A stretch of DNA of 64,000 bases from an uncultured Verrucomicrobiota bacterium. Its GTDB lineage: Bacteria; Verrucomicrobiota; Verrucomicrobiia; Limisphaerales; UBA9464. How positions within the stretch are numbered: position 1 is the first letter of the stretch; the number at the start of each line of letters is the position of its first letter. The stretch lies in the NCBI GenBank assembly GCA_964602595.1, contig CAZRRO010000003.1:413438-477437 (forward strand). The letters run 5' to 3'. Under the pieces are notes generated by a model. That model was not told the origin of the DNA. It did not search any database and saw nothing but the letters and a program-made list of their open reading frames with translations. Made by a program: the position numbers and the translations under genes. This document shows, piece after piece, positions 1 to 64,000 of the stretch.

Positions 1-1117
1 CGTAAAGGCCGGCGACCTCGGTCTCGCCGTCCAGGTTGGTGACCACGCCACCGCACTGGTAATGCGCCGCGGGCACGACCGGAATCGCCTGGCGCGTCAT
101 GTCGATGCCGAACTCCAGGCATTTGGCGTGGATGTTCGGGAAGTGGCCGCGGATGAATTCGGCGGACTGGTGCGAGATGTCGAGGAACACGCAGTCGGCG
201 CCGGTGCGCTTCATCTCGGAGTCGATGGCGCGCGCCACGATGTCGCGCGGGGCGAGCTCGGCCCGGGCATCGTAACGCGGCATGAACCGCTGGCCGTCGG
301 CGCCGCGTAGGAAGGCGCCCTCGCCGCGGACCGCCTCGGAGATCAGGTAGGTCTTGGCCTGCGGATGGTAGAGGCAGGTGGGGTGGAACTGGACGAACTC
401 CATGTTGGCCACCGGCACGCCGGCCCGGTGGGCCATCGCCACGCCGTCGCCCGTCGCGATGTCGGGGTTCGTCGTGTAGAGGTAGACCTTGCCGCTGCCG
501 CCCGTTGCCAGCACGACGACCGGCGCGGCGAAGACATCCACGTCATGCTCGACCTCGTCGAACACGTAGGCGCCGACCACGCGGTTCGGCCCCACGTAGC
601 CCAGCTTGGACGTGGTGATGAGGTCCACCGCGAGATGGTTCTCGAAGACCTCGATGCGCGGGTTCGCCGCGATGGCCGCGAGCAGGGCGCGTTCGATCTC
701 GGCGCCGGTGGCGTCCTTGGCGTGGAGGATCCGCCGCCGGGAATGGCCGCCTTCCTTGGTGAGGTCGAGTTCCCGCCGGCCGGGTGCGCTGGGTTGCTCG
801 CGTTCGGTGAACTGGGTGCCCAGTTCGATGAGTTCGGCGATGCGGGCCGGGCCTTCCTCGACGATGCAGCGGACCGCGGCCTCCTTGCACAGGCCGGCGC
901 CGGCTTCCAGCGTGTCCTGGATGTGGAGGGCGAAGGAATCCTCCCGGCTCGTGACGCTGGCGATGCCGCCCTGCGCCCAGTTGGTGTTCGAGTCGGCGCG
1001 GTTCTTCTTGGTGACGATGGCGACCCGGCCCTGCCCGGCGACCTTCAGGGCGAAGGTCAGGCCGGCAATGCCGCTGCCGAGCACAAGGAAGTCGAAGCTG
1101 CGTGTCGCGGAGGCCAT
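1..1117 (-). CDS. nadB: L-aspartate oxidase, N-terminal ~372 codons (C-terminus lies beyond the left window edge)
   Basis: Absent from the ORF track because it is open at the edge. My translation of the minus strand from ATG 1117-1115 gives MASATRSFDFLVLGSGIAGLTFALK (FAD GxGxxG) ... RRRILHAKDATGAEIERAL ... PDIATGDGVAMAHRAGV ... PVVPAAHYQCGGVVTNLDGETEVAGLY. This is colinear with NadB flavoproteins. Plus-strand ORFs 62-310, 365-1135 and 606-1265 are its antisense shadows. Confidence 0.85.
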   Translation of the reverse strand, partial: MASATRSFDFLVLGSGIAGLTFALKVAGQGRVAIVTKKNRADSNTNWAQGGIASVTSREDSFALHIQDTLEAGAGLCKEAAVRCIVEEGPARIAELIELGTQFTEREQPSAPGRRELDLTKEGGHSRRRILHAKDATGAEIERALLAAIAANPRIEVFENHLAVDLITTSKLGYVGPNRVVGAYVFDEVEHDVDVFAAPVVVLATGGSGKVYLYTTNPDIATGDGVAMAHRAGVPVANMEFVQFHPTCLYHPQAKTYLISEAVRGEGAFLRGADGQRFMPRYDARAELAPRDIVARAIDSEMKRTGADCVFLDISHQSAEFIRGHFPNIHAKCLEFGIDMTRQAIPVVPAAHYQCGGVVTNLDGETEVAGLY

Positions 1118-1170
1118 GAAGTCGGGGCAGCGTAACGGGCTTGCCGGCCGACAACCAGCATCAGGACCCG

Positions 1171-1202
1171 GAAAAAGCAAAACCCCGCGCGAAGGCGGGG
1201 TT
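1171..1202 (-). terminator. Rho-independent terminator after nuoA
   Basis: Plus strand 1181-1202 is aaccccgc-gcgaag-gcggggtt (8-bp stem). On the minus strand the stem is followed by TTGCTTTTTCC (plus-strand a-tract 1171-1180). It lies ~24 nt after the nuoA stop. Confidence 0.6.
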
Positions 1203-1225
1203 GCGGGTCGAATTGGCCGGCCGGA

Positions 1226-1609
1226 CTATTTGGTCCAGTCGAAGGCGCCCTTTTTCAGCGCGTAGATGTAACCGACGAACAGCACGCCGAGGAAACTCAC
1301 CATGCCGCCGAGGATGAGCGCGGCGTTCTGCTTCAGCAGGTCCTTGTAGACGACCGCCCACGGATACATGAACACGACCTCGATATCGAAGAGGACGAAG
1401 AGCAGCGCCACGAGGTAGAACTTCACGGACAGGCGGGAATTGCCCGGACCCTCCGGCAGCATGCCGCATTCGTAGGGGATGTCCTTGGTCTTGGTGCGGC
1501 GCCCGAGCTTTCCGGCCAGCGCGGAGATGACCAGCGTGCCCCCGGCGAAGCCGACGGCGACGAGGAACAACACCAGGACCGGGAAATACTGCTGCAACTG
1601 CGATTCCAT
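1226..1609 (-). CDS. nuoA: NADH-quinone oxidoreductase subunit A
   Basis: ORF 1226-1630 has three hydrophobic helices and the NuoA/ND3-type core IPYECGM.PEG....LSVKFYLVALLFVLFDIEVVFMYPWA. The codon at 1630 is GTG, so I prefer the ATG at 1609 (MESQLQQYFPVLV...). Either start is possible. Confidence 0.85.
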   Translation of the reverse strand: MESQLQQYFPVLVLFLVAVGFAGGTLVISALAGKLGRRTKTKDIPYECGMLPEGPGNSRLSVKFYLVALLFVLFDIEVVFMYPWAVVYKDLLKQNAALILGGMVSFLGVLFVGYIYALKKGAFDWTK

Positions 1610-1663
1610 TGCGAACGGGAGCCTAGGCACGGAGCCCGGATTGGCAAGCGGCCGGTTGGCCGG

Positions 1664-3586
1664 CTACTGGATGCCCTTCAGCTTGGCGAGCGACGCGTTC
1701 AGCTGTTCGGCCTGCAAGGGGAAGAGGAACCGTTGCTCGACCCGTTCGGCGGCGGCGATGGCCTCGGCCTTCTGCCCCTTGGTTTCGTGGAACTGGAACC
1801 GGGCGAACTCCATTACGGCCGCCACGGACGGCTCCAGCTTCGTGCCAGCCAGGGACGTGAGGATCGGGCCGGCTTCGTCGACGCGCCCGACTTGGAGCAG
1901 GGCCAAGGCCCGGTTGACGCGCGCGGAAACCGAATTGGGCATCCGGTCGAGGACCTCGAAGGTCACCTTCACCGCTTCCGGCCCGCGGTCACCTCTCAGC
2001 AGCAGCGAGGCCGCGTAATTGTTCGCCACTACGGGATCGCTGGCTTGCAGGAGGTAGAGCCGGCGGCTGGCCTCGATCAGGGAATCCACGTCCCGCGACT
2101 CGTAGGACGCCTGCTGCATCTGCCGCCAGAATTCGGACGAGTTGCCGGCCTTGGTTTCCAGGGTGCGCAGCAGCCGGGTGGCATACTCCGGGTAACCCAG
2201 CTGGCCCATCATGACCGCAGTGCCGAACGCCAGTTGGGCGTCGTCGGGAGTCTTCTGGAGGTAGCGGTCGAATCCGTCCTCGGCCCGCGGCCGGCGGCCC
2301 AGGTGGTGTTCGCCCACCGCCTCGAAGAACCAGCTCAGGTTGCCCAGCTCCATGGTGAGCCGGTCCACCTGCCGCATCTCGACCGCCAACCCGCGCAGGT
2401 CATCCCATTCCCCGACCTGGATCATCGCCTCGGCGGTGCGGACCCACACCTGGGGCGCGGCGGAAAACTTCGGCAGCCGTTCCTTCGCGAAGTCCTGCAG
2501 GATCCGGGACTGCTTCAGCGCCGCGATGGCCGCCAGATACATTTCGGCCTCGTCCACCGAGGCGGGAATGTCGCCGAAGCCCTGGGCCAGCTCGATGGCC
2601 CGCGCCCGTTGGCCGGACAGCCGCAGCAAATTCCAGAACCGCACGTGGTGGCGGACCTTGTCGCCGCCGATCTCCCGCAGCCGGTTGAAATGCCGCTCAT
2701 ACGCGGTCAGGTCGATGCGCTGGTAGTCGACCCGCAGCAGCATGCGGTAGGCGAGGTCCTCCAATCCGGCAACCTTCGTGGCCGCTTCCAACGCGTCCAC
2801 GGACGCCGTGTATTCCGCCGCCGGGCCCCAGCCGGCGGTCCAGGCCGCCACATACAGGCGGGTGCGTTCATCCTGGGCGAGCTCCTTGTGCGCGGTCCAT
2901 TCGCTCGCGAACCGCTGCACCAGGCCCTTCTCGAACAGGGCCGCCAACAGGATCGGGGTGGTCACCGCGGTGCGGGGTGAATTCGTGTTGCCCAGCCGGT
3001 AGATGATCCATTCCCACTGTCCGTAGGCGGCGTTGGCGCGGGAAGCCAGTTCGAGGTCGGCCTGGTTGGTGCCCGACAAGCGGAGCAACCAGTCCGAGGT
3101 GACGCCCATCAACCGGAGCCAGGCGAGTTCCGGCTTGGGCTGGCCGGCCAGCGTGGCCAGGAGGCCGCGGTTCACTTCCAGGTCCGCCTCGTTGTTGTCC
3201 CGGGCCGCGTGCCAAGCCTGGATGGCGTCCTCGGTCTTGCCGGCCGCGGTGGCGGCCACGGCCGTCTGCTTGAGCGAGCGGGCCTTCAGCAGGTCGATGC
3301 CGTTGACCTTGATCACGGGAAAGACGCCCGGCGGCGACGTGACCCAGATCTTGGGCCACATCACGCCCATGGTCCCGAACAGGAGAATGCCCACCACGGT
3401 GAACCAGCGGAACGCGCGGTCGTAAAACAGGATGTGCAGCAGGTAATTCCGCTTCACCGCGGCCGGCGGCACCTTGCGGCGGCGGCGTTCCCGCGAACGC
3501 CGGGGGGTGGAATCGTCGCGGCGGGGGCCGACGGCAAGGGAGTCACCGTCTTCGGGATCAGGATTGGGGCGGTTCGCGTCGTCCAT
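1664..3586 (-). CDS. Membrane-anchored TPR/helical-repeat protein, function unknown
   Basis: 640-aa ORF with ATG at 3586. It has a basic N-terminus (RRSRERRRRK), one TM helix (FRWFTVVGILLFGTMGVMW), then a long alpha-helical repeat region with TPR-like A/L/Y spacing. GC3-rich codon usage; the opposite-strand ORFs are shadows. Confidence 0.6.
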   Translation of the reverse strand: MDDANRPNPDPEDGDSLAVGPRRDDSTPRRSRERRRRKVPPAAVKRNYLLHILFYDRAFRWFTVVGILLFGTMGVMWPKIWVTSPPGVFPVIKVNGIDLLKARSLKQTAVAATAAGKTEDAIQAWHAARDNNEADLEVNRGLLATLAGQPKPELAWLRLMGVTSDWLLRLSGTNQADLELASRANAAYGQWEWIIYRLGNTNSPRTAVTTPILLAALFEKGLVQRFASEWTAHKELAQDERTRLYVAAWTAGWGPAAEYTASVDALEAATKVAGLEDLAYRMLLRVDYQRIDLTAYERHFNRLREIGGDKVRHHVRFWNLLRLSGQRARAIELAQGFGDIPASVDEAEMYLAAIAALKQSRILQDFAKERLPKFSAAPQVWVRTAEAMIQVGEWDDLRGLAVEMRQVDRLTMELGNLSWFFEAVGEHHLGRRPRAEDGFDRYLQKTPDDAQLAFGTAVMMGQLGYPEYATRLLRTLETKAGNSSEFWRQMQQASYESRDVDSLIEASRRLYLLQASDPVVANNYAASLLLRGDRGPEAVKVTFEVLDRMPNSVSARVNRALALLQVGRVDEAGPILTSLAGTKLEPSVAAVMEFARFQFHETKGQKAEAIAAAERVEQRFLFPLQAEQLNASLAKLKGIQ

Positions 3587-3765
3587 TCGAAGGCGGGAGG
3601 AAACCTTGCCCGCGTGGGCTTGGAAAGCCGCGAGTCAGCGGCCCGAGGGGCGGCAATCGACGATGGCGGCGGGCCAGGAGCACGACTCTCCGAGTCGCGA
3701 GTCGGGTTCTTGGACAGTGTGGGCCGGCCTACGGGCGGCTCGGAGAGCCGCGCTCCCGTTTCCGC

Positions 3766-5391
3766 TCAACGTCGCTGCAAGCGGAAGTTCGCCGCGTCGT
3801 CGCGGGGATTGCCGAGGCGCGTGCGGCGGAAGCGGGCCAGCTCCGTCGCGGAACGGTCGGCGGCCTGCGCGAGCTTGGCGCTGAGCTGGTCGCGTTCCTT
3901 CTCCAGTTCCTTCAGCCGGGTCTCCAGCGTCGTGATGGTCTGGTTGGCGCGGGCGACTTGGTTGGCGTTGGGCGTCTGGTTCGCTTCGCGGAGGCGGGCG
4001 AGCAGGTGTTCCTTCTCTCGCTCCAACCGGTCGCGGGCGGCGTTGGCCTCGCCCAGCAGCGTGGAGAGTTCCGTCTCGCGGGCGCGGCTGTCCTTGAGCG
4101 CGTCGCGCAGGCGGCCGGCCTCGGTTTCCAGCAGCTTGAGCTGGCCGGCCACCGCTGGATCGTCCGGGGCGTCGGGCTTCGGGTTTTCGGCGGCGGATTT
4201 CTTCAATGCGTCCAGCCGCTGCTCCGCGGCCTTGAGCTGGGCCTCGACTTCCTGGCGTTCGTTGCGCTCGGCGGCGAGCTGCGTTTCGATGCCCTTGAGC
4301 GCCGTGTTCTGCTCCGTCAGCGACTGCACGCGGCGGGTCAGCTCGACGTTGCTCGTCTCGGCCTGGACACGAACACCCTTCTCCTTGGCGAGCTGGGCGG
4401 CGAGTTCATCGGCCACGAGCGAGTTGCGGCCCGCTTCGGCTTTGGCGAGGGCCAGATCCGTTTCAAGCTGCTTGAGGCGGAGAATGCCGTCCTCGGACTG
4501 GCGGGCGCGGAGATCCTCGACCTGTTTCTCCAGCTTCGCCCGGTCGGCGATCAGCACTTCGTTCTGCTCCTTCATCTGCGAAAGGTCCGCCTGAAGCCCG
4601 GCCAGTTTGCCGGAAAGGTCGGCCACCTGCTTGCCACGCTCGCTGTCCGACTTCAGCTCGGTGACCTGCGTCTTGAGGGTCGAATTCTCGACGTCGAGCT
4701 TCTTGAGCTGGCCCTCGATGGACTCGCGCTGTTTCTCCAGTTCGGCGGCGCGGGTGCGCTGGGCGAGCAGCTCGCGGTTGGCGTCGTTCAGCGCCTTCTG
4801 GGCCTCCTCGGCGACGACCTTGTCCACCAGGTTGCGGCGCTCTGCTTCCTGCCGCGCGAGGTGGGCGAGCAGCACCTTGTTGGTGGACTGGAGCTGAGAA
4901 ATCTTCTCCACCGCCGACTGGAGTTCCTTGGGGTCCACCGGTGCGGGCTGGGCGGTGAGCGCCTCGCGCAGCTTGGCCTCGAGCACCTGCTTTTCGGCGG
5001 CGAGCTTGGCGATCTGCGCGTTCATGGTGTTGAACTGCTCGATCACCTCGCCGGCGGGCGCGAGTTCGTCGGACTTCGGCGCGGGCTTCGCGGGATCGGC
5101 GGGTTTGGGCGCGTCGGCCGGCGTCTCGGGAATGGCGGCGAGCTTCTCGGCGACGTAGCGGAGGCGGTAGGCGATCACGCGCTCGTTCCAAGTCGGATGA
5201 CTCTTCTGCAACTGCCGGAGGAGCTGCTGCGCCTTCATGTAACCCTCGCGGGCGTCCACCACCCGCCCGGCGGAGTTCTGGGAATCCGTGACCTGGATCA
5301 GGTTGTAGATCGTGATGAAGTCGTCGTCCGGCCCGGCGCAGACCCGGACCGCGCAGACCAGCGCCAGCACGACGGCGAAACAGCGGAGCAT
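3766..5391 (-). CDS. Secreted long coiled-coil protein, function unknown
   Basis: ORF 3766-5460. The ATG at 5391 gives a clean signal peptide (MLRCFAVVLALVCAVRVCAG); the upstream ATG at 5460 is an alternative. After a ~90-aa head and a P/A/K linker, about 400 aa are heptad-like E/K/Q/L/A-rich sequence (LEKQRESIEGQLKKLDVENSTLKTQVTELK...). Confidence 0.6.
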   Translation of the reverse strand: MLRCFAVVLALVCAVRVCAGPDDDFITIYNLIQVTDSQNSAGRVVDAREGYMKAQQLLRQLQKSHPTWNERVIAYRLRYVAEKLAAIPETPADAPKPADPAKPAPKSDELAPAGEVIEQFNTMNAQIAKLAAEKQVLEAKLREALTAQPAPVDPKELQSAVEKISQLQSTNKVLLAHLARQEAERRNLVDKVVAEEAQKALNDANRELLAQRTRAAELEKQRESIEGQLKKLDVENSTLKTQVTELKSDSERGKQVADLSGKLAGLQADLSQMKEQNEVLIADRAKLEKQVEDLRARQSEDGILRLKQLETDLALAKAEAGRNSLVADELAAQLAKEKGVRVQAETSNVELTRRVQSLTEQNTALKGIETQLAAERNERQEVEAQLKAAEQRLDALKKSAAENPKPDAPDDPAVAGQLKLLETEAGRLRDALKDSRARETELSTLLGEANAARDRLEREKEHLLARLREANQTPNANQVARANQTITTLETRLKELEKERDQLSAKLAQAADRSATELARFRRTRLGNPRDDAANFRLQRR

Positions 5392-5552
5392 GGCCCCGGT
5401 ATAGCGGGCGCGGCGCGGGGAAGCCAGCGGGGAACCAAGGCGAAGTCGCCCACCGCCCATGGGGAATCAGGTCACGAGTCTCACTTTTGCCTGGAAGAAG
5501 TCAGAGACTCCTGACGTCGGCTCCTACTTGTGCGGGAAGAGAAGGGCACTGG

Positions 5553-8315
5553 TCACGGTGCGGCGGATTCGCCGCGGAGCTTCGCCAATGAGGTTTCCGC
5601 TGCGCTCAAGTTGCCGGACACTACCTCGTGCCATTCGACAGGGAAATCGCGGCCGAACAGGTCGCGGTAATTGGAATCACCCTCGCGAGTGAACGCGGTC
5701 AGGGCGTTACGGTAGGCGATGACGGCCTCGGCCAGGAGGCGGACGGCTTCGCCTCCCTCGGCGCGGTCGGCTAGAGTGCTCAACGCGTTGCCCAAGTTGT
5801 TCTCGGTTTTGGCCCATTGCCACGGCGATTCCTCGCGGGTAATGACCGTGAGCGCCGCGCGGTAGGCGGTGGCGGACTCGGTCAGCAGGCGGACGACCTC
5901 TGCCCCTTGGCTCTGTAGCGCATGGTCCTGTAACGCAGAACCGAGGTTTATCTGAGTATTACCCCACCTCCAACATGTGGGATCGTCGATTTGCAGTGAG
6001 GCGCGAAAGGCTGCCTCAGCTTCGTCTTGAAGGCGCATTGCGCTAGTTGCTTCACTACGCTTGGCTTGCTGCAGCAACACAAAACCGAGGTGGTCTTGGA
6101 CCTGTGCTAACGAATCTGACCAACCCATTTGTGTGTAATGCTTCACAGCAACGCGAAGCTCTGCAACGGCTTGGGCGAGTAATCGCACGCCGTCAGCCCC
6201 TTCTTTCCTCTTTCCTTGGTCGACCAATACCCGAGCCAGACTCTCATGAACATGAGCCTGTCCATAGGCTGAATGATCGGCATCCAGTGCGGTTCTGTAG
6301 GCAATGGCGGATTCGCTCAATAGTCGGTCGGTCTCGACTCCGCTGGTCTGCCGGGACAAATCATGGAGGACATCGCCCATTGCGGCCTGGGTGGACGCCA
6401 AAATCTCTCTCAGACCTGCTCGATCATATACAGCGGCCGCCGCACGATAACAGCTGACAGCGTCCCCGAGCAGCCGAATGGCCTCATCCTTATCCCTGCC
6501 TCTACCGTGATTGCTCCACTGGCTTTGCAACACTTGAGCAAGACCCACTTGAACGGAAGCCCACTCCTGAGCAAAGCTCTCACCAGAAAGGGCCTCAAGC
6601 GCGGCCCTAAAGGCTGTTGTGGCCTCACCCCAAATGCGCTCCCGCTCGAGTTCTTCGCACCCACTGGCGCTCGCCTGCATATCGAGCGCATCGCCCAGCC
6701 GGTATTGCGCCAGTGCCCACTCTCGGGGCAATTCACCCCGGGTGAACACTTCCAACGCTGAGCGGCTCGCTAAGACAGCAGATCGCGAATGTTCCTGCAA
6801 AGCGCTTTCATCGGAGCTGACACTCTGACAACGATGTGCGAAGGCCAACCTGAGTTGAATGTCCGCCCACCGCCTTGGGTTCGTGGCTCGATCGGTCAAC
6901 TCCAGCGCTTGCTGGTAATGCTGGAGCGCCTCCTGAGGTCGCTCACCAAAATCGACACTGTCAGCAACCTCGATATGAGCCTCCCGTTCAATTTCGCGAA
7001 GGCGGCGGGTTTCCTGTTCCGCCCCGCGACGCAATTGCCCGGATAAAGAGAGCCGTTCCTCTGCATTTGAAGCGGCCTGAAGCAAGCGTTGCCGCAGGGC
7101 ATCCACGGTCAGATTGCGGTCGCGGGCGAGTTCAGTCAGCGCAGCAGTCACCTGTCCTTCTGGAGCGGTGTTCGCCATGCCAAATCGGGCAGCATCGAGT
7201 CGTTGGCGAAATTGCCGGAGCAATTCACTGCCGGGCGCATCGCGCTTTACCAAAGCATCCAGCTTGGCTAGCGACACCTGCTGCTGCCACCCAAGCGCCA
7301 GCACAACTGCCAAGACCAGCCCTACTCCAGCCACCACCCAGCCCAGCCGGCGGCGCAGCCAACTCTGCCCGACGGCGGTTTCCTGATGCCGGCGTTCGGC
7401 AGCGCCTTCCTGCCGGTCCAAGTGGGCATGGACACCGGCGAATTCCTGCCGGAGCAGGTTGAGAACCTGGTCGTTCTGCCGCTTCAGGTGCTGCTTGAAC
7501 CGGGTGTAGTTGGCGTCGAATTCCTTGTCCTCAAACGCAGCCAGGGTGTCGGTGAAGCGTTGCAGCGTGGCCGGGTCGGGGAGCGCCGACCGGATTTCGG
7601 CGAGATCACCCTTGAGGCCGGTGAGCACGTTGGCGGTGAAGGCGCGGAAGACCTTGTCACCATCCTTGAGCTGTTCGCGGAAGAACACGCACACCACGTC
7701 GTAGAAGCTCAGGCGGGCACCGTCTTTGCCTACGGGCCATCCGTTGGCCACGGAGGCGGCGAAATCCTTGGGCTTGCCGCCGTTGTCGGGGACGTGCCTG
7801 TCCACCCACGCGAGGAATCGGTCGTTGATCGCCTGTTTCACCGTCTGGTCGGTCTGATCCGACAACAGGCGGGTGAGCTGGTGGTCGGCGAGCACTAGGT
7901 CGAGCGGCAGATCGTTGAAATTGTCCGGATTCTTGGATTTCTCGATCAAGGTCGCCAGCCAGTGGTCGGCCGGTGGGCCGGCGATGAGGTTGTTTTGGCC
8001 GATCTCAAGCAGGCGGTGGACGAGGTTGGGCCAATCAGAAAAGTTCTGGAGCAGTTCGCCAAGGGACTTCCGGCTGGGCTCGTGCAGATGGTAGGCGAGC
8101 ACGCGGGTAGCTTGGCCCAATGCGATCCTTAGGGCGTTGTCGAGGTCATGGTTGACCGGGAGTTGGCCTTCCTGGGACCGGGCAACCGCTAATGCGATTG
8201 CCTTCTCGAACGGCGCCATGCCGAGTGCATCAAGCACAGCCTTAAACGCGCCGGAAACGAAGCTGCCCAGTGCACCCCCGAAGAGCGCCGCCCCAAAACT
8301 AATCTTGCCATTCAC
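5553..8315 (-). CDS. Large protein: unknown ~320-aa N-terminal domain, one TM helix, about nine TPR-like repeats
   Basis: 920-aa ORF with GTG start at 8315. N-terminal Gly-zipper-like segment FGAALFGGALGSFVSGAF; TM LGWVVAGVGLVLAVVLALGW near aa 325-345. The C-terminal half repeats [AV]VRLL.EA..AYR.AL...T.E..P..WA.....LG.AL about every 42 aa. Visibly lower GC than its neighbours. Confidence 0.65.
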   Translation of the reverse strand: MNGKISFGAALFGGALGSFVSGAFKAVLDALGMAPFEKAIALAVARSQEGQLPVNHDLDNALRIALGQATRVLAYHLHEPSRKSLGELLQNFSDWPNLVHRLLEIGQNNLIAGPPADHWLATLIEKSKNPDNFNDLPLDLVLADHQLTRLLSDQTDQTVKQAINDRFLAWVDRHVPDNGGKPKDFAASVANGWPVGKDGARLSFYDVVCVFFREQLKDGDKVFRAFTANVLTGLKGDLAEIRSALPDPATLQRFTDTLAAFEDKEFDANYTRFKQHLKRQNDQVLNLLRQEFAGVHAHLDRQEGAAERRHQETAVGQSWLRRRLGWVVAGVGLVLAVVLALGWQQQVSLAKLDALVKRDAPGSELLRQFRQRLDAARFGMANTAPEGQVTAALTELARDRNLTVDALRQRLLQAASNAEERLSLSGQLRRGAEQETRRLREIEREAHIEVADSVDFGERPQEALQHYQQALELTDRATNPRRWADIQLRLAFAHRCQSVSSDESALQEHSRSAVLASRSALEVFTRGELPREWALAQYRLGDALDMQASASGCEELERERIWGEATTAFRAALEALSGESFAQEWASVQVGLAQVLQSQWSNHGRGRDKDEAIRLLGDAVSCYRAAAAVYDRAGLREILASTQAAMGDVLHDLSRQTSGVETDRLLSESAIAYRTALDADHSAYGQAHVHESLARVLVDQGKRKEGADGVRLLAQAVAELRVAVKHYTQMGWSDSLAQVQDHLGFVLLQQAKRSEATSAMRLQDEAEAAFRASLQIDDPTCWRWGNTQINLGSALQDHALQSQGAEVVRLLTESATAYRAALTVITREESPWQWAKTENNLGNALSTLADRAEGGEAVRLLAEAVIAYRNALTAFTREGDSNYRDLFGRDFPVEWHEVVSGNLSAAETSLAKLRGESAAP

Positions 8316-8477
8316 GGGCTACACGCTACCGGGCGAATTTCTGAGTCGCCAGTGTTGGGCCGAGGTGAAATTTCCAACGGGTGCGGCTCGCCATTGCGCC
8401 CGATAAGGGACGACGTCAGGGGTCCGCGTTCGCCTTGGGAAAGTGAGAGGCTCGTGACTTCGGCTCCTACGGGACAG

Positions 8478-9785
8478 CTACTTCCCCACCGGCTTCGGCT
8501 GCGCCTGCTCCCACTCGTCCTTGGTCGCGGCCTTCTGCTCGTGCAGCAGGACGAACGTGCCCTTCTTGTTGCCCACGACGAGGTCAGGCAGGCCGTTTTT
8601 GTCCACGTCGCCCACGATCAGCTGGGTGCCCACGCCGGAGCCGTCGTCGATGCGGTAGGGCACGAAGTCCACCGACTTGTCGGCGCCGCGCACCAGCTTG
8701 AACCAGTAGTTCACCGCGGCCTGGTTGCGGTCGGGATCGCCCGTGCGGCCGTGTGACCAGAAGCGTTTGCCGGTGACGATGTCCTTCAGGCCGTCGCCGT
8801 CCATGTCCACCAGCTCGATGGCGTGCAGTTCGGTGAACTTCACGCCGTAGCGGTTCTCGTGCGCCTCCTTGTTCATGAGGATGTGCTCCCGGAACTTGAG
8901 CTCGCCGCCTTCGCGATACTGCTCGAACCACGCGAGGCCGTAGCCGTGCGCCGTCAGTGCGGTGATGATGTCGTTCAGCCCGTCGCCGTTCACGTCGTAG
9001 GCGAACATGTGCGAGCCGCCCAGGCCGAACGGGCCGGCGTGGAACTTCCATTCCGGATCACCGGCGAGCGAGGCGGGCTGTTCCCACCAGCCGTCCTTTT
9101 CCAGCAGGTCCAGGCGCCCGTCGCCGTTCACGTCGCCGAGCCCCATGCCGTGCGTGAAGTTGCCGTAGTTCTTGTTCGGCGAGATCGGATGCCAGGTCCA
9201 CGGCTTGGTCGTGTCGTTCCAGTCGGGCGTCGCGTAGCCGTAGGCGCCTTTGGTGATGCAGACGAGCTCGGGTTTACCGTCGCCCGTGAGGTCGGCGAAG
9301 GTCGGCGATTCGTTGTCGGTCTGCGTGAAGATGACGTGACGTGGCCAGTGTTTGTCGGACGTTTTCGGATTCTCGAACCACACGGTTTCCTGGCCGGGGA
9401 AGCCAATGATCAAGACGTCCAGCCAGCCGTCGTTGTTGAAGTCGCGCGGGAAGGCGAAGAAGTTGTCCGAGTAGGTGTTCTTGTTGCCGAGCCCACCTTC
9501 GAAGCCGGGGACGTCCACCGTGGTGAACGGCCCCAGCTGAAGCTTGAACGTCGTCTTGGGCGCATAGAGCTCGTGCTTGTTGGTGAAACCCGGTCCCTCA
9601 TACCACCACGGGCCTGACACGATGTCGTTCACGCCGTCGCGGTTGAAGTCGCCGAAGCTGGCGCCCTCGCACCAGAACTGGTCGCTCAGCTGAAGCCGTT
9701 TGAACGTGTGAAGGGTGAATTCGGCGGCCGACAGGGACAGGACGGTGGTCAGCCCCAAGGCGCTGGAAAGCAGGCGGAGGTTCAT
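8478..9785 (-). CDS. Secreted FG-GAP/VCBS-repeat (7-bladed beta-propeller-like) protein
   Basis: ORF 8478-9851; the ATG at 9785 yields signal peptide MNLRLLSSALGLTTVLSLSAAEF. Seven Ca-binding-like D.[ND].DG..D motifs are present (FNRDGVNDIV, FNNDGWLDVL, LTGDGKPELV, VNGDGRLDLL, VNGDGLNDII, MDGDGLKDIV, VDKNGLPDLV). Confidence 0.75.
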   Translation of the reverse strand: MNLRLLSSALGLTTVLSLSAAEFTLHTFKRLQLSDQFWCEGASFGDFNRDGVNDIVSGPWWYEGPGFTNKHELYAPKTTFKLQLGPFTTVDVPGFEGGLGNKNTYSDNFFAFPRDFNNDGWLDVLIIGFPGQETVWFENPKTSDKHWPRHVIFTQTDNESPTFADLTGDGKPELVCITKGAYGYATPDWNDTTKPWTWHPISPNKNYGNFTHGMGLGDVNGDGRLDLLEKDGWWEQPASLAGDPEWKFHAGPFGLGGSHMFAYDVNGDGLNDIITALTAHGYGLAWFEQYREGGELKFREHILMNKEAHENRYGVKFTELHAIELVDMDGDGLKDIVTGKRFWSHGRTGDPDRNQAAVNYWFKLVRGADKSVDFVPYRIDDGSGVGTQLIVGDVDKNGLPDLVVGNKKGTFVLLHEQKAATKDEWEQAQPKPVGK

Positions 9786-9854
9786 GTGCAGCGGGAATTG
9801 AACGCTCCGAGCGGGCGCCGGATTCGGAAAAGTTGCAAGCGACGCCTGCAATGA

Positions 9855-9878
9855 GCCGGGGCGGGGAGTTGCCCCGGC
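9855..9878 (-). terminator. GC hairpin after rnr (possible terminator)
   Basis: gccggggc-ggggagtt-gccccggc, a perfect 8-bp stem, 47 nt after the rnr stop. There is no clear U-tract. It lies inside the long version of the FG-GAP ORF, which argues for the 9785 start. Confidence 0.35.
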
Positions 9879-9924
9879 CCGGCAAGACTGGAATGGCTAC
9901 CCCCGGGGCGACCGGGAGCCCGCT

Positions 9925-12498
<2,574 letters not shown>

Positions 12499-12650
12499 TG
12501 AATCGAACCCAGGGCCGGCAAAATGGCCGCTCCTGCAGTTCCAAGCGGGAGCATGACCCAAGTCCGGACGTTTGGCACATAGTTTCGCCGCGGACCCGAT
12601 TTTGTCCGCGCTGGACGAAGGTGGGCGGACCCCGGCGCGACGAGCGAGCC

Positions 12651-13085
12651 TCAGTCGCGATTCGGACCTGGTTCGCTTGGCCGCGGGCGGCTCCGGAGGT
12701 AGTCGCCCAGCCGGGGATTCAGCCGGTCCGCCCACACGCCGTGATACCGCGGCTGCCGGATCTCCCACGCGACCAGCACAACCGTGACCGGGAGCTGGCC
12801 CAGCAGGACCGGGAGCAGCCGTAGGTCCCCGCGCGCGGCCCAGCCCGCCACGTTGAGGAGGAACAGCGCCGCCCACAGCAGTTCGAGTCGCCGGCACAGA
12901 CGGACGACGTTGCAGAACATGAAGAAGTGCCCGCCCACTAGCGGCGGCAGCCAGACCAGCTCGGGCACCGCCCGGGAAAACCACGCCGTCACGCCCGCGA
13001 GCCCCGCCAACACCCAGGCATCGGTCCGGAAGAACCGAAACCCCCAGTGGCCGGAGCGGTGGGCGGCGGTGAAGTCTGGGGTCAT
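12651..13085 (-). CDS. Small integral membrane protein, function unknown
   Basis: 144 aa with ATG at 13085. About four hydrophobic helices (WVLAGLAGVTAWF, VWLPPLVGGHFFMFCNVV, LLWAALFLLNVAGWA, LLPVLLGQLPVTVVLVAW). Same strand, lying between the ARH-fusion gene and rnr. Confidence 0.5.
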   Translation of the reverse strand: MTPDFTAAHRSGHWGFRFFRTDAWVLAGLAGVTAWFSRAVPELVWLPPLVGGHFFMFCNVVRLCRRLELLWAALFLLNVAGWAARGDLRLLPVLLGQLPVTVVLVAWEIRQPRYHGVWADRLNPRLGDYLRSRPRPSEPGPNRD

Positions 13086-13112
13086 GAACTTGGGGTGCCG
13101 TGAGGATGGGTC

Positions 13113-14489
13113 CTATCGGTCGAGATGCTGGAAAGGGATGGCCTCCCTCGCGGCCAACCATTCGGCAGGAATGCCTGCATGGCCGACCGCCAGCGCGACA
13201 ATCCCGCCGACAATGGCGCAGTTGGTGTCGATGTCGCCGGCGATGCTGGCTGTGGCCCAAAGGGCTTCGCGGTAGTCTTCGAGATGCCGGGCAGCGAGCC
13301 AGAGGCAGACCGGAACGGTGTCGGGGGCGCTGATGCGGCTGCCGTTGCCCAAGATTCGGCCGACATGGTCCGGCGAAGCGAGGAAGGGAATTCGAAGCGC
13401 GGCCGCGATGCCGCGGCGGGTTTCACCATCGGGCGTCAGGTCGTAAGCGGCTTCCAAGAGGTTCGGTGATGCCGGGGCCGGCTTCGTTTGCCTGGCGACC
13501 CATCCGGCCGCCAGTGCTACGGCCACGGCTCCGGCTTTTCCTTCGCGATGGGCGTGGGTCACTTCCGCCGACGCGATGGCTTCCGCCACCAAACGCCTTG
13601 GATCGTCCGCGAAATACGCTCCCAACGGAGCCACACGCATGGCGCCACCATTGCCCAACGAGCCCGTCCCATCGAATGCGCGGCCGGCCGCGTCGATCCA
13701 AGAGACGCCCTCGTGGATTTGACGAAGGATGCCGTGAGCGGTGCCGCCGTAACCCCGACGCGGGTCCAACATGTAGCGAGCGGCAAAGGCTTTTGCGAGG
13801 GATAGGCGCTCAATGCCGCCAAAGCGTTCCAGGGCTTCAACCACTGAAATCGCCATCACTGTGTCGTCGGTGACGAACCAGGGACTCGGCGGATCGAAGC
13901 GGCCGGCGATCCGGCTTCGGAATATGTCGTCGGGCCCGAAGAAGCATTCGCCAAACGCATCGCCCAGCGAGAGCCCCTCAAACGCCAGAGCCGCACGTTC
14001 CATCCGGGCCGCCTGGTCCGACGGAAGCCCGGCCGCAACTCCGCGCACGCCGTCCGGTTGGATCACTCGGTGTGCCGCGATCAGGGATCTGGCCTTACGC
14101 AGCCAACTGGTGGCAATCCACCCGCCGCCAAACGGCCCCACCCGCTCCCACGCCCAGCCGCCGAATCTCAGTTCGTTGATCATCGATTCCACCCGCTCGT
14201 GGTTGGAGGAATGGACGATCACCGGGCAAACCGGCTTTTGCTGCGCCAGCCAAGACGCCACTTCCAAACCGTCGCCCGGATCGCACGTCGCTCCGGGCAT
14301 TCGGTTGAGATCGTGATCCAGCGAGATCAACGAGGTGCGGTGAAGGAACGGCCCCGCCTCCGCCATGAACGCATGGGCCTCCCGCCAAAGACGCAACTCC
14401 GCCGCAGGTTCCAACTGGGCCACCGCCGCCTGAAATGCGGCGATCCGCTCGTCGTTGTCTTCGAGGATGAGGACGGCCGCTCGGTTCAT
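13113..14489 (-). CDS. Receiver-like domain fused to ADP-ribosylglycohydrolase (ARH/DraG family)
   Basis: The N-terminal ~130 aa have a flavodoxin/REC-like pattern (VLILEDND, LISLDHDL, VIVHSSN). The C-terminal ~300 aa carry ARH motifs (GLSLGDAFGE, FVTDDTVMA, GNGGAMRVAPLG, AGDIDTNCAIVGGIVA). The ATG at 14489 overlaps the kptA stop (ATGA). Confidence 0.85.
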   Translation of the reverse strand: MNRAAVLILEDNDERIAAFQAAVAQLEPAAELRLWREAHAFMAEAGPFLHRTSLISLDHDLNRMPGATCDPGDGLEVASWLAQQKPVCPVIVHSSNHERVESMINELRFGGWAWERVGPFGGGWIATSWLRKARSLIAAHRVIQPDGVRGVAAGLPSDQAARMERAALAFEGLSLGDAFGECFFGPDDIFRSRIAGRFDPPSPWFVTDDTVMAISVVEALERFGGIERLSLAKAFAARYMLDPRRGYGGTAHGILRQIHEGVSWIDAAGRAFDGTGSLGNGGAMRVAPLGAYFADDPRRLVAEAIASAEVTHAHREGKAGAVAVALAAGWVARQTKPAPASPNLLEAAYDLTPDGETRRGIAAALRIPFLASPDHVGRILGNGSRISAPDTVPVCLWLAARHLEDYREALWATASIAGDIDTNCAIVGGIVALAVGHAGIPAEWLAAREAIPFQHLDR

Positions 14490-15049
14490 GAGGAACTGGA
14501 GGTTGCGGGTGGCAACTCGATGAACTCCGGCGGCACTTGGTCGGTGAGCCAGACGTGGTTTGGCGTCAGGAAGAAGGCGTGGCCAGCGCGATGCATTTCG
14601 CCGGCCCGGATGGTCAGGAGGATCGGGCGACCTCGACGGGCACCAACCTTCAACGTCATTTCGGTTTCGGCGGAGAGGTGGACGTGATGACGCTGCATCT
14701 TGCAGAGACCCCGCTCGCGGATGGCGGGAAGGAACTGGGCGGCGGTGCCGTGGTAGAGGAGTTCAGGCGGAACCGCCGGAGCATGGTCCAACGCGACCTC
14801 GATCGAATGTCCTTGGTTAGCGCGGATGCGATGTCCGTCGGGACTGAGGGCGAAGCGCTGCTTGTCGCTCGTGCGGACGATCTCTTCGAGGTCGGTTCGG
14901 CTCAAAGCCCGCCCATGCTTGGCCAGTGCCGCGAGTAGGTCTTCCACGGCGATCCAGCCGGCGGAATCCAGGGTGATTCCAATGGTCTCAGGCTGGTGCC
15001 GCAGTACGAGGCTTAGGAACTTGCTCATGGAAACCATCTTGGATCTCAC
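14486..15049 (-). CDS. kptA: RNA 2'-phosphotransferase (Tpt1/KptA family)
   Basis: SKFLSLVLRHQPE..GI.LD..GW..V..LL, KQRFAL..DG.RIRANQGHS, LYHGT, HVHLS; length ~180 aa. The GTG at 15049 overlaps the upstream stop (GTGA). ATG alternatives are at 15037 and 15028. Confidence 0.9.
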   Translation of the reverse strand: MRSKMVSMSKFLSLVLRHQPETIGITLDSAGWIAVEDLLAALAKHGRALSRTDLEEIVRTSDKQRFALSPDGHRIRANQGHSIEVALDHAPAVPPELLYHGTAAQFLPAIRERGLCKMQRHHVHLSAETEMTLKVGARRGRPILLTIRAGEMHRAGHAFFLTPNHVWLTDQVPPEFIELPPATSSSS

Positions 15050-15402
15050 GCCATGCCCCCTGTGAATTCGCGGACGACTTCGATCTCGCCGACAATGTTC
15101 GCGTTGAACTCGGTCAGTTCCTCAGCGGGAACCCAGAGTTCCTGATGCACGCGGCTGCCGACGGTCTCCACCTTGAACTTGGAGAGGTAGTCGGAGCGAA
15201 CGGCGAAGCGGGTCACGTAGCCGGCTCCGGAATCCTTCACATTCCAGTCGCGGGCGATCTGGGCGGCGTATTCCTCGTTGAGCACCGGGTAGAAGATCGG
15301 TTGCTCCGGTAGGCGCGGCGGAAACGCTTTCATGCCGCTGGCGCGGATGAGCGCGAGTTCATTTGGGCCAACAGGGCGGTAAAGCGTGGTGGTCAGATTC
15401 AT
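15046..15402 (-). CDS. Conserved-looking 118-aa protein of unknown function embedded in the ADP-ribose operon
   Basis: MNLTTTLYRPVGPNELALIRASGMKAFPPRLPEQPIFYPVLNEEYAAQIARDWN... I do not recognise a named family. It has 4-nt overlaps with both neighbours (ATGA at 15399-15402, GTGA at 15046-15049) and good GC3 codon usage. Confidence 0.7.
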   Translation of the reverse strand: MNLTTTLYRPVGPNELALIRASGMKAFPPRLPEQPIFYPVLNEEYAAQIARDWNVKDSGAGYVTRFAVRSDYLSKFKVETVGSRVHQELWVPAEELTEFNANIVGEIEVVREFTGGMA

Positions 15403-15845
15403 GCCGTCTCCCTCCTTAGTTCATCCCGGATCGCCATGAGGATGAGCCCCAGCTTGTTCTTGCCGGTGCCATCGCCGCCGTCGCCCCAATAGCGGTCATT
15501 GCGGGTGTGCTCGATCAAATGGACTTCACCGGTGGAGAGGAGCAAGTCACGGAGCCGTGGATGTTGGGTGAACTTCGCTCGCACGGCCTCGGTCATGATG
15601 GCGTCCTTGACCGACTCCCAATCCCGGCGGAGCGGCTTCTTCCGGTCGCGACCGGCCCGTGCGGCGATCATGGGCGAATTGAGCAGGCGGATGCTTTCCT
15701 CGTGTTCCGTGCCCGGGAATTTCTGAGCCTGGAAATAGTGCTCTGCGGTCGGCCAGGTCCGGCCCTTCAACACGATGGGAAACGCGGCGAAATTCGAGAA
15801 CTCACCGTAGGGCTCTTCAACTCGGTAAAAGCGGATGGTGTTCAT
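15399..15845 (-). CDS. NADAR (YbiA/DUF1768) domain protein
   Basis: FYRVEEPYGEFSNF....I.L.G..WPTAEHYFQAQKF ... NDRYWGDGGDGTGKNKLG..LM..R; 148 aa. ATGA overlaps at both ends. Confidence 0.85.
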   Translation of the reverse strand: MNTIRFYRVEEPYGEFSNFAAFPIVLKGRTWPTAEHYFQAQKFPGTEHEESIRLLNSPMIAARAGRDRKKPLRRDWESVKDAIMTEAVRAKFTQHPRLRDLLLSTGEVHLIEHTRNDRYWGDGGDGTGKNKLGLILMAIRDELRRETA

Positions 15846-16678
15846 TGTCCGATTTGATTCAGGCGGGTGTTGAAAGCTTTCAGGACTGCCGAATTTGGCG
15901 ACTTGTCGAAGATGGCAAAGACCACCTTGGTGAAAGCAGTGGCAAAGGAGCCGTTGCCGAGCAGCAGACGAGCAAAGGCGTCGGCGACGAGGGAGGGATC
16001 ATTCCGGAACACTCCGCAACCCCACGCGCCAAGGATCAAGGTGTCCACCTGCTTGGCGACGGCGAGCTGCAGCACGAACTCGGCGCGCCGTCGGAGGGTT
16101 TCGGGCACGAGCGGCAGTTTGGCTGGTTCGTTGTTGGCCAAAGCCCCTGCATTGGGCGCCGGCGAAGTGATGACCGAGGCGATGGCGGGTTCATCCAACA
16201 GCTCACCGTTGTCATCCACGAAGAACGGGACGCCCGGCGAAAAGATGGCCGTGTGCTGATAGAGCAGGCAGCGGCTATTTCGATGACGTTCGTAGAACTG
16301 GGGCTGGCGTAGCAGACATGGATACAGTCCGGACGACCGCGCTAGGGACTCTTCCTGCGCTTGGGCTCCACCGAGAAAGCCGCCGCCGGGATTCTTGGCG
16401 GAGGCAAAGTTCAAGGCGGCGAGGTGTCCGCTCCCGACGCGATGCAATCGGACGATGGCTTCGACCGTGGACTCCGTTGTGACTTCAATCCCGGTCGATC
16501 CGCCGACGCGGACGAGTGTGGAACCGGACATCGGAGTTTCGTGGAAAGTGGTTCCGGCAAGAGCGGGCTGCATCATTGAATTCAGATCAACGGTTGCGCC
16601 GGTCCGGGTCTGGTAGTTTCCGCGCTCCAACAGTTCGAGTGTCTGCTCGGCGAGGCGGATGCGATGGTTTCGGTTCAT
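15842..16678 (-). CDS. Microbial-type poly(ADP-ribose) glycohydrolase-like macro-fold protein (TIGR02452/DUF2263-like)
   Basis: ALNFASAKNPGGGFLGGAQAQEESLARSS contains the PARG signature GGG-X7-QEE. It also has SPGVPFF and LILGAWGCGVF; 278 aa. Confidence 0.8.
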   Translation of the reverse strand: MNRNHRIRLAEQTLELLERGNYQTRTGATVDLNSMMQPALAGTTFHETPMSGSTLVRVGGSTGIEVTTESTVEAIVRLHRVGSGHLAALNFASAKNPGGGFLGGAQAQEESLARSSGLYPCLLRQPQFYERHRNSRCLLYQHTAIFSPGVPFFVDDNGELLDEPAIASVITSPAPNAGALANNEPAKLPLVPETLRRRAEFVLQLAVAKQVDTLILGAWGCGVFRNDPSLVADAFARLLLGNGSFATAFTKVVFAIFDKSPNSAVLKAFNTRLNQIGQ

Positions 16679-16693
16679 GGAGTGAAAGTAGAG

Positions 16694-17383
16694 TTACAGC
16701 CAGAAGCTGAAGCCGCGTTTGCGGAGCTGCTGGTATTTGCGTTCGTCGAAGCGGTGGAGGCGGGCGGCGCGGTGGGCCACGTCTTGCTGGATCTCGCCGG
16801 TGTCCACCAGCAGGCCCATGCCGAGGATCTTTTTCCGGAAGTTGCGTTTATCGAGGCGCTCTTCGAGCACGACTTCGTAGAGGTGCTGGAGCTGGCCGAG
16901 GGTGAACTTGGCCGGCAGCAGCTCGAAGCCGATGGGTTCGTAGCGGACCTTGCCGCGCAGCCGGGCCAGTGCGGTGGCGAGGATGTGTTCGTGGTCGAAG
17001 GCAAGGTCGGGGGCGTCGTCCACGCTGAACCACGCGGCCTGTCGGGCGTCCGTGGCGGCCTGGGGCCTGTGGTCGGCCAGCGAGACGAGCGCGTAGTAGG
17101 CGACGCTGACGACGCGTTCGCGCGGGTCGCGGTCGGGCGCGCCGAAGGTGTAGAGCTGCTCCAGGAAGATGTCCTTCAAGCCGGTTTCCTCGGCGAGTTC
17201 GCGGCGGGCGGCGTCCTCCAGCGATTCCTCCACGCGGACGAAGCCGCCGGGGAGCGCCCATTTGCCCTCGAACGGCTTCAGGTCGCGCTGAATGAGCAGC
17301 ACCTTGAGGTCTCCCTCGTCGAAGCCGAAGACGACGCAGTCCACCGTGAGGGCGGCCCGGGGATATTCGTAGGTGTGTGGCAT
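16694..17383 (-). CDS. nrtR: Nudix hydrolase fused to C-terminal winged-helix domain (NrtR-type ADP-ribose-responsive regulator)
   Basis: Complete Nudix box [26 protein letters not shown]-terminal ~80 aa follows ([33 protein letters not shown]), as in NrtR wHTH domains. It is the first gene of the operon. Confidence 0.85.
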
Positions 17384-17393
17384 GGTTTTGTTC

Positions 17394-17421
17394 GGACACG
17401 TTGTTAGTGTCCATGCGACAC
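17394..17421 (-). promoter_or_regulatory. Candidate operator: interlocked inverted repeats GGACAC-N7-GTGTCC-N4-GACAC upstream of nrtR
   Basis: 17394-17399 ggacac / 17407-17412 gtgtcc (perfect, 7-nt spacer), and gtgtc 17407-17411 / gacac 17417-17421. It starts 10 nt upstream of the nrtR ATG, in the nrtR / zinc-ribbon divergent region. Confidence 0.35.
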
Positions 17422-17763
17422 GAAGTCAAGGCCGGCCTGCCCCAAGCCCATTGACAGTCCGGGCGGCGGGAGAGATGTGTCGAGGGTCTGTTGCAGCCTA
17501 AGCCGACCCGCCTTCCTGCGGATCGGCGCGGGGGAACCAAGTTCCTCAATGCGAATTGAGGGTGGGGCGCACGGCACCGGGTAACCGGGGCCAAGGTCAC
17601 TTCCAAGACCGAGCCCGTCAGCTAACTCCGTCGGCAGCTGGAAGGGCGATCCTCTGGGTCCGCAAGTTGCGGCGCCCACGTTCACCCCGTCTGAAACCGC
17701 GCGGCGGCCTCGTGCCGACGCGCACCGATGCGTCGCGCTCACCCGCGGCGCATCCCTGAAGTC

Positions 17764-18006
17764 ATGAGTGAACTGAAAACAAACGCGCCGCGAACCTGTC
17801 CCGAATGCGGCGGCTCCCACCTCTACCAATCAATCACGGCTTCGGCCGGCACGCATGGTCCGGCGTTGTTGCCGGGCCTGGGCGGTTTCCTGAGCTTCGC
17901 CAAGTTCCGGGTCGTGGTCTGTGCCGATTGCGGCCTGACCCGCTTCTACGCCGAGCCCGACGCCCGTGCCAAACTCAGCGGTTCCAGCCGCTGGTTTCGC
18001 CTCTGA
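17764..18006 (+). CDS. Small zinc-ribbon protein
   Basis: ATG at 17764 (MSELKTN...). Two CxxC pairs (CPECGG ... CADCG) are separated by 44 aa; 80 aa in total. It ends 28 nt before the SPFH gene. Confidence 0.55.
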   Translation: MSELKTNAPRTCPECGGSHLYQSITASAGTHGPALLPGLGGFLSFAKFRVVVCADCGLTRFYAEPDARAKLSGSSRWFRL

Positions 18007-18034
18007 ACTGAAACCCAAGAGAAAGGAACTCATC

Positions 18035-19807
18035 ATGAATGCTCCCGTCACGCTCCTGATCGTCCTGCTCTCGGTCCTTTTCGGCCTGAGCGCGCTCTAC
18101 TGGCTGCTCGGCCTGGTCCTCATCGACGAGCGCCAGGTCGGCATCGTCGTGAAACGCTTCGCCGCCACCTCGCTTGCCCCGGGTCGGCTGATCGCGCTCG
18201 CCGGTGAGGCGGGCTACCAGGCCGACACGCTCGCGCCCGGCCTGCACTTCGGCTACTGGCGTTGGCAATATCAGGTATTCAAGGCCCCGGTCACGGAAGT
18301 CTCGCCGGGTGAGATCGCGCTCGTCGTTTCCGCGGACGGCGCGCCCATTCCCGCGGAACGCATCCTCGGGCAGGTCGTGGACTGCGACAGCTTTCAGGAC
18401 GCCCGGAAGTTCCTCGTAAACGGCGGCGAACGCGGACGCCAGTTGGGCATCCTCACGGCCGGCACCTACCGCATCAACACGGCGCTCTTCACCGTGATCA
18501 CCGCCGCGCAGGCGGGCGCCCATGCCATGCACAGGGAGGCGCTGGAAGTTCAACGGGTCGCCCCCGACATGGTGGGTATCGTCACCACGCTGGACGGACG
18601 GCCCATCGAGGCCGGTGAAATTGCCGGCCCGACCATCGCGAACCACGACAACTTCCAGAACGCCCAGGCCTTCGTCACCGGCGGCGGCCGACGCGGCTTG
18701 CAGGAACAGGTGTTGCTCAGCGGCAGTTGGAACCTGAACCCGTGGTTCGTGCAGGTGGAACAGGTCCGCATGGTCGAGGTTCCCATCGGCTCCGTCGGCG
18801 TGGTCATCTCCTTCGTGGGTGCCGCGCACCTCGACGTGAGCGGCGCCGACTTCAAGCACGGCGACCTCGTCAACGTCGGTCACAAGGGCGTGTGGGTTTC
18901 GCCGCTTTATCCCGGCAAACATCCGCTGAACACCCGCATCATGAAGGTGGAACTCGTGCCCACCACGAACATCGTCCTCAACTGGGCCAACCGCACCGAG
19001 GCCCACCATTACGACGCCAAGCTCAACTCCATCACCGTGCGTTCGCGCGACGGCTTTGCCTTCAACCTCGACGTCTCGCAGATCATCCACGTCGGCGCGC
19101 CCGACGCGCCCAAGGTCATCTCGCGCGTCGGTTCCATGCAGAACCTCGTGGACCACGTCCTCCAGCCGATCGTCGGCAACTACTTCCGCAACTCGGCGCA
19201 GGACTACACCGTGCTCGACTTCCTCAGCGCGCGCAGCCACCGCCAGACCGAGGCGGCGGAACACATCCGCGTCGCCATCGGCGCCTATGACGTGCAGGCC
19301 ATCGACACGCTGATCGGTGACATCAATCCGCCCGCCGAACTCATGCAGACGCAGACCGACCGCAAGATCGCCGAGGAACAGCGCAAGACCTACGAGGTGC
19401 AGGAAGCCGCGCAGGTCCAGCGCCAGCAACTCGTCCGGCAGACCTCGCTCGCGGACATCCAGCAACAGGTCGTCGGCGCGGAACAGGGCGTGAACATCGC
19501 CGAATTGAAGTCCAACGCCCACATCAAGCAGGCCACCGGCGAGGCCGAAGCAACCCGCCTGCGGTCGCTCGGCGAGGCCCAGGCCATCCGCGCCACGGGC
19601 ACCGCCAAGGCCGAGGCCTACCGCGCCGGTGTCGAGGCGCTCGGCGCCCAAAGTTACACGCTCATGCAACTGATGCAGGTCGTCGGCGAGCGCAACGTCC
19701 GGATCGTGCCCGACGTGGCCGTGAACGGCGCCGGCGCCAACGGCGGCCTCGTCGAGGGCCTGCTCGGCGTGATGCTGAAGAAGGAGGCCGTCGGGAAGAC
19801 GGCATAA
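18035..19807 (+). CDS. SPFH/band-7 (flotillin-like) membrane protein
   Basis: ATG 18035 preceded by agaaaggaa. N-terminal TM (VTLLIVLLSVLFGLSALYWLLGLVLI) is followed by ERQVGIVVKRF (SPFH start). C-terminal E/A/Q-rich coiled coil is typical of flotillins. Confidence 0.85.
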   Translation: MNAPVTLLIVLLSVLFGLSALYWLLGLVLIDERQVGIVVKRFAATSLAPGRLIALAGEAGYQADTLAPGLHFGYWRWQYQVFKAPVTEVSPGEIALVVSADGAPIPAERILGQVVDCDSFQDARKFLVNGGERGRQLGILTAGTYRINTALFTVITAAQAGAHAMHREALEVQRVAPDMVGIVTTLDGRPIEAGEIAGPTIANHDNFQNAQAFVTGGGRRGLQEQVLLSGSWNLNPWFVQVEQVRMVEVPIGSVGVVISFVGAAHLDVSGADFKHGDLVNVGHKGVWVSPLYPGKHPLNTRIMKVELVPTTNIVLNWANRTEAHHYDAKLNSITVRSRDGFAFNLDVSQIIHVGAPDAPKVISRVGSMQNLVDHVLQPIVGNYFRNSAQDYTVLDFLSARSHRQTEAAEHIRVAIGAYDVQAIDTLIGDINPPAELMQTQTDRKIAEEQRKTYEVQEAAQVQRQQLVRQTSLADIQQQVVGAEQGVNIAELKSNAHIKQATGEAEATRLRSLGEAQAIRATGTAKAEAYRAGVEALGAQSYTLMQLMQVVGERNVRIVPDVAVNGAGANGGLVEGLLGVMLKKEAVGKTA

Positions 19808-19898
19808 ACGCACACACCCGACGCGGCCTCGGGAACATCACGCAGTTGCCGGGGCGTGCGTGCTCGCCGTCGCCCCACAGGTAACGCTGGAGAACAGG

Positions 19899-20939
19899 TC
19901 AACGGGTGATCCGAAGGCGAAAGAAGCGAACCTCTGAATCAAATGGCACCTCCACAGAAGCAACCGAGCCATCGCCCCCGATCTCATCACCCAAGGGTTC
20001 CCACACGGCGGAATCCGGCGTATCCGCCTGCTCGAACTGATAGAAGCCGCCTGGCTGTGTCAGGGCGCGAAGTTGCAGCCCTTCGCCAGTTTGTTCGGCC
20101 ATCAATGACGGTGCTTCCGGCGCGCTCCCGCCGACAGTGAACCGGAACACGGGGCTAACCGTCCGCACGCCGTCCGTGACCTGGACGATCTTCCAGTAGT
20201 TGGTGGAGCCAGGAGAAAGACCGGTTAAGCTCCAACTCGGCTCGAAGGCAGTTCCAAGCAGTTGGGCGGAGCCAAGACTGGCCGTGGAGCCCAGATAGAC
20301 CTCGTATTCGACCGACGCGGGTAGGACTTCGAGGCGAACCCCGTCCACTCGGGCCGCACAGCTTTGCGCCGAGCCAATCTGGTTGGTCACCGAAAAGGTC
20401 AGCTTGAAAGACTGCCCAAGGTAAGCGCTCACATCCACCTCATGCTGGTTCCATGGAGCAACATTCTCTAAACCGCAAATTGCGTCGTAAATCACTTCGG
20501 CAGTCCGCGAACCGACAACTTGGAGGTCCACCTTGAAGTGAGGCCGTCGTTCGGGATCCCCGAGTCCGGTCGTGTTGTCCCACCACACCAACCGCGCTCC
20601 AGAACCGGTGCCGGGAAGTTTGATCTCTTGGAGTAACACTGCCTCGCTGAAGCGGGGCAAGTTGTTGTTCCTGATTGGTATTTCGGCGAAACGAGTCCCT
20701 TCAAAGGCGCTAGGCGCGTCCGCAGTTACCCGCCAGGGAATCAGAACGCCCCATGCCGCGCTTCCCGATTCGAAGCCTCCATTGGCTACATAGTTCGTGA
20801 GCGAACCCGGCTCCCAGTTCAAAACCAAATCGGTCGGCTGATCATAGGCTAGGTTTGGCGGAAACGTCAGCGTTGGCGCTCCACCCAGCACGGTGAACGC
20901 CAGCAGCACGAGCAGGGAAAGCAACCTTGAGGCGGCCAT
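19899..20939 (-). CDS. Secreted protein: jelly-roll (CBM-like) domain, Ig/FN3-like domain and shared [FY][FY]R[LVN] C-terminal domain
   Basis: ORF 19899-20996; the ATG at 20939 gives signal peptide MAASRLLSLLVLLAFTVLGGA. NGGFESG..AW is typical of CBM4/9-like sandwiches. It ends ...EVRFFRLRITR. Lower GC than its flanks. Confidence 0.65.
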   Translation of the reverse strand: MAASRLLSLLVLLAFTVLGGAPTLTFPPNLAYDQPTDLVLNWEPGSLTNYVANGGFESGSAAWGVLIPWRVTADAPSAFEGTRFAEIPIRNNNLPRFSEAVLLQEIKLPGTGSGARLVWWDNTTGLGDPERRPHFKVDLQVVGSRTAEVIYDAICGLENVAPWNQHEVDVSAYLGQSFKLTFSVTNQIGSAQSCAARVDGVRLEVLPASVEYEVYLGSTASLGSAQLLGTAFEPSWSLTGLSPGSTNYWKIVQVTDGVRTVSPVFRFTVGGSAPEAPSLMAEQTGEGLQLRALTQPGGFYQFEQADTPDSAVWEPLGDEIGGDGSVASVEVPFDSEVRFFRLRITR

Positions 20940-21021
20940 ACTTGGGCAGGCAGCGTGTCCGAACGTCGCCAAGGGTGTCAAATTGCTGCATTCCATCAGC
21001 GTGGGCTGGGCGTCGAGTCAC

Positions 21022-21159
21022 TACACGCTCATGCAGCTGATTCAGGTCGTCGGCGAGCGCAACGTCCGGATCGTGCCCGACGCGGCCGTGAACGGCGGCC
21101 TCGTCGAGGGCCTGCTCGGCGTGATGCTGAAGAAGGAAGCCGTCGCCAAGGCGGCGTAG
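21022..21159 (+). pseudogene. Displaced duplicate of the last 45 codons of the SPFH gene
   Basis: By my manual alignment, 129/138 nt are identical to 19655-19807, plus one 15-nt in-frame indel. It translates YTLMQLIQVVGERNVRIVPDAAVNGGLVEGLLGVMLKKEAVAKAA* versus YTLMQLMQVVGERNVRIVPDVAVNGAGANGGLVEGLLGVMLKKEAVGKTA*. No upstream gene body is present. Confidence 0.8.
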
Positions 21160-21181
21160 CCCGGCCTCGTTGTCCGGCACC

Positions 21182-21207
21182 GCCCCGGGAGCCAACGCTC
21201 CCGGGGC
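21182..21207 (+). terminator. Perfect 11-bp GC hairpin after the SPFH 3'-end remnant (probable ancestral terminator)
   Basis: gccccgggagc-caac-gctcccggggc, 22 nt after the remnant's TAG. No U-tract. Confidence 0.4.
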
Positions 21208-21272
21208 GCAACGGGCGAAGGGAATTGTCCGGAACATTGACGGCGCCTGCCCCGGTGCGGACGCTGGCGTCC

Positions 21273-22460
21273 ATGCATCCCCGATTACTCCGGCTGGGTT
21301 TGGTGTGGTCCTGCGCGTTTTCGCTCCTCGCCGCCCCGCCCAAGCTGACCGGTGTCGGCACCGCGATGCAGGACATGGTTGCGAAGCAGGAGATCGCCGG
21401 CGCGGTCACGATGGTCGTCACCAAAAACAAGGTCCGGCACCTCGAAGCGAACGGTTTCGCCGATGTCGCCGCCCAGAAGCCGATGCGGACCGACACCGTC
21501 TTCTGGATTGCGTCCATGACCAAGCCGGTCACCGCCACCGCCGTGCTCATGCTTCAGGACGACGGCAAGCTGAACGTCCACGATCCCGTCGCGAAATATC
21601 TGCCGGAGTTCGCAAACCTGAAGACGCCGTCCGGCCAGCCCGCCAACCTCACCATCGTCCAGATCCTCACGCACACCTCCGGCCTCGGTGAAGCCGGAGG
21701 CCCGGCCGCCCGCGAGGCGAAGACCCTTGCCGACCTCGTTCCGCTCTGGCTGGCCGCGCCGATGCAATTCGAGCCGGGCAGCAAATGGAGCTATTGCCAG
21801 AGCGGCATCAACGCCGCCGGCCGCATCGTCGAGGTGGTCAGCGGGATGAGCTTCGACGCCTTTCTCCATAAGCGTCTCTTCGGCCCGCTGGGCATGGAGA
21901 GCACGACGTTTTACCTGGGCGAACCCGAGCGCGCCCGGCTGGTGACCGCCTACGCCAGGAACAAGGACTCCGGCCAGCTCGAAGCCGTGCCGCCGCGCCC
22001 GGAATTCGGCCCACGCGACCGCCCGCCACAGGGCAACGGCGGGCTTTACTCCACCGCCGAAGACTACGCGCGCTTCTGCCAGATGCTGCTCGGCGGCGGG
22101 AAGTTCAAGGGCCGCCGCTACCTGAGCGCGGAGGCGTTGAAGCTCCTCTCCACTCCGCAGACGCCGGACACCATGCCCGTCGGCTTCTTCCAGAACGAAA
22201 CCTACGGCAAACGTGGCCTGAACTACGGCTGGGGACTCGGCTCCTGCGTCCTCAAGGCGCCGCACGACGGCGTGCCCGCGATGCTGTCACCCGGCACCTT
22301 CGGCCATGGCGGCGCGTGGGGCACGCAGGCATGGATCGATCCCGTGAAGGGTGTCGCCTACGTGCTGATGGTCCAGCGCTCCAACTTCCCCAACAGCGAC
22401 GCCAGCGACGTCCGCCGCGCCTTCCAGCAAGCGGCAGTGGAGGCGTTGGGGAATCGGTGA
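21273..22460 (+). CDS. Secreted serine hydrolase, beta-lactamase (class C/PBP4-like) family
   Basis: ATG 21273 (MHPRLLRLGLVWSCAFSLLAAP signal). S-x-x-K nucleophile motif FWIASMTKPVTA, plus LLTHTSGL-like ILTHTSGL and HGGAWGT near the C-terminus. Confidence 0.85.
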   Translation: MHPRLLRLGLVWSCAFSLLAAPPKLTGVGTAMQDMVAKQEIAGAVTMVVTKNKVRHLEANGFADVAAQKPMRTDTVFWIASMTKPVTATAVLMLQDDGKLNVHDPVAKYLPEFANLKTPSGQPANLTIVQILTHTSGLGEAGGPAAREAKTLADLVPLWLAAPMQFEPGSKWSYCQSGINAAGRIVEVVSGMSFDAFLHKRLFGPLGMESTTFYLGEPERARLVTAYARNKDSGQLEAVPPRPEFGPRDRPPQGNGGLYSTAEDYARFCQMLLGGGKFKGRRYLSAEALKLLSTPQTPDTMPVGFFQNETYGKRGLNYGWGLGSCVLKAPHDGVPAMLSPGTFGHGGAWGTQAWIDPVKGVAYVLMVQRSNFPNSDASDVRRAFQQAAVEALGNR

Positions 22461-22520
22461 TGGTCCACTGGTTTCGACATTGCGGCGTTGGGAAAAGCAT
22501 GATGAACGAACTGTAAACAT

Positions 22521-23138
22521 ATGCCTTACCAACCTCTTCTTCCCGGCTTTCAAGAACCGCCGCCGGGAAAAGACGGTTCGAAACCGCTTGGTAGGCAGGG
22601 TGGAAAAGACCACCTGTTTCTCGCGGTCCTGCCTGAACCCGATGCCGCCTCCTGCATATTCGAATTGGGACAGTTGGAGAGCGCCAAACACGGCTTGAGG
22701 GGAAAGCCCATCGCGAAACAGCGCCTCCATGTAACCCTTGCCTCTCTCGGACATCATTCCGGCCGGCCCGAACCGGTCCTCGCGGCGGCTGACGCGGCCG
22801 CCCGGACGATCACTGCAGCAACATCGCCGTTCGAAGTGGGATTTCATCGCGCAGGCAGCTTTGTCGGCAGGCCGGGCAACCGGCCATTCGTGCTCCGGGA
22901 CGACGGCAGTAACTCCGCCTTGACGGTGGTTCAGGAGCGGCTCTGGGTAGGTTTGGTAGGCAAAGGCAGGTCCGGTTTTACTCCACATGTAACTCTGCTT
23001 TATGACGAACAACTCGTTCCCGAACAGGAAGTCCGGCCGATCCGCTGGAGCGTCAGCGAGATTGTGCTGATCCACAGTTTCGTCGGCCAGTCGCGCTACG
23101 AAACGATCGGAAGGTGGAGGTTGCGCGGCGGGAATTGA
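22521..23138 (+). CDS. 2H phosphoesterase superfamily protein (LigT/2'-5' RNA ligase-like)
   Basis: Two H-x-T-x motifs with the expected spacing: LHVTLASLG (aa ~70) and PHVTLLYD (aa ~156). N-terminal HLFLAVLPEP matches the first strand of LigT-like proteins. The 331-aa minus ORF 22287-23282 is its shadow. Confidence 0.8.
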   Translation: MPYQPLLPGFQEPPPGKDGSKPLGRQGGKDHLFLAVLPEPDAASCIFELGQLESAKHGLRGKPIAKQRLHVTLASLGHHSGRPEPVLAAADAAARTITAATSPFEVGFHRAGSFVGRPGNRPFVLRDDGSNSALTVVQERLWVGLVGKGRSGFTPHVTLLYDEQLVPEQEVRPIRWSVSEIVLIHSFVGQSRYETIGRWRLRGGN

Positions 23139-23245
23139 TTCTGCGGAAAGGCTAACGAAATGGTGAGATCGCCTGTGCGGACAGTTTTCCGCAGCGGTCC
23201 TGCCAAACCTATCCCAAAGGGGTGGAATTGGAGGCGCGTTATCAC

Positions 23246-23294
23246 ACAACAAAACTGTTGCTACCATATCGGCGTAAAGCAACAGTTGCGTTGT
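23246..23294 (+). promoter_or_regulatory. 16-bp imperfect inverted repeat (9-bp perfect core) abutting the ATPase-1 start codon
   Basis: acaacaaaactgttgc (23246-23261), 17-nt loop, gcaacagttgcgttgt (23279-23294). 14/16 positions pair; the core is aactgttgc/gcaacagtt. The right arm ends 2 nt before ATG 23296. Confidence 0.4.
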
Positions 23295-23295
23295 T

Positions 23296-24561
23296 ATGAA
23301 TGAAACCCAACCAGTGCCCAGGCTATCACGCAGTCTTGTTGGGCAAATCCCCGACCCAAGCGAACTCTACGGCCGCGAGGACTTTGTCCAGCATCTCTGG
23401 AAGCTGATTGAAGCAAACAATGTCCTGCTGCTGGCACCGCGCCGGTTCGGAAAGAGCGGGGTGATGCGGCATGTGCTGCTGCATCCGCAGCCGCAATACC
23501 TGCCGCTGGCGTTCGAGTTGGAAGACGTGGATTCCGCCGAAGAATTCGTGTGGCGGGTCACCAGGGAACTGCTCAGCCAAGACTCACTCCGATCCTTGCT
23601 CAGTCAGGCCAAGAAGCTGCCATCGGGAATCATGTCGTGGGTCAAGGGGACTTTCGACGAGGCAGAGTTCGAGGGAGCCAAGATCAAGTTCAAGGCCCAG
23701 TTGAAGGAGGACTGGCGAGAAGCGGCTAGGCGGATGCTGACCGAGTTGGAGAAGGCCGATCAAACCATCATCTTTTTGTTCGATGAACTACCGGCCATGT
23801 TGGACCGGATCATCGAGAAGCAGGGAGAAGCCGCCGCCCGGGACTTCCTGGCTTGGTTCCGCACCGTGCGTTTGGAGCAGAAGGATGTCCTGCGCCGTCA
23901 TCGCTTCATCGTCGCGGGCAGCGTTGGTATCGACCAAATTCTTCGGAAGCTTGATGCAAGCGACAAGCTGGTGGATTTCGCCCGCCTGACCGTCGAACCT
24001 CTCGACGATCCCACTGCACAAAAGCTGGCTGAGGATTTAGCCGCCACTTTCTCGATCACTTGGAATGCCGAGCTGTCAGCGGAGCTTTTTCGCCTGATCG
24101 GTGCGCCCGTCCCCTATTTCATCCACATTTTCTTTGCCCAAGCGGGCCAGCTTCCGCTGGCGCAACGCTCACAGCTTACGGCGGCGACTTTGGCGCAGAT
24201 TTACCAAGATCGCGTGCTGGGGCCGACCTGCCGCCATTACTTCAACCACTACAGCAGCCGGTTGAAACGCTACGGCAAGATGGGTGAAAAGGCCGCCTTC
24301 GCGATTCTGCGGGCGGTGGCCAGCCAGGGGCGGATTTCACGACCCCAGTTGTATGACATCTACCGCAAGAGCCGGGGGCGAGGGGCCAGCGATCAGGACT
24401 TCGACGAGCTCATGGCGGATCTGGAATACGACTGGTATCTCCAGCTCGCACCCGCCACCAACGAGTTTTATTTCCGGCTCAAGGTCATGCAGGACTGGTG
24501 GCGGCGCTGGTATCCGGCGGCGGCAGCCAAGAAGAAGGTGGCCCGGAGGAAGCAGTCGTGA
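23296..24561 (+). CDS. AAA+ ATPase (archaeal-ATPase/ORC-like P-loop) with C-terminal winged helix
   Basis: LYGREDFVQHLWKLIEANNVLLLAPRRFGKSGVM (Walker A), QTIIFLFDELP (Walker B, hhhhDE), C-terminal AILRAVASQGRISRPQLYDIY (wHTH-like). 421 aa. Confidence 0.75.
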   Translation: MNETQPVPRLSRSLVGQIPDPSELYGREDFVQHLWKLIEANNVLLLAPRRFGKSGVMRHVLLHPQPQYLPLAFELEDVDSAEEFVWRVTRELLSQDSLRSLLSQAKKLPSGIMSWVKGTFDEAEFEGAKIKFKAQLKEDWREAARRMLTELEKADQTIIFLFDELPAMLDRIIEKQGEAAARDFLAWFRTVRLEQKDVLRRHRFIVAGSVGIDQILRKLDASDKLVDFARLTVEPLDDPTAQKLAEDLAATFSITWNAELSAELFRLIGAPVPYFIHIFFAQAGQLPLAQRSQLTAATLAQIYQDRVLGPTCRHYFNHYSSRLKRYGKMGEKAAFAILRAVASQGRISRPQLYDIYRKSRGRGASDQDFDELMADLEYDWYLQLAPATNEFYFRLKVMQDWWRRWYPAAAAKKKVARRKQS

Positions 24562-27242
24562 GCCTCGTTGCTCACAAATACACGCCAGGGGAAATGTCGC
24601 CGGCCGAGTTGGAGGCAACGTTCGCTGCGCGCGGACACACCGTGGACTATCTGGTCAAATCGCTGCGCGACCAGATTCACTCCGGCACTCTCTCCAGCTT
24701 CGTCATCACCGGCCCGCGCGGCGCGGGCAAATCCACGGTCATCCAGATGGTTGCCCTGCGGATACGGCAGGATGCCGAACTCCATGCGGCTTGGCTGCCA
24801 GTCGTCTTCCCGGAAGAGCAGTTCGACATCGTGAGTCTGCGCGATCTCTTGGCGGCTGTCCTCCGCTCGCTTGTGAAGGATGGAATCGCGTCCGCTCAAG
24901 ACTGGTTGACCAAGGTAGAGGCCGAGACCAACGACGAGCAAAGCCAGCAGCTTGCCATCACCGGCCTACGTGAAATCACGCGCAAGGAAGGCCGCAGGCT
25001 CGTTCTGTTCGTGGAGAACCTGGACACGTTGCTCGAGGACGGGCTCGACGACCAGATGAAGGGCACGCTGCGTCGCCTGCTGATGACCGATCCGGTGATG
25101 ATGATCATCGGCAGCGCGGTCCACATCTTCGATTCGCTGAAAGATTACGACGAGGCGTTCTTCAACTACTTCGGCCAGGTGCCGTTGGACCGCCTCGATA
25201 CCGAGCAGGTCATCGAATTGCTGAGGCGGCGAGCCACGTTCGACGGCAACGAACCGTTCCTGCGTGACCTGCCCAACCAGTTGGCCAAGGTGCGCGCGAT
25301 CGTCCACCTCTCCGGCGGCAATCCCCGGTTCATCCTCATGCTCTATGAGCTGCTGAGCCAGCGGCAGGTCACCACCATCGTGCAGTATCTTCGCCGGCTG
25401 GTGGACGAACTGACGCCCCTGCTCAAGGACGAGATGGAAAACCTCCCGGCCCAGCAGCGGAAGATCATCCACGCCCTGATGGAAAGAGGCGGCACCGCCC
25501 AGCCCACCGACCTGACCGGGCCGACGCGCCTGCCGTTGAACGCCATCACCACCCAGCTCAGGCGGCTCAAGGACGCGCAGATTGTTGAGGTGCTCGGCGG
25601 CGGCAAGGGCCGGGCCGCCAACTATACTGTCCCCGACAAGCTCTTCTCCATCTGGTATCAGATGCGTTACCTGAGCCAGAACCGGCGGCGCATCGAGGTG
25701 TTCGTGGAGGTGCTCCGTGTCTGGTTCGAGGAAGAGGAACGGCTGCATCGGCTGCGGAGCCTGGCCGAAAAGGCCCGCCAAGATGCGCCTCTGATGCTGC
25801 GGGACAGTGCGACGGAGGCGGAATACCTAGCGGCTTCGCTCAAAGGGACTCCTCACGAATCCTTGGCGACCGAGCTGTGCATCAATCACTGGATCAAAGC
25901 GGACCTCCGGGAAGCAGCGATGGCCTATGCCACGCTGCGTGGAGGCGAAAGCGACAGGCTACTGCTGGATGAGATGCAAGCTCACGCGGAACTGGGTGTT
26001 TGGCTGTCCGATCACGGCGATAACCAGACAGCGATTGCAGCCCTTAACGAAGTAGTTAACCAAAGACCCGTCGACCGCATCACTTTGGCCAAGGCTCTGT
26101 TCCGCCGTGGCCTTGCCAAGCACCAGACGGGTGACATTGATGGCGCAATCAAAGACTACACCTCCCATATTGAACTGGACGGCGCTCCAAATGAGTTGGC
26201 CGCCTTTCCTTTGATTACCCGTGGCCTTGCCAAAGAGCAGATGGGCGACATCGCCGGAGCGATCAACGACTATACGTCTGCAGTCGAACTGGAGGGCGCA
26301 TCCAAAGTGAGCGTAGCTCGTGCTTTGGTTAACCGCGGCTTAGCCAAGGTTCAGACTGGCGACATCAGCGGAGCGATCAACGACTACACATCGGCCGCAG
26401 GACTAGAGGGCGCTTCCAGGGAGCAAGTCGGACTTGCCTTGTTCAATCGCGGCCTGGCCAAGGACCAGCTCGGCGACACTACCGGAGCGATCCAAGACTA
26501 CACCACCGTCATCGGGCTGGAGGGAGTCTCTAAGGAACAGGCTGGCATCGCCGTGTTCAATCGTGGGATTGCCAAGGATCGGTCGGGCGATAGTGCGGGA
26601 GCAATCATGGATTATGCAGCCATTATTACATTGGAAGGTGCCTCCAAGAAGCTTGTCGCCCGCGCCTTATTCAACCGCGGCTTCGCCAAGGGTGAAATGG
26701 GCGATACCGTTGGAGAACTTGATGATTACGCTGCTGTCATCGCGCTGGACGGCGCTCCTAAGGAACATGTTGCACGCGCGCTCTTTAACCGGGGAATCCA
26801 CTCGCTAGAGCACGCGGATCAGGCCGCTGCAATTGAAGACCTGTTGCGAGTGATAGACTTGGCGGTCGTGTCCGAAGCCCTACTCACAGACGCGACCAAC
26901 GTCGCCTTCACAGTGTTGAAACATGATCGCCTCAAAAGGGAAGATGTGCTCCAGCGGTTCTCGCAAGTCGTCGGTAACCTGCCGGAGAATGAAGCTCGCG
27001 ACGTTATCCTTCAGCTTCTTAGTGGACTCGCTTCTCTTGAGATGAAGGATGCTTGGTCCGAAGCCTGGAAAATTCTCACGGCATCGCGGCAGGCCAAAGG
27101 CAAGGAGGCACTCCAGTTTCTGGAACCCGTGGCCAAAGTCCTCGCCGGAGAAGACCGCATACTTCTGGATGCCCTGCCCCCAGAGCAGCGCGAATTCGCC
27201 AACCAAGTTTTGACCCGCTTCGAAGCCAAGCAAACCGGGTAA
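24558..27242 (+). CDS. AAA+/STAND-like ATPase, wHTH and 7 x 38-aa TPR-like repeats
   Basis: GTG 24558 overlaps the ATPase-1 stop (GTGA); alternative ATG at 24594. Walker A is FVITGPRGAGKSTVI; the Walker B-like motif is RLVLFVENLD. wHTH region: QRKIIHALMERGG.AQPTDL..........ITTQLRRLKDAQIVEV. Then comes the repeat LFNRGLAK.Q.GD..GAI.DYT..I.LEGASKE.V..A. Confidence 0.75.
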   Translation: MSLVAHKYTPGEMSPAELEATFAARGHTVDYLVKSLRDQIHSGTLSSFVITGPRGAGKSTVIQMVALRIRQDAELHAAWLPVVFPEEQFDIVSLRDLLAAVLRSLVKDGIASAQDWLTKVEAETNDEQSQQLAITGLREITRKEGRRLVLFVENLDTLLEDGLDDQMKGTLRRLLMTDPVMMIIGSAVHIFDSLKDYDEAFFNYFGQVPLDRLDTEQVIELLRRRATFDGNEPFLRDLPNQLAKVRAIVHLSGGNPRFILMLYELLSQRQVTTIVQYLRRLVDELTPLLKDEMENLPAQQRKIIHALMERGGTAQPTDLTGPTRLPLNAITTQLRRLKDAQIVEVLGGGKGRAANYTVPDKLFSIWYQMRYLSQNRRRIEVFVEVLRVWFEEEERLHRLRSLAEKARQDAPLMLRDSATEAEYLAASLKGTPHESLATELCINHWIKADLREAAMAYATLRGGESDRLLLDEMQAHAELGVWLSDHGDNQTAIAALNEVVNQRPVDRITLAKALFRRGLAKHQTGDIDGAIKDYTSHIELDGAPNELAAFPLITRGLAKEQMGDIAGAINDYTSAVELEGASKVSVARALVNRGLAKVQTGDISGAINDYTSAAGLEGASREQVGLALFNRGLAKDQLGDTTGAIQDYTTVIGLEGVSKEQAGIAVFNRGIAKDRSGDSAGAIMDYAAIITLEGASKKLVARALFNRGFAKGEMGDTVGELDDYAAVIALDGAPKEHVARALFNRGIHSLEHADQAAAIEDLLRVIDLAVVSEALLTDATNVAFTVLKHDRLKREDVLQRFSQVVGNLPENEARDVILQLLSGLASLEMKDAWSEAWKILTASRQAKGKEALQFLEPVAKVLAGEDRILLDALPPEQREFANQVLTRFEAKQTG
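26097..26894 (+). repeat. Tandem 114-bp (38-codon) coding repeat array, 7 copies
   Basis: Repeat starts verified at 26097, 26211 and 26325 (exact 114-nt period). The copies are diverged at nucleotide level and the last is degenerate. Confidence 0.8.
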
Positions 27243-27287
27243 CTCTTCGAAACCGTCAAGCGTTGAGCAAACGGTGAAATGCTTCGT

Positions 27288-28859
27288 TCATTTCTGGATG
27301 ACGAATCCCGCATTAACCCAGTCGGCGAAGTCCTCGCGGGTGCCGTCGCCGGCGTCCATGGTCACGAGGCTGATCCGTTTGGCGCCGGACGGGATCTCCA
27401 CGTTGAAGCGCCAGGCGGGGAACTGCACGCGCATCACCGGGCTGGTGGCGACTTCGCGGCCGTCGAGCAGGACCTTGAAGACCACGCTGGGATACCTCGC
27501 CAGGTTCGAGCCGTTGCTGGCGGCGACCAGGTTTTCGTCAGCGCCGGCCAGCGCGACGAAGCGGCGGTATTCGGGCTTCACCTCGTAGGTGAGTTCGCAC
27601 GAGGCGTGGACGCCGAGTCCCTGCGCGAACGTGGTTCGGTCCACGCGGAGTTCCTGGCCGAGGTTGGAACGGTCTTTCTGCGGCGCCTGCGTGTTGCCGG
27701 AGTAACGGACCTGTCCGCCGTAGGTGTGGCCGAAGCCGACGCTGCGGAGCGGCTTCAGGTCGCCCAGCGCGATGTCGGGCGCGGGCGGCCGCGGCAGCAG
27801 GCGCACGAACACGCCTTCGGATTCCAGGCACACGGAGCGGCCGGCCGCGAAAGCTGACGTGCGGAGGCGTGTGGTGTTCGTGACGCGGAACGGCTCGGTG
27901 TAGAGCGGTGAGGCGGTGGTCGGCGCGGAGCCATCGAGCGTGTAGCGGATCTCCGCGCCGGGTTGCAGCGGGGCGGTGAGCGTGACGGTGACCGGTTCCT
28001 CGAACAGGTGCGGGCGCTGGGTCGTGCCCCACGGCGTCACGCGCACGGGGTCCACCACGGCGTCGCGGTCCCAGCGGCCCAGCTTGGTCAGCTCGGCCTG
28101 AAAGCTGATGGTGGGCGCGAGGAACTTCTCGAAGTGCTCGACAACCTGCGCTGTGTTGAGGTCGGGCGTGAAGCTGCGCGCCGGATCGTAGCCGGGATGC
28201 GCATCGGTCATGTCCCGCGCGAGCACGCACTTGAAGCCGGCGGACTTCATCGCCTTCAGCCCCATCGGCTTTCCGAGCAGGCAAACCTGCGTGTGAAAGC
28301 CCACGTAGATGAGGTGCGTGAGCCCGAGTTGCTGGCAGAGTGCATAGACCTCGGCCTGGGTGTCGGGCATGAAGTCGGCGGCGCCGATCCGCAGCCTGGG
28401 ATGCATGCCGTCCCAGCCGTAGTTCACGGCGCAGTGTTCGCGGCCGCAGGCACAGCCGCCGGCATCGGGGGCGTCCGGGCACTGCACGTCCACGACCTGC
28501 GGAACCGTCACCTTGGGTAACGCCAGCACGGCCTCGCGCTGGGGATAGCCCACATAGTTGTCCACCACGTCGCTGGGGCACAGCATCACCGTCATGCCGA
28601 GCTCGCGCGCCGCGTCGAGGGCGCGGTTCAGGCGCGGGACGAAGGCGTCCACGCGCATCGTGGCGGTCTTGCACCAGTGGTAGTTCCACACGTCCACGGC
28701 GATCACGCCGACGTGGCGCGGGTCCACTTCTTCTGCCCGCGTGCGGATCACGCCAGTCGCGGGGTCGCGGGTTTGGAGGTCCAACGAGTGAGCGTGCGAG
28801 GCAAACGTGGCGGTCAACGCGGCCAGCAGCAGTGCGGGGAAGCGGAGGAACGAGCTCAT
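27288..28859 (-). CDS. Secreted isochorismatase-like cysteine-hydrolase fold, chitobiase/FN3-like domain and C-terminal NPCBM-like domain
   Basis: ATG 28859 (MSSFLRFPALLLAALTATFASHA signal). VGVIAVDVWNYHW ... THLIYVGFHTQVCLLGKPMGLKAMKSAGFKCVLARDMTDA matches the isochorismatase-like core. IRYTLDGS.PT..S..Y is chitobiase-C-like. GLGVHA..ELTYEV...YRRFVALAGADEN....VVFKVLLDGREV is NPCBM-like. Confidence 0.75.
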   Translation of the reverse strand: MSSFLRFPALLLAALTATFASHAHSLDLQTRDPATGVIRTRAEEVDPRHVGVIAVDVWNYHWCKTATMRVDAFVPRLNRALDAARELGMTVMLCPSDVVDNYVGYPQREAVLALPKVTVPQVVDVQCPDAPDAGGCACGREHCAVNYGWDGMHPRLRIGAADFMPDTQAEVYALCQQLGLTHLIYVGFHTQVCLLGKPMGLKAMKSAGFKCVLARDMTDAHPGYDPARSFTPDLNTAQVVEHFEKFLAPTISFQAELTKLGRWDRDAVVDPVRVTPWGTTQRPHLFEEPVTVTLTAPLQPGAEIRYTLDGSAPTTASPLYTEPFRVTNTTRLRTSAFAAGRSVCLESEGVFVRLLPRPPAPDIALGDLKPLRSVGFGHTYGGQVRYSGNTQAPQKDRSNLGQELRVDRTTFAQGLGVHASCELTYEVKPEYRRFVALAGADENLVAASNGSNLARYPSVVFKVLLDGREVATSPVMRVQFPAWRFNVEIPSGAKRISLVTMDAGDGTREDFADWVNAGFVIQK

Positions 28860-28969
28860 GGGGAAGGCTCGGGGACGGTAGAAACGCACCAAGTCGCCGA
28901 CGAGGATTCTTTCCACCTCTGGCGGCGCCTGTCGGTCCGGGCCGTGCGCAGTTGCGTTGAGGCTCCCGC

Positions 28970-30274
28970 CTATGGTTTGGCTAGCCGGTAGAACCGGTTG
29001 CCGTCGGGCAACGCACGGGTGAAGAAGATGCGGCGATTCTCACCGGACTGGTAGGGGCCGGGGATCTCGGTCCAAGCCGAACCATCGGTCAGGCCGGATA
29101 TCGCCTCGAGACGCCAGCCGGGAGACGGGGCGGGCCAACTGATGACCAGTTCGCCACCGACCAGGTCGCTCCGCAGTTCCGGGAGGATCAGGTCTTGAAC
29201 GCGGGCGATCCAGCCTTCAGGCCGGCCTCCGCGCATCCCTTGGCCGACAATGATGGTGGCGTCGGGTGAGATGGCCACCGCTTCCCGGAGTTCCCAGCCG
29301 GTGAGGTCCAGACCGTAGCGATGGATCAGGACATCTCGGAGGTTGCGCATGCCGTGGTTGGGGTCCCAGACAATGGCGACTGGCGACTCGCTGTAGCCGA
29401 CAATGACCGTGCCGTCACCGGAGGCGGCGAGCGCCACCGCGTTGCCACCGTCCGCAAGACGCCCCAGCGGCTGCATTCCGGCGTCTTTGGTCCAGCGGAA
29501 CGGTTCCGTCCCCAACTCGGACGAGTAACAGTAGCCCACCAGCGTCGTCCCATCCGCGGAAATGCCCATGCCGTCGCTGATCTGGTAACCGGGCAGAACT
29601 CCCAGGCTCACCATCCCGTCGGCCGCCGTCCAACGGAACGCCCGGGTGCCTTCCGTGGCCTGGCTGCCCCCAACAATGACCGTGCCGTCCGCCGAGATTC
29701 CGTTGCCGTCGCTGATCAGGCCGCCGGGCAGGACTCCCAGGAAAACGCGACCCGTTGCCGCAGTCCAACGGCACGCCTGTTCACCCGGTTCTTCCCTGGC
29801 ACCGGTGCCGGTGGCCACCGAACCGTCGGCCGAGAGGGCGCGGGGAAGATGGAAGGTCCAGCCGAGATTCTCCGCGACGCCGGCAGACCAGCGGATGCCC
29901 CAGAACGACGTCTCCTGGAAAACCCCGTAGCCGATGATCACGGCGCCATCGGCCGAGATGGCCCTCGCCACGCTGACGTTGGCCCCGGGCAGGAAGCCAA
30001 GGCCGACCATGCCGCCGGATTCCGTCCACCGAAACGCCTCGGCGCCGCCCGCCACGAGGAGGTTGATTGATTCGCCGACCACGACGCCGTCCGCAGAGAC
30101 GCCCCTCGCATAGCTGGCCTGCGTGTTCGGCAGGAATCCCAGGCCGGTGAATGACGCGCCGGCCGCCGCACGCAGCACAGTCGCCGCGAAACCGATGGTA
30201 AGAACGACGCGAGTGGCAGCCGACGGCACCTTGTCGCCCAGCCAACTCGCGCGGCTGTTTGTAGTAGCATTCAT
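28970..30274 (-). CDS. HAF-family extracellular repeat protein with shared C-terminal domain
   Basis: About eight repeats of G.LPG...S.A.GISADG..IVG.......AFRWT...GM..LG (compare the HAF repeat [HR]AF.W). Signal-like N-terminus. Ends ...DGNRFYRLAKP. Confidence 0.7.
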   Translation of the reverse strand: MNATTNSRASWLGDKVPSAATRVVLTIGFAATVLRAAAGASFTGLGFLPNTQASYARGVSADGVVVGESINLLVAGGAEAFRWTESGGMVGLGFLPGANVSVARAISADGAVIIGYGVFQETSFWGIRWSAGVAENLGWTFHLPRALSADGSVATGTGAREEPGEQACRWTAATGRVFLGVLPGGLISDGNGISADGTVIVGGSQATEGTRAFRWTAADGMVSLGVLPGYQISDGMGISADGTTLVGYCYSSELGTEPFRWTKDAGMQPLGRLADGGNAVALAASGDGTVIVGYSESPVAIVWDPNHGMRNLRDVLIHRYGLDLTGWELREAVAISPDATIIVGQGMRGGRPEGWIARVQDLILPELRSDLVGGELVISWPAPSPGWRLEAISGLTDGSAWTEIPGPYQSGENRRIFFTRALPDGNRFYRLAKP

Positions 30275-30496
30275 GGTGATGTTTCTCTGTCTCTATGGGG
30301 TGGATACTGCCGGCACCGGGGTGCCGCTTTGCGTCGGTTGGCCGGTCCGCACTGTTCCTTGCGTGGCCGTTTCGGGGCAGGGTGATGCTTGGTTGGCTGG
30401 GCACGGAGTCAACCCGGCGCGGGCCGTTCGTGGGCTGAAAAAGGGGCGAGCGCCTTGGTGGCCCGAGCATTCCGGTGCGTGGTCAGAATGGCTGTG

Positions 30497-30612
30497 CAGC
30501 ACGGCCTCGCGCTGGTGATAACTCACGTAGTTGTCCACCGCGTGGGTGGCACAGCATCACCGTCATGCCGCAACTCACGGGCGGCCTCGGTGGATCGGGC
30601 TGGGCTGAACCT
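30497..30612 (-). pseudogene. Decayed fragment homologous to codons ~77-115 of the isochorismatase-like gene
   Basis: 30497-30573 aligns to 28524-28602 with exact runs of 19 nt (cagcacggcctcgcgctgg) and 22 nt (gcacagcatcaccgtcatgccg). Identity is about 85% with a 2-nt deletion (frameshift); similarity is weaker out to ~30612. No start codon or flanking gene body. Confidence 0.6.
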
Positions 30613-30615
30613 TGG

Positions 30616-30654
30616 AACAAACAAAAGGCCCCGGAAGCGCTAACTTCCGGGGCC
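30616..30654 (-). terminator. Rho-independent terminator of eno
   Basis: ggccccggaag-cgctaa-cttccggggcc (11-bp perfect stem, 30627-30654). On the minus strand it is followed by TTTTGTTTGTT. It lies 48 nt after the eno stop. Confidence 0.7.
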
Positions 30655-30701
30655 CTTGAATGAGGCAGAGCAGTAGTGCCGCCCTACCGGGTGATGATGC
30701 C

Positions 30702-32184
<1,483 letters not shown>

Positions 32185-32442
32185 GACCTTTGTAACACGC
32201 CAACTTGCCGGGCGGACCGGTGTGGCCACCTGTCGCCTCCGCTGGCCGAAAGGTTTCTGGCGAAGCGGACCGGCGAAATATGCCGCGGCACTTTTCCCCG
32301 GCAAGCGGATTCGCCGGACCGGAGGATTGGGGCCTTTGCCAGGGTCTCCGACCGTGCCGTTTCCCACGGCGTCCGCCCCCGGAAGGGGCCGCAATTTGGT
32401 TAGCGAACGGCGTGGGATGTGCTCACTTTGCCACCGCTCACC

Positions 32443-35400
32443 ATGAAGAACTGTCTTCTCCTCCCGGGTGTTTCACGCCGTCTCACCCGCTTGGTCGTCC
32501 TGCTGGCCGTGGCGATCCTGCTGCCGGTGCTAGCGCCCGCGTTCGGCGGGTCCATCCTGCGGGAAGTGTTCTCCGGCATCGGCGGTAGCAGCCTTGCGGA
32601 CCTGACCAATTCGCCGGCGTTCCCCAATTCGCCGACCTCGACCAATTTCGTGACGGACTTCTTTGAGGCGCCGACCGACGTCGAGGAAGGCTACGGGCAA
32701 CGCATGCACGGCTACATCGTGCCGCCCACGACGGGGAGCTACACCTTCTGGATATCGTCCGACGACGAGGGCGCCCTTTACCTGAGCACGGATGAAAACC
32801 CAATCCGCTCCCGGCTGATTGCCAACGTGCCCGGCTGGACCGGCCCCCGCCAGTGGGGCAACTACGCCGAACAACAGTCCGCGCCAATAACCTTGCAGGC
32901 CGGCAAGGCGTATTACGTTGCGGCCCTGATGAAGGAGGGCGGCGGCGGCGACAACCTGGCGGTGCGCTGGCTCCGGCCGGGCGGGATCGATGAGGGACCC
33001 ATCCCCGCAACCTACCTTTTGCCCTGGGGCACTGCCTTCACGGTGCCCTCGATCACCCAGCAGCCCACCAACACGACCGTCGTCGAAGGGCAGTTGGCGA
33101 CCTTCGTGATCAAGGTCTCGAACCTCGACGCGGTGACATTCCTCTGGAAACGGAACGGGACCGCCCTGCCGGCCTCCACCTCCGGTGTCCTTGAATACGG
33201 CCCGGTGACGCTGGATGACCAGGGCGCGCAGTTTGGGGCGACGGTGACCAATCGCATCGGAGCCACCAATTCGACGCTGGCAACGCTTACGGTGCTGCCA
33301 GACACCACCAAACCCACGGTCGTTTCCGCCATCAGCCTCGGGGCCGACCGCATCCGGTTGCAGTTCAGCGAACCGATGGACGCCGCCTCGGCCAGCGTGA
33401 CCGGAAACTTCCGGGTCAATGGTGGGGTCAACGTGACCGGCGCGGTCCTAGATTCCGACCCCAGCGCGGTCCTGCTGACTGTGGCAGGGATGAACTTCGC
33501 GCAGAACTACACCGTCACTATCAGCAACGTGCGCGACCGCGCGCGCACGTCGAACACCATCGTGGCCGACAGCACGGTCAGTTTCCTCGCGCTGGAACTC
33601 ACCGCCCAGAACATCGGCGGGGGCACCGGTGGCATCCAGCGGATTGGGCCGGGCGCCTTTGACCTGACGGGGCAGGGGAGGGGCGTCAGCGGCGGTAATG
33701 ACCAATTCCAGCTGTCGTGGGAACGCCGCACCGGCGACTTCGATCTTCAGGTGCGGGTGACTGACCTCGGGATTTCCAGCGCCTTCCTCCGGGCGGGTCT
33801 CATGGTGCGGCCGACCTTGGACACTAACAGCGCCTTTGCTGCGGTGTTCGGTTCATCTGCGCAGTTGGGCGTCTTCTTCGAGTCGCGTGCCACCGCTGGC
33901 GCCAATCCCAGCCAACAGACGGTCGTCGGTGGTTATCCGGCCAACTATCCCTACCAGTGGTTGCGGCTCCGGCGCGCGGGCAATGTCTTCACCGGCTTCG
34001 GCAGCCGCGACGGCGTGGGCTGGACCCAGTTGGGTTCGGCGACCATCGCTTTGCCGGCCCAGACCTTCGTGGGACTCGCCGTTGCCAGCCAGAACGCGGC
34101 CGTCGCCAGCACGGTGAAGTTCCGCGAATACAGCCCGACCGCCAGCACCGCGGTGGCGACCTTCGCCAATGACCGGGAGTCGCCCACGCCGTCGTCGCGC
34201 CGGACCGGCTTGACCCTCTCGGAGATCATGTATCGCCCGAAGACAGTCGCCGGGGACACCAATAACCTCGAGTTCGTCGAACTGTTTAATGCGGGCGCGA
34301 TCTTTCAGGAAATGACCGGTTGGAAGCTGACCGGCGGCATCGAATACACCTTTCCGGCGGGATTCCGGATCGAGGCGGGCCAATATATCGTGGTCGCCGC
34401 GGACCCGGCGGCGCTGCAGGCGGCTCGCGGCTTGTCCGGCGTGCTCGGGCCGTTCTCCGGCTCGCTCAATAACGCCGGGGACGTCGTTCGGCTTCGCGAC
34501 AACATCGGCGCGATCAAGCTCGAGGTTGAATACTCGCCCGACGCGCCGTGGCCGGTTGCGGCCGACGGCGCGGGGGCATCCTTGGTCCTTACGTCGCCGA
34601 GCTACGGAGAAGCGAGCCCCCAAGCCTGGACGGCCAGCAGCCTGAACGGCGGCTCTCCCGGAGGGCCCGATCCGGTCATCAACACCCCGGGTGACACTGT
34701 GGTCATCAATGAGTTCCTCGCCCACACCGACGACCCCCAGCTCGACTTCATCGAGCTGTTCAACCGGTCAAACACGCCGGCCGACCTGTCCGGCTGCTAC
34801 CTGACCGATGATCCCGCGACCAACAAGTTCCGTCTGCCCGACGGCACCACGCTGGCCGCGCGCGGTTTCCTCGCCTTCGACCAGAATCAGTTGGGTTTCC
34901 GCCTCGGGGCCGACGGCGAGGCGATCTATCTCGTCAGCTCCAACGGCCTGCGCGTCCTCGACGCTATCCGCTTCGGCGGCCAGGAAAACGGCGTCGCTTC
35001 CGGACGCCTGCCCAACGGCTCCGCCACCATACGCCGGCTCGCGGCGCCCACTCCCGGTGCCGCCAACGGCGAGGCTTTCGGTGAGGCGGTCGTGCTGAAC
35101 GAGATCATGTATAATCCGATTTCGGGCCTCGACGACGACGAGTATGTGGAGCTGCACAATCGTGGGGCCGTCGCCGTCAGCCTCGCCGGCTGGCGTTTTG
35201 AATCGGGCATCGACTTCCGGTTCCCCGCGGGCGCCAGCCTCGCCCCCGGCGGCTACGTCGTGGTGGCCCGCAGCGCGGCCCGGCTGCTGACCAACTATCC
35301 GCAACTGAACGCCGCCAACACGTTTGGCAACTTCGCCGGCTCGCTGCGGAATAGCGGTGAACGGATCGCCCTCTCCAAGCCTGACGACATCATTTCAACC

Positions 35401-38400
35401 AACGAACTGGGCAACCGGGTGACCAACGTCATCCACATCGTGGTCGCGGACGTGACCTTTTCGACCGGCGGGGCGTGGGGCCGCTGGTCCGATGGCGGCG
35501 GCTCCAGCCTGGAGCTGACCGACGCGGACGCCGATCCGCTGCGGGCGGCCAACTGGGCGGATTCCGACGAAACCCAGAAAGCCCAGTGGAGCGAAGTCAG
35601 CTTCACCGGCCGGCTCGACAACGGCGACGGCGGGCAAACTGCGGACCGCCTCTTCCTCGGCCTGCTCAATGACGGCGAATGTCTCGTCGACAACGTTGAA
35701 GTGGTGCAGGGCGCCGGGGCCAATTTGGTCAGTAACCCCGGCTTCGAGACCGGTGCCACCGGCTGGAGCTTTTTCGGCAACCACGTGCTAACCGGCGTCG
35801 ATTCCGCCGGCGCCTTTGCCGGCACGCGTTGCCTGCATGTCCGTGCCGGCGGCGGCCTCGACACCGGTCCGAACTCGATCCGCACCGCCCTCAGTTCCGC
35901 CGTCGCCAACAACTCGACCGCCACCTTCCGGGCGCGAGTGCGGTGGTTGCGCGGCTGGCCGGAACTGCTGTTCCGGCTCAAGGGCAATTACCTGGACTTC
36001 GCCGCCGCGCTGCCCGTGCCCGCCAACCTGGGCACGCCCGGCCAGGCCAACAGCCGCGCCGTGGCCAACGCCGGTCCGGCGATCTATGACGTCACCCACA
36101 CCCCGGCCGTTCCACGCAACAACGAGGCGGTGCTGGTCACCGCCCGGGTCGCCGATCCGGACGGCATCACGACACTGAACCTGCGCCTGCGTCTGGACCC
36201 GGCAACGTCCCTGACCACGACGGCCATGCGCGACGATGGCACCGCCGGCGACGTTTTGGCCGGCGACGGCATCTACACGGCCCGGATCACCGGGCGTTCC
36301 GCGGGGACGCTGGCGGCGTTCCGGATCGAAGCCGCAGATGGGTTGGGCGCAACCGCCGTGTTCCCCGCCCGGGCGCCGACGGAGGAGGCGCTGATCCGCT
36401 GGGGCGATGAAATTCCGTTCGGCACCTTCCCGCACGCCCACCTCTGGTCCACCCAGGCCAACCAAGGACCGGCCGACGGCAACGGGCTGAACAATTTCTC
36501 GCGGCCCTGCACCATCGTTTACGGCAACCGCCGCGTGATCTACGGCGCCGTCTTTCGCGACAAGGGCAGCCCGTTCCACGGCGGCCGCGGTGACCTGACC
36601 GCTGTGACGCCGGACGACGACCTGCTGCACGGCGTGGGCGAGCGCCTGTTCTCCCAGACCGGCAACGGCGGCAGCGAGGACACCGGACTGCGTGGCCGGC
36701 TGGCCTATTGGCTGGGACAGCAACTGGAGATCCCCGCGCTGAATGGCAATCCGCTGCACTTCTTCTTCAACGGCGGCCGTTACGCGAACATCGTCGAGGA
36801 CTTGGAGGAGCCGGATCATCGTTACGCCGAGCAGCATTATCCCGACGGCGGCGCAGGTGATCTCTACAAGATCTCAATCTGGTTTGAGTTCGACGACGGC
36901 AATGGCGGCTTCAATGCGATTCAGTCCACGCTCGAACGATTCCTGACGACCGGCAGCCAGTTGAAGCTGGCCCGCTACCGTTGGAACTGGGAGCGGCGCG
37001 CCCAGCAGGTCCCAGAAAGTGACTACACGACCATCTTCGACCTGGTGAACGCGGCCAACAACACCGCCACCGGCGACGCCTATGTGCAGCGGATGCTGGC
37101 CCATGGCGACGTGGACGAATGGATGCGGGTCTTCGCCTATAACCGGATCATGGGGAACTGGGATTCGTGGACGTTCAACGTCGGCCAGAACATGTATCTG
37201 TATCGCCAGCCCGGCCGGCCGGCCGTGATCATGCCGTGGGATCTCGACTTCATCTTCGGCCTCGGGGATGGCGCCTCCAGCGGCCTCTGGGGCGGGCAGG
37301 ATCCCATCGCCAATTCCAAGCTCTACGACAATCCGGCGCTCCGCCGTTTCCTCTGGCAGGCCTACATCGACGCGGTCAACGGCCCCATGCTGCCGGGCCG
37401 TTTCCAGCCGGTGATCGACGCCCTGCGGGCGGCCCAGTTGGCCAACAACATCCAGGGCCTGAACAGCACCGCGGGCATCACGACCTACATCAATGCCCGG
37501 CGCGCCAACATCCTCGGGCAGATCAATGCGGCCAATGTCGCCGCGCTGGCCATCACCTCGAACGGCGGCAACAACTTCACCTCCGCAACTGCCAACGCGA
37601 CCATCACCGGCAACGCTCCGTTGGCCGTCGCGAGCATCGCCGTCAATGGCGTCCGCTACCCCGTGGTCTGGACGGGCTTCACCACCTTCAGCGTTACGGT
37701 CCCCCTCACGCAGCAGGTCAATTCGCTCGTGCTGGTCGGGCTCGACCGGAAGGGTAATCCGCTCCCCGGGGTGACGGATTCCGTTACCGTCACCTACAAC
37801 GGCGCGGTGCCGCAGCCGCAGGACTTCGTGGTGCTCAACGAGGTCCACTACAACCCCGCGGTCCCGCAGACCTCCTTCATCGAGCTGCACAACCGCAATG
37901 CGACCACGCCGTTTGACCTCTCGGGCTTCGTCCTGGAAGGCGTCGGCTACACGTTCCCGGCCGGTTCCATCATCGCGCCCAACGGTTACCTGCTGCTCGT
38001 CGGTGACCGGGCGGCGTTCGCCGCCGCCTTCGGGGCCGGCGTGGTGGTGTTCGACCAGTTCAGCGGTCGTCTCGACAATGACGGCGAAACCCTCCGCCTC
38101 GTGCGGCCCGGGGCGACGCCGGAACTCGACCAACGGATCACCGACGTCCGTTACCTCGACCACGCGCCGTGGCCTGTCGAACCGGATGGCGGAGGCTCGT
38201 CCCTCCAGCTCATCGATCCGGCCCAGGACACCTGGCGGGTGGCCAACTGGGGCGCCATGCCGACGAATGCCGCCAATCGCTTCACGCCCGGCGCGGCCAA
38301 CGCGAACCGCGCCACCTTGGCCGCGTTCCCGGCTGTGTGGCTGAACGAGGTGCTGCCCAACAGCGTGGACGGCGGCCTAGACAACGCCGGCGACCGCGAG

Positions 38401-41400
38401 CCCTTCGTTGAGCTCTACAACTCGGGCCCGACCGCGGTCGATCTCTCGGCGTTTTTCCTGACCGACACCTATGGCAACCTGACCAAGTGGCCGTTCCCCG
38501 CCGGAACGACAATTGCCGCGGGCGGTTTCCTGACCGTGTGGGCCGACGGGGAGACGGCGGAATCCACCGTCGCCGCGCCGCATGCCAACTTCCGGCTGAA
38601 TCCGACCAACGGCTCCGTCGCCCTCGTGCGGTTGCAGGGTGCGGCCAACGCGCCCGCCGTGCTGGACTTTGCGGACTACGCGAACCAGTTCCCCAACCGC
38701 AGCGTCGGCCTGATTCCCGACGGCGACGTGCGCAGCCGGCGGCAGGTCTATTTCCCGACCGCCGGCGCGTCCAACAATCCCGCCGTGCCGTCCGTCAACG
38801 TCGTAATCAACGAGTTCATGGCGCAGAACACGGCCACCCTCACCGATCCCGCGGACGGCGACTTCGACGACTGGATTGAACTCCACAATGCCGGTTCCAC
38901 GACGGTGGACCTTACCGGCTTCTTCCTGACGGATAGCCTGACCAACAAGACCATGTTCGCGATCCCGGCGGGTTATCCGATCCCGGCCGGCGGTTTCCTG
39001 CTGGTCTGGGCCGACGGTGAGACCGGACAGAATCGCGCCACGAACGTCCACCTCCACGCGAGTTTCTCGCTCGCTCGTGCCGGGGAGCAGATCGGCCTCT
39101 ATTCACCGACCGGCCAACTGATTGACGGCCTGACGTTTGGCAACCAGACGAACAACGTCTCGCTTGGCCGATATCCGGACGCGTCGGAGAATCCGTTGGT
39201 CTTCTTCGAGGAACCGAGCCCGGGTTCGGCCAACTTCATCCCCGGCGGCAATCTCCCGCCGGTCGTCACGCCGTTGGCGGACCGAAGCGCGCCGGAAGGC
39301 GTCCTGTTCAGCCTGACCGTCGCCGCCAGCGACCCGGACGCGGGACAGACGCTCAAGTTCAGCCTGGGCGCCGATGCGCCGACGGGGGCCGCGATCAATG
39401 AATCCACCGGCCTGCTGACTTGGACGCCGACCGAAGCCCAAGGGCCTGGCAACTACCTGTTCACCGTCCGCGCCACCGACAACGGCACGCCGCCTCGCAC
39501 CGGCGTGGGCCGCCTCAACCTCACCGTGACCGAGGCCAACCTTGCGCCGGTGATCGGTGTCTTGGCCGACCAGGCGGTGGATGAGGGCGCCCAGTTGGCA
39601 TTCACGCTGCCGGCGACCGATCCCGACCTGCCGGCCAACAAACTGGCCTACGCGCTGGAGCCGGGTTCACCGGTTGGTGCCACCATCGACCCGGCGACCG
39701 GCGAGTTCGCGTGGACTCCGACCGAGGACCAGGGTCCGCGGGTGTTCGACGTGACCTTCCGCGTCACCGACAACGGTTCGCCGGCGCAGAGCGTGACCAA
39801 GACCATCAAGGTGACGGTGAACGAGGTGAACAATCCGCCGCTGCTCACCCAACCGGCCCCGCAGTCGGTGGACGAAGGGGCGACCCTCTCGCTGACGCTG
39901 GCCGGCGCCGACCCCGAGGGGGCTCCGGTGCGCTACAGCCTGTCGGGCAACATCCCGGCCGGGCTCGCGCTCGACGAAACCACCGGCCTGCTGACGTGGA
40001 CTCCGACCGAGGCGCAGGGACCGGGCAGCTATCCGCTGGTGGTCAAGGTGACGGAGCAGACGGCCCAGCAATTGTCCTCCCAGCGCACCTTCTCCATCAC
40101 CGTCAACGAGGCCAACCAGGCCCCTATGCTGCAAGCCCTCGGCGACTTCACGGTCAGCGAGGGCAACCGGGTCGCCTTCGTCGCCACTGCCACGGACGCC
40201 GACCTGCCGGCCCAGACGCTGACCTACGCGCTGGTTGGCGACGTTCCCACCGGCGCCACGATCGACGCCAACACGGGGGCCTTTGCCTGGACCACCGACG
40301 ACGATGCCGGCGTGGCGACCAACGTCATCAGCGTGCGCGTCTCGGACAACGGGCCCGGCAATCGGTCCGACACGAAGACGTTTACCGTCCTTATCCGGCC
40401 CCGCTTCAAGGTCGCGATCAACGAGATCATGTATCGGCCGCTGACCAACAACGCGGAATACATCGAGATCGCCAACGCCTCGGCCCGGACGCCTTGGGAC
40501 ATCTCCGGTTATCGCCTCGAAGGCGACGAACTCGCCTTTACCTTCCCGGCGAACACCGTGCTCGCCCCCGGCCAGCATCTCTGCGTGGTGCGGAACCTCG
40601 CGGTGTTCCGGGCGACCTACGGGGCCGCACTGCCGGTGGCCGGCGTGTGGACCGGCATCCTTGGGAACACCGGCGACCGGCTCCAACTGTTCCCCGGGGA
40701 TCCCGTAGCTAACCCGGTCGCGCAGGTGCAGTTCCGCGCCACGTTGCCATGGCCGACCGCTGCGGCGGCGGGCGCCGCGCTCCAGTTGGTCGACGGCCGC
40801 CGGGACAACTTCCGCGTGGGCAACTGGGCGGCGGCCCCGGCCTACAACGGCCCGCGCCGGCTCGCGGTCCTGACCAACCAGTGGCGTTATTTCCAGGCGG
40901 GCGCCCCGGATCCGGCGTGGAAGGAGAACACGTTCAACGACGGCGCGTGGTCGGTCGGCCGTGGCCTGTTCTACGTCGAGACGGCCGAGCTGCCGGCGCC
41001 AAAGACGACCCCGCTGACCTTGGGACAGTCGGGTTACTACTTCCGCACCAAGTTCACCCTGCCGTTTGTGCCTGCCGGGGCGACGCTCCAGCTGAACTAT
41101 GTCGTCGACGACGGCGCGGTGTTCTATCTCAACGGCCGCGAGCTCCATCGGTTCGGCTTCGATGCGGGGGTGGTCGTGCAGCATGACACGCCCTGCACGC
41201 TGGTGGCCGACGCCGTTCTGACCGGACCGATCACTTTGCCGGCGGAACTGCTTCAGGCCGGGGAAAACGTCCTCGCCGTCGAGGCCCATCAGGCCAACGT
41301 GGGCAGCTCCGACATCGTCTTTGGCGCCAGCCTCACCCTGGAAGGCGGCTCGGTTCCGGGCCAAACGCCGGGCGCAACCAACAATGTCGGCGCCAGCCTG

Positions 41401-42945
41401 GCCGCCTATCCGGCGCTCTACCTGAACGAGATCCTGCCCAACAACACCGCTGGCCTTGCGGACAGCAAAGGTGAGCGCGAGCCCTGGGTGGAACTGCACA
41501 ACGCCGGACCGGACGCGGCGGACCTCTCCGGCTGGGGCCTGACCGACAGCTACACCAGCCTCGCCAAGTGGACGTTCCCGGCCGGCACAGTTCTCGGGGC
41601 CGACCAGTTCCTCGTGATCTTCCTCGACGGGGAGACCGGCGATGCGACCGCAAACGAACTGCACGCCAGCTTCCGTGTCCCCGCCGCGAATGGCTCCGTG
41701 GCGCTTGTCCGGCCGCAGGGCGCCGCGCTGGCGGTCGTGGATTACGTGGACTACGCCACGGTGGCGGCCAACGCCTCGTTGGCCTCGCTGCCCGACGGCC
41801 AGCCGTTTGACCGCGAAATCACCACCTCTCCCACCCCGGGTGCCTACAACAATGGCACCCCGCCGAATCGCCCGCCGGTGCTCGTGCCGATAGCGGCGCA
41901 AGGCGGACCGGAAGGCGTCGAACTGACCTTCACCGCGACGGCCAATGATCCGGACGCAGGCCAGGCGCTGTCCTTCTCGCTGGAAGGCGTGGTGCCGACC
42001 GGCGCGACGTTGACCGCCGCGGGCTTGTTTACCTGGACTCCGACCGAGGTGCAGGGACCCGGCAGCTATCCGGTCACCGTGGTGGTCACGGACAACGGCA
42101 GCCCGGCGCTGAGCGCGCGGCAGACGGTGCAATTCACCATCACCGAAACCAACGCCGCCCCGATCTTGGGAGTTACCGCGGACAAGGTATTGGCCGAAGG
42201 CCAGCCGTTGAATGCCCGGTTCACCGCGACGGATTCCGACCTCCCGGTCAATACGATGACGTATGCCCTCGTGACCGCGCCGGACGGCATGACCATCAAT
42301 CCGGTGACGGGCGAAGTGAAGTGGACCCCGGGCGAAGCCCAGGGACCGGCCGCCTACACGATCACCGCGCGGGTCACCGACAACGGCTCACCGGCCGCAA
42401 GTGTCGACCGTTCGTTTGAGCTGACGGTCACGGAGGCGAACGTCGCCCCCACCCTCGCCGGTCCGGCCTCGGCGACCATTCCGCCGCTCCAGCCATGGGT
42501 AGGCCAGTTCACTGGAGCCGACTTGGACCTACCGGCGAACGTCCTGACCTACGTCCTGGTGAACTCGCCCGGCGGCATGACCATCAATGCGGCGACCGGC
42601 GAGGTAAAGTGGACGCCGCAGGCAATCCAGAGCCCCGGCACCTATCCCATTACGGTGCGGGTCTCCGACGGGGCAACCCCGCCGGGCACCGCGGAACACA
42701 GCCTGACGCTGACGGTCGCCGACCTTTCGTCGGCTCCTACCCCGGCTCCGGAGGTCCGCGCCGATGGCACAGTCGTGCTCCGCTGGAACACGGTGGTGGG
42801 CGTGACCTATCGCGTCGAGGTGGCGGACGGTCCTGCCGGTCCGTGGCAACCGCTTGCGACCGTGGTGGGTGACGGTCAGCCCAAGTCCGTCACCGATAAT
42901 CCCGGCGTCCGGACTGAACGCTACTACCGCAACATAATTCCCTGA
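32443..42945 (+). CDS. Giant secreted multidomain protein: PA14, Ig-like, jelly-roll domains, 8 lamin-tail domains (LTD), CotH kinase-like domain, 7 cadherin-like (He_PIG-type) repeats, shared C-terminal domain
   Basis: ORF from GTG 32419; the ATG at 32443 gives signal MKNCLLLPGVSRRLTRLVVLLAVAILLPVLAPAFG. PA14: GYI.PP.TG.YTFWISSDDEGALYLS...AGKAYYV.ALMKEGGGGDNL.V.W. LTD cores such as V.NE[IF]MY.P....EF[VI]EL.N occur 8 times. CotH: NRIMGNWDSWTFNVGQNMYLYR..G....MPWDLDFIFG. It ends RTERYYRNIIP. Confidence 0.85.
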   Translation: MKNCLLLPGVSRRLTRLVVLLAVAILLPVLAPAFGGSILREVFSGIGGSSLADLTNSPAFPNSPTSTNFVTDFFEAPTDVEEGYGQRMHGYIVPPTTGSYTFWISSDDEGALYLSTDENPIRSRLIANVPGWTGPRQWGNYAEQQSAPITLQAGKAYYVAALMKEGGGGDNLAVRWLRPGGIDEGPIPATYLLPWGTAFTVPSITQQPTNTTVVEGQLATFVIKVSNLDAVTFLWKRNGTALPASTSGVLEYGPVTLDDQGAQFGATVTNRIGATNSTLATLTVLPDTTKPTVVSAISLGADRIRLQFSEPMDAASASVTGNFRVNGGVNVTGAVLDSDPSAVLLTVAGMNFAQNYTVTISNVRDRARTSNTIVADSTVSFLALELTAQNIGGGTGGIQRIGPGAFDLTGQGRGVSGGNDQFQLSWERRTGDFDLQVRVTDLGISSAFLRAGLMVRPTLDTNSAFAAVFGSSAQLGVFFESRATAGANPSQQTVVGGYPANYPYQWLRLRRAGNVFTGFGSRDGVGWTQLGSATIALPAQTFVGLAVASQNAAVASTVKFREYSPTASTAVATFANDRESPTPSSRRTGLTLSEIMYRPKTVAGDTNNLEFVELFNAGAIFQEMTGWKLTGGIEYTFPAGFRIEAGQYIVVAADPAALQAARGLSGVLGPFSGSLNNAGDVVRLRDNIGAIKLEVEYSPDAPWPVAADGAGASLVLTSPSYGEASPQAWTASSLNGGSPGGPDPVINTPGDTVVINEFLAHTDDPQLDFIELFNRSNTPADLSGCYLTDDPATNKFRLPDGTTLAARGFLAFDQNQLGFRLGADGEAIYLVSSNGLRVLDAIRFGGQENGVASGRLPNGSATIRRLAAPTPGAANGEAFGEAVVLNEIMYNPISGLDDDEYVELHNRGAVAVSLAGWRFESGIDFRFPAGASLAPGGYVVVARSAARLLTNYPQLNAANTFGNFAGSLRNSGERIALSKPDDIISTNELGNRVTNVIHIVVADVTFSTGGAWGRWSDGGGSSLELTDADADPLRAANWADSDETQKAQWSEVSFTGRLDNGDGGQTADRLFLGLLNDGECLVDNVEVVQGAGANLVSNPGFETGATGWSFFGNHVLTGVDSAGAFAGTRCLHVRAGGGLDTGPNSIRTALSSAVANNSTATFRARVRWLRGWPELLFRLKGNYLDFAAALPVPANLGTPGQANSRAVANAGPAIYDVTHTPAVPRNNEAVLVTARVADPDGITTLNLRLRLDPATSLTTTAMRDDGTAGDVLAGDGIYTARITGRSAGTLAAFRIEAADGLGATAVFPARAPTEEALIRWGDEIPFGTFPHAHLWSTQANQGPADGNGLNNFSRPCTIVYGNRRVIYGAVFRDKGSPFHGGRGDLTAVTPDDDLLHGVGERLFSQTGNGGSEDTGLRGRLAYWLGQQLEIPALNGNPLHFFFNGGRYANIVEDLEEPDHRYAEQHYPDGGAGDLYKISIWFEFDDGNGGFNAIQSTLERFLTTGSQLKLARYRWNWERRAQQVPESDYTTIFDLVNAANNTATGDAYVQRMLAHGDVDEWMRVFAYNRIMGNWDSWTFNVGQNMYLYRQPGRPAVIMPWDLDFIFGLGDGASSGLWGGQDPIANSKLYDNPALRRFLWQAYIDAVNGPMLPGRFQPVIDALRAAQLANNIQGLNSTAGITTYINARRANILGQINAANVAALAITSNGGNNFTSATANATITGNAPLAVASIAVNGVRYPVVWTGFTTFSVTVPLTQQVNSLVLVGLDRKGNPLPGVTDSVTVTYNGAVPQPQDFVVLNEVHYNPAVPQTSFIELHNRNATTPFDLSGFVLEGVGYTFPAGSIIAPNGYLLLVGDRAAFAAAFGAGVVVFDQFSGRLDNDGETLRLVRPGATPELDQRITDVRYLDHAPWPVEPDGGGSSLQLIDPAQDTWRVANWGAMPTNAANRFTPGAANANRATLAAFPAVWLNEVLPNSVDGGLDNAGDREPFVELYNSGPTAVDLSAFFLTDTYGNLTKWPFPAGTTIAAGGFLTVWADGETAESTVAAPHANFRLNPTNGSVALVRLQGAANAPAVLDFADYANQFPNRSVGLIPDGDVRSRRQVYFPTAGASNNPAVPSVNVVINEFMAQNTATLTDPADGDFDDWIELHNAGSTTVDLTGFFLTDSLTNKTMFAIPAGYPIPAGGFLLVWADGETGQNRATNVHLHASFSLARAGEQIGLYSPTGQLIDGLTFGNQTNNVSLGRYPDASENPLVFFEEPSPGSANFIPGGNLPPVVTPLADRSAPEGVLFSLTVAASDPDAGQTLKFSLGADAPTGAAINESTGLLTWTPTEAQGPGNYLFTVRATDNGTPPRTGVGRLNLTVTEANLAPVIGVLADQAVDEGAQLAFTLPATDPDLPANKLAYALEPGSPVGATIDPATGEFAWTPTEDQGPRVFDVTFRVTDNGSPAQSVTKTIKVTVNEVNNPPLLTQPAPQSVDEGATLSLTLAGADPEGAPVRYSLSGNIPAGLALDETTGLLTWTPTEAQGPGSYPLVVKVTEQTAQQLSSQRTFSITVNEANQAPMLQALGDFTVSEGNRVAFVATATDADLPAQTLTYALVGDVPTGATIDANTGAFAWTTDDDAGVATNVISVRVSDNGPGNRSDTKTFTVLIRPRFKVAINEIMYRPLTNNAEYIEIANASARTPWDISGYRLEGDELAFTFPANTVLAPGQHLCVVRNLAVFRATYGAALPVAGVWTGILGNTGDRLQLFPGDPVANPVAQVQFRATLPWPTAAAAGAALQLVDGRRDNFRVGNWAAAPAYNGPRRLAVLTNQWRYFQAGAPDPAWKENTFNDGAWSVGRGLFYVETAELPAPKTTPLTLGQSGYYFRTKFTLPFVPAGATLQLNYVVDDGAVFYLNGRELHRFGFDAGVVVQHDTPCTLVADAVLTGPITLPAELLQAGENVLAVEAHQANVGSSDIVFGASLTLEGGSVPGQTPGATNNVGASLAAYPALYLNEILPNNTAGLADSKGEREPWVELHNAGPDAADLSGWGLTDSYTSLAKWTFPAGTVLGADQFLVIFLDGETGDATANELHASFRVPAANGSVALVRPQGAALAVVDYVDYATVAANASLASLPDGQPFDREITTSPTPGAYNNGTPPNRPPVLVPIAAQGGPEGVELTFTATANDPDAGQALSFSLEGVVPTGATLTAAGLFTWTPTEVQGPGSYPVTVVVTDNGSPALSARQTVQFTITETNAAPILGVTADKVLAEGQPLNARFTATDSDLPVNTMTYALVTAPDGMTINPVTGEVKWTPGEAQGPAAYTITARVTDNGSPAASVDRSFELTVTEANVAPTLAGPASATIPPLQPWVGQFTGADLDLPANVLTYVLVNSPGGMTINAATGEVKWTPQAIQSPGTYPITVRVSDGATPPGTAEHSLTLTVADLSSAPTPAPEVRADGTVVLRWNTVVGVTYRVEVADGPAGPWQPLATVVGDGQPKSVTDNPGVRTERYYRNIIP
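39250..40401 (+). repeat. Four tandem ~96-codon cadherin-like/He_PIG-type coding repeats
   Basis: N.[AP]P.........EG..L.F...A.D.D...L.Y.L....P.GA.ID..TG...WTPTE.QGP......V.V.DNG.P.......T..V.E. 1152 nt = 4 x 96 codons, in frame with the giant ORF. Confidence 0.8.
41866..42723 (+). repeat. Three further tandem ~95-codon cadherin-like/He_PIG-type coding repeats
   Basis: Same consensus as 39250-40401 (NRPPVLVPI..., NAAPILGVT..., NVAPTLAGP...). 858 nt. Confidence 0.8.
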
Positions 42946-42965
42946 GCGGGAACGAGGCAGCTAGG

Positions 42966-42988
42966 GCGCGGACGTTTGCCGTCCGCGC
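42966..42988. terminator. GC hairpin between the convergent giant gene and the P450 gene (possible bidirectional terminator)
   Basis: gcgcggacg-tttgc-cgtccgcgc, a 9-bp perfect stem, 21 nt after the giant-gene stop and 43 nt after the P450 stop. Confidence 0.45.
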
Positions 42989-43030
42989 GGTGAACCTTGC
43001 CGCGGGCGGATCCGCATGCGGGTGCGTCGT

Positions 43031-44164
43031 TCAGCGAGCCACCAACCGCACCCGCAGCCGTTCGTAACCGACGACCCGCTGGTAACGGGCCTCGCGCTCG
43101 ACGTGCTCCTGCGCTTCGAGGACTTGGATGGCGGCCACCCGGCGGAGGCATTGCTGGAGCAGCGTGCGCACGAGGAGCCGCGCGTGGGCCGCGCCCAGGC
43201 ACAGGTGGGCGCCGAACCCGAAGGCCAGGTGAGGGTTCGGCTTCCGGTCGAGCCGGATTTCCGCCGGGGCGTCGAAGGCGGCTTCGTCCTGGTTGGCCGA
43301 GGCCCAGCAGAGCGACGCGCGCCCGCCGGCCGGCACCGTCGCGCCGTGCACGTCGGTCTCCGCCGGGCAGACCCGGCCGATGTGGGTGAGCGGCGAGATG
43401 ACGCGGAAGAATTCCTCAACCGCGTGGATGATCCGCGCCGGGTCCTGCCGGAGAAATTCCAGCGCCTCGGGATGGCCGGCGAGGTAGCCGAGCACGGACG
43501 AAATCGTGTGGATCACCGTGTCGCGCCCGCCGGCGAAGGTGAGGTTGCCGAAGCCCATCATCTCCTCACGCGTCAGCGGCCGGCCGCGGAATGTGGCCCG
43601 CGTCAGCGCGCTGAAGAAGTCCTCGCCCGGCGCGGCGACCGCGCGGTCGAAACGCTCGTGGAGGTAGGTCTCCAGCGCGGAACCCTTCGAGCCGCCGTCC
43701 CGGAAGACGTGGGTGCCCCAACTGATCCACAGCTCGGCCTCCGACTCGGGCACGTTGAGCAGGTAGGCGAGGGCTCGTGACTGGATGGGCAGTGCAAATT
43801 CGCGGACGACCTCGATGGAATCGCGTCGGAGTGCCTCCTCCAGCAGGCCGACAATGAGGTTCTCCACCTGTGCGATGACCTGGGGATCCTTCGCTCGCTG
43901 GAAGAAGGGTTCGGCGATCTTCCGGTAGTCGGTGTGGTCGGGCGGGTCCGTCTCGACCGGCAACTGGCGCATGCTGCGGACGTTTTCCTCGGACGGGATC
44001 GGCACGCGGAACGGCGCGTCGGAGCTGAACGTCGCCCAGTCCTTCGCCGCTTTGCGCACGTCCTCGTGGCGGAGGATCATGGGCACTTCCTCGCCCTGGA
44101 ACGGACACTTGAGGACACCGTCGGCGGTGCGGGCTTCGCGGAAGGGATCGGAGACTTTGTCCAT
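43031..44164 (-). CDS. Cytochrome P450
   Basis: ATG 44164 (MDKVSDPF...). Haem-thiolate loop HLAFGFGAHLCLGAAHAR (FG.G.H.C.G); I-helix-like FAGGRDTV; EEFFR (ExxR). 377 aa. Confidence 0.85.
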   Translation of the reverse strand: MDKVSDPFREARTADGVLKCPFQGEEVPMILRHEDVRKAAKDWATFSSDAPFRVPIPSEENVRSMRQLPVETDPPDHTDYRKIAEPFFQRAKDPQVIAQVENLIVGLLEEALRRDSIEVVREFALPIQSRALAYLLNVPESEAELWISWGTHVFRDGGSKGSALETYLHERFDRAVAAPGEDFFSALTRATFRGRPLTREEMMGFGNLTFAGGRDTVIHTISSVLGYLAGHPEALEFLRQDPARIIHAVEEFFRVISPLTHIGRVCPAETDVHGATVPAGGRASLCWASANQDEAAFDAPAEIRLDRKPNPHLAFGFGAHLCLGAAHARLLVRTLLQQCLRRVAAIQVLEAQEHVEREARYQRVVGYERLRVRLVAR

Positions 44165-44225
44165 AGGCTTCGAGGTCACTGGACCGGGCCGCCGCGCAGC
44201 CGTCAAGAAGGCGACGCCGGGCGTT

Positions 44226-47200
44226 TCACGGCCGGGCCGCCGGGGCGGTTGCTTCAAGTTCCCGCGCCCCGGCGGGGATGGGCGTTTCAGTGACGGCGCC
44301 GCCTGGCCAGCGGACACGGAGCGCCCGGCCGCCCCCGGCCAGCACCGTCACCGGATGATCGACGGAACCCATCCCCGCGGCGGCGTGCAGTTCGCGGACC
44401 GGTCCGGTGCCGGAATCCCGGAGCAGCTGCAACGTGGCCCCGTAGCCGGCGGGGTTGCCGGCCGGGCCGCGCAGGCGGACCCGGAGTCCCGGCGCACCCG
44501 AAACGTTGCGGAACACCCGGGTCGCTGCGCCAACCTGCGTGTCGATCCAGTCGCAGCGCCCGTCCTGGTCGAAGTCGGCCACCGCGCAACCGCGCTGTTC
44601 GCCGTGGACGAGCACGCCCGATTCGGCCGCCGGAAGATTTCGGAAACCGCCCTGTCCATCCCCCAAAAGGACGGCGCCACGGCCCGCGTCGGGACGCGGC
44701 CATTCGGGGCGGAAGGTGTGGAAATTCTGGGCCAGCAGCAGGTCTTCGTGGCCGTCGCCATTCACATCAGCCACGGACACGCCAAAGGCCGGCGCCAGTT
44801 GGGCGTCCAGCGGCAGCGGCCGGGCGAGCCAATGATCACCACGGTTGAGCCATGCCACCGAGGCGAGGATCCGGGCCTCGGCCATCTGCGCCGGACGTGG
44901 GATCGCTCCCAGCACGTCCGCGAGCGACGCCCGGGCGAATTCGGCGTGCGTGGGAAATCTGGCCGCCAACTGAGGAAAGGCGAGGCCCAGCGCCCGTAGT
45001 CCCCGGCGGGGCACGTCCAGCGGCAATTCGGCGGGTCGATAGGCTTCAACGAGGTCAACGCCGCCGGTGCCCGCGAGGTCGCCGAAAAACAGCCGCAACG
45101 GATTCCGGGGAGTCGCCTGGTAGCCGGTGTTTTCTCCCCAGTTACCCGTCACCAGGTCGAGCCGGCCGTCGCCGTCAAAGTCGCCCGAAGTGACGCTGCT
45201 CCACCATCCGGTGAGCGTTGACAGCGGCACGGGCGCCGCCGCGGCCAGGCGCACCGGCGGATCCCAGGGTTCCAGCGCGCCGCGGTGATTGCGAAAGATC
45301 CGCACCGGCCCCCATTCGCTTGCGAGGACGAGCTCCGGAAAACCATCGCACTCCAGATCCGACCACACTGCGCCCTGCACCAAACCCGCGGCCTCCAGGC
45401 CGGCGATGGCCACGGGTTCCGTCAACCGGCCGCCTTGCCCCCGGAACAGTCGGGAAGGGCCCGACTCCGGGTAACGGCCGGGCGTGATCCGCGCACCGAT
45501 GAATAGATCGAGCTGCCCATCCGCGTCGAAATCCGCCGCGGCTAGCGACCCCAGACTGAAGGCGGCCGGCAGCACCTCGGCGCAGGGCGTTACTTCCATC
45601 CGATTGTCCGTCGCCACCGGTCGCAGGCAGACCACGCTGGCCGGGGCCGGAGCGGTTTCGTAATTGCCGACCGACGCGAGCAGCGCGGGTGTCCCGTCCG
45701 GGGCGATCCACGCCGTGAAGGCGGCCACATCGTCGGGCGCTCGCCAATCCGTGGCGACGTTTTCCCAACCGCCGTCCGCGCGCCGCCGGAAGATTCCCGG
45801 CGACTGCCCGCGGGCCGGACCGATCACGAGAAAGGGCCGGGCCGGGTCGGCGGATTCCAGCCAGGCGACCGGTGGTCCCGCGAGGCTGAGCTGGCGATGC
45901 AGCAACGGTTGGCGGGCAAAATCGTCGAAGTATTCCTCCCGCGCGACGTGCCCCACGGCCGCGCTCTCGTCGGTGAACAGCGGCCGGGGCTGGGCGGGAG
46001 CGACTGGGGTCGCGGGCACCGCGTCGCGTTCGTCCACGACATGCAAATGGCCGGCGGCGGCATTGGTCAACCGGGTGACCCGGCCGCTGCGCCACGTCAC
46101 CTCCACCGTGAACGGACCGGGACCGCCCGCCGCGAACGTGCGAGCCGGATCATCGCCCGAAAGGTAGCGCCCGCCGGCGACGATTTCCTGAGTTTGCGCC
46201 ACGGGCCCGCCGGTCACGCGAATCCGCGCATTGAGGCCACGGGGATTGCCGCCCACTCCGCGTGCCCGGACCATGAGGCGGGGCGCGGCGGCCGTGTTCC
46301 GATACAACGCCGGGCTGTCGTTCAGCCGATTGCAGACCAGGTCGAGGTCGCCGTCCCCGTCCAAGTCGGCGAGGGCAGCGCCCTGGAACAGGTTGGTGGC
46401 GGTGAAACCCCAGGCTTCATGGACTTCTTCGAAGCGGAACTCGCCCCGGTTGCGGAAGGCCGATATCGGCGAGGCGAAGGCCGGATACAGGAGCACGTTG
46501 GTCGCCGAGTTGCCGCGGCCGGAACCTTGGATGCGGGCCAGCGTATCGCGGTCCTGCACGTCGTGGATCGCGCCGGCCATCACGAGGATGTCTTCCCAGC
46601 CATCGAGGTCCGCATCGAGGAAGAGCGGATGCCAGGACCAATCCGTGGCGGTCAGCCCGGCGAATTCTGCGATCTCGGACCATGTGCCGTCGCCGTGCCC
46701 GCGGTAGAGCGTATTGCGCGGGACTTCCGGCCGGTAGTCGAACCGGCCCGGCGCGGGTGGTAGAAATCGCACCCCGGTCATGGAACGCAGCCGGCGCTCG
46801 TGGCGCCGCGGCGCCATTTCCACCGTGAAGAAATCCAGGTGACCGTCGTGGTCCAGGTCCCCGAAATCTGCGCCCATCGAGGAGAAGGCGAATTTCCGCA
46901 GGGCGAGCCGTGGGGCGGCGCGAAACCGGCCGTCACCCTGGTTCAACCAGAGCCGGTCCGGCGTCTGGAAATCGTTGCAGGCATACAGGTCGGGCTTCCC
47001 GTCGCCGTCGACGTCGCGGAGCACTGCGCCCAACCCGAAGTCCGGCGGCGCCGACCGGGGGCGGCCCTGCTCGTCGAGGAAGGCTCCGGAGTCCCACGGC
47101 ACCGGCCGGAAGCGGGCGTGGCCGTCGTTGAGGTAAAGCCGGCCCGGCTCGCCGACTTCCTCGATCTGGGCGTTGACCACGCGCAATCGGTCCGAGTTGG

Positions 47201-47909
47201 GCCCCTCGACGATCCAGCGCCCGTTCACCTGCCGGACCTGCGCCCGTCCCGGCCCCGACCGCAGGATGGGAAACGAACCGTGGTTGGCCACGTAAAGATC
47301 CACGGTGCCGTTGCCGTCCACGTCGCCCAGCGCCAGGGATGTGCTGCCGGTCGGCGCGGCGAGACCGCATTCGGCGGTGATGTCCGTGAAACGCGCGCGG
47401 CCCTCGTTGCGCAGGCACCGCGGGCCGCCGCCGAGCGTGGCGACGAGCAGGTCCAGGTCGCCATCGCCGTCCAAATCCTCGAGGACGGCGCCCGTGCTGT
47501 GGGCCCCGGCCAACGCGACGCCCGCGTCGGTCGGGGCCTCGCCAAACACCCAGCTGCCGCGGTTCAGGTAAAGCCGGTTGGTCCCGTCGATGGCGGCGAG
47601 ATAGAGGTCACAACGGCCGTCGCCGTCCACGTCGCCCAGCGCCACGCCGGACCCGTTCATGAAATTCTGGTTCCGGACAATGGCTTCGGGAGTCAGCCGA
47701 TTGGTGAAGCCGATCCCGGCGGCCGCGGCCGGGAGCAATTCGAACGCGGTCCGCCCCGGCTGGGCCGGCAATAGCGGCACCGCCACCGAACCGGCCAGCA
47801 GCGTGCCGGCAAGGGTCACGGCAAACACCCACGGCCAACGGCCACGGCGGCCGGAAGCCCCACGGGAGCTCAGGGGATAGGACGGTCCAATGTGACGCGG
47901 CACGGGCAT
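44226..47909 (-). CDS. Secreted FG-GAP/VCBS-repeat protein with two ASPIC/UnbV-like modules (CRTAC1-like)
   Basis: ATG 47909 (MPVPRHIG...WPWVFAVTLAGTLLAGSVA signal/anchor). Many D.DGDG..D.. motifs (DVDGDGRCDLY, DLDGDGDLDLL, DVDGNGTVDLY, DVDGDGKPDLY, DLDHDGHLDFF, DADLDGWEDIL, DLDGDGDLDLV ...). Two UnbV/ASPIC-like segments (GGRYLSGDDP...VTWRSGRV and GMGSVDHP...VRWPGGAV). Upstream ORF codons 1-148 rejected. Confidence 0.8.
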   Translation of the reverse strand: MPVPRHIGPSYPLSSRGASGRRGRWPWVFAVTLAGTLLAGSVAVPLLPAQPGRTAFELLPAAAAGIGFTNRLTPEAIVRNQNFMNGSGVALGDVDGDGRCDLYLAAIDGTNRLYLNRGSWVFGEAPTDAGVALAGAHSTGAVLEDLDGDGDLDLLVATLGGGPRCLRNEGRARFTDITAECGLAAPTGSTSLALGDVDGNGTVDLYVANHGSFPILRSGPGRAQVRQVNGRWIVEGPNSDRLRVVNAQIEEVGEPGRLYLNDGHARFRPVPWDSGAFLDEQGRPRSAPPDFGLGAVLRDVDGDGKPDLYACNDFQTPDRLWLNQGDGRFRAAPRLALRKFAFSSMGADFGDLDHDGHLDFFTVEMAPRRHERRLRSMTGVRFLPPAPGRFDYRPEVPRNTLYRGHGDGTWSEIAEFAGLTATDWSWHPLFLDADLDGWEDILVMAGAIHDVQDRDTLARIQGSGRGNSATNVLLYPAFASPISAFRNRGEFRFEEVHEAWGFTATNLFQGAALADLDGDGDLDLVCNRLNDSPALYRNTAAAPRLMVRARGVGGNPRGLNARIRVTGGPVAQTQEIVAGGRYLSGDDPARTFAAGGPGPFTVEVTWRSGRVTRLTNAAAGHLHVVDERDAVPATPVAPAQPRPLFTDESAAVGHVAREEYFDDFARQPLLHRQLSLAGPPVAWLESADPARPFLVIGPARGQSPGIFRRRADGGWENVATDWRAPDDVAAFTAWIAPDGTPALLASVGNYETAPAPASVVCLRPVATDNRMEVTPCAEVLPAAFSLGSLAAADFDADGQLDLFIGARITPGRYPESGPSRLFRGQGGRLTEPVAIAGLEAAGLVQGAVWSDLECDGFPELVLASEWGPVRIFRNHRGALEPWDPPVRLAAAAPVPLSTLTGWWSSVTSGDFDGDGRLDLVTGNWGENTGYQATPRNPLRLFFGDLAGTGGVDLVEAYRPAELPLDVPRRGLRALGLAFPQLAARFPTHAEFARASLADVLGAIPRPAQMAEARILASVAWLNRGDHWLARPLPLDAQLAPAFGVSVADVNGDGHEDLLLAQNFHTFRPEWPRPDAGRGAVLLGDGQGGFRNLPAAESGVLVHGEQRGCAVADFDQDGRCDWIDTQVGAATRVFRNVSGAPGLRVRLRGPAGNPAGYGATLQLLRDSGTGPVRELHAAAGMGSVDHPVTVLAGGGRALRVRWPGGAVTETPIPAGARELEATAPAARP

Positions 47910-48250
47910 CAGGGCAGGGGGACCGGCCGAGCCTGCCCAACCGGAAGGTGGCGCGTGAAGCGCAATGGCATACACCGTGGCGGGGCCCGCTTGACAGGCC
48001 GTGGGGCCGGCGGTGGCGAACCCATTTCTCCGCTGGCCGACGGTCTGCCTCACCCGCTTGTGGCGGTTTCTGCCGACGATCGCTGCGTTGGCCTTTCTGG
48101 CGCCAGCTTCGGAATCGTGGAGCCAACCTTGGATTAATCCCCGCAACGAGGGGAGGTCCCTGCCCGAGAGGAAGGCAAAGGTGTTGTTGAGCTCGGCGGG
48201 TTGTCGGAAGACAGGAAGAGAACCCAGGCACAGTCGCCGGCGTCTGGGCG

Positions 48251-49120
48251 GTGCGCTTGACCGAGAAAACACTCCAGCGTCACTTTGGCGGCGAACTCTC
48301 CGAATTGATGGATGTCGGAACACTCTCCGCCAAACTGCAAGCTGCCGGCGCACTGTTGTTCGTGGTTGCAGTTCTCGGCACGTTTGCGGTGATCCTCGTT
48401 ACGATCATTCGAAGGGCAAACAAGGGGCAACTGAACGCCCCCAAGCCGCCGGAAGACGCCGTGTTCGTCGAGAAGTGGGCATCCGGTCGGAATCTCGGCA
48501 GTTGGCGCCAAAGCATGGGCGGGGCCCGCAAGTGCCTCTTCGTCGCCCTCACGAAGGATCGCCTTATCACCGCGCTCCAACCTCCGTTCAATCTGTTTTC
48601 GCGCTCCGACCTAGAGCACGACATTCCCCTCGGCAACGTGATGGGGCTGACGGCGGCAATCGATTCCTGGCGCGGGCCATCGGTGCGCTTGCGGTTTCGG
48701 GACCCGCACGGAAGCGGGCAGGAGATTGAGCTGTTGCTCGACGACCAGCAGCGCTTCTTGGACGCATGGCGTTCCCTTGAGGCGGCAAAGTCGGCCATCG
48801 CACCGCCTACGCTGAGTGATGCCAAACGTGAAGCGGTCGCCATGCTACCCCTTCCGAAGGCGCTGCGCCGCTACTGGCTGACGCTCGCGGGCGTGTGCCT
48901 TTTCCCAACATTCGGGTTTGTCGGGTTTGAGCTCTTTGGAATCAGGGCCGGATGGGCGGTGGTTCCGCTCTTCTTCGTCACTTTTCTTTTGGCCCTGAAG
49001 CCGGTCGGAGCTCGCCGCGCTCCAATGACGTTCTGGTTGGTTGTCGTCGGATTGTGGGTCGCGGGCGGCTTTCCCGCGATGATTCTCGTGCAAATCATCA
49101 AATGGATTCGCCATTTCTGA
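48251..49120 (+). CDS. Membrane protein of unknown function (TM, soluble beta-rich module, 3-4 TM)
   Basis: GTG 48251 or ATG 48308. TM helix ALLFVVAVLGTFAVILVTII, then a ~130-aa soluble segment, then WLTLAGVCLFPTFGFVGFELF, WAVVPLFFVTFLLAL and FWLVVVGLWVAGGFPAMILV. Lower GC than neighbours. Confidence 0.5.
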   Translation: MRLTEKTLQRHFGGELSELMDVGTLSAKLQAAGALLFVVAVLGTFAVILVTIIRRANKGQLNAPKPPEDAVFVEKWASGRNLGSWRQSMGGARKCLFVALTKDRLITALQPPFNLFSRSDLEHDIPLGNVMGLTAAIDSWRGPSVRLRFRDPHGSGQEIELLLDDQQRFLDAWRSLEAAKSAIAPPTLSDAKREAVAMLPLPKALRRYWLTLAGVCLFPTFGFVGFELFGIRAGWAVVPLFFVTFLLALKPVGARRAPMTFWLVVVGLWVAGGFPAMILVQIIKWIRHF

Positions 49121-49134
49121 TTCCCCGAACCAAA

Positions 49135-51312
49135 TCAATAGCGCAGCAGGAGCACGTCGTGGATGTCGTTGACCGTGACTACCACACGTTTGCCCTTCCG
49201 TTTGAGCGTGGTGGACGGGTTCACCGCCGTCGCGCGCCTGATTGGTTCGCAGGCGGTGACCGTCACCCGATACAGCGGGGCGTCCTCAATGGGCACGGGC
49301 AGGACGTAGGGACGTTCCTTGGCGGGCGTGGTCTGCGGCGGGGCATTGTAGCCGAGCAGGTGGATGCGGAGGGTGCGGGTGGCGGGATCATCGGTCACGA
49401 CGGACTGGACGGTGGTCGGGGCGTCGATGTGCACCCGGGGGGCGGGGTTCAGGAACCGGACGGCGTGGGCGAGAAGTTGGCGCGTCTCGGCAAGGTGATG
49501 GTCACTGGCGGTGGCCCAGTCGGGCGAACCGGCGAACGTGAGCACTGATCCCTTGCCGACCTCGTTGAGCAGGAGTGCCGGACCCGCCGGAACGTCGGCG
49601 CTCAGCGGCCAGTCCGGGTTGTAGCGGTTCTGCGCGTGCAGGGAGGTGCGGTGGGGTTTGAGCAGTTCACCGACGGGTTTTGCGGTGGTCGGTTCATAGA
49701 CCACCGCCGGGCCGCGCACGAGGAAGGGCCAGTCCGCGCGGACGGCGCCGGTAAGCGGGGCGGCCTCCCCGGGGGAATTTGACGCGCTGAAACGCACCCA
49801 GTTGTCCGTCGAATCCAGTTCCCGGACGAACTTTGCCCCGACCAACTCCGCCAGTGACGACTTGGCCTGTGCTTCACCGCGCCAACCGCGGGTGCCGCCG
49901 AGGCCCGTCACGATCAGCTTGCCGCCACCCTCGACATAACTGCGGAACAGCGTGAGCTCCTGGTCGGAGACGACTGCCACGTTCGGCAGCAACAGGACGG
50001 GGAATTGCTTCAGGGTCTCGGCCGTCGCGTTCTCATCGAGCACCACGCCCCAGGGAATGTGCGCGTATTCCATGGCCTTGTGGGCGCCCTGGAAGGACTG
50101 GAATACCTCCGCCGGCTTGTCGCGGCCGAGCCAGTCGCGGGTGCGGCTGCTGTAGTAAATGCCCACCTCGTAAACCGGCGTGTGCCCGAAGTGGGCGCGC
50201 TTGGCATGGACTTCCTTGAAGGCCGCCCCGAACCGTTCGTAGGCCACGGGATCGAGCCAGCCGTCGAAGCCGGTCTTGTCCACGAGGGTCACGAAGCCGC
50301 CGTGGCTGAGCAGCGTGAACAGTTCCCAGCGCAGGTCGCTGAGTGGGCGCGTAGTCTGGTCGTGATACATGCGCACGCCGCGCTGCATGGCGATCTGGAA
50401 CGGCAGCCCGGGGGTGGCGGCCTTGTAGAACTCGGCGTTCAGCCCGACGGTCAACGCGCTGAAGCCCCACACTCCCGTCTCGCCGGTGACGAAGTCGCCG
50501 TTGCCCGCGTATTGCACGGGGCGCTGGCCCACTTCCCAGGAAAACGGCGGGGTGCCGTGGTAGTTGTAGTCCACCGTGGCGCGCGGATTCACCTTCCGGA
50601 TGTGCGCAGTGAGTTCCTGCTCGAAGCGCTCGCTGCTGGCGTAGCGAAACGCCAGCATCCGGTCCCAGCCCTCGTCCCACGTCACACCCTTCGGCATCGG
50701 CTGGCCGTGCTGCGCGTTGAACTCTTTCTGGCACGTCGCGCACCAGCAGCCATGAGGCGGGCCGAACCCCTGGTCCACCATGTCGAGGTGGAAACCGGCG
50801 ATGCCGTAGGCGAGCTGCTCCTCGACCATCTGCTTCAGGTAGCCGAGATAGCCGGAGCGATAACAGACGCGGCCGTCGATCGGCTTGCCGTCCGGGTCCA
50901 CCATGCGCCAGTCGGGATGCTCGCGCAGGGCGTGAGCGGGATATTGCACCTGGCAGTAGGCGATGATCGGCAGGCCGAGCTTGCGCCCTTCCTCAACTGC
51001 CTCGCGCAGGACGTCACGGTCACCGAGTCCCGGTGGCTTCGGTTGCAACTTCGAATCGTAAAACGCCCAGTCGCCTTCCCGTGTCCAGATGACGAGATAC
51101 TCCGCGCCGCAGTCCTTGGTGGCCCGGGCGATGTCGCGTCCGTTGAAGCGGATGGCAAAGCCAGCGTCATTGGTCGAACCGCCGAACTGCGAACCCGTCG
51201 GGCCGACTTCCAGACCGACCAGTGATCGCTGGAACCACGGTCGGTCGGCCGCGGTCAGGGCGCCGGCGAGGGCAAGGGTGAGAAAGCCGGTGAGCGGTCG
51301 GGACAGTTTCAT
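49135..51312 (-). CDS. Secreted glycoside-hydrolase-like protein (GH42-like TIM barrel with GATase1-like middle domain)
   Basis: Signal MKLSRPLTGFLTLALAGALTAA. Cys cluster GCWCATCQKEF resembles the GH42 C.C..C motif. VGIYYS...IPWGVVLDE....LKQFPVLLLPNVAVVSDQE...FRSYVEGGGKLIVTG resembles the beta-galactosidase trimerisation (class-I GATase-like) domain. Family assignment is tentative. Confidence 0.6.
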   Translation of the reverse strand: MKLSRPLTGFLTLALAGALTAADRPWFQRSLVGLEVGPTGSQFGGSTNDAGFAIRFNGRDIARATKDCGAEYLVIWTREGDWAFYDSKLQPKPPGLGDRDVLREAVEEGRKLGLPIIAYCQVQYPAHALREHPDWRMVDPDGKPIDGRVCYRSGYLGYLKQMVEEQLAYGIAGFHLDMVDQGFGPPHGCWCATCQKEFNAQHGQPMPKGVTWDEGWDRMLAFRYASSERFEQELTAHIRKVNPRATVDYNYHGTPPFSWEVGQRPVQYAGNGDFVTGETGVWGFSALTVGLNAEFYKAATPGLPFQIAMQRGVRMYHDQTTRPLSDLRWELFTLLSHGGFVTLVDKTGFDGWLDPVAYERFGAAFKEVHAKRAHFGHTPVYEVGIYYSSRTRDWLGRDKPAEVFQSFQGAHKAMEYAHIPWGVVLDENATAETLKQFPVLLLPNVAVVSDQELTLFRSYVEGGGKLIVTGLGGTRGWRGEAQAKSSLAELVGAKFVRELDSTDNWVRFSASNSPGEAAPLTGAVRADWPFLVRGPAVVYEPTTAKPVGELLKPHRTSLHAQNRYNPDWPLSADVPAGPALLLNEVGKGSVLTFAGSPDWATASDHHLAETRQLLAHAVRFLNPAPRVHIDAPTTVQSVVTDDPATRTLRIHLLGYNAPPQTTPAKERPYVLPVPIEDAPLYRVTVTACEPIRRATAVNPSTTLKRKGKRVVVTVNDIHDVLLLRY

Positions 51313-51394
51313 GCGCAGTCAGAATCGGGGTGCGGTGGCGCATTCTCAGGGTTTGGTCGGGGTTCAGGCAAGCGACGCCCGCCGAGCCGGCCAA

Positions 51395-53296
51395 TCAGCG
51401 GCGCAGGGCTTCTAGTGCCGTCCGGTCGATCGGATTGGCTTCCTCCTTCGCGAGCGCCGCCATGCGTCGTTGTAGGATTCCGGCCCGGACTCCCGGTGTC
51501 GACGTGGCGACGTAGATCGCATCGCGGCTGCGTGTGTCCTCGAGGGCGACACCCTCGGCGGTGGCGGACCACTTCACTTCGGTGATCCCATCGGCATCGA
51601 CGCGGAAGACCTCCTTGGGCGAGCGCAGCCAGGCCGGCAGGGCAAAGGTGAAGTTCGCCCGGCGCGGCGGTCCGAACTGGAACACGTTTTCCTTCGCGTC
51701 GGCGACATAGGCCGTGTCGAGGGCGAACAGCAGCGCGGCTTCCGGGGCGGCGATGGAGGCCAGGTCCCAGTCGGGCTGCCCTCCGCGGCGGCGGCGTTCG
51801 GATCGGTAGGCGTCGCCTTCGAGGAAGAACGGTTCGAGCATTCGGATCTCCCGGCCGATCCGCGTCATCGGTTCCCAAGTGTCGGGAAAAATCAGCAGGG
51901 ACTTAAGGCTGAGGTTGAACCAGTAGAGGGAGGTGATCCGTGTGGACAGCGCGTGCAGGGCTTGGGCGCGGAGTTCATCCGGCGTCGGCGAACGTCGGGA
52001 GCGTCCGTCCCAGCCGCCACCCCAGCCCTCGTGCGGTCCCTGCGACCAGTAGGCGCAGGGCATCGGCCGGTTGAGTTCGCGCAGCGAGCGGCACATGTCG
52101 CCAATCGTCTCCAAGGGCGCGCCCCAGCGGATTTTCCGGCCGCCCCAGCGGTCATACTGGTTCCAGGCGTCCGGCGAGGGGGCGACCACCCGGTAGGCGT
52201 CGTAGTGCGGGAAGTCGGACAGCCCGGCATACCAGCGCCAGATGCGTTCCTCGCTGTGCGTGACCGTCGTCGCGAGGCGGCTGGTGCGATAGAGAAGCAG
52301 CTGGTCGAAGACCTCCTGCGGCGGCACTGGCCGGCCACCGCCGTATTGCGGTTCGCCGAGGAATTCGACGGCGTGGATCTTCGGAAGCCAGGCGTCGGTG
52401 TCGAACTTCGCGACCGGGTCCAGCTTGTTGAACAGCTTGAGCGGCCAGCGTTCGTAGAGCGCCGGATTGTCCGTGTAGCCGCCGACCTCGCCGATGTGGC
52501 CGGCGTTGACGTGAAGGTGGGTGAGGAGCTGGAGATATGCCGCATTGGCCAACTGCGTCCCGACCCAGCCGCCGCTGATGTCAAACGCCTCGCACTTGAT
52601 CCGCAGATGCGCCCACAGCGGCCCGGCACTGGTGGTCAGCTCCAGCGCGGCGTGGGTCAGGGGCAGCCGCGGGCCACGGATCCTGATGAAGCCCTTGTCC
52701 TCCGCGGGCACACTCGCCGACACCGCCAGTGGCGCCTGCGGCCAGAGCACCGGCCACGAACTGCCGTCCTTCGGCAGCCAGAGGCGCAGCGCGGACAGCT
52801 TCAGCTCCTTCCGGGATTCGTTGGCCACGTGAAGCACGACGGTCTCCGGCCGCACCGCGGCGTCATCCGCCAGGAAGGTGGCGGCGGAAATCCACGCCGA
52901 AGGTGACGCGATGGACATGTTGGTCTGCCCAAGACCTTCCGCCTCCAGCTCAAACCGGTTGCCCACACCCCAGCGAGACGACTTGCCGTTGAACTCCCAG
53001 ACCGTCAACGCACCGGCCGGCGCGGGGACTGCGGTGCCGAGATTGTGCCAAGCCCAGTCGCCGTTGGTCAGTAGTTCCGCGGGCGTCCGGCCGCCGAAGC
53101 GGAGCGGGGCCGCCGGTCCCTGGATGAAGAGTTGCACCCGGGCGGCGAGGTTGGTCTCGCGCGGTCGCCGGTAGCGCATCGAGGCCTCAATCGTATGCGG
53201 GATGACCGAGGTGCCGACGAGTTCGGCCGCCGCGGCGGAAAGCCGTAGGGCGAGGCAGGCCAGCAACCATGCGCGGGCAGGGAGCGGGAGATGCAT
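51395..53296 (-). CDS. Secreted protein of unknown function
   Basis: ATG 53296 gives signal MHLPLPARAWLLACLALRLSAAAAE. 633 aa with good GC3 codon usage and no motif I can name. The upstream 39 codons of the 672-aa ORF were rejected. Confidence 0.55.
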   Translation of the reverse strand: MHLPLPARAWLLACLALRLSAAAAELVGTSVIPHTIEASMRYRRPRETNLAARVQLFIQGPAAPLRFGGRTPAELLTNGDWAWHNLGTAVPAPAGALTVWEFNGKSSRWGVGNRFELEAEGLGQTNMSIASPSAWISAATFLADDAAVRPETVVLHVANESRKELKLSALRLWLPKDGSSWPVLWPQAPLAVSASVPAEDKGFIRIRGPRLPLTHAALELTTSAGPLWAHLRIKCEAFDISGGWVGTQLANAAYLQLLTHLHVNAGHIGEVGGYTDNPALYERWPLKLFNKLDPVAKFDTDAWLPKIHAVEFLGEPQYGGGRPVPPQEVFDQLLLYRTSRLATTVTHSEERIWRWYAGLSDFPHYDAYRVVAPSPDAWNQYDRWGGRKIRWGAPLETIGDMCRSLRELNRPMPCAYWSQGPHEGWGGGWDGRSRRSPTPDELRAQALHALSTRITSLYWFNLSLKSLLIFPDTWEPMTRIGREIRMLEPFFLEGDAYRSERRRRGGQPDWDLASIAAPEAALLFALDTAYVADAKENVFQFGPPRRANFTFALPAWLRSPKEVFRVDADGITEVKWSATAEGVALEDTRSRDAIYVATSTPGVRAGILQRRMAALAKEEANPIDRTALEALRR

Positions 53297-53411
53297 GAGC
53301 CAATTCTGGCGGCCCGTTCCCGTGAGTCGAGCCGAGTCGTTGGGATCGGGCCGCACCGATCGCCGCGGCCGGATTGACACTTGATCCGGTGTATGGCGAG
53401 AGTCACACACC

Positions 53412-55973
53412 ATGCCATTTTCTCCGCGGCTCGTTGCTCAGGTTCGCCGGTTGGTTGCGCTGTGGCTGCTGGCGGTGGCAGTTCAGGTGCCCGGCGCCAA
53501 TGCCCTGCCGGTGGAAACCGCCCGCCTGCGGCTGCCCGAGAACCCGGGAAGCTTTGGTTATCGGTTCACGGACGCCTTTCCCGGCCTCGCGGTGACCAAC
53601 CCGGTGGTGATCACGGCGCCGCGTGGCGAAACGAACCGTCTGTTCATCGTCGAACAGGCTGGACGTATCGTGGTCATCACCAATCTGGCCCAGCCCACCC
53701 GCACGGTGTTTCTGGATCTCACCCGGAGCACGCTGAGCGGCGGCGAACAGGGGTTGCTCGGGCTCGCGTTTCACCCCGACCACGCGCGCAACGGCCGGTT
53801 CTTCGTCTTTCGCACCCTGAACTGGACGCCGCCGGGCGGAACCAGCCAGCGCTACGACCGCCTGTCCCGGTTTCAGGTGCGCCCTGACCAACCCAATGCG
53901 GCGGACCCGGATTCCGAGGTGATGCTGTTCCAGGAGCGCGATGAGGCGAGCAACCACAATGGCGGCGATCTTCACTTCGGACCGGATGGTTATCTCTACG
54001 TTGCGCTCGGCGACGAAGGCGGCGCGAACGACCAATACAGCAACGGCCAGCGGATAGATCGCGACTTCTTCGCCGGCATCCTGCGGATCGACGTGGATCC
54101 GGTCCCCGGCAGCCGGTTGCCTAATCCGCACCTGCCACTCGCCTCCTCCGCCAATTTCGTCACGGCGAACTACGCGATCCCGCCGGACAATCCCTTCGTC
54201 GGGGCCACCAACTTCAACGGCCGAGCGGTGAACGCCACCACCCTGCGGACGGAATTCTGGGCCGTGGGCCTGCGTAATCCGTGGCGGTTTTCGTTCGATT
54301 CCGCCGGCGGCGAGCTGTGGGTGGCGGATGTCGGCCAGGATCGCTGGGAAAGCATCTTCGTGAGCCGGGCCGGCGCGAACCACGGCTGGGCCTTCCGGGA
54401 AGGCAACGCCGCCGGTGCCCGTTCTTCCGCGACGCCGGGCGGCTTCCTCACCGAGCCGGCCTTCAACCATTTGCCGCCGGTGCATGTGTATGGCCACGGC
54501 GGCGGCCCCACCCAGGGCAATTCTGTCACCGGCGGCCTCGTCTATCGCGGCCGCCGGCTGGCCCAACTGCACGGCGCCTACGTGTTTGCGGACTACGTGA
54601 GCGGGAATGTCTGGGCGCTGTGGCGGCAAACGGGAGCAAGTCCGCGCGTGCAGCGTCTCACTGGCCAGGGCGGCATCTCCGCGTTTGGCACGGACCCGCG
54701 CAACGGCGACCTGCTGGCCGCCGCGCATTCGGGCAACCGCCTGCTGCGCCTCACCTACTCGACCACGTTCACCGGCGAACCGTTACCACCCACCCTCGCC
54801 GACACGGGCGCCTTCTCGGATTTGGCGACCCTAGCCCCCGCCCCGGGCGTGTTGCCCTACGAGATCAACCATCCGTTCTGGTCCGACGGCGCGGCCAAAC
54901 GGCGCTGGTTTGCCCTGGGCAGCACCAACCGTCTGCTGGGCTTTCGCGAGCACGGAGCCTGGGAGGCGCCGCCCGGCACGGTGTGGGTGAAGCACTTCGA
55001 TCTCGAACTGACCAATGGCGTGCCCGCGTCGGCCCGGCGGTTGGAAACGCGCTTCCTGGTCCGCAACACCAACGGTATCCACGGCCTGACCTACCGCTGG
55101 GATTCCCCCACCAACGCCACGCTCGTCCCCGAGGACGGCGCCGTGGAAAACATCACCCGTTACACCGCCGAGGGACAGCCCTACGCGCAGGTCTGGGAGT
55201 ATCCGGCGCGCGCCCAGTGCCTTGCGTGCCACACGCCCGCCGCCGGTTTCACGCTCAGCTTCAACACCGCCCAATGGCACCGGCCGCTCCCCGGGGGCGA
55301 ATCCCAAGTCGCGGCGCTCGCGGCCGCCGGATATTTCACCAATGCCCCGGCGGAACGTCACCGGTGGGGGCGGTTCGCCGCGGTGGAGGATGAGTCTGCC
55401 AGCGTGACGTGGCGCGCCCGGTCCTATCTCGACGTCAACTGCGCCCCCTGTCATCGGCCCGGCGGAACCGGCGGCGGGTTCTTCGACGCCCGGTGGGAAA
55501 CTCCACTGGCGCTCAGCCAACTCATCTGGGGACCGCTCAACGACAACCGCGGCAATCTGACCAACCGGGTGTTCGTGCCCGGCGATGCCACCCACTCGGT
55601 CGCCCTGCAACGGCTCCAGGTGCGCGGTCCCGGCCAGATGCCGCCGCTCGCCTCCAACGTCGCCGACCCGGCCGCGGCCGATCTCCTGTCGCGCTGGCTG
55701 ACCGAATTGGCCGGGGAACCCGCGCTCGATCAACCGCCGGAACTTCGCGGGCTCAACCTCGCGCCGGATGGGTCCCTGCGCCTCCGCGTCCGGCAAGCGC
55801 CCGGACAGGCCTTCCTGCTGGAATCCACTGGCCGGCTGGAGGCCACTGACTGGCAACCGGTGGACGCCCCCGGGACCGAGCCCCACTTCCCGGCCGCTGA
55901 CCGCGAAACGGAAGTCCGGCTAAGCTTGGGAACTGAAGCGCAATTCTTCCGCGTCCGCAGCCTGCGACCGTAA
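53412..55973 (+). CDS. PQQ-dependent sugar (glucose/sorbosone) dehydrogenase-like beta-propeller, di-haem CxxCH domain and shared C-terminal domain
   Basis: NRLFIVEQ.GRI, GEQGLLGLAFHPD, ASNHNGGDLHFGPDGYLYVALGDEG, GLRNPWRFSFD...G.LWVADVGQD.WE are GSDH-family motifs. CLACH is at 55218-55232 and CAPCH at 55440-55454. It ends EAQFFRVRSLRP. Confidence 0.8.
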   Translation: MPFSPRLVAQVRRLVALWLLAVAVQVPGANALPVETARLRLPENPGSFGYRFTDAFPGLAVTNPVVITAPRGETNRLFIVEQAGRIVVITNLAQPTRTVFLDLTRSTLSGGEQGLLGLAFHPDHARNGRFFVFRTLNWTPPGGTSQRYDRLSRFQVRPDQPNAADPDSEVMLFQERDEASNHNGGDLHFGPDGYLYVALGDEGGANDQYSNGQRIDRDFFAGILRIDVDPVPGSRLPNPHLPLASSANFVTANYAIPPDNPFVGATNFNGRAVNATTLRTEFWAVGLRNPWRFSFDSAGGELWVADVGQDRWESIFVSRAGANHGWAFREGNAAGARSSATPGGFLTEPAFNHLPPVHVYGHGGGPTQGNSVTGGLVYRGRRLAQLHGAYVFADYVSGNVWALWRQTGASPRVQRLTGQGGISAFGTDPRNGDLLAAAHSGNRLLRLTYSTTFTGEPLPPTLADTGAFSDLATLAPAPGVLPYEINHPFWSDGAAKRRWFALGSTNRLLGFREHGAWEAPPGTVWVKHFDLELTNGVPASARRLETRFLVRNTNGIHGLTYRWDSPTNATLVPEDGAVENITRYTAEGQPYAQVWEYPARAQCLACHTPAAGFTLSFNTAQWHRPLPGGESQVAALAAAGYFTNAPAERHRWGRFAAVEDESASVTWRARSYLDVNCAPCHRPGGTGGGFFDARWETPLALSQLIWGPLNDNRGNLTNRVFVPGDATHSVALQRLQVRGPGQMPPLASNVADPAAADLLSRWLTELAGEPALDQPPELRGLNLAPDGSLRLRVRQAPGQAFLLESTGRLEATDWQPVDAPGTEPHFPAADRETEVRLSLGTEAQFFRVRSLRP

Positions 55974-55998
55974 TTCACGGACCCAGCCAATCCGCGAC

Positions 55999-58900
55999 TC
56001 AGGCCGCCCAAGCGCGCGCGTTGTGGAACATCTGCATCCAGGGGCTGGCGGCGCTACGGTCGCCGCTGGTCCAGCTCATCAGGATGTTCCGGAAGACGCG
56101 CTCGGGGTGCGGCATCAGCACGGTGAAGCGGCCGTCTGGCGTCGTCACGGAGGTGAGGCCGTCGGGACTGCCGTTCGGGTTCAGCGGATACGTTTCCGTC
56201 GGGCGACCGTGATGATCGACGAAGCGCACGGCGCGATGCACGCGCTTCGCGTCGCCGCGTTGCGAGAAGTCCGCGAAGCCTTCGCCGTGCGAGACGGCAA
56301 TCGGAATGCGGCTGCCGGTCATGCCTTGGAAGAAAATGGACGGGCTGTCGAGCACTTCGACGAGGCTCAGACGCGCTTCGAACTGCTCGCTCTTGTTGCG
56401 CGTGAACTTCGGCCACGCCTCGGCACCAGGAATGATCGGCGAGAGCGCGGCCATCATCTGGCAGCCGTTGCAGATGCCGAGCGCGAAGGTGTCCTGACGC
56501 GCGAAGAACGCCTTGAACTGATCCGCCAGCGCGGGATTGAACATGATGGAGCGTGCCCAGCCTTCGCCCGCGCCGAGCGTGTCGCCGTAGGTAAAACCGC
56601 CGCAGGCCACGAAGCCGCGGAAGGTCTCCAGCTTCAGCCGGCCGCTCTGCAAGTCGGTCATGTGAACATCCACCGTCTCGAAGCCGGCCTTCGCCATCGC
56701 GTAGCTCATCTCGACGTGGCTGTTCACGCCCTGCTCGCGCAGAATCGCCACGCGCGGACGCGCGCCGGTGATGGCCGGAGCCTCGGTGCGCGGCGTGAAG
56801 GTGAGATGCACGTGCAGGCCGGGATCGGTCGCGTCGCCCTTGAGCCGGTGCTCGGAATCGGCGCTCTCGGGATTGTCGCGCAGCCGCGCAATGCGCCAGC
56901 TCACTTCGTCCCAGGTCTGGTGCAGCGACTTCACGTCCGCCTGCAACAGCACCGCGCCACCCGCGCGCACTTCCATGGTGTGCGTGTCATTCGGGCGACC
57001 GACAATGTGCGCGTGACCGTCGAAGCCCGCCTTGCGCAACACGTCGAGAACGTGCGTCGTCTGGGAATCGGCAACTTGCAGCACCACGCCGAGTTCTTCG
57101 GAGAACAACGCGCGCAACGCGTGGCTGCCCGCCGCGGCGTCGGCCTTCTCGGAGGCGCGCACGAGTGAATCGAGTTCAAGGCTCAGGCCGCGATTCGAGG
57201 CGAAGGCCATCTCGCACAAGCACGCCCAGAGGCCGCCGTCGCTGCGGTCGTGATACGCGAGCAACGCGCCTTCGCTGCGCAATGTGTTCACGGCGGTGAC
57301 GAGTGACTTCAGACGCGCGGCGTCATCGACATCAGGTGTCGCGCCGCCGAACTGGTTCGTAACCTGCGCGAGCATCGAGCCGCCCATGCGGTTCTTGCCG
57401 AAGCCGAGGTCCACAAGAATGAGCGAGGTCGCGCTGGGCTGAAGCACGGGCGTGAGCGCAGGACGCACGTCGGAGAGCGTCGCGAAGGCGCTGACGATGA
57501 GGCTGACCGGCGCGGTGACCTGTCGCGGTTGGCCGTTGTCGCTCCAGCGCGTGCGCATCGAGAGCGAGTCCTTGCCGACCGGCACGCTGATGCCGAGCGC
57601 GGGACAGAGTTCGAGGCCGATGGCGCGCACGGTTTCGTAGAGCGCGGCGTCCTCGCCCGGCTCGCCGCACGCAGCCATCCAGTTGCAACTGAGCTTCACG
57701 CGCGGGAGTTCGATCGGCGCTGCGAGAATGTTGGTGATTGCTTCGCCCACGGCCATGCGGCCGGACGCGGGTGCGTTCACGGAGGCGAGCGGCGTGCGTT
57801 CGCCCATGCTCATCGCTTCGCCGCGGAAGCCGGAGTAATCGGCGAGCGTGATGGCGCAATCCGCCACCGGCACCTGCCACGGGCCGACCATCGGATCGCG
57901 TGACGACATGCCGCCGACCGTGCGGTCGCCGATGGTGATGAGGAAACGCTTCGACGCGACGGTGGGATGCCGCAGCACGGCGAACGCGGCCTCGGGCAGC
58001 TTCACCGCGGCGGCGTTGAACGGCTCGGGCTTCCACTCCACGCGCTTCACGTCGCGGCGCATCTTCGGCGGCTTGCCGAGCAGCACGTCCATCGGCATGT
58101 CGATGGCGCGTTCGCCGCCCGGACCGTCTTCGAGAATCAATTCCTTCTCCTCGGTCGTGACGCCAACCACGGCGAACGGACAACGCTCGCGCTCGCAGAG
58201 CTGCTGGAAGAGCGGGAGCGTTTCGGGGCCGATGGCGAGGACGTAGCGTTCCTGGCTTTCGTTGCACCAGATTTCCTTGGGCGCGAGACCGGATTCTTCC
58301 AGCGGCACCTTGCGCAGATCGAAGCGCGCACCGCGGTCCGCGCCGTGGACGAGCTCCGGGAAGGCGTTCGAGATGCCACCCGCACCGACGTCGTGAATCG
58401 CGAGAATCGGATTCTTGTCCCCGAGCGCCGCGCATTGCGTGATGACCTCGTGCGCGCGCCGTTCGATTTCCGGATTGCCGCGCTGCACGGAATCGAAATC
58501 GAGATCCGCGGAGTTCGCGCCCGCCGCCATCGAACTCGCCGCGCCGCCGCCCATGCCGATGCGCATGCCGGGGCCGCCGAGTTGAATGAGCAACGTGCCG
58601 GGGCCGAACGGCAACTTGCTCGTCTGCTCGGCCGCGATGGAGCCGACGCCGCCCGCGATCATGATCGGCTTGTGATAACCGCGCCGGATGCCCGCGACGG
58701 TCTGCTCATACACGCGGAAGTAACCGCCGAGATTCGGCCGGCCGAATTCGTTGTTGAACGCCGCGCCGCCGAGCGGGCCGTCGATCATGATCTGGAGCGG
58801 GCTGGCGATGTGCTCGGGCTTGCCGAAGACGGGTTGTTCCCACGGCTCGTTCGTGCCGGGCAGGAGCAGATTCGAAACGCTGAAACCAGTGAGGCCGGCC

Positions 58901-59904
58901 TTCGGACGTGAGCCACGCCCCGTCGCGCCTTCATCGCGGATTTCGCCGCCCGCGCCGGTGGACGCGCCGGGGAACGGCGAGATGGCGGTGGGATGATTGT
59001 GCGTCTCCACCTTCATCAGCGGATGCACGATCGCCGTCTTCGCAGAGTAACGGCGGTCGCCGGGATCAGCCGACGCCTGCCAAACTTCGATCTCGCCGCC
59101 TTCCATCACCGACGCGTTGTCGCTGTAGGCGACGATGGTGTGCTGCGGCGCGAGCTTGTGCGTGTTCCGAATCATCCCGAACAGCGAGTGACTCTGCGGC
59201 TGGCCGTCGATGACGAACTCCGCGTTGAAGATCTTGTGCCGGCAATGCTCACTGTTCGCCTGCGCGAACATCATCAGCTCCACGTCGGTGGGATTGCGCT
59301 TCAGTGACTGAAACGCGTTCACGAGGTAAACGATTTCATCCTCGCTCAGCGCCAGGCCGAACGTTTTGTTCGCGGCCTCGAGCGCGCTGCGGCCCTTGCC
59401 CAGCACATCGACGTGTTCCATCGGCACGCCCTGTTTCTCCTGGAAGAGCAGCGGGATCTGGTCGCGGCTGACGAGCACGCTCTCCGTCATGCGATCGTGC
59501 AACAGCGCGGCGCAGGCATTGCGTTGGGCTTCGGTGAGCGCGGCGGAAGCGTCAGTGAAGTCGAGGCGGTATTCCGTCATGCGTTCCACGCGACGGATGG
59601 GCAGGCCGCAGTTGTGCGCGATGTCCGTGGCCTTCGACGCCCACGGCGAGACGGTTCCAATGCGCGGCGCGACGATGAGCGCGACGCCACCGGACTTCGG
59701 GCCGGTGTAAGGATCGCCGTAAGTCAGCAACTCGGTGAGCTTGCGGTTCTGCGCCTCGGGCAGCGATTCGACGAGCAGCACGCAATGGAGAAAGCGCGCG
59801 TGAACGCCGGCAATCGCCGGATGAACTTCGCGCAGCTTGGGCAGGAGCGCGGCGGCCCGGAACGAGGAAAGGGCGTTGCCGCCTTCGAGATGGATCAATT
59901 GCAT
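55999..59904 (-). CDS. purL: Phosphoribosylformylglycinamidine synthase, single-chain large form
   Basis: ATG 59904 ([16 protein letters not shown]...), 1301 aa. ...[22 protein letters not shown]... and C-terminal amidotransferase GICNGCQMM...HGEG. Upstream ORF codons 1-260 overlap the oxidoreductase gene and were rejected. Confidence 0.95.
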
Positions 59905-60083
59905 GAGATGGGAACGCCGTCCCGGTGACTGGGGACGGCGGAAATCGCCGACAGATTGACCAACCCCACGAAAACCGGAACGGGCACCGAAAAGCTTGGG
60001 TCGATGAAGGAAGTCGGCCCCGGCTTGTTCAAGTAGAAAGTCGGACGCGCCCGTGAGCGTGCCGGCACGGAATTGCGGAACCG

Positions 60084-61127
60084 TCAGGCCATGCCGCAGG
60101 CGCGCAGGACTGTTTCGCCAACGAGCAGTTCCTCTTCGAGCGAGACCGACAGCGTTGCTTCGCCCCGGACCGCGGCGGCGAGTTCCTGGAAATCGGCCAC
60201 GTAACGCTCGTAGGCCGGCAGCGGGACCGTCTGCGGCCCTTTCGGGTAAGGTCCGGCCGCCTCGGCGAGGTCCAGCACCAACGTTGGCGGCTCGATCGGC
60301 TGCAGCAGCGCGGAGCCGCCGGTGCCGGTCACCTCGAACGACCGCTGGCGACTGCCGGTGGCTTGCAGCGCGGTGTTGGAGAGGACGGCGGTGGCGCGCT
60401 CGAACTGGAGCACCGCCACGTTGTTGTCGTGGAGCGTGTCCGTGAATTTGCCCTGCCGGCGCAGGAACGGGGTCACCGATTGCGGTCGGCCGAGCAATCG
60501 CACGGCGGCATCCACCAGATGCGAGCCCTGTTCGAACATCGAGCCGCCCTTGAACTCGGCCCATTCGGGGCGCCGCGCCGCCGCGAGGTTGTTCCCCATG
60601 AACGCCTTCACCTGGATGACTTCGCCGAGCCAGCCGCGGCGCACCACCTCGAACAGGGCGCGGAAGCCCGGATTGAAACGCCACATGAAGCCGGTTTGCA
60701 GCAGGCGTTTCCGTTCGCGGGCCTCGGTGACCAACGCCTGCAGCTCCGTGAGCGTGGCCGCCGCCGGCTTTTCCACGTGGACGTGTTTTCCCGCCCGCAG
60801 GGCCAGCAAGGCATGCGCGGCGTGGTCGCGGATGTCGGATTCCACCGCCACCACCTCGGCCCGGCGGAACAGTTCCGCCTGCGTGATCCGATTCGCACCC
60901 AGGCGTTCACACACCTGCCTGCCGGCCTCGGAGTCGTCGCAGACGCCCACCAGGTCCCAGTCCGGGGACTTATGGGCCAGCCGAAGTTTGTCCGGGCCGT
61001 GGGAATAGCTCACTCCGAGAAACCCGATGGGTATTCGCCGGGCCGGTTCCGCGCCGTGGGCCATGCGCGCAGTCGCGAGCGCCATCGTGCTGGCAGCCAG
61101 GAATTCCCGGCGATTCAAGGGTGACAT
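60084..61127 (-). CDS. Gfo/Idh/MocA-family oxidoreductase with Tat signal
   Basis: ATG 61127 gives [25 protein letters not shown] (twin-arginine motif). [11 protein letters not shown] Rossmann start; HVHVEKP (EKP motif). Confidence 0.85.
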
Positions 61128-61228
61128 ATCCGGAGGAGGGGACGCGGTTAATCCGGGGGACGCAAGGCGGCCGGACACCGACCTGAGCCCCGGCTTGCCG
61201 CCCGTGGCGCTCCGCGTAGCGTCGCTCC

Positions 61229-63016
61229 ATGCTGAATCTCCGCTCCGCAGCGCTGCTGGCGCTGCTGGCCCCGACGGTTCTTCTCGCCGCCGCGCCTGTG
61301 CAAGAACGCGCCGACCGCTTCCTCGCCCTCGTCAACTCCGCCTACCAGTCGCTCTCCCGCATCGAGCAGGAAGCCCAGTGGAAGGCCGCCACCGACGTGA
61401 AGGCCGAGCACGACGCCGCGGCCGAAGTCGCCGGCAAGGCCCGCGCGGCGTTCAACGGCAACCCCGCGATCATCCGTGAGGCGAAGGAACTGCTCGCCCA
61501 GCGCGGCGAACTCACCGAGTTGCAGGTCCGCCAGTTGGAGAAGGCGTTGCTCAACGCCGCCGAGGGGCCGATGACGAATCCGGAGCTCGTGAGCAAACGC
61601 ATCGCCGCCGAGACCGCGCAGAACTCCACGCTCAACGGCTTCCAGTTCAAGCTGGGCGGTTCCAACGTCGTCGCCAACGACCTTGACCGCATCCTCGGTA
61701 AGTCCGCCGACCTCGCTGCGCGTCGCGCCGCTTGGGAGGCCTCGAAACTCACCGGCCCCGCGCTCAGGCCCGGGCTCGTGAACCTCGTCGGCCTGCGCAA
61801 CGGCTGCGCCCGCGAACTGGGCCACGCCGATTACTTCGCGCTGCAGGTCGCCGGTTACGGCATGAGCGCTGCCGAGATGGTGAAGCTGAACGACGATTTC
61901 CTCCGCGAACTCCGCCCGCTCTACCTCCAGATGCATACGTGGGCAAAACACGAGCTGGCGAAGAAGTTCAACCAGCCCGTGCCGAGGCGCATCCCGGCGC
62001 ACTGGCTCAACAACCGCTGGGCGCAGGAATGGGGCGGCTTGGTGGACGCGGCCAATCTCGACGCCCACTTCGAGAAGCGCGACCCGGCGTGGGTGACCAA
62101 GACCGCGGAACAATTCTGGGTCGGCATCGGTTTCCCGAATCTGCCCGCGAGCTTCTGGACCAAGTCCGACCTGTTCCCCGCGAAGCCCGGCGAAAACCGC
62201 CTGAAGAATTCCCACGCCTCGTGCTGGCACGTGGACCTGGAGAACGACATCCGCTCGCTCATGAGCGTCGAGCCGAACCAATGGTGGTTCAACACCGCGC
62301 ACCACGAGCTCGGGCACGCCTACTACTTCATCGCCTACACCCGGCCCGAGGTGCCTCCGCTCCTGCGCACCGGTGCCAACCCGGCCTTCCACGAGGGCGT
62401 CGGCGAACTCATCGGGCTCGCCTCCGGCCAGATTCCCTACCTCAGGGCGATGAACATCCTGCCGGCCGATTTCCAGGCCGATCCCACGGCCATCCTGCTC
62501 GACAACGCGCTGCTGCATTCCGTGCCGTTCCTCTTCTGGGCCAGCGGCACGATGACGCATTGGGAAGCCGACGTGTATTCGCAGGGGCTGCCCATCTCGG
62601 AATGGAACCGCCGCTGGTGGGACCACGTGGCGAAGTTCCAGGGCGTCGAACCGCCCGGTGGCGCGGGTTCCCGCGGCGAGGAATTCTGCGACGCGGCGAC
62701 CAAGACGCACATCAACGACAACCCCTGTTACTACTACAGCTACGCCATCGCCACGGTGCTGAAGTTCCAGTTCAACGATTACATCGCGAAGAACCTCCTC
62801 AAGCAGCCGCCCCAAAACTGCAACTACGCCGGGAACAAGGAAGTCGGTGCGTTCCTGCGGAAGATGCTCGAACACGGCGGCACCCGCGACTGGCGCACGC
62901 TGCTCAAGGAAACCACCGGCGAAGACCTGAGCACCCGCGCCATGCGCGACTACTTCGCCCCGCTCATGGCATGGCTGGAGAAACAGAATGCGGGACGGCA
63001 GATCGGGTGGGAGTGA
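61229..63016 (+). CDS. Peptidase family M2 (angiotensin-converting-enzyme-like peptidyl-dipeptidase), secreted
   Basis: Signal MLNLRSAALLALLAPTVLLAAAP. Zinc motif HHELGH (62300-62317) with downstream FHEGVGE (third ligand Glu). ~595 aa, colinear with single-domain ACE homologues. The 575-aa minus ORF 61148-62875 is shadow. Confidence 0.85.
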   Translation: MLNLRSAALLALLAPTVLLAAAPVQERADRFLALVNSAYQSLSRIEQEAQWKAATDVKAEHDAAAEVAGKARAAFNGNPAIIREAKELLAQRGELTELQVRQLEKALLNAAEGPMTNPELVSKRIAAETAQNSTLNGFQFKLGGSNVVANDLDRILGKSADLAARRAAWEASKLTGPALRPGLVNLVGLRNGCARELGHADYFALQVAGYGMSAAEMVKLNDDFLRELRPLYLQMHTWAKHELAKKFNQPVPRRIPAHWLNNRWAQEWGGLVDAANLDAHFEKRDPAWVTKTAEQFWVGIGFPNLPASFWTKSDLFPAKPGENRLKNSHASCWHVDLENDIRSLMSVEPNQWWFNTAHHELGHAYYFIAYTRPEVPPLLRTGANPAFHEGVGELIGLASGQIPYLRAMNILPADFQADPTAILLDNALLHSVPFLFWASGTMTHWEADVYSQGLPISEWNRRWWDHVAKFQGVEPPGGAGSRGEEFCDAATKTHINDNPCYYYSYAIATVLKFQFNDYIAKNLLKQPPQNCNYAGNKEVGAFLRKMLEHGGTRDWRTLLKETTGEDLSTRAMRDYFAPLMAWLEKQNAGRQIGWE

Positions 63017-63031
63017 GCCACGAAGACCACG

Positions 63032-63409
63032 ATGTCTCCTGTCAAAATCATCGGAGCTGCATTGGGCATGCTATTCGTCCTGTCGGTTTGGTGGCTGTTT
63101 CGGGAACGAGCAGCAGCAGTTCAGACATTCGAGCAATATCGAAGTGCTCTTCGGAACCACGATGCAGCGAAGGCCGAAAGCTATGTGTCTTCCAGCGTTT
63201 CTCCTGTCTCGGCAGATATGGTGGTCGCGACTACCCGGTGGATTAACGGCCCAGATTGCATCCCTTTGCGCGAGGTTCGTGTGTCGTTTGGATTCAGAGG
63301 AATCACGATCTTTCCGTGTGCGAGCATGGATAGCATGGGCATCCAAATGCGGAAAGAATCCGGGAATTGGGTTGTCGGCGGCACAGTGCAGATGGCCGAT
63401 GACTTGTGA
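63032..63409 (+). CDS. Hypothetical membrane-anchored protein
   Basis: 125 aa with N-terminal TM IIGAALGMLFVLSVWWLF. Low-GC region; no recognisable motif. Confidence 0.4.
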   Translation: MSPVKIIGAALGMLFVLSVWWLFRERAAAVQTFEQYRSALRNHDAAKAESYVSSSVSPVSADMVVATTRWINGPDCIPLREVRVSFGFRGITIFPCASMDSMGIQMRKESGNWVVGGTVQMADDL

Positions 63410-63478
63410 ACACTTCGCAGCGGGTAATTCAAAGCACTGAATGGCGGAAAAAGTTCGGGTGGGAGTGACTGTCGCGAA

Positions 63479-63727
63479 ATGGAAGCTGCCGAGAAAGGAC
63501 GCATGCCAAAGAGCGCGGATTTATTCGTAGGGATCATGTTCGTGCTGAGCGGGCTGGTTTTCCTGACCGCCCGAAAGAGCTACGATGCCGCAATCCTTCA
63601 GGATCTTCAGCGCGGCTGGCTAACCGCGGAAGAGGCAGGTGCCAAACGCCGGAGTCGGGTTTGGATTGGCGTTGGGAGTTTGGTTGTCGGTTGTGGTCTC
63701 GCAGCCGGCTATTTTCTGAACCGCTGA
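63479..63727 (+). CDS. Hypothetical small two-TM protein
   Basis: 82 aa. Helices LFVGIMFVLSGLVFL and VWIGVGSLVVGCGLAAGYFL. Confidence 0.4.
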   Translation: MEAAEKGRMPKSADLFVGIMFVLSGLVFLTARKSYDAAILQDLQRGWLTAEEAGAKRRSRVWIGVGSLVVGCGLAAGYFLNR

Positions 63728-63804
63728 TGGCGGGGCTGGTGAAGCAGTATGCGGCGCCGGGATACCGAATTAGACAATTGCCCCACTGAGTTGCAGTTCC
63801 TGCC

Positions 63805-64000
63805 ATGGCCAATTCAAAACCCAAGTGGAAGCTGGTTAGCGAGTTCCCGGTCACAACCTATCGGTGCGGTGCCCGCGCCGGCGAACCGGTCAGGTTGAGC
63901 CACGAGTTGGCCATCCGGGACCACAACGGCAAGCTGACCGGAAAGGTCTACCCAGTGGGTGAAATATGGACCGTCGTCCGGGGAGCCGCCGAGGAGCCGC
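63805..64000 (+). CDS. Hypothetical protein, N-terminal fragment running off the right window edge
   Basis: My translation from ATG 63805: MANSKPKWKLVSEFPVTTYRCGARAGEPVRLSHELAIRDHNGKLTGKVYPVGEIWTVVRGAAEEP... It is open to the window end and absent from the ORF track. Confidence 0.3.
   Translation, partial: MANSKPKWKLVSEFPVTTYRCGARAGEPVRLSHELAIRDHNGKLTGKVYPVGEIWTVVRGAAEEP

Follow-up and report, generated by a model that had tools for sequence, protein, structure and literature searches.

What does a receiver-like domain do when it is fused to an ADP-ribosylhydrolase and encoded immediately after KptA? This question is raised by an open reading frame of an uncultured Verrucomicrobiota bacterium, lying in a 64,000-nt stretch of DNA (the window). 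KptA/Tpt1 poses a puzzle of its own in bacteria, being a conserved enzyme for which no natural source of RNA 2′-phosphate is known there (PMC7050489). Among the enzyme genes of its operon the fusion comes last, the order being nrtR, PARG, NADAR, small ART-like protein, kptA and cREC-ARH:

12651..13085, minus strand: 144-aa hydrophobic protein of no catalogued family, 27 nt downstream of the fusion
13113..14489, minus strand: cREC-ARH fusion, 458 aa from ATG to stop (list of open reading frames, Pfam domains)
13116..13994, minus strand: ARH3-like ADP-ribosylhydrolase domain of the fusion, residues 166-458 (PF03747, motif conservation)
13995..14060, minus strand: inter-domain linker, residues 144-165, poorly conserved
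14061..14489, minus strand: cREC (cyclic-phosphate processing receiver) domain, residues 1-143 (PF20274, AlphaFold2, Foldseek, conservation)
14486..15049, minus strand: KptA/Tpt1 RNA 2′-phosphotransferase (PF01885, E 7e-50; NF002014, 261.9 bits against a cut-off of 239)
15046..15402, minus strand: 118-aa protein of no catalogued family, with a predicted minimal ADP-ribosyltransferase fold
15399..15845, minus strand: YbiA-type NADAR hydrolase (PF08719, E 3e-39; TIGR02464)
15842..16678, minus strand: bacterial-type PARG (macrodomain) hydrolase (PF10021, E 3e-46; TIGR02452, 296.9 bits)
16694..17383, minus strand: NrtR, Nudix-related ADP-ribose-responsive repressor (NUDIX and NrtR_WHD), first gene of the operon
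17407..17421, minus strand: candidate NrtR operator GTGTCGCATGGACAC (GTGT-N7-ACAC), from sequence

The four junctions from PARG to cREC-ARH each overlap by 4 nt, with the ATG of the fusion overlapping the KptA stop codon (ATGA), and nrtR and PARG are separated by 15 nt. The candidate operator sits between a -35 box (TTGACT, 17424-17429) and a -10 box (TAACAA, 17401-17406), overlapping the promoter, and the element tAGTGT-N7-ACACTa is also found upstream of nrtR in related loci (L001, L005, L006, L011, L012, L014 and L024). The published core of NrtR sites is GT-N7-AC, and the repressor responds to free ADP-ribose (PMC2330246). The 118-aa protein has no match in Pfam or NCBIfam and at least 8000 homologs; its AlphaFold2 model (pLDDT 91.6) matches Tpt1 and the RhsP2 toxin in Foldseek. 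The 144-aa protein, which has no Pfam match, has a homolog in 7 of 31 fusion loci and stands beside KptA in L009, L010, L011 and L019. RNase R is encoded just downstream in the window. We rejected a prophage origin, since genes for RNase R, NADH dehydrogenase chain 3, enolase and FGAR amidotransferase lie on the flanks.

The gene product is a two-domain cytoplasmic protein, consisting of a cREC domain and an ARH3-like di-metal ADP-ribosylhydrolase. This agrees with the sequence-only reading, which had taken exactly this frame for a receiver-like domain fused to an ADP-ribosylglycohydrolase while allowing that two genes might have been joined by an assembly or frameshift artefact. Many database matches are indeed short or contain only cREC, ARH and cREC are separate genes in L001, and the fusions of L002 and L062 are split by frameshifts. 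For comparison we fetched 80 species-representative genome loci, of which 31 carry the fusion, and set these against 45 loci with a stand-alone cREC; in GC-rich loci, genes were called after filtering on third-codon-position GC. The fusion loci, mostly labelled Verrucomicrobiota, share the same two-domain architecture in uninterrupted frames, typically of ~445-470 aa, with both domains present. An identical 458-aa protein with the same neighbours was found on an independent Logan assembly. Across an alignment of 32 fusion proteins, the linker shows gaps and no conservation, with no in-frame stop. In L001, moreover, the gene order is ARH and then cREC, so that simple read-through could not yield a protein in which cREC comes first. 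An artefact is thus refuted by the second assembly and the uninterrupted loci, and we regard it as having almost no chance of being correct.

The N-terminal domain belongs to a known family, itself described computationally in 2021-2022, of which this gene is a further member. It matches cREC_REC (PF20274) with 34.8 bits against a Pfam gathering threshold of 27 (E 2.6e-8), the alignment covering residues 50-107 on model positions 31-86 of 88. The AlphaFold2 model of residues 1-147 is a clean (beta-alpha)5 fold (pLDDT 95.3, pTM 0.90), as the beta-alpha pattern seen in the letters had suggested, and its Foldseek matches are nearly all response-regulator receivers (E ~1e-6, TM 0.58-0.68). The top viral structural match is a phage protein named cREC (E 2.3e-6, TM 0.63/0.73). 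Phage relatives came to light only by this structural route and by a pattern scan of IMG/VR; tblastn of the N-domain against GenBank phages gave nothing at E <= 0.01. Searching PDB sequences by profile, we found no solved structure of a cREC protein and only one marginal match, the response regulator 4mld (E 0.87). Like the family as published (Iyer et al. 2021, PMC7824862; 2022, PMC9503650), the domain has a receiver-like fold with conserved aspartates, and the family as described is never seen with a histidine kinase and is linked to KptA, Nudix, ARH, Macro and RNA-repair genes. The text of those papers places the family mostly in phages and prophages and stresses Nudix fusions, whereas we find a large cellular clade (1569 representatives at 50% identity, mostly labelled Verrucomicrobiota and Planctomycetota) and, here, a gene fused to ARH within a chromosomal operon apparently controlled by NrtR.

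How far, then, does this domain resemble a signalling receiver? Its signature residues are E10, D11, R15, D58-H59-D60, D70-P-G-x-G74, H93-S94-S95-N96, P119 and W124; the motifs LILEDND, SLDHDL and HSS occupy residues 7-13, 56-61 and 93-95. Like CheY-type receivers (PF00072), the (beta-alpha)5 fold keeps an acidic pair after beta1 (E10/D11), the phospho-Asp position at the end of beta3 (D58), a Ser/Thr position at the end of beta4 (S94) and a proline after beta5 (P119), as judged from the model and from alignments to CheY and 4mld. The sequence-only reading had placed the acidic residues correctly, but its view that HSS replaces the T/S position does not hold: Ser94 aligns with Thr87 of CheY, so this position is retained, and His93 is an additional residue, invariant across the cREC family. 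An hhalign comparison of the family alignment with a single CheY, a 23-column local match that is not significant alone, places S94 and G74. In contrast to CheY-like receivers, the conserved Lys at the end of beta5 is absent, as had been noted from the letters; the model and 44 aligned homologs put G118 there, at a position that varies among G, V, S, A and Y in front of an invariant P119. H59, D60, H93 and N96 are extra and invariant, and the beta3-alpha3 loop is longer, with a ~6-residue insertion relative to 4mld that carries D70-P-G-x-G74.

These features bear on whether the protein is an ordinary two-component response regulator with a kinase gene elsewhere in the genome. The fold and a weak Response_reg match agree with this idea, but that match scores 16.9 bits against a Pfam cut-off of 30.2, the Lys is missing, and the family-wide D-H-D and H-x-x-N signature is not shared with receivers. 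No histidine-kinase domain occurs in the 20 flanking large open reading frames scanned, a set that excludes RNase R and a 3508-aa frame at 32419-42945, and no kinase family is among the commonest families encoded beside the fusion in related loci. A classical response regulator was therefore rejected, and we consider one very improbable. The cREC domain has kept the receiver fold but has left His-Asp phosphorelay, in line with the earlier preference for an atypical receiver with no histidine kinase nearby.

The pattern of conservation may instead reflect chemistry. D11, D58, H59, D60, G74, H93 and N96 are invariant from the Verrucomicrobiota and Planctomycetota proteins to phage homologs of 23-27% identity, and these residues occur in both fused and stand-alone cREC. 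The model puts them on the C-terminal ends of beta strands or directly behind these, with G74 opening helix 3, and the helices are variable. The pattern thus looks active-site-like, with the geometry of the putative site read from the alignments and the predicted secondary structure. A likeness in active-site geometry between receivers and HAD enzymes was noticed long ago, and D58-x-D60 at the end of a central strand of a Rossmann-like sheet recalls the nucleophile and general acid (DxD) of HAD-superfamily phosphatases. The strand order and motif set are different, however, and there is no motif III Lys, so this is a mechanistic analogy and not membership. Nor does the domain belong to the 2H phosphoesterases (Cpd1/LigT), as it has no Pfam match to them and its fold is receiver-like rather than the 2H fold with its duplicated H-x-T/S motifs; the two would at best be analogous in function.

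The C-terminal half matches ADP_ribosyl_GH (PF03747) over residues 171-443 with E 7e-54 (183.8 bits against a threshold of 26.2), and its best PDB sequence matches are ARH3 enzymes (E 3e-18). It carries the motifs G176-D-A-F-G-E181, T207-D-D-T, G276-S-L-G-N-G-G-A-M-R and G418-D-I-D-T-N. It retains intact TDDT, GSxGNGGAMR and GDxDT motifs, as ARH3/ADPRHL2-type enzymes do. T207-D-D-T and G418-D-I-D-T-N, which match TDDT and GDTDT of ARH3 in the alignment, are kept by at least 90% of the 32 fusion proteins, leaving the Asp/Thr motifs that bind the di-metal centre complete. The Glu-flap differs. In ARH3 this glutamate, which is crucial (PMC7050489), is E41, seven residues after the Asp of the GD pair (D+7). 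In the fusion that position is F184, and E181 sits at D+4 after D177. The D+7 residue is S, A, F, G or C in 29 of the 32 fused proteins, the other three lacking the searched motif; none has a D+7 Glu, and 28 have Glu at D+4. By contrast, 29 of 30 unfused ARH paralogs from the same loci keep the canonical D+7 Glu. An apparent relocation of the Glu-flap glutamate in the fused ARH clade, as read from these alignments, is one new detail. Because the canonical Glu is absent, with a D+4 Glu instead, the fused ARH may differ from ARH3 in activity or specificity.

In yeast, the by-product Appr>p is handled downstream of Tpt1 by Cpd1, a 2H cyclic phosphodiesterase, and Poa1, a macrodomain phosphatase. 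We propose that the fusion would dispose of the KptA by-product Appr>p in two steps, a reading inferred from the domains and their context to which we give about an even chance. The cREC domain, through an Asp/His site (D11, D58-H59-D60, H93 and N96) at the C-terminal ends of beta strands, would break a P-O bond, and the ARH domain would break the C1′′-O bond. The cyclic phosphodiester might be opened first to give ADPR-1′′-P, from which ARH would release phosphate; equally possible, ARH might open the ring at C1′′ to give ADPR-2′′-P, which cREC would then dephosphorylate. In either order the net products would be ADP-ribose and phosphate. The proposed chemistry after KptA/Tpt1 would resemble the yeast pathway, in which the cyclic phosphate is opened, phosphate is removed and ADP-ribose is released. 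The folds are unrelated (receiver-like and ARH versus 2H and macro) and here reside in one polypeptide, so the likeness would be one of function. ARH3 and an ARH3-like bacterial enzyme cleave ADP-ribose off phosphate groups, and what KptA-type enzymes produce is among their substrates (PMC11833690). For cREC, the role proposed here had already been predicted in PMC7824862 and PMC9503650; cleavage of cyclic phosphates, for which the family is named, is a prediction here as it is in the literature. We found no experimental work on the family, whose domains are called "experimentally uncharacterized" in PMC9503650. NrtR is known to leave DNA on binding ADP-ribose, so production of this ligand would make the operon self-inducing for as long as substrate flows. 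The operon's PARG-type macrodomain could already handle ADPR-1′′-P, in which case ARH might duplicate that step or act on a different substrate. A more specific version, held tentatively, is that the fusion is a self-contained converter of Appr>p to ADP-ribose, combining a receiver-fold enzyme with an Asp/His/Asn site and no Lys with an ARH variant specialised for 1′′-O-phosphate; the cREC site would be the one named above, and the catalytic glutamate of ARH would have moved by one helical turn.

We then considered whether cREC might regulate ARH and not turn anything over. In such a sensor, cREC would bind a phosphorylated ADP-ribose derivative, or D58 would be transiently phosphorylated by a small donor, switching ARH on or off. 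The domain does have the receiver fold, with its acidic pair, Asp and Ser/Thr position kept, and it precedes an effector enzyme in the polypeptide, an arrangement seen in many response regulators; in L064, a stand-alone cREC gene is found two genes downstream of one for phosphate acetyltransferase, an enzyme that supplies acetyl-phosphate. Most family members, however, are stand-alone proteins of ~140 aa with nothing in cis to regulate. Surveying the partners of homologous N-domains gave the architectures cREC-ARH, ARH-cREC, NUDIX-cREC and Clp_N-cREC-ARH, and partners that are enzymes in either order fit consecutive steps of a pathway, while a cREC placed C-terminal to ARH or NUDIX does not suit a sensor. 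Further against it, the protein lacks the Lys that a stable phospho-Asp state requires, phage members (which have no PVC-type C-terminal helix) differ in the alpha4-beta5-alpha5 output face, and the extra invariant His, Asp and Asn residues resemble catalytic or metal ligands more than a switch. A sensor role is therefore unlikely in our judgement.

Gene neighbourhoods tie the fusion to KptA. KptA occurs in 18 of the 31 fusion loci, adjacent on the same strand in 10, as compared with 1 of the 45 stand-alone cREC loci. At the level of classification and context, this supports the earlier suggestion of a ligand made by the adjacent KptA, and the computational proposal of "cyclic-phosphate processing" receivers to which it referred is this same family (PF20274; PMC7824862, PMC9503650). 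NrtR accompanies the fusion in 17 loci and a further ARH paralog does so in 19, and Macro, PARG, isochorismatase, RlaP, Pnkp and Hen1 are also encoded nearby. In 13 fusion loci KptA was not found within ~8 kb, and the stand-alone loci, mostly labelled Planctomycetota and surveyed among operon-like neighbours, lie outside any NAD/ADP-ribose context. Appr>p thus cannot be the only substrate of the cREC family.

Some of these neighbours raise another alternative, in which the substrate is nucleic acid and not free Appr>p. Here cREC would open RNA 2′,3′-cyclic phosphate ends to 2′-phosphates for removal by KptA, and ARH would strip ADP-ribose that KptA or foreign ART toxins put on RNA or DNA phosphate ends. 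The published prediction covers RNA ends besides Appr>p (PMC9503650), and phosphate-end ADP-ribose from KptA-type enzymes is removed by ARH3-like and PARG enzymes (PMC11833690). Some fusion loci contain the RNA-repair genes RlaP, Pnkp/Hen1 or RtcB, some stand-alone cREC genes adjoin a gene for a CCA-adding enzyme, a tRNA_anti-like OB fold is joined to cREC in one protein, and the RNase R gene just downstream in the window would also suit such a role. The RNA-repair genes, however, are confined to a minority of loci. The neighbourhoods are dominated by KptA, NrtR, ARH, Macro and nicotinamidase-type genes, which speaks for small-molecule NAD/ADP-ribose metabolism, and free ADP-ribose is what NrtR responds to (PMC2330246). 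A Pfam scan of the 458-aa protein also found no recognisable nucleic-acid-binding domain. We consider a role in RNA-end repair or de-modification improbable.

Together, these findings describe a compact chromosomal operon, apparently regulated by ADP-ribose, in which KptA is translationally coupled to cREC-ARH in the company of PARG, NADAR and a small ART-like protein. The fusion offers a clean test case for the published cREC prediction, and not a new kind of system. If disposal of Appr>p by its two domains is true, the receiver fold would gain a hydrolytic activity outside signalling, and bacterial KptA would gain a defined, ADP-ribose-inducible pathway. While this would establish no new principle, it would provide a first activity for the cREC family and a clearer view of how by-products are handled in NAD-dependent RNA repair.

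The ORF at window positions 13113..14489 (minus strand) runs from ATG to stop and encodes 458 aa, as the sequence-only reading had placed it, and its start codon shares bases with the stop codon of KptA, the gene just upstream (TCATGAACCGA). Pfam assigns residues 171-443 to ADP_ribosyl_GH (E 7e-54). The N-domain scores 34.8 bits against cREC_REC (PF20274, "Cyclic-phosphate processing Receiver domain"), exceeding the curated cut-off of 27, and Response_reg reaches 16.9 bits in the fusion protein, short of its 30.2-bit threshold. By this profile match, the N-domain belongs to a family already in Pfam and described computationally in 2021-2022, a description with which the earlier proposal of a receiver processing a small phosphorylated ligand agrees.

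An AlphaFold2 model of residues 1-147, with 44 homologs as input (pLDDT 95.3, pTM 0.90), comprises five beta-alpha units (b1 5-9, a1 13-26, b2 31-35, a2 38-51, b3 52-58, a3 74-82, b4 90-93, a4 97-109, b5 114-117, a5 124-143). Its Foldseek matches in the PDB are nearly all receivers of response regulators (E ~1e-6, TM 0.58-0.68), bearing out the receiver-like fold proposed for residues 1-130; among viral models, the top match is a phage protein named cREC domain (E 2.3e-6, TM 0.63/0.73). The strings quoted for that proposal lie at residues 7-13 (LILEDND), 56-61 (SLDHDL) and 93-95 (HSS). Using model positions, a local profile alignment to CheY and an HMM alignment to the response regulator 4mld, we placed the receiver residues.

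Classical receiver positions in the N-domain
Acidic pair after b1: E10 and D11, kept
Phospho-acceptor Asp, end of b3: D58, kept
CheY Thr87 position, end of b4: S94, kept
Lys, end of b5: absent (G118, variable among homologs)
Pro after the Lys: P119, invariant in 44 close homologs

The N-domain thus retains four of the five classical positions; the one lost is the Lys that the sequence-only reading had likewise failed to find. Its view that HSS replaces the T/S position holds only in part: the motif is present, but its Ser itself occupies that position, and His93 is conserved alongside it as an extra residue. As had also been stated, no histidine kinase lies nearby among the 20 flanking large ORFs scanned, which were all large ORFs except RNase R and a single 3508-aa ORF (32419-42945, plus strand). 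Classical phosphorelay is effectively excluded, given the absent Lys, the sub-threshold Response_reg score and the lack of a kinase in those 20 ORFs.

Across the 44 close homologs, invariant or near-invariant residues group in the loops following beta strands: E10, D11 and R15; S56-L-D58-H59-D60-L61; D70-P-G-x-G74; C88-P-V-x-x-H93-[ST]-[ST]-N96; and P119-x-G121-x-x-W124. When viral and cellular sequences are aligned, including distant homologs (23-27% identity) on six low-GC viral contigs, L9, D11, I55, L57, D58, H59, D60, L61, G74, L81, V90, H93, N96 and R116 are still invariant. Judged from these alignments, the pattern is as expected if the sheet's C-terminal edge carried a site for catalysis or for a ligand. 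This putative site has more His, Asp and Asn than that of receivers. HAD phosphatases carry a nucleophile and general acid pair, to which D58-x-D60 can be likened by analogy.

The fusion is genuine. A Logan contig from an independent assembly encodes a 100% identical protein preceded by the same five genes. Scanning one genome from each species for relatives gave 102; the 80 loci retained (labeled nearly all Verrucomicrobiota, many of them Limisphaerales, or Planctomycetota) were searched with the window's proteins. In 31 loci, cREC and ARH are encoded by one unbroken ORF, usually of about 445-470 aa; in 45, cREC stands alone (~140 aa). Linker residues 144-165 are unconserved, and none of the fusion ORFs has a stop there in the alignment. 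In locus L001, the closest stand-alone homolog (69% identity) lies after an unfused ARH gene, both behind nrtR; the two thus stay paired even without fusion, and the differing gene order excludes simple read-through. The assembly or frameshift artefact that the sequence-only reading had allowed for is thus effectively excluded by the independent contig and the 31 unbroken ORFs. The closest genomic relative (L004, JBIIUN010000023.1; 91% identity over the N-domain) shares the KptA, fusion and 144-aa gene order and is filed as 'Candidatus Kapaibacterium'; because the next closest relatives are all Verrucomicrobiota, this contig may be mis-binned.

The gene is the sixth of a seven-gene operon, with 4-nt overlaps at each of the four junctions from PARG through cREC-ARH.

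Operon genes in the window
17383..16694, minus strand: nrtR
16678..15842, minus strand: bacterial-type PARG
15845..15399, minus strand: YbiA-type NADAR
15402..15046, minus strand: 118-aa protein
15049..14486, minus strand: kptA
14489..13113, minus strand: cREC-ARH
13085..12651, minus strand: 144-aa hydrophobic protein

Upstream of nrtR lies the palindrome GTGTCGCATGGACAC, flanked by TTGACT (-35) and TAACAA (-10) boxes; palindrome and boxes together span 17401-17429 (minus strand). The form tAGTGT-N7-ACACTa also precedes nrtR in seven related loci (L001, L005, L006, L011, L012, L014 and L024), and this conserved palindrome is a candidate NrtR operator, fitting the published GT-N7-AC core (PMC2330246). 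A weaker second GTGT element follows it in the window, with a clear second site in L011, L012 and L014. GC at the third codon position is 0.71-0.78 from PARG to cREC-ARH (13113-16678) and 0.82-0.90 in nrtR, RNase R and the FG-GAP and SPFH protein genes, a contrast that might stem from horizontal acquisition or from differences in expression.

The 118-aa protein matches no Pfam or NCBIfam family. It has at least 8000 homologs (the 120 matches listed are ~70-90% identical), with 36 residues invariant in 36 aligned sequences. In its AlphaFold2 model (pLDDT 91.6), the fold is similar to that of minimal ADP-ribosyltransferases, with likenesses to the C-terminal domain of Tpt1, to the RhsP2 toxin (TM 0.61) and to DUF952. 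In gene order, NADAR followed by a small ART-like protein parallels the YbiA-YarT toxin-antitoxin pair, in which YarT has 114 aa (PMC11125620); such strong conservation would be odd for a toxin. The 144-aa protein (12651-13085, minus strand) belongs to no catalogued family, and a homolog lies directly upstream of KptA in L009, L010, L011 and L019. The mechanical RNase R ORF (9925-13260, minus strand; TTG start, 1111 aa) extends upstream across this gene and into the fusion's 3′ end; the real RNase R start must lie far downstream of that TTG.

For the 31 fusion and 45 stand-alone loci, we counted how often each gene of the window's operon occurs no farther than about 8 kb from cREC.

Operon genes near cREC, fusion versus stand-alone loci
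KptA: 18/31 (10 adjacent, same strand); 1/45
NrtR: 17/31; 0/45
Further ARH paralog: 19/31; 0/45
PARG: 4/31; 0/45
NADAR: 5/31; 0/45
118-aa protein: 5/31; 0/45
144-aa protein: 7/31; 0/45

Linkage to KptA and NrtR is conserved at fusion loci. Among the two nearest genes to either side of the fusion, other Pfam families are Macro, isochorismatase, Band_7, RlaP, PP2C, Pnkp and Hen1. Because a minority of loci have RNA-repair genes nearby, an RNA-end role is still conceivable, in which cREC opens RNA 2′,3′-cyclic phosphates before KptA acts and ARH removes phosphate-end ADP-ribose; we consider this role improbable. Stand-alone genes have miscellaneous operon-like neighbours, such as CCA-adding enzyme (3 loci) and ribosomal protein S21 (4 loci), with some cREC genes downstream of the S21 gene or beside that of the CCA-adding enzyme; NAD/ADP-ribose neighbours were not found at stand-alone loci (L027, L029, L034, L036 and others). 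In L064, a phosphate acetyltransferase gene lies two genes upstream of the gene for a 404-aa cREC protein, which has a YjgF/RidA-like gene next but one.

An exhaustive profile search (E <= 1e-3) yielded 1569 cREC representatives at 50% identity, the majority single-domain. Multi-domain members scanned include ARH-cREC, NUDIX-cREC, Clp_N-cREC-ARH, DUF7674-cREC, cREC with a tRNA_anti-like OB fold, tandem cREC-cREC and cREC-DUF4272. That cREC is a sensor domain gating ARH seems unlikely: many members stand alone, in some the domain is placed C-terminally, and the Lys is missing, all of which fit such a role poorly. One representative (P0130, 478 aa) carries a tandem pair whose second copy may be degenerate, since SLDYNL replaces SLDHDL.

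The analysis establishes family membership, fold, residue conservation, the fusion itself, the operon's structure and its conserved linkage to KptA and NrtR; the mechanism is inferred from these. We favor sequential processing of a KptA by-product, the cyclic-phosphate ADP-ribose derivative Appr>p. The cREC domain would cleave a P-O bond and the ARH domain the C1''-O bond, either possibly acting first, to give ADP-ribose and phosphate; this ADP-ribose may in turn hold NrtR off its operator, ADP-ribose being the ligand shown to free NrtR from DNA (PMC2330246). The ARH step has precedent, because ARH3 and an ARH3-like Streptomyces enzyme strip ADP-ribose off phosphate groups, including products of a KptA-type enzyme; NADARs do not remove such ADP-ribose, and bacterial PARG is most active on these ends (PMC11833690). 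The cREC role is a prediction by Iyer, Aravind and colleagues, who state the family to be experimentally uncharacterised (PMC7824862, PMC9503650); our full-text literature search returned no further papers on the domain.

The closest PDB sequence matches of the ARH domain are ARH3 enzymes (E 3e-18), and its TDDT, GSxGNGGAMR and GDxDT motifs are intact. In ARH3, the "Glu-flap" glutamate E41, seven residues past the GD aspartate (D+7), is called crucial for activity (PMC7050489). By contrast, the window's fused ARH has F184 at D+7 and a glutamate, E181, four residues past D177 (13947-13964, minus strand; residues 176-181). Among the fused ARH genes compared (this one and those in L004-L040), 28/32 proteins have the D+4 glutamate and 0/32 one at D+7, whereas 29/30 unfused paralogs from the same loci have the canonical GDALGxPxE. 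The cREC-fused ARH therefore forms a distinct clade.

Published cREC domains are described as mostly from phage or prophage (PMC7824862, PMC9503650), in contrast to the large chromosomal clade in Verrucomicrobiota and Planctomycetota found here. Also new are a D-H-D / H-x-x-N signature, shared throughout the family, that lacks the Lys, counts for the conserved linkage of cREC-ARH, KptA and NrtR, and the relocated glutamate of the cREC-fused ARH clade. The main value of these findings is to offer a clean starting point for experiments on what cREC does and on what part KptA plays in bacteria.

Follow-up and report, generated by a model that had tools for sequence, protein, structure and literature searches.

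Among the closest known systems to the operon analysed here are the NrtR/Nudix- or WYL-regulated ARG-centric 'eraser-only' systems reported by Iyer, Burroughs et al. in 2022 (PMC9503650). NrtR-linked eraser operons, in which no cognate writer was seen, have for this reason been interpreted as a defence against foreign ADP-ribosyltransferases (ARTs) (PMC9503650). The activities of the bacterial PARG, ARH, NADAR and macrodomain erasers on ADP-ribosylated RNA and DNA are well defined, and their physiological substrates have been described as unexplored (PMC11833690). Bacterial-type PARG enzymes reverse the 2'-O-ADP-ribosyl RNA made by RhsP2 (PMC11833690).

At the core of the ART fold is a split β-sheet whose six strands, in the order 4-5-2/1-3-6, are flanked by helices. 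The catalytic residues of ARTs sit on strands 1, 2 and 5 (PMC13617354). In RhsP2, these are an experimentally validated R-Y-E triad, R1490/Y1524/E1576, with spacings of 34 and 52 residues (PMC12340436). Tpt1/KptA, by comparison, has an N-terminal winged-helix RNA lobe, an R-H-R-R catalytic tetrad and the H-H-h ART motif (PMC8120803).

Results

The gene analysed, here called ORF118, belongs to a predicted six-gene operon with the order NrtR-PARG-NADAR-ORF118-KptA-cREC.ARH, in which the genes overlap or nearly do so (Table 1). The preliminary description had named NADAR and KptA as the flanking genes, with which the Pfam and NCBIfam matches agree, and had rightly singled out ORF118 as the one unannotated member of this ADP-ribose operon. 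The open reading frame of 118 codons is present and the peptide was given correctly, except that its final five residues (TGGMA) had been left out. With at least 8000 homologous clusters at 90% identity, ORF118 is a real gene, far beyond chance. The window, that is, the whole 64-kb stretch of DNA that was analysed, contains no homologue of PncA, PncB, NadE, Macro or DUF4291.

Table 1. Operon genes, signals and ORF118 triad codons, with positions in the window.
Feature	Position	Strand	Details
cREC (cyclic-phosphate-processing receiver)-ADP-ribosylglycohydrolase fusion	13113..14489	-	458 aa; PF20274, PF03747; last operon gene
Tpt1/KptA RNA 2'-phosphotransferase	14486..15049	-	187 aa (GTG 15049) or 183 aa (ATG 15037); PF01885, E 7e-50; NF002014
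ORF118	15046..15402	-	118 aa; predicted single-domain ART-fold protein, new family
E88 codon (GAA)	15139..15141	-	motif HQELWVP; start of predicted strand 5 (87-92); E in 149/150 representatives
Y38 codon (TAC)	15289..15291	-	motif QPIFYPV; predicted strand 2 (36-39); Y in 150/150 representatives
R9 codon (CGC)	15376..15378	-	predicted strand 1 (residues 4-11); R in 142/144 family representatives
NADAR gene	15399..15845	-	148 aa; PF08719, E 3e-39; TIGR02464; stop overlaps ORF118 start (ATGA)
Shine-Dalgarno AAGGAGG	15411..15417	-	8 nt upstream of ORF118 ATG, within the 3' end of the NADAR gene; read from sequence
Bacterial-type PARG (macrodomain)	15842..16678	-	278 aa; PF10021/TIGR02452
NrtR (Nudix + winged helix), ADP-ribose-responsive repressor	16694..17383	-	PF21906, PF00293, NF050029; first operon gene
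Putative NrtR operator TTGACTTCGTGTCGCATGGACACTA	17405..17429	-	overlaps -35-like TTGACT

At its 5' end, the ATG of ORF118 (15400-15402) and the stop codon of NADAR (15399-15401) overlap in the sequence ATGA, as had been described, and its Shine-Dalgarno sequence is graded strong. The second overlap that had been claimed, at the stop codon, exists as GTGA if KptA starts at the GTG at 15047-15049, while an in-frame ATG at 15035-15037 would leave a gap of 8 nt instead. The latter start (183 aa) is the one that gene calling placed on the public contig of identical sequence, and we regard the two as equally plausible. Stoichiometric co-expression had been read from both overlaps; overlapping codons speak for translational coupling instead, and one of the two overlaps is uncertain. 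Further downstream, the start of cREC-ARH overlaps the stop of KptA.

When upstream regions are compared, six related loci share a conserved palindrome, T[AC]GTGT-N7-ACAC[TC]A, in front of nrtR. It occurs once in the window, against a chance expectation of 0 matches, and NrtR may bind it as its operator. A sigma-70 promoter scan over the operon region found nothing.

That ORF118 carries no motif that could be named is borne out by the database searches. An hmmscan against Pfam-A returned zero families at E ≤ 1, NCBIfam returned noise only, and no match was obtained in PADLOC, in PHROGs or among PDB sequences, the last searched with both the single sequence (phmmer) and a profile. Homologues form 2887 clusters at 50% identity (E ≤ 1e-3), and the best 120 among the 90%-identity clusters listed have E ≤ 5e-50. 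The family is found in at least 591 species genomes from many phyla and is also present in three huge phages. Its members are usually 115-125 aa long and very highly conserved, with 65-78% identity between phyla. They are acidic (median pI 5.3, net charge -3), have no conserved Cys, and are labelled 'hypothetical protein' in every public source checked. In the literature on NADAR, KptA, TIGR02452, DUF952, R-Y-E, NrtR + ARH and R2K the family is not described, with a mention in de Souza & Aravind 2012 being possible. Judging from the predicted structure, we rate it as a new, unnamed family within the known ART superfamily.

The AlphaFold2 model of ORF118 contains six main strands (pLDDT 92.9, pTM 0.85), and all five models have pLDDT values above 90; the underlying alignment has little diversity, its rows being 68-88% identical to the query. 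A Foldseek search of the PDB returned ART-superfamily structures for all of the 24 best matches. These comprise Tpt1/KptA, RhsP2, the DUF952 protein CC0527, TreTu, the PARP domain of RCD1 and PltA, with diphtheria toxin further down. Every match at a probability of 0.3 or higher is an ART, at least six ART families being represented, and unrelated folds appear only at probabilities of 0.08 or lower. The Foldseek E-values, from 1e-3 to 1e-1, are of marginal significance, and Tpt1 is matched with TM-scores of just 0.44. In a viral library, a KptA, a PARP and also a rifampin ART are among the matches. When the family was compared by hhalign with a local KptA profile, the probability was below 1%, which is weak negative evidence as the KptA alignment, built from loci, is shallow. 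Given this null result, an alignment by eye of 'LYRPV...IRASG' in ORF118 with 'LYHGT...IRERG' in KptA is a suggestion only. In the absence of a link at the sequence level, the assignment rests on the predicted structure and a Foldseek E-value of about 1e-3, by which ORF118 is predicted to adopt an ADP-ribosyltransferase fold. The Foldseek search had been suggested as a check, and no unrelated family was matched confidently. The ART matches give a predicted chemistry to a protein that had been said to have none, and in the model this fold goes together with an R-Y-E triad that is conserved in the family.

The triad consists of R9, Y38 and E88, and its conservation was counted over 150 representatives of the 50%-identity clusters (144 for R9). 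The three residues are separated by 29 and 50 positions, near the spacing in RhsP2. By analogy with R1490 and Y1524 of RhsP2 (PMC12340436), we propose R9 as the Arg that binds the NAD+ pyrophosphate and Y38 as the Tyr that stacks on nicotinamide, and E88 is proposed as the catalytic Glu. Secondary structure and spacing suggest that the three side chains would share one cleft and superpose on the RhsP2 triad. Y45 and R30 are invariant in the family, and R51 and R65 are conserved. The acidic character of the family argues against a cationic nucleic-acid-binding surface beside the active site, such as RhsP2-type toxins have, although R30, R51 and R65 could form a local patch.

Genomic neighbourhoods were analysed for the best 80 loci of at least 600 matched genome stretches. 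Genes for NrtR, ARH, KptA, Macro, NADAR, PARG, NAPRTase, PncA, NadE or DUF4291 lie within about 4 kb in 19 of the 80 species loci. In about 75% of the loci examined there is no ADP-ribose or NAD gene nearby, so partnership with KptA, NADAR or another ADP-ribose protein is not obligatory for the family. Among the neighbours, NAPRTase was counted in 11 loci, PncA in 6, Macro in 6, NadE in 5 and DUF4291 in 4, once with a 4-nt overlap. KptA is encoded beside a homologue in at least nine related loci, and ARH or NADAR adjoins one in Nostoc, Chloroflexi, Bacteroidota and Deinococcus. In Verrucomicrobia, the gene often lies directly upstream of KptA and is embedded among housekeeping NAD-salvage genes. 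One locus (L099) has the order NrtR-PARG-homologue-[ARH+KptA]-ARH-cREC.ARH, and another (L097) reads NadE...homologue-NrtR...ARH...PncA; the homologues at L097 and at a third locus, L089, sit among restriction-modification and integrase genes.

The ORF118 domain is also found fused within single polypeptides, as ARH+domain, NADAR+domain, KptA+domain (protein P0143), domain+Macro, Nudix+domain, domain+Nudix and NadR+domain. The preliminary description had held that an absence of homologues from other ADP-ribose operons would count against it; homologues do recur in such operons, and in NAD operons and fusions as well.

No conserved partner gene was found in most of the family loci examined, and translationally coupled neighbours outside Verrucomicrobia are mostly without a Pfam match. 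A partner protein from Bacteroidota, 'unk160', represents a 52-member family with a confident all-α model. This model has no structural match in the PDB and thus provides no functional lead.

Discussion

The reading that we favour, and consider reasonably probable, is that ORF118 is a cytoplasmic, non-toxin, single-domain, NAD+-using enzyme of ART fold from a large unnamed family. Given the predicted fold, the operon probably holds its own NAD-consuming 'writer' beside the ADP-ribose 'erasers'. In such an enzyme, R9 on strand 1 would hold the pyrophosphate of NAD+, and Y38 on strand 2 would stack on the nicotinamide, with the invariant Y45 probably assisting. At the beginning of strand 5, E88 would stabilise the oxocarbenium transition state. 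Nicotinamide would depart, and ADP-ribose would go to a conserved cellular acceptor. In our own ranking, an RNA end or nucleotide hydroxyl/phosphate stands about level with a conserved translation-apparatus protein, and water or phosphate rank below these two; an RNA acceptor is weakened by the acidic nature of the family when set against the cationic RNA-binding face of RhsP2 and the pI of 9.35 of KptA. The co-encoded bacterial-type PARG, NADAR and cREC-ARH would subsequently dismantle the adduct or a soluble derivative of ADP-ribose. Once freed, ADP-ribose would relieve repression by NrtR at the putative operator in front of nrtR; related genomes encode PncA, PncB and NadE in adjacent genes, and these would recycle the nicotinamide. 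It has to be taken into account, however, that an NAD+-consuming writer under an ADP-ribose-induced repressor would amount to positive feedback, the purpose of which is not obvious.

Alternatively, ORF118 might be an NAD+ glycohydrolase or phosphorylase that acts on soluble metabolites only and has no macromolecular target, which we consider unlikely. It would convert NAD+ to nicotinamide and ADP-ribose, or to ADP-ribose-1''-phosphate as RES/MbcT do, and its product would feed Nudix, Macro and NAD-salvage enzymes and signal to NrtR. NADases and NAD+ phosphorylases with the ART fold have been described (PMC9503650), and the fusions to ADP-ribose-pyrophosphatase-like Nudix and to NadR (NMNAT + ribosylnicotinamide kinase), the neighbouring NAPRTase, PncA, NadE and Macro genes, and an acidic surface without an accessory targeting domain would all be in keeping with such an activity. 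A constitutive cytoplasmic NADase would be toxic, however, and yet most loci are without an inhibitor gene. Fusion or adjacency to ARH, NADAR and PARG, which act on conjugates, suits a transferase better, and conservation over the whole surface, at 65-78% identity between phyla, exceeds the need of a small-molecule pocket. The preliminary description had instead seen in ORF118 a candidate for a new activity or a specificity factor. A specificity or regulatory subunit docking on KptA or NADAR, or a non-catalytic ART-like reader of ADP-ribose or NAD+, could explain the translational coupling to NADAR and possibly also to KptA, the existence of KptA+domain and NADAR+domain proteins, and the frequent location directly upstream of KptA in Verrucomicrobia. 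It is nonetheless very unlikely, as a triad conserved to at least 99% is typical of active ARTs and needless for an adaptor, most family members have neither KptA nor NADAR nearby, and the fusion partners are numerous and mutually unrelated. The predicted ART fold and the R-Y-E triad make an enzyme in its own right the likelier assignment.

A role as a growth-arresting toxin or defence ART like DarT, RhsP2, TreThr or CmdT, used against phage or competitors and with the adjacent erasers serving as antitoxins, seems very improbable to us. The closest structure by TM-score is indeed the RNA toxin RhsP2, with TreTu also matched, and both characterised R-Y-E ARTs (RhsP2 and TreThr) are RNA-targeting toxins. 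Homologues lie near the restriction-modification and integrase genes mentioned above and in the three huge phages, and NADAR and Macro serve as antitoxins in DarT systems. Against this, ORF118 has no delivery domain (Rhs, PAAR or signal peptide), the PADLOC search gave no match, and a conserved partner gene is missing from most loci. Its extreme conservation across phyla is at odds with the fast evolution of conflict proteins, and the Verrucomicrobia gene sits with housekeeping NAD-salvage genes. Finally, the ART assignment itself might be a modelling artefact that hides an unrelated fold or function. The marginal Foldseek E-values and Tpt1 TM-scores, the lack of sequence and profile support (Pfam, PDB profile, and hhalign against the shallow KptA alignment) and the low diversity of the model alignment point this way. 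We give this little credence, since the five models agree in their high pLDDT, each match of appreciable probability is an ART and the matches span different ART families, the three canonical catalytic strands are exactly where the conserved polar residues lie, and the independent genomic and fusion context is one of ADP-ribose and NAD throughout.

A more far-reaching proposal, decidedly unlikely in our estimate, is that bacteria have a physiological cycle of reversible ADP-ribosylation and that the family would supply its missing endogenous writer. The target of this writer would be RNA (ribose 2'-OH or phosphate ends) or a core translation component; orphan PARG, ARH, NADAR and Macro proteins would erase the mark, NrtR would control the cycle by sensing ADP-ribose, and NAD salvage would be linked with it. 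If this were true, many 'eraser-only' operons now seen as anti-phage or anti-toxin repair kits would be complete writer-eraser systems. ORF118 offers a concrete and easily testable candidate writer, being widespread, conserved, encoded in eraser operons and fused to erasers. As an active ART it would extend the rare R-Y-E class beyond toxins for the first time, and at 118 residues it is among the smallest ART domains. Several thousand 'hypothetical proteins' would gain an annotatable family. Should ORF118 turn out to be no more than an NADase or binding module, the new family would still gain an annotation, and NrtR regulons would become clearer.

Among known proteins, the C-terminal toxin domain of RhsP2 from P. 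aeruginosa (PDB code 7RT7) is the best match by TM-score (TMq 0.61, TMt 0.52, r.m.s.d. = 2.8 Å). It is a compact ART domain of 143 aa, similar in size to ORF118, and an R-Y-E ADP-ribosyltransferase that modifies RNA 2'-OH groups. The two proteins have the same unusual hybrid triad Arg-Tyr-Glu on strands 1, 2 and 5, an equivalence drawn from secondary-structure position, and a gene for a bacterial-type PARG, the kind of enzyme that erases the RhsP2 product, lies two genes upstream of ORF118. Their sequences, however, are only 14% identical, without detectable homology. The RhsP2 domain is the tip of an Rhs polymorphic toxin that is 1614 residues long and has a cognate immunity protein, whereas ORF118 is free-standing and has no immunity gene. 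The RNA-binding face of RhsP2 is further cationic and includes an essential Lys, placed two residues ahead of the Glu; at this position the acidic ORF118 family has His (77%). A delivered Rhs/T6SS toxin C-terminal domain was rejected as an identity for ORF118, a free-standing 118-aa ORF whose family in most loci lacks a conserved partner gene.

The best Foldseek E-value (1.3e-3, probability 1.0) was obtained for the C-terminal ART lobe of Tpt1/KptA (for example PDB codes 8TG3, 1WFX and 9LD4), which like ORF118 is a minimal ART core. ORF118 is not a Tpt1/KptA itself: it corresponds to the ART-like lobe only, has R-Y-E in place of H-H-h, and shows neither a PF01885 match nor profile-profile similarity. 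DUF952 (Caulobacter CC0527, PDB code 2O0Q) is a minimal, stand-alone bacterial protein with a single ART-like domain of about 115 aa (Foldseek E = 3e-2, TM = 0.46). Its site is H-H-h, its TM-score to ORF118 is below that of RhsP2, and ORF118 has no Pfam match to it. DUF4291 resembles ORF118 in being uncharacterised, well conserved and predicted to be ART-like (Krysinska et al. 2025, PMC12522546), and its neighbourhoods also hold Nudix, Macro, ARH and KptA (PMC12522546). It differs in its length of about 200 aa, its QAY/WVK motifs and a Gln at motif III, and ORF118 does not match the Pfam family. DarT (DUF4433), RES and Arr were discarded because Pfam gave no match at E ≤ 1. ARPP was discarded as well, as it has an absolutely conserved Cys and a β-meander/barrel (PMC9503650), whereas ORF118 has no conserved Cys and a predicted α/β ART fold.

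At the level of the whole operon, the ARG-centric systems share with the present locus a Nudix-HTH repressor, an ARG (ARH), optional Macro and NADAR, and a proposed induction by ADP-ribose (PMC9503650). Their rhodanese phosphatase, chaperones and ARPP are absent here. These systems are defined by the lack of a coupled ART and are proposed to counter viral ARTs (PMC9503650), whereas the present operon encodes KptA and, in ORF118, a predicted second, cryptic ART-fold protein.

Gene and operon organization

ORF118 lies in a set of six minus-strand genes ordered NrtR-PARG-NADAR-ORF118-KptA-cREC.ARH, in which every junction is overlapping or at most 15 nt wide. The preliminary description had given the peptide correctly except for its final five residues, which were missing, and had placed a 4-nt overlap at each end of the gene. 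The upstream overlap was confirmed: the ATG (15400-15402), preceded at 8 nt by a strong Shine-Dalgarno sequence, shares ATGA with the TGA of NADAR. The downstream overlap exists only if KptA starts at the GTG (15047-15049), whereas the in-frame ATG (15035-15037), chosen by the gene call on the identical public contig to yield a 183-aa KptA, leaves an 8-nt gap; the family models are compatible with either start.

The 25-nt element upstream of nrtR, TTGACTTCGTGTCGCATGGACACTA, holds the palindrome T[AC]GTGT-N7-ACAC[TC]A, which is kept in six related loci and occurs once in the window. We take this element as the putative NrtR operator, which would bring ORF118 under ADP-ribose control.

The divergent intergenic region beside nrtR carries a c-di-AMP (ydaO-type) riboswitch (53 bits against a gathering score of 38) with a Zn-ribbon ORF and an SPFH/Band_7 protein downstream; a Band_7 gene likewise follows NrtR and the ORF118 homologue at locus L097. 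The operon's strand also encodes, downstream, RNase R with OB, CSD2, RNB and S1 domains. Its mechanical ORF runs for about 270 codons before any RNase R domain is recognised, and translation probably starts much further inside. The 144-aa ORF between RNase R and the ARH gene has no Pfam match, and the window contains a single tRNA.

Features in the window and at loci with ORF118 homologues
Feature	Position	Strand	Size or remark
RNase R	9925-13260	minus	1111 aa (mechanical ORF)
ORF	12651-13085		144 aa
cREC-ADP-ribosylglycohydrolase	13113-14489	minus	
Tpt1/KptA	14486-15049	minus	
ORF118	15046-15402	minus	118 aa
Shine-Dalgarno	15411-15417		AAGGAGG
NADAR	15399-15845	minus	
Bacterial-type PARG	15842-16678	minus	
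NrtR	16694-17383	minus	
Putative NrtR operator	17405-17429		25 nt
ydaO-type riboswitch	17485-17651	plus	
Zn-ribbon ORF	17728-18006		92 aa
SPFH/Band_7 protein	17966-19807		613 aa
tRNA-Ala (CGC)	32109-32184	minus	
ARH+KptA chain	L099:5363-6853		496 aa
DUF4291	L035:5333-5956		
DUF4291	L038:1390-2043		
unk160	L003:4517-4999	plus	160 aa
Huge-phage homologue region	L096:6001-7166		
Huge-phage homologue region	L095:5818-7037		

Predicted fold and candidate triad

An AlphaFold2 model of ORF118, built from a 31-sequence alignment, has a pLDDT of 92.9 and a pTM of 0.85, with all five models above 90. It is composed of β-strands 4-11, 36-39, 60-69, 77-80, 87-92 and 103-114 and of helices 13-21, 43-58, 70-73 and 93-101. 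Supported Foldseek matches in the PDB were ADP-ribosyltransferase (ART) folds only: Tpt1/KptA of several archaea (E = 1.3e-3, probability 1.0), the RhsP2 toxin domain (7RT7; TMq 0.61, TMt 0.52, r.m.s.d. 2.8 Å), the DUF952 protein CC0527, TreTu, the RCD1 PARP domain, PltA and diphtheria toxin. The first unrelated fold, that of ACT domains, had a probability of at most 0.08. In a viral library, a family member fused to GIY-YIG ranked first, and weaker matches included KptA, PARP and rifampin ART. The Foldseek E-values against ART folds are marginal; sequence methods gave no ORF118-ART link, and hhalign of the family against a shallow KptA profile gave no signal. Judging from the model, ORF118 very probably has an ART fold.

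Conservation was counted over 150 representatives of 50%-identity clusters. R30 and Y38 are present in all 150, Q34, Y45 and E88 in 149, N54 and W90 in 148 and W53 in 146 of 150, with R9 (142/144), E15 (146/147) and N100 (144/147) likewise nearly invariant. R9, Y38 and E88 map to predicted strands 1, 2 and 5, the strands that carry the ART catalytic triad (PMC13617354). An Arg-Tyr-Glu triad has been described for the RNA toxin RhsP2 (PMC12340436) and was later assigned to TreThr too (PMC13617354). By analogy, R9/Y38/E88 may be equivalent to the RhsP2 triad, with a spacing of 29 + 50 residues compared to 34 + 52 in RhsP2. The classical ART triads are three, H-H-h, H-Y-[EDQ] and R-S-E, and Arg-Tyr-Glu is not among them.

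A large family without a name

The earlier remark that ORF118 has no nameable motif was borne out by zero Pfam matches and only noise in NCBIfam. PADLOC and PHROGs gave no match, nor did PDB sequences with a single-sequence or profile query, and no description of the family was found in the literature searched. A homologue search returned at least 8000 clusters at 90% identity; the matches listed are nearly all 112-147 aa long (mostly 115-125), lack a Pfam domain and are unnamed or annotated 'hypothetical protein', as are homologues in RefSeq plasmid records. At 50% identity, exhaustive HMMER searching of 1.84 billion representatives yielded 2887 clusters with E ≤ 1e-3, of which 434 reached E ≤ 1e-30. 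Scanning one genome per species placed the family in at least 591 species, from taxa including Verrucomicrobiota, Bacteroidota, Acidobacteriota, Streptomyces and other Actinomycetota, Nostoc, Chloroflexota and Planctomycetota. These homologues are 65-78% identical to ORF118, which is unusually high across phyla so distant.

Three huge phages (640-735 kb) also encode homologues, among them LR756501/LR756502 (loci L096 and L095). In one phage the homologue overlaps an R2K ATP-grasp gene, and a ClpB-like ATPase comes next. The other has a class-I Trp/Tyr-tRNA-synthetase-like ORF after the homologue and a YqeY-domain ORF close by.

Genomic neighbours and fusions

In 19 of the 80 best species loci the homologue has one or more ADP-ribose or NAD genes within ~4 kb. 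Conserved neighbours in Verrucomicrobiota include NAPRTase and ARH (11 loci each), KptA (9), NrtR (7), PncA-type isochorismatase and Macro (6 each), NadE (5), DUF4291 (4) and NADAR (3). ARH adjoins the homologue in Nostoc and Chloroflexi, NADAR in Bacteroidota and Deinococcus, and NAPRTase in a soil MAG. Gene orders include NrtR-PARG-homologue-[ARH+KptA]-ARH-cREC.ARH (locus L099), NadE...homologue-NrtR-Band_7...ARH...PncA (L097) and HNH-homologue-R2K ATP-grasp-DUF4238-RtcB (L101). Single-chain fusions of the ORF118-like domain are bona fide and comprise ARH+domain, NADAR+domain, KptA+domain, domain+Macro, Nudix+domain, domain+Nudix, NadR+domain, Ham1+domain, R2K ATP-grasp+domain and, in one protein, TM+domain+L7/L12-CTD. 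No ADP-ribose or NAD neighbour was found in most Streptomyces and Acidobacteriota loci or in many of the Bacteroidota loci examined, so the gene often stands alone.

In L099 an ARH and KptA form a single chain, whose gene directly follows that of the homologue and overlaps it by 4 nt. DUF4291, according to a recent prediction an atypical ART-like family (PMC12522546), co-localises with homologues at L035, where its start overlaps the homologue stop by 4 nt, and at L038, L017, L034 and L067; some operons would thus combine as many as three ART-like genes, namely those for ORF118, DUF4291 and KptA. An all-α family of 52 members, mostly from Bacteroidota and here called unk160, is translationally coupled upstream of homologues (L003, L008, L031, L058), and in protein P0202 it is joined C-terminally to the ORF118-like domain. 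Its AlphaFold2 model (pLDDT 96.5) matches no PDB structure, and Pfam gave no match either; unk160 may be a regulator, inhibitor or targeting partner of the ART-like domain.

Possible activity and acceptor

On the simplest and most likely reading, ORF118 would be an active, cytoplasmic, NAD+-using ART with a conserved acceptor for the ADP-ribose that it transfers. The co-encoded hydrolases would handle what it makes, or free ADP-ribose derivatives arising from it, and NrtR would sense them. The operon's erasers cover all three known nucleic-acid linkages: bacterial PARG acts on 2'-O-glycosidic and phosphate-end linkages, NADAR on guanine and cytosine N-glycosidic linkages, and ARH on phosphate-end or protein linkages (PMC11833690, PMC12945103).

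RNA or a nucleotide as acceptor is favoured by the likeness to RhsP2 and KptA and by the neighbours KptA, RtcB, LigT and cREC. The family is acidic (median pI 5.3), which weakens the case for a broad RNA-binding surface. The structural matches to TreTu and diphtheria toxin, the R2K ATP-grasp links and the L7/L12-CTD fusion speak for a protein acceptor in the translation apparatus. In the fusion protein (P0214, 262 aa), the ORF118-like domain follows an N-terminal hydrophobic segment and precedes a C-terminal ribosomal L7/L12 CTD-like domain. The L7/L12 CTD binds translational GTPases, and P0214, a single sequence, may hint that the target is a translation factor. The R2K ATP-grasp clade includes the translation-initiation regulator CDC123, and its members are predicted to attach peptide tags to proteins by ligation (PMC4431377). 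An enzyme that merely cleaves NAD+ would agree with the fusions to Nudix and NadR and with the NAD-salvage neighbours. A role as toxin is argued against by the lack of a delivery domain and of a conserved antidote, and by the extreme conservation.

Comparison with known systems

The family is large, conserved and located in operons for which no cognate writer had been described; its activity and acceptor are predictions. By the membership tests applied, ORF118 does not belong with KptA, DUF952, DUF4291, DarT, RES/Arr or the RhsP2-type toxins. With its predicted fold and candidate triad, ORF118 qualifies for the ART superfamily as a protein that would work like an ART, and we classify it as a new family, a variant, inside this known superfamily.

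Follow-up and report, generated by a model that had tools for sequence, protein, structure and literature searches.

The locus described here raises the question of how a gene with no recombinase beside it comes to lie between two copies of the 3' end of its neighbour. In the window, by which we mean the whole 64-kb stretch of DNA that was analysed, the end of an SPFH gene recurs as a truncated fragment further downstream, and a gene on the opposite strand lies in between. The original prediction had explained this pattern by incoming DNA that integrated at the 3' end of the gene and supplied a replacement end, a view that is now backed by two empty sites in relatives. We favour a real insertion via homologous recombination without a dedicated recombinase, a reading to which we assign a probability of roughly 60%.

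The repeated gene end and the gene between its copies

The SPFH/Band-7 (flotillin-like) gene occupies positions 18035-19807 of the forward strand and encodes 590 aa when read from its ATG, while the open reading frame opens with a GTG at 17966. Band_7 is the only Pfam domain in the protein (E = 5.7e-25), and an exact look-up of the 590-aa sequence gave no match. Copy 1 of the direct repeat (19655-19807, forward strand, 153 nt) is in frame with this gene and includes its stop codon, and copy 2 (21022-21159, forward strand, 138 nt), which carries a stop codon of its own, is a displaced tail fragment that is now non-coding. Re-alignment returned exactly the coordinates that had been predicted, together with the 129/138 identities that remain after removal of one 15-nt indel, which encodes GAGAN, is present in copy 1 only and can be placed anywhere in 19724-19745. 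The two repeats start 1367/1352 nt apart and share an identical stretch of 40-47 nt that ends at 19785 in copy 1 and at 21137 in copy 2. Two occurrences of a 36-nt repeat core were counted in the window, compared with 0 expected from 100 shuffles, and the search for further copies found none beyond the pair in the 64-kb window, degenerate ones included.

Behind copy 2 lies a terminator-like hairpin (21181-21208, forward strand), originally that of the SPFH gene, with a perfect GC stem, a 4-nt loop and no T-run (fold z = -3.5 versus shuffles); the stem had been given as 11 bp and measures 12 bp. No significant terminator fold was found behind copy 1. The hairpin is followed by a gene for a Beta-lactamase-family serine hydrolase (21264-22460, forward strand; Pfam Beta-lactamase, E = 1.1e-75), the native downstream neighbour of the SPFH gene.

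The cargo gene (19899-20942, reverse strand) encodes 347 aa, or 365 aa if translation starts at an upstream ATG at 20996. It is the sole open reading frame between the copies and its N-terminus is signal-peptide-like, in agreement with the single opposite-strand gene for a secreted protein that had been proposed. Structure prediction (AF2, mean pLDDT 72.5) with domain matching by Foldseek gives, behind the putative signal peptide, a predicted jelly-roll domain (CBM16/CBM61/MAM-like) and then two predicted beta-sandwich domains, and searches against Pfam, NCBIfam and PADLOC returned no match. PADLOC annotation of the neighbouring genes for defence functions yielded a weak NADAR-type match only. 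The lower GC content that had been noted for the cargo is seen at third codon positions (GC3 of 0.66, versus 0.89 for the SPFH gene and 0.87 for the downstream gene), but it is a weak sign of foreign origin and was rejected as proof of it, as the cargo family has a GC of 0.59 in its native context in genomes of 0.64-0.67. Only 10 homologues of the cargo were found (47-62% identity), and they sit in a conserved context of their own, between a PAS-histidine kinase/response regulator cluster and an M28 peptidase; a tandem pair on a short contig includes the closest of them. In the donor search, none of these homologues adjoined an SPFH tail.

Exact look-up of the 347-aa form of the cargo gave no match, and the 365-aa form (P0001) was matched by a single contig (L081) with the same sequence as the window. 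This Logan contig (SRR15669520, 1317 nt) was assembled independently and is 100% identical to positions 19756-21072, thus covering both inner junctions, including junction J (21021/21022), where the upstream region of the cargo abuts the 5'-truncated SPFH tail and SPFH homology begins abruptly at 21022 in the alignments. Neither a circular form of the cassette in the window nor a donor genome nor a second genome with this cassette was found, L081 being the only other place in which the cargo was seen.

Empty sites and reciprocal chimeric copies

The search for empty sites in relatives was positive twice. In L001 (SPFH 99% identical in amino acids and about 95% in nucleotides) and in L086 (about 95% in nucleotides), the SPFH gene is followed by the same hairpin behind its stop codon and by the bla-family gene, with no cargo; in L001 the bla-family gene comes directly after SPFH and shares 92% amino acid identity with its counterpart in the window. 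The comparators are metagenome assemblies throughout, and the comparison was made on assembled sequence. The SPFH gene of the window is about 95% identical in nucleotides to both until at most 5 nt before the stop codon, and the homology stops at the tip (19786-19807). What both relatives lack is an inserted unit of 1352 bp (19786-21137), which in one phase of a circular permutation consists of a new tip, a spacer, the cargo gene, the junction and the foreign 5' part of the tail. The window thus carries an insertion relative to its relatives, while a gain in the window and a loss by recombination between the repeats in L001 and L086 would both fit three about equidistant lineages.

In both relatives, the 5' part of the single tail agrees with copy 1 and the 3' part with copy 2. 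At the informative sites, L001 has the copy-1 state at 4/4 positions of the 5' part and the copy-2 state at 6/6 positions of the 3' part (Fisher p = 0.005), and L086 shows 3/4 and 6/6, respectively (p = 0.033). Copy 1 shows 3 differences to L001 over its first 131 nt and 6 over its last 22 nt, and this jump places a breakpoint inside the gene. The copies in the window are therefore reciprocal chimeras, the product expected from a single crossover with a circular donor that carries an SPFH-tail fragment.

Accordingly, neither copy is uniformly old or new. The incoming DNA had been expected to supply a replacement end, which holds for the last 22 nt of copy 1 (19786-19807, forward strand), a tip that reads EAVGKTA before the stop codon and differs from the displaced tip at 6/22 nt, with the copy-2 state in both L001 and L086 at all six of these sites; the remainder (19655-19785, forward strand), with the GAGAN segment and the identical stretch, is native. 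The SPFH gene is intact, with its last 7 codons assigned to the incoming DNA. Copy 2 had been called consistent with the original gene end, which stands from about 21091 onwards (about 21091-21159, forward strand, ending in EAVAKAA before the stop codon), whereas its 5' part (21022-21090, forward strand) most likely arrived with the insert. This 5' part has an M>I exchange, a V>A exchange and a 5-codon deletion at positions that are conserved elsewhere: among about 150 SPFH tails compared, V>A and the deletion recur in 0 of the other tails listed and M>I in only three.

Independent insertions with other cargo

Two further loci show the same arrangement. In L007, whose empty counterpart is L008, a 131-nt repeat (95% identity) encloses a 4.6-kb insert with a Dsr1 defence gene; in L093, with L009 and L090 as empty counterparts, a 251-nt repeat (87% identity) encloses 2.8 kb of inserted DNA that includes an ABC transporter. 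Within a locus, the repeat copies are 87-95% identical across the three events. To judge from these loci, the same architecture arose independently in two related lineages with different cargo. Each of the three carries one extra tail, and strings of several tips are not seen in any of them. Visual inspection of the junction regions revealed no common backbone or arm sequence in the three inserts beyond SPFH.

The breakpoints vary. In the window and in L007, where the intervals coincide at homologous positions, the crossover precedes the stop codon by 20-70 nt; in L093 it does so by about 200 nt and lies about 130 nt upstream of the other two. Fragment length (131, 138 and 251 nt) and crossover position thus point to homologous rather than site-specific recombination. 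The switch is clean in L093: all informative sites of alignment columns 29-88 (19/19) have the native state in copy 1, and from column 102 on nearly all sites have it in copy 2. The 5' part of copy 2 in L093 differs from the native gene at 14/51 positions, at all of which copy 1 is native, and these differences are mostly synonymous, implying that it stems from a functional SPFH gene elsewhere and not from a duplication of the target. The L007 insert came with an SPFH tip of its own, with a homologous terminator hairpin and with what remains of a bla-family gene. Such a content indicates the SPFH-downstream region of a related chromosome, and not a phage-like attP, as donor, which gives the L007 donor a chromosomal look. 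The donor search over the set of loci found the cargo of L007 or L093 next to SPFH in none of them.

Proposed mechanism of insertion

We propose that the 1352-bp unit entered by a single reciprocal crossover with the 3' end of the SPFH gene on the chromosome. The unit would have contained a fragment, truncated at its 5' side, of the 3' end of a closely related SPFH gene, together with another set of last 7 codons and one secreted-protein gene, presumably on a circular molecule or on a fragment of equivalent 'ends-in' type. Strand exchange would have taken place within the 40-47-nt identical stretch, whose limit is 19785 for copy 1 and 21137 for copy 2, probably in dependence on RecA-type recombination. 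SPFH would thereby have been kept intact with the incoming tip GKTA at its end and the cargo convergent to it, and the old tip AKAA, the hairpin and the downstream gene would have moved 1.35 kb downstream, behind the tail fragment. The first truncated tail-plus-cargo unit may have originated by one illegitimate join at J.

The rival that survives best, although we consider it unlikely, is site-specific integration by a recombinase encoded elsewhere, in which the unit would be an integrase-less satellite or the decayed remnant of an island and the SPFH tail its att site. Elements that encode an integrase do insert at the 3' ends of protein genes and bring a replacement end, as phage 21 and e14 do at icd and ICESt1 and ICESt3 at fda, and integrase-less CIMEs, cis-mobilizable elements, lie beside ICEs at the fda 3' end. 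The present locus resembles them in that the 3' end carried by the element leaves the target gene whole, as with phage-type attP sites, that the insert lies between direct repeats of this gene end and that relatives have empty sites. Besides, three independent insertions into the same ~250 nt of one gene, together with the homologous crossover intervals of the window and L007, would fit a fixed recombination core. The crossover of L093 does not fall there, however, and three events, two of them coinciding, show no fixed crossover or repeat length, nor, on visual inspection of the junction regions, do the inserts share a backbone or arms.

Moreover, the machinery was not seen. No integrase, serine recombinase or transposase domain was detected in the three inserts or among the ~35 open reading frames of the window, which bears out the predicted lack of an integrase in the element, and no resident ICE or integrase on which a CIME would depend is visible in the 64-kb window. 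Among 135 open reading frames downstream of SPFH in about 60 loci, no recombinase occurred in the Pfam families matched by at least two of them, a scan that reports only families with at least two members and could miss a lone integrase. A scan of IMG/VR for the SPFH-tail fragment as attP gave 82 pattern matches, none of which was confirmed, and an element bearing the tail is absent from the IMG/VR contigs. The likeness to integrase-driven islands suggested by the original prediction is only poorly upheld, given the lack of a recombinase and the variation in repeat length and crossover over the three events.

Improbable, too, is a one-ended homologous recombination completed by an illegitimate join, either as homology-facilitated illegitimate recombination (HFIR) or through a donor that bridges sister chromosomes, which would make copy 2 an all-native duplicate and leave only 19786-21021 as foreign. 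Divergence between the copies in their 5' parts is just 3-4% in the window and in L007, and transformation-driven merodiploidy via sister-chromosome bridging is documented (PMC3784515). In the window, the evidence for a foreign 5' part of copy 2 consists of only 3 SNPs, one of them polymorphic among relatives, and one indel; these changes look like the decay of a pseudogene, and the segment could be a decayed native duplicate that is no longer coding. In L093, on the other hand, the corresponding part is foreign, so that the wholly native downstream copy expected from HFIR is not what is found there, and a single model for the three events is more economical.

We regard an assembly artefact as still less probable. 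It would require that a chromosome with an empty site and a separate 1.35-kb circle, or the allele of a second strain, were misjoined via the 40-47-nt identity, and the data are metagenomic. L081 ends inside identical stretches on both sides and hence proves the inner junctions but not the chromosomal linkage. Yet junction J is present in two assemblies, the same tandem arrangement recurs in two unrelated assemblies of other lineages, and the identical stretch is shorter than ordinary reads and, presumably, than the larger k-mers of common assemblers. Finally, it is very improbable that copy 2 is what a deletion left of a full-length tandem SPFH paralogue, the case named in advance as a refutation: recombination of tandem copies, invoked to explain the 'empty' relatives, would yield the same chimeric single gene as in L001 and L086, and MAG AV5 has two SPFH loci on separate contigs (L009 and L017), but a second SPFH body near the first was found in 0/165 related loci (6-10 kb flanks), with only three 5'-truncated tails, and a paralogue followed by a deletion would be needed three times over, each time with a different set of genes in between. 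A simple tandem-duplication model was also considered and set aside.

Comparison with known systems

The closest counterpart of the exchange favoured here is the C-terminal displacement proposed for rhs loci, a two-step model in which a small circle serves as the intermediate of homologous recombination (Jackson et al., 2009, BMC Genomics 10:584, PMC2935791). Common to both are an intact gene with a piece of its conserved 3' region behind it, truncated at the 5' side and bearing the former tip, incoming DNA that brings a new tip and the adjacent gene or genes without a recombinase, core fragments of variable length (131, 138 and 251 nt here) and cores that are closely related (87-95% here). 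In contrast to the rhs loci, the host is an SPFH/flotillin-like scaffold gene and not a polymorphic toxin, and the exchanged tip of about 7-15 residues (7 in the window) has no toxin domain. The cargo also differs, comprising no immunity gene but a CBM-like secreted protein on the opposite strand in the window, Dsr1 in L007 and an ABC transporter in L093, and each SPFH locus has one displaced tail instead of an array. Orphan cdiA-CT and Rhs-CT modules, mafB cassettes and T6SS effector-immunity arrays (Kirchberger et al., 2017, PMC5361080) are related modules.

With Campbell-type insertion-duplication and merodiploid formation in natural transformation (Johnston et al., 2013, PLoS Genet, PMC3784515), the locus shares the outcome that one homologous segment on incoming DNA leads to an insertion flanked by its duplication, with reciprocal chimeric copies. 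The phenomenon described by Johnston et al. belongs to the laboratory or is transient in a population, whereas the product seen here is fixed in natural lineages. HFIR (de Vries and Wackernagel, 2002; Prudhomme et al., 2002), in the form in which it is cited in PMC5361080, is similar in that a conserved gene serves as the homologous anchor that admits unrelated DNA beside it; however, HFIR normally replaces or deletes recipient DNA and leaves no second, foreign copy of the anchor, unlike L093 with its imported anchor fragment.

Implications

The finding is solid and modestly novel, namely the anatomy of rhs-type displacement at a non-toxin SPFH gene. Most bacterial accessory genes reside in small islets without a visible mobility gene, and the route by which they arrived can seldom be told. 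At this locus the scar is still recent enough to be deciphered: taken together, the empty sites, the repeats with their reciprocal chimeric make-up and the three separate events reveal one concrete route that needs no integrase, namely homologous recombination via a piece of a conserved gene end that travels with the incoming DNA. In annotation, a short in-frame copy of the end of a gene can serve as a marker of such insertions and of their original boundaries. The displacement anatomy of toxin loci thus reaches beyond them and can deliver defence genes, such as Dsr1 in L007.

The cargo types seen so far at the SPFH 3' end are a Dsr1 defence gene, an ABC transporter and a secreted binding protein. 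We only tentatively suggest, and rather doubt, that this highly conserved gene end is a general docking site for recombinase-free cassettes across Verrucomicrobiota, each of which would carry a portable SPFH-tail fragment, loop out and re-insert by homologous recombination alone and move accessory genes between lineages. If this were true, rhs-type displacement would extend from polymorphic toxins to a housekeeping gene and to a generic exchange of cassettes.

Repeat architecture and empty sites

The 3' end of the SPFH/Band-7 gene (590 aa, plus strand) is present twice in the window, once as the in-frame end of the gene (copy 1, 19655-19807) and once as a direct repeat on the same strand further downstream (copy 2, 21022-21159), as determined by alignment. 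The copies are identical at 129 of 138 positions and additionally differ by one 15-nt indel, which can be placed anywhere in 19724-19745; three of the nine substitutions lie upstream of the indel, none in the next 40-47 nt and six, including the stop codon, in the final 22 nt. Exactly two occurrences of a 36-nt repeat core were counted in the 64 kb, where none is expected by chance, and no third copy, degenerate ones included, is present in the window. The only gene between the copies is encoded on the minus strand (19899-20942), and has a signal-peptide-like start, with a 91-nt spacer to one side of it and 79 nt up to the copy-2 junction on the other. A perfect 12-bp hairpin (21181-21208, fold z = -3.5) comes after copy 2, while folding revealed no comparable structure after copy 1. 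The direct repeats around one opposite-strand gene had been described in the original prediction and are borne out in every detail, and its perfect hairpin was likewise recovered.

Comparison with related genomes had been proposed there as a check for an empty site, and a scan of one genome per species, followed by a metagenome scan, gave a positive answer in two loci. The closest public relatives of the window are freshwater Verrucomicrobiota MAGs. In a contig of a Lake Mendota MAG (L001), whose SPFH is 99% identical in protein and ~95% in DNA, the genes for NrtR, Zn-ribbon protein and SPFH, the hairpin and the beta-lactamase-family gene follow each other in the same order as in the window, with a single tail and no cargo. 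The metagenome scan added a second empty site with ~95% DNA identity (L086).

The single tail of L001 and L086 was then aligned with both window copies. At the 5' sites (19669, 19675, 19716 and the 15-nt indel) it shows the copy-1 state in 4/4 cases in L001 and 3/4 in L086, and in the final 22 nt the copy-2 state at all six sites in both loci, running on into the hairpin and intergenic sequence as after copy 2 (Fisher's exact test on 5'/3' site states, p = 0.005 for L001 and p = 0.033 for L086). Copy 1 thus appears native to ~19785, with only its last 22 nt foreign, and copy 2 native from ~21091. The suggestion that copy 2 is the original gene end consequently holds from ~21091 onward and probably not for its 5' part, which departs from all relatives by M>I, V>A and a five-codon deletion. 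None of the ~150 further SPFH tails listed has V>A or the deletion, and just three have M>I, implying that the 5' part of copy 2 has been non-coding for some time. Such a reciprocal chimera is the product that would be expected from a single crossover between the chromosome and a molecule, circular or ends-in, that brings an SPFH-tail fragment of its own. The change may be a gain in the window lineage or a loss in L001 and L086 by repeat recombination; in both cases the structure requires that an insertion took place at some point. On the sequence evidence, we regard the structure as a real, well-documented insertion scar, and with the empty sites and chimeric copies the reading of an insertion into the SPFH 3' end that supplied a replacement end proves essentially right.

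Recurrence in other lineages

Searching 165 related loci for second tails yielded two further cases in addition to the 1.35-kb window insert with its secreted CBM-like protein, each with a close relative as empty site. In L007 (JAIXUV010000242.1; empty site L008), a 131-nt repeat of 95% identity encloses a 4.6-kb insert with a bla-family 3' remnant and a gene for a 1304-aa Dsr1, placing an anti-phage sirtuin at the SPFH 3' end between the tail repeats (L007:7544-12297; NCBIfam NF041818, 1987 bits versus a cut-off of 1400). The beta-lactamase-family remnant ahead of Dsr1 comprises 119 nt and is 83% identical to window 22343-22461. Since the insert starts with an SPFH tip of its own, followed by a homologue of the native hairpin, the donor was presumably the SPFH-downstream region of a related chromosome.

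The clearest evidence among the three events comes from L093 (L093:3662-6741, Ga0209056_10014758; empty sites L009 and L090), where a 251-nt repeat of 87% identity flanks a 2.8-kb insert encoding an ABC ATPase and a 548-aa putative membrane protein with no family match. Copy 1 is native at 19/19 informative sites in alignment columns 29-88; from column 102 on, copy 2 has the native state at almost every site. Most differences between the foreign 5' part of copy 2 and the native gene are synonymous, which argues that this part came in from a functional SPFH gene and is no target duplicate. The central 99 nt are the same in both repeats and both flanks are 20-25% diverged; the alignment suggests that gene conversion took place between the copies once the insert was in place. 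In a separate observation, L009 and L017 (both QHOP01, MAG AV5) represent two different SPFH loci on separate contigs of one MAG; these could be paralogues or stem from a mixture of strains. Counting loci with at least 1.2 kb downstream of SPFH, the rate amounts to 3 events in ~103 non-redundant loci.

Mechanism and alternative explanations

The best-supported mechanism, to which we assign a probability of roughly 0.6, is a recombinase-independent, homology-driven insertion via a carried tail fragment: a 1352-bp unit with an SPFH-tail fragment, circular or ends-in, would recombine with the chromosomal SPFH tail by single crossover. In line with the original prediction that no integrase accompanies the cargo, none was found in the insert or among the ~35 window ORFs scanned, in which recombinase and transposase domains were absent altogether, and none of the three inserts contains a recombinase. 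The coinciding crossover intervals of the window and L007 speak for a recombinase acting in trans, an explanation that we consider unlikely; the crossover precedes the stop codon by 20-70 nt in these two loci and by ~200 nt in L093, and both fragment length and crossover position vary among the three events. Less probable still is a combination of one-ended homologous and illegitimate recombination, in which copy 2 would be entirely native; this is refuted for L093, though not for the window. That the scar is an assembly artefact is quite improbable. An independent Logan contig (L081, SRR15669520) proves the inner junctions but ends inside the identical stretches, so that linkage to the chromosome is not proven by it. 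Deletion of a tandem SPFH paralogue with copy 2 as its remnant, named originally as the case that would overturn the insertion, finds no support in the 165 loci and is very improbable.

The SPFH 3' end and its genomic neighbourhood

In closely related locus pairs, SPFH homology typically ends 5-50 nt ahead of the stop codon with unrelated DNA beyond, as in L126/L131 (96% identity) and L007/L088 (91%), and the genes downstream are extremely diverse (135 ORFs matching 160 Pfam families), which together mark the SPFH 3' end as the left edge of a variable region. No recombinase family was matched by two or more of these 135 ORFs. The conserved SPFH tail is an obvious homology anchor.

The SPFH 3' half (last 700 nt) is unusually conserved, with 85-90% DNA identity between lineages whose flanks are unalignable, and the tail motif YT(L/V)MQLMQIVGERNVRIVPDVAV shows hardly any variation from Verrucomicrobiota through to cyanobacteria. 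Other repeats were also seen at SPFH loci: a 52-nt direct repeat in L006 (7696-7747, 8866-8917) begins just past the SPFH stop codon and encloses a 1.1-kb gene, and direct repeats lie on both sides of SPFH in L020 (61 nt; 2962-3022, 5328-5388) and L023 (~150 nt; 3335-3486, 5414-5564), the latter with an extra inverted copy and a MITE-like look. Several contigs (L001, L011, L014, L018 and L025) carry verrucomicrobial SPFH loci that are near-identical and yet bear the labels Kapaibacterium, Haliangiales, Pyrinomonadaceae, Bifidobacteriaceae or Chitinophaga, probably owing to mis-binning of MAG contigs.

Upstream of SPFH, the window contains RNase R, a NAD/ADP-ribose-related cluster (13113-17383, minus strand; GC3 0.71-0.78, below its neighbours) and a small Zn-ribbon gene. 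The cluster comprises an ADP-ribosylglycohydrolase with a cREC receiver domain, KptA/Tpt1, a 118-aa ORF with no Pfam match, NADAR, a microbial PARG and the NrtR regulator. An equivalent of PARG is lacking in L001, which aligns with the window at the DNA level only near 15073-15403 and from 16696 on. The 92-aa Zn-ribbon gene (17728-18006) accompanies SPFH; the window and its closest relatives have it upstream, other lineages (L015, L019, L023 and L052) immediately downstream, and the gene arrangements suggest a functional pair with shuffled order.

Copy 2 is followed by genes for a beta-lactamase-family hydrolase, a LigT-like protein, an AAA ATPase, a STAND-NTPase/TPR protein, an NPCBM-domain protein, a protein of unknown function and enolase, and by tRNA-Ala, directly after which a single 3508-aa ORF extends over 32419-42945. 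Homology to L001 ends within a few bases of the beta-lactamase-family stop codon (22453), and the next ~5 kb, with the LigT-like 2',5'-RNA-ligase-fold, AAA ATPase and 914-aa STAND-NTPase/TPR proteins, are of lower GC (0.55-0.62). Enolase lies 1-3 kb past SPFH in L005 and L006 versus 10.9 kb in the window, and, as a side observation made on window 22453-30660, the entire SPFH-to-enolase interval looks like a variable region.

Cargo protein

The 347-aa cargo protein had no Pfam, NCBIfam or PADLOC match, and a search of 5.8 billion proteins gave only ten homologues. Its AlphaFold model (mean pLDDT 72.5) comprises a signal peptide, a jelly-roll domain like CBM16/CBM61/MAM modules and two beta-sandwich domains, suggesting a secreted binding protein. 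The homologues share a conserved chromosomal setting that has no relation to SPFH and are there as GC-poor as the cargo (GC 0.59, GC3 0.69, in genomes of GC 0.64-0.67), so that composition alone is no proof of foreign origin and low GC was rejected as such. The closest homologue (57% identity; L166:248-2371, Logan DRR666269) stands in tandem with a second family member that appears split into ORFs of 119 and 224 aa, for which a frameshift or assembly error is probably responsible.

Relation to known systems

The window scar matches the anatomy and inferred mechanism of rhs C-terminal displacement, the proposed model of which has small circular intermediates that recombine homologously, core fragments that vary in length and an old tip shunted downstream (PMC2935791); related arrays are known at T6SS effector loci (PMC5361080). 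In contrast to rhs, however, SPFH is a non-toxin gene, the exchanged tip measures only a few residues, the cargo contains no immunity gene, and arrays of displaced tips are absent. The outcome is also similar to that of integrase-driven islands at gene 3' ends, whereas the integrase and fixed core that define such islands are missing. What appears to be new here is a displacement-type, integrase-free insertion at a non-toxin gene that recurs in related lineages. One of these insertions, in L007, delivers a defence gene. While introducing no new principle, the SPFH insertions illustrate cleanly, in natural genomes, how small islets lacking mobility genes can form.
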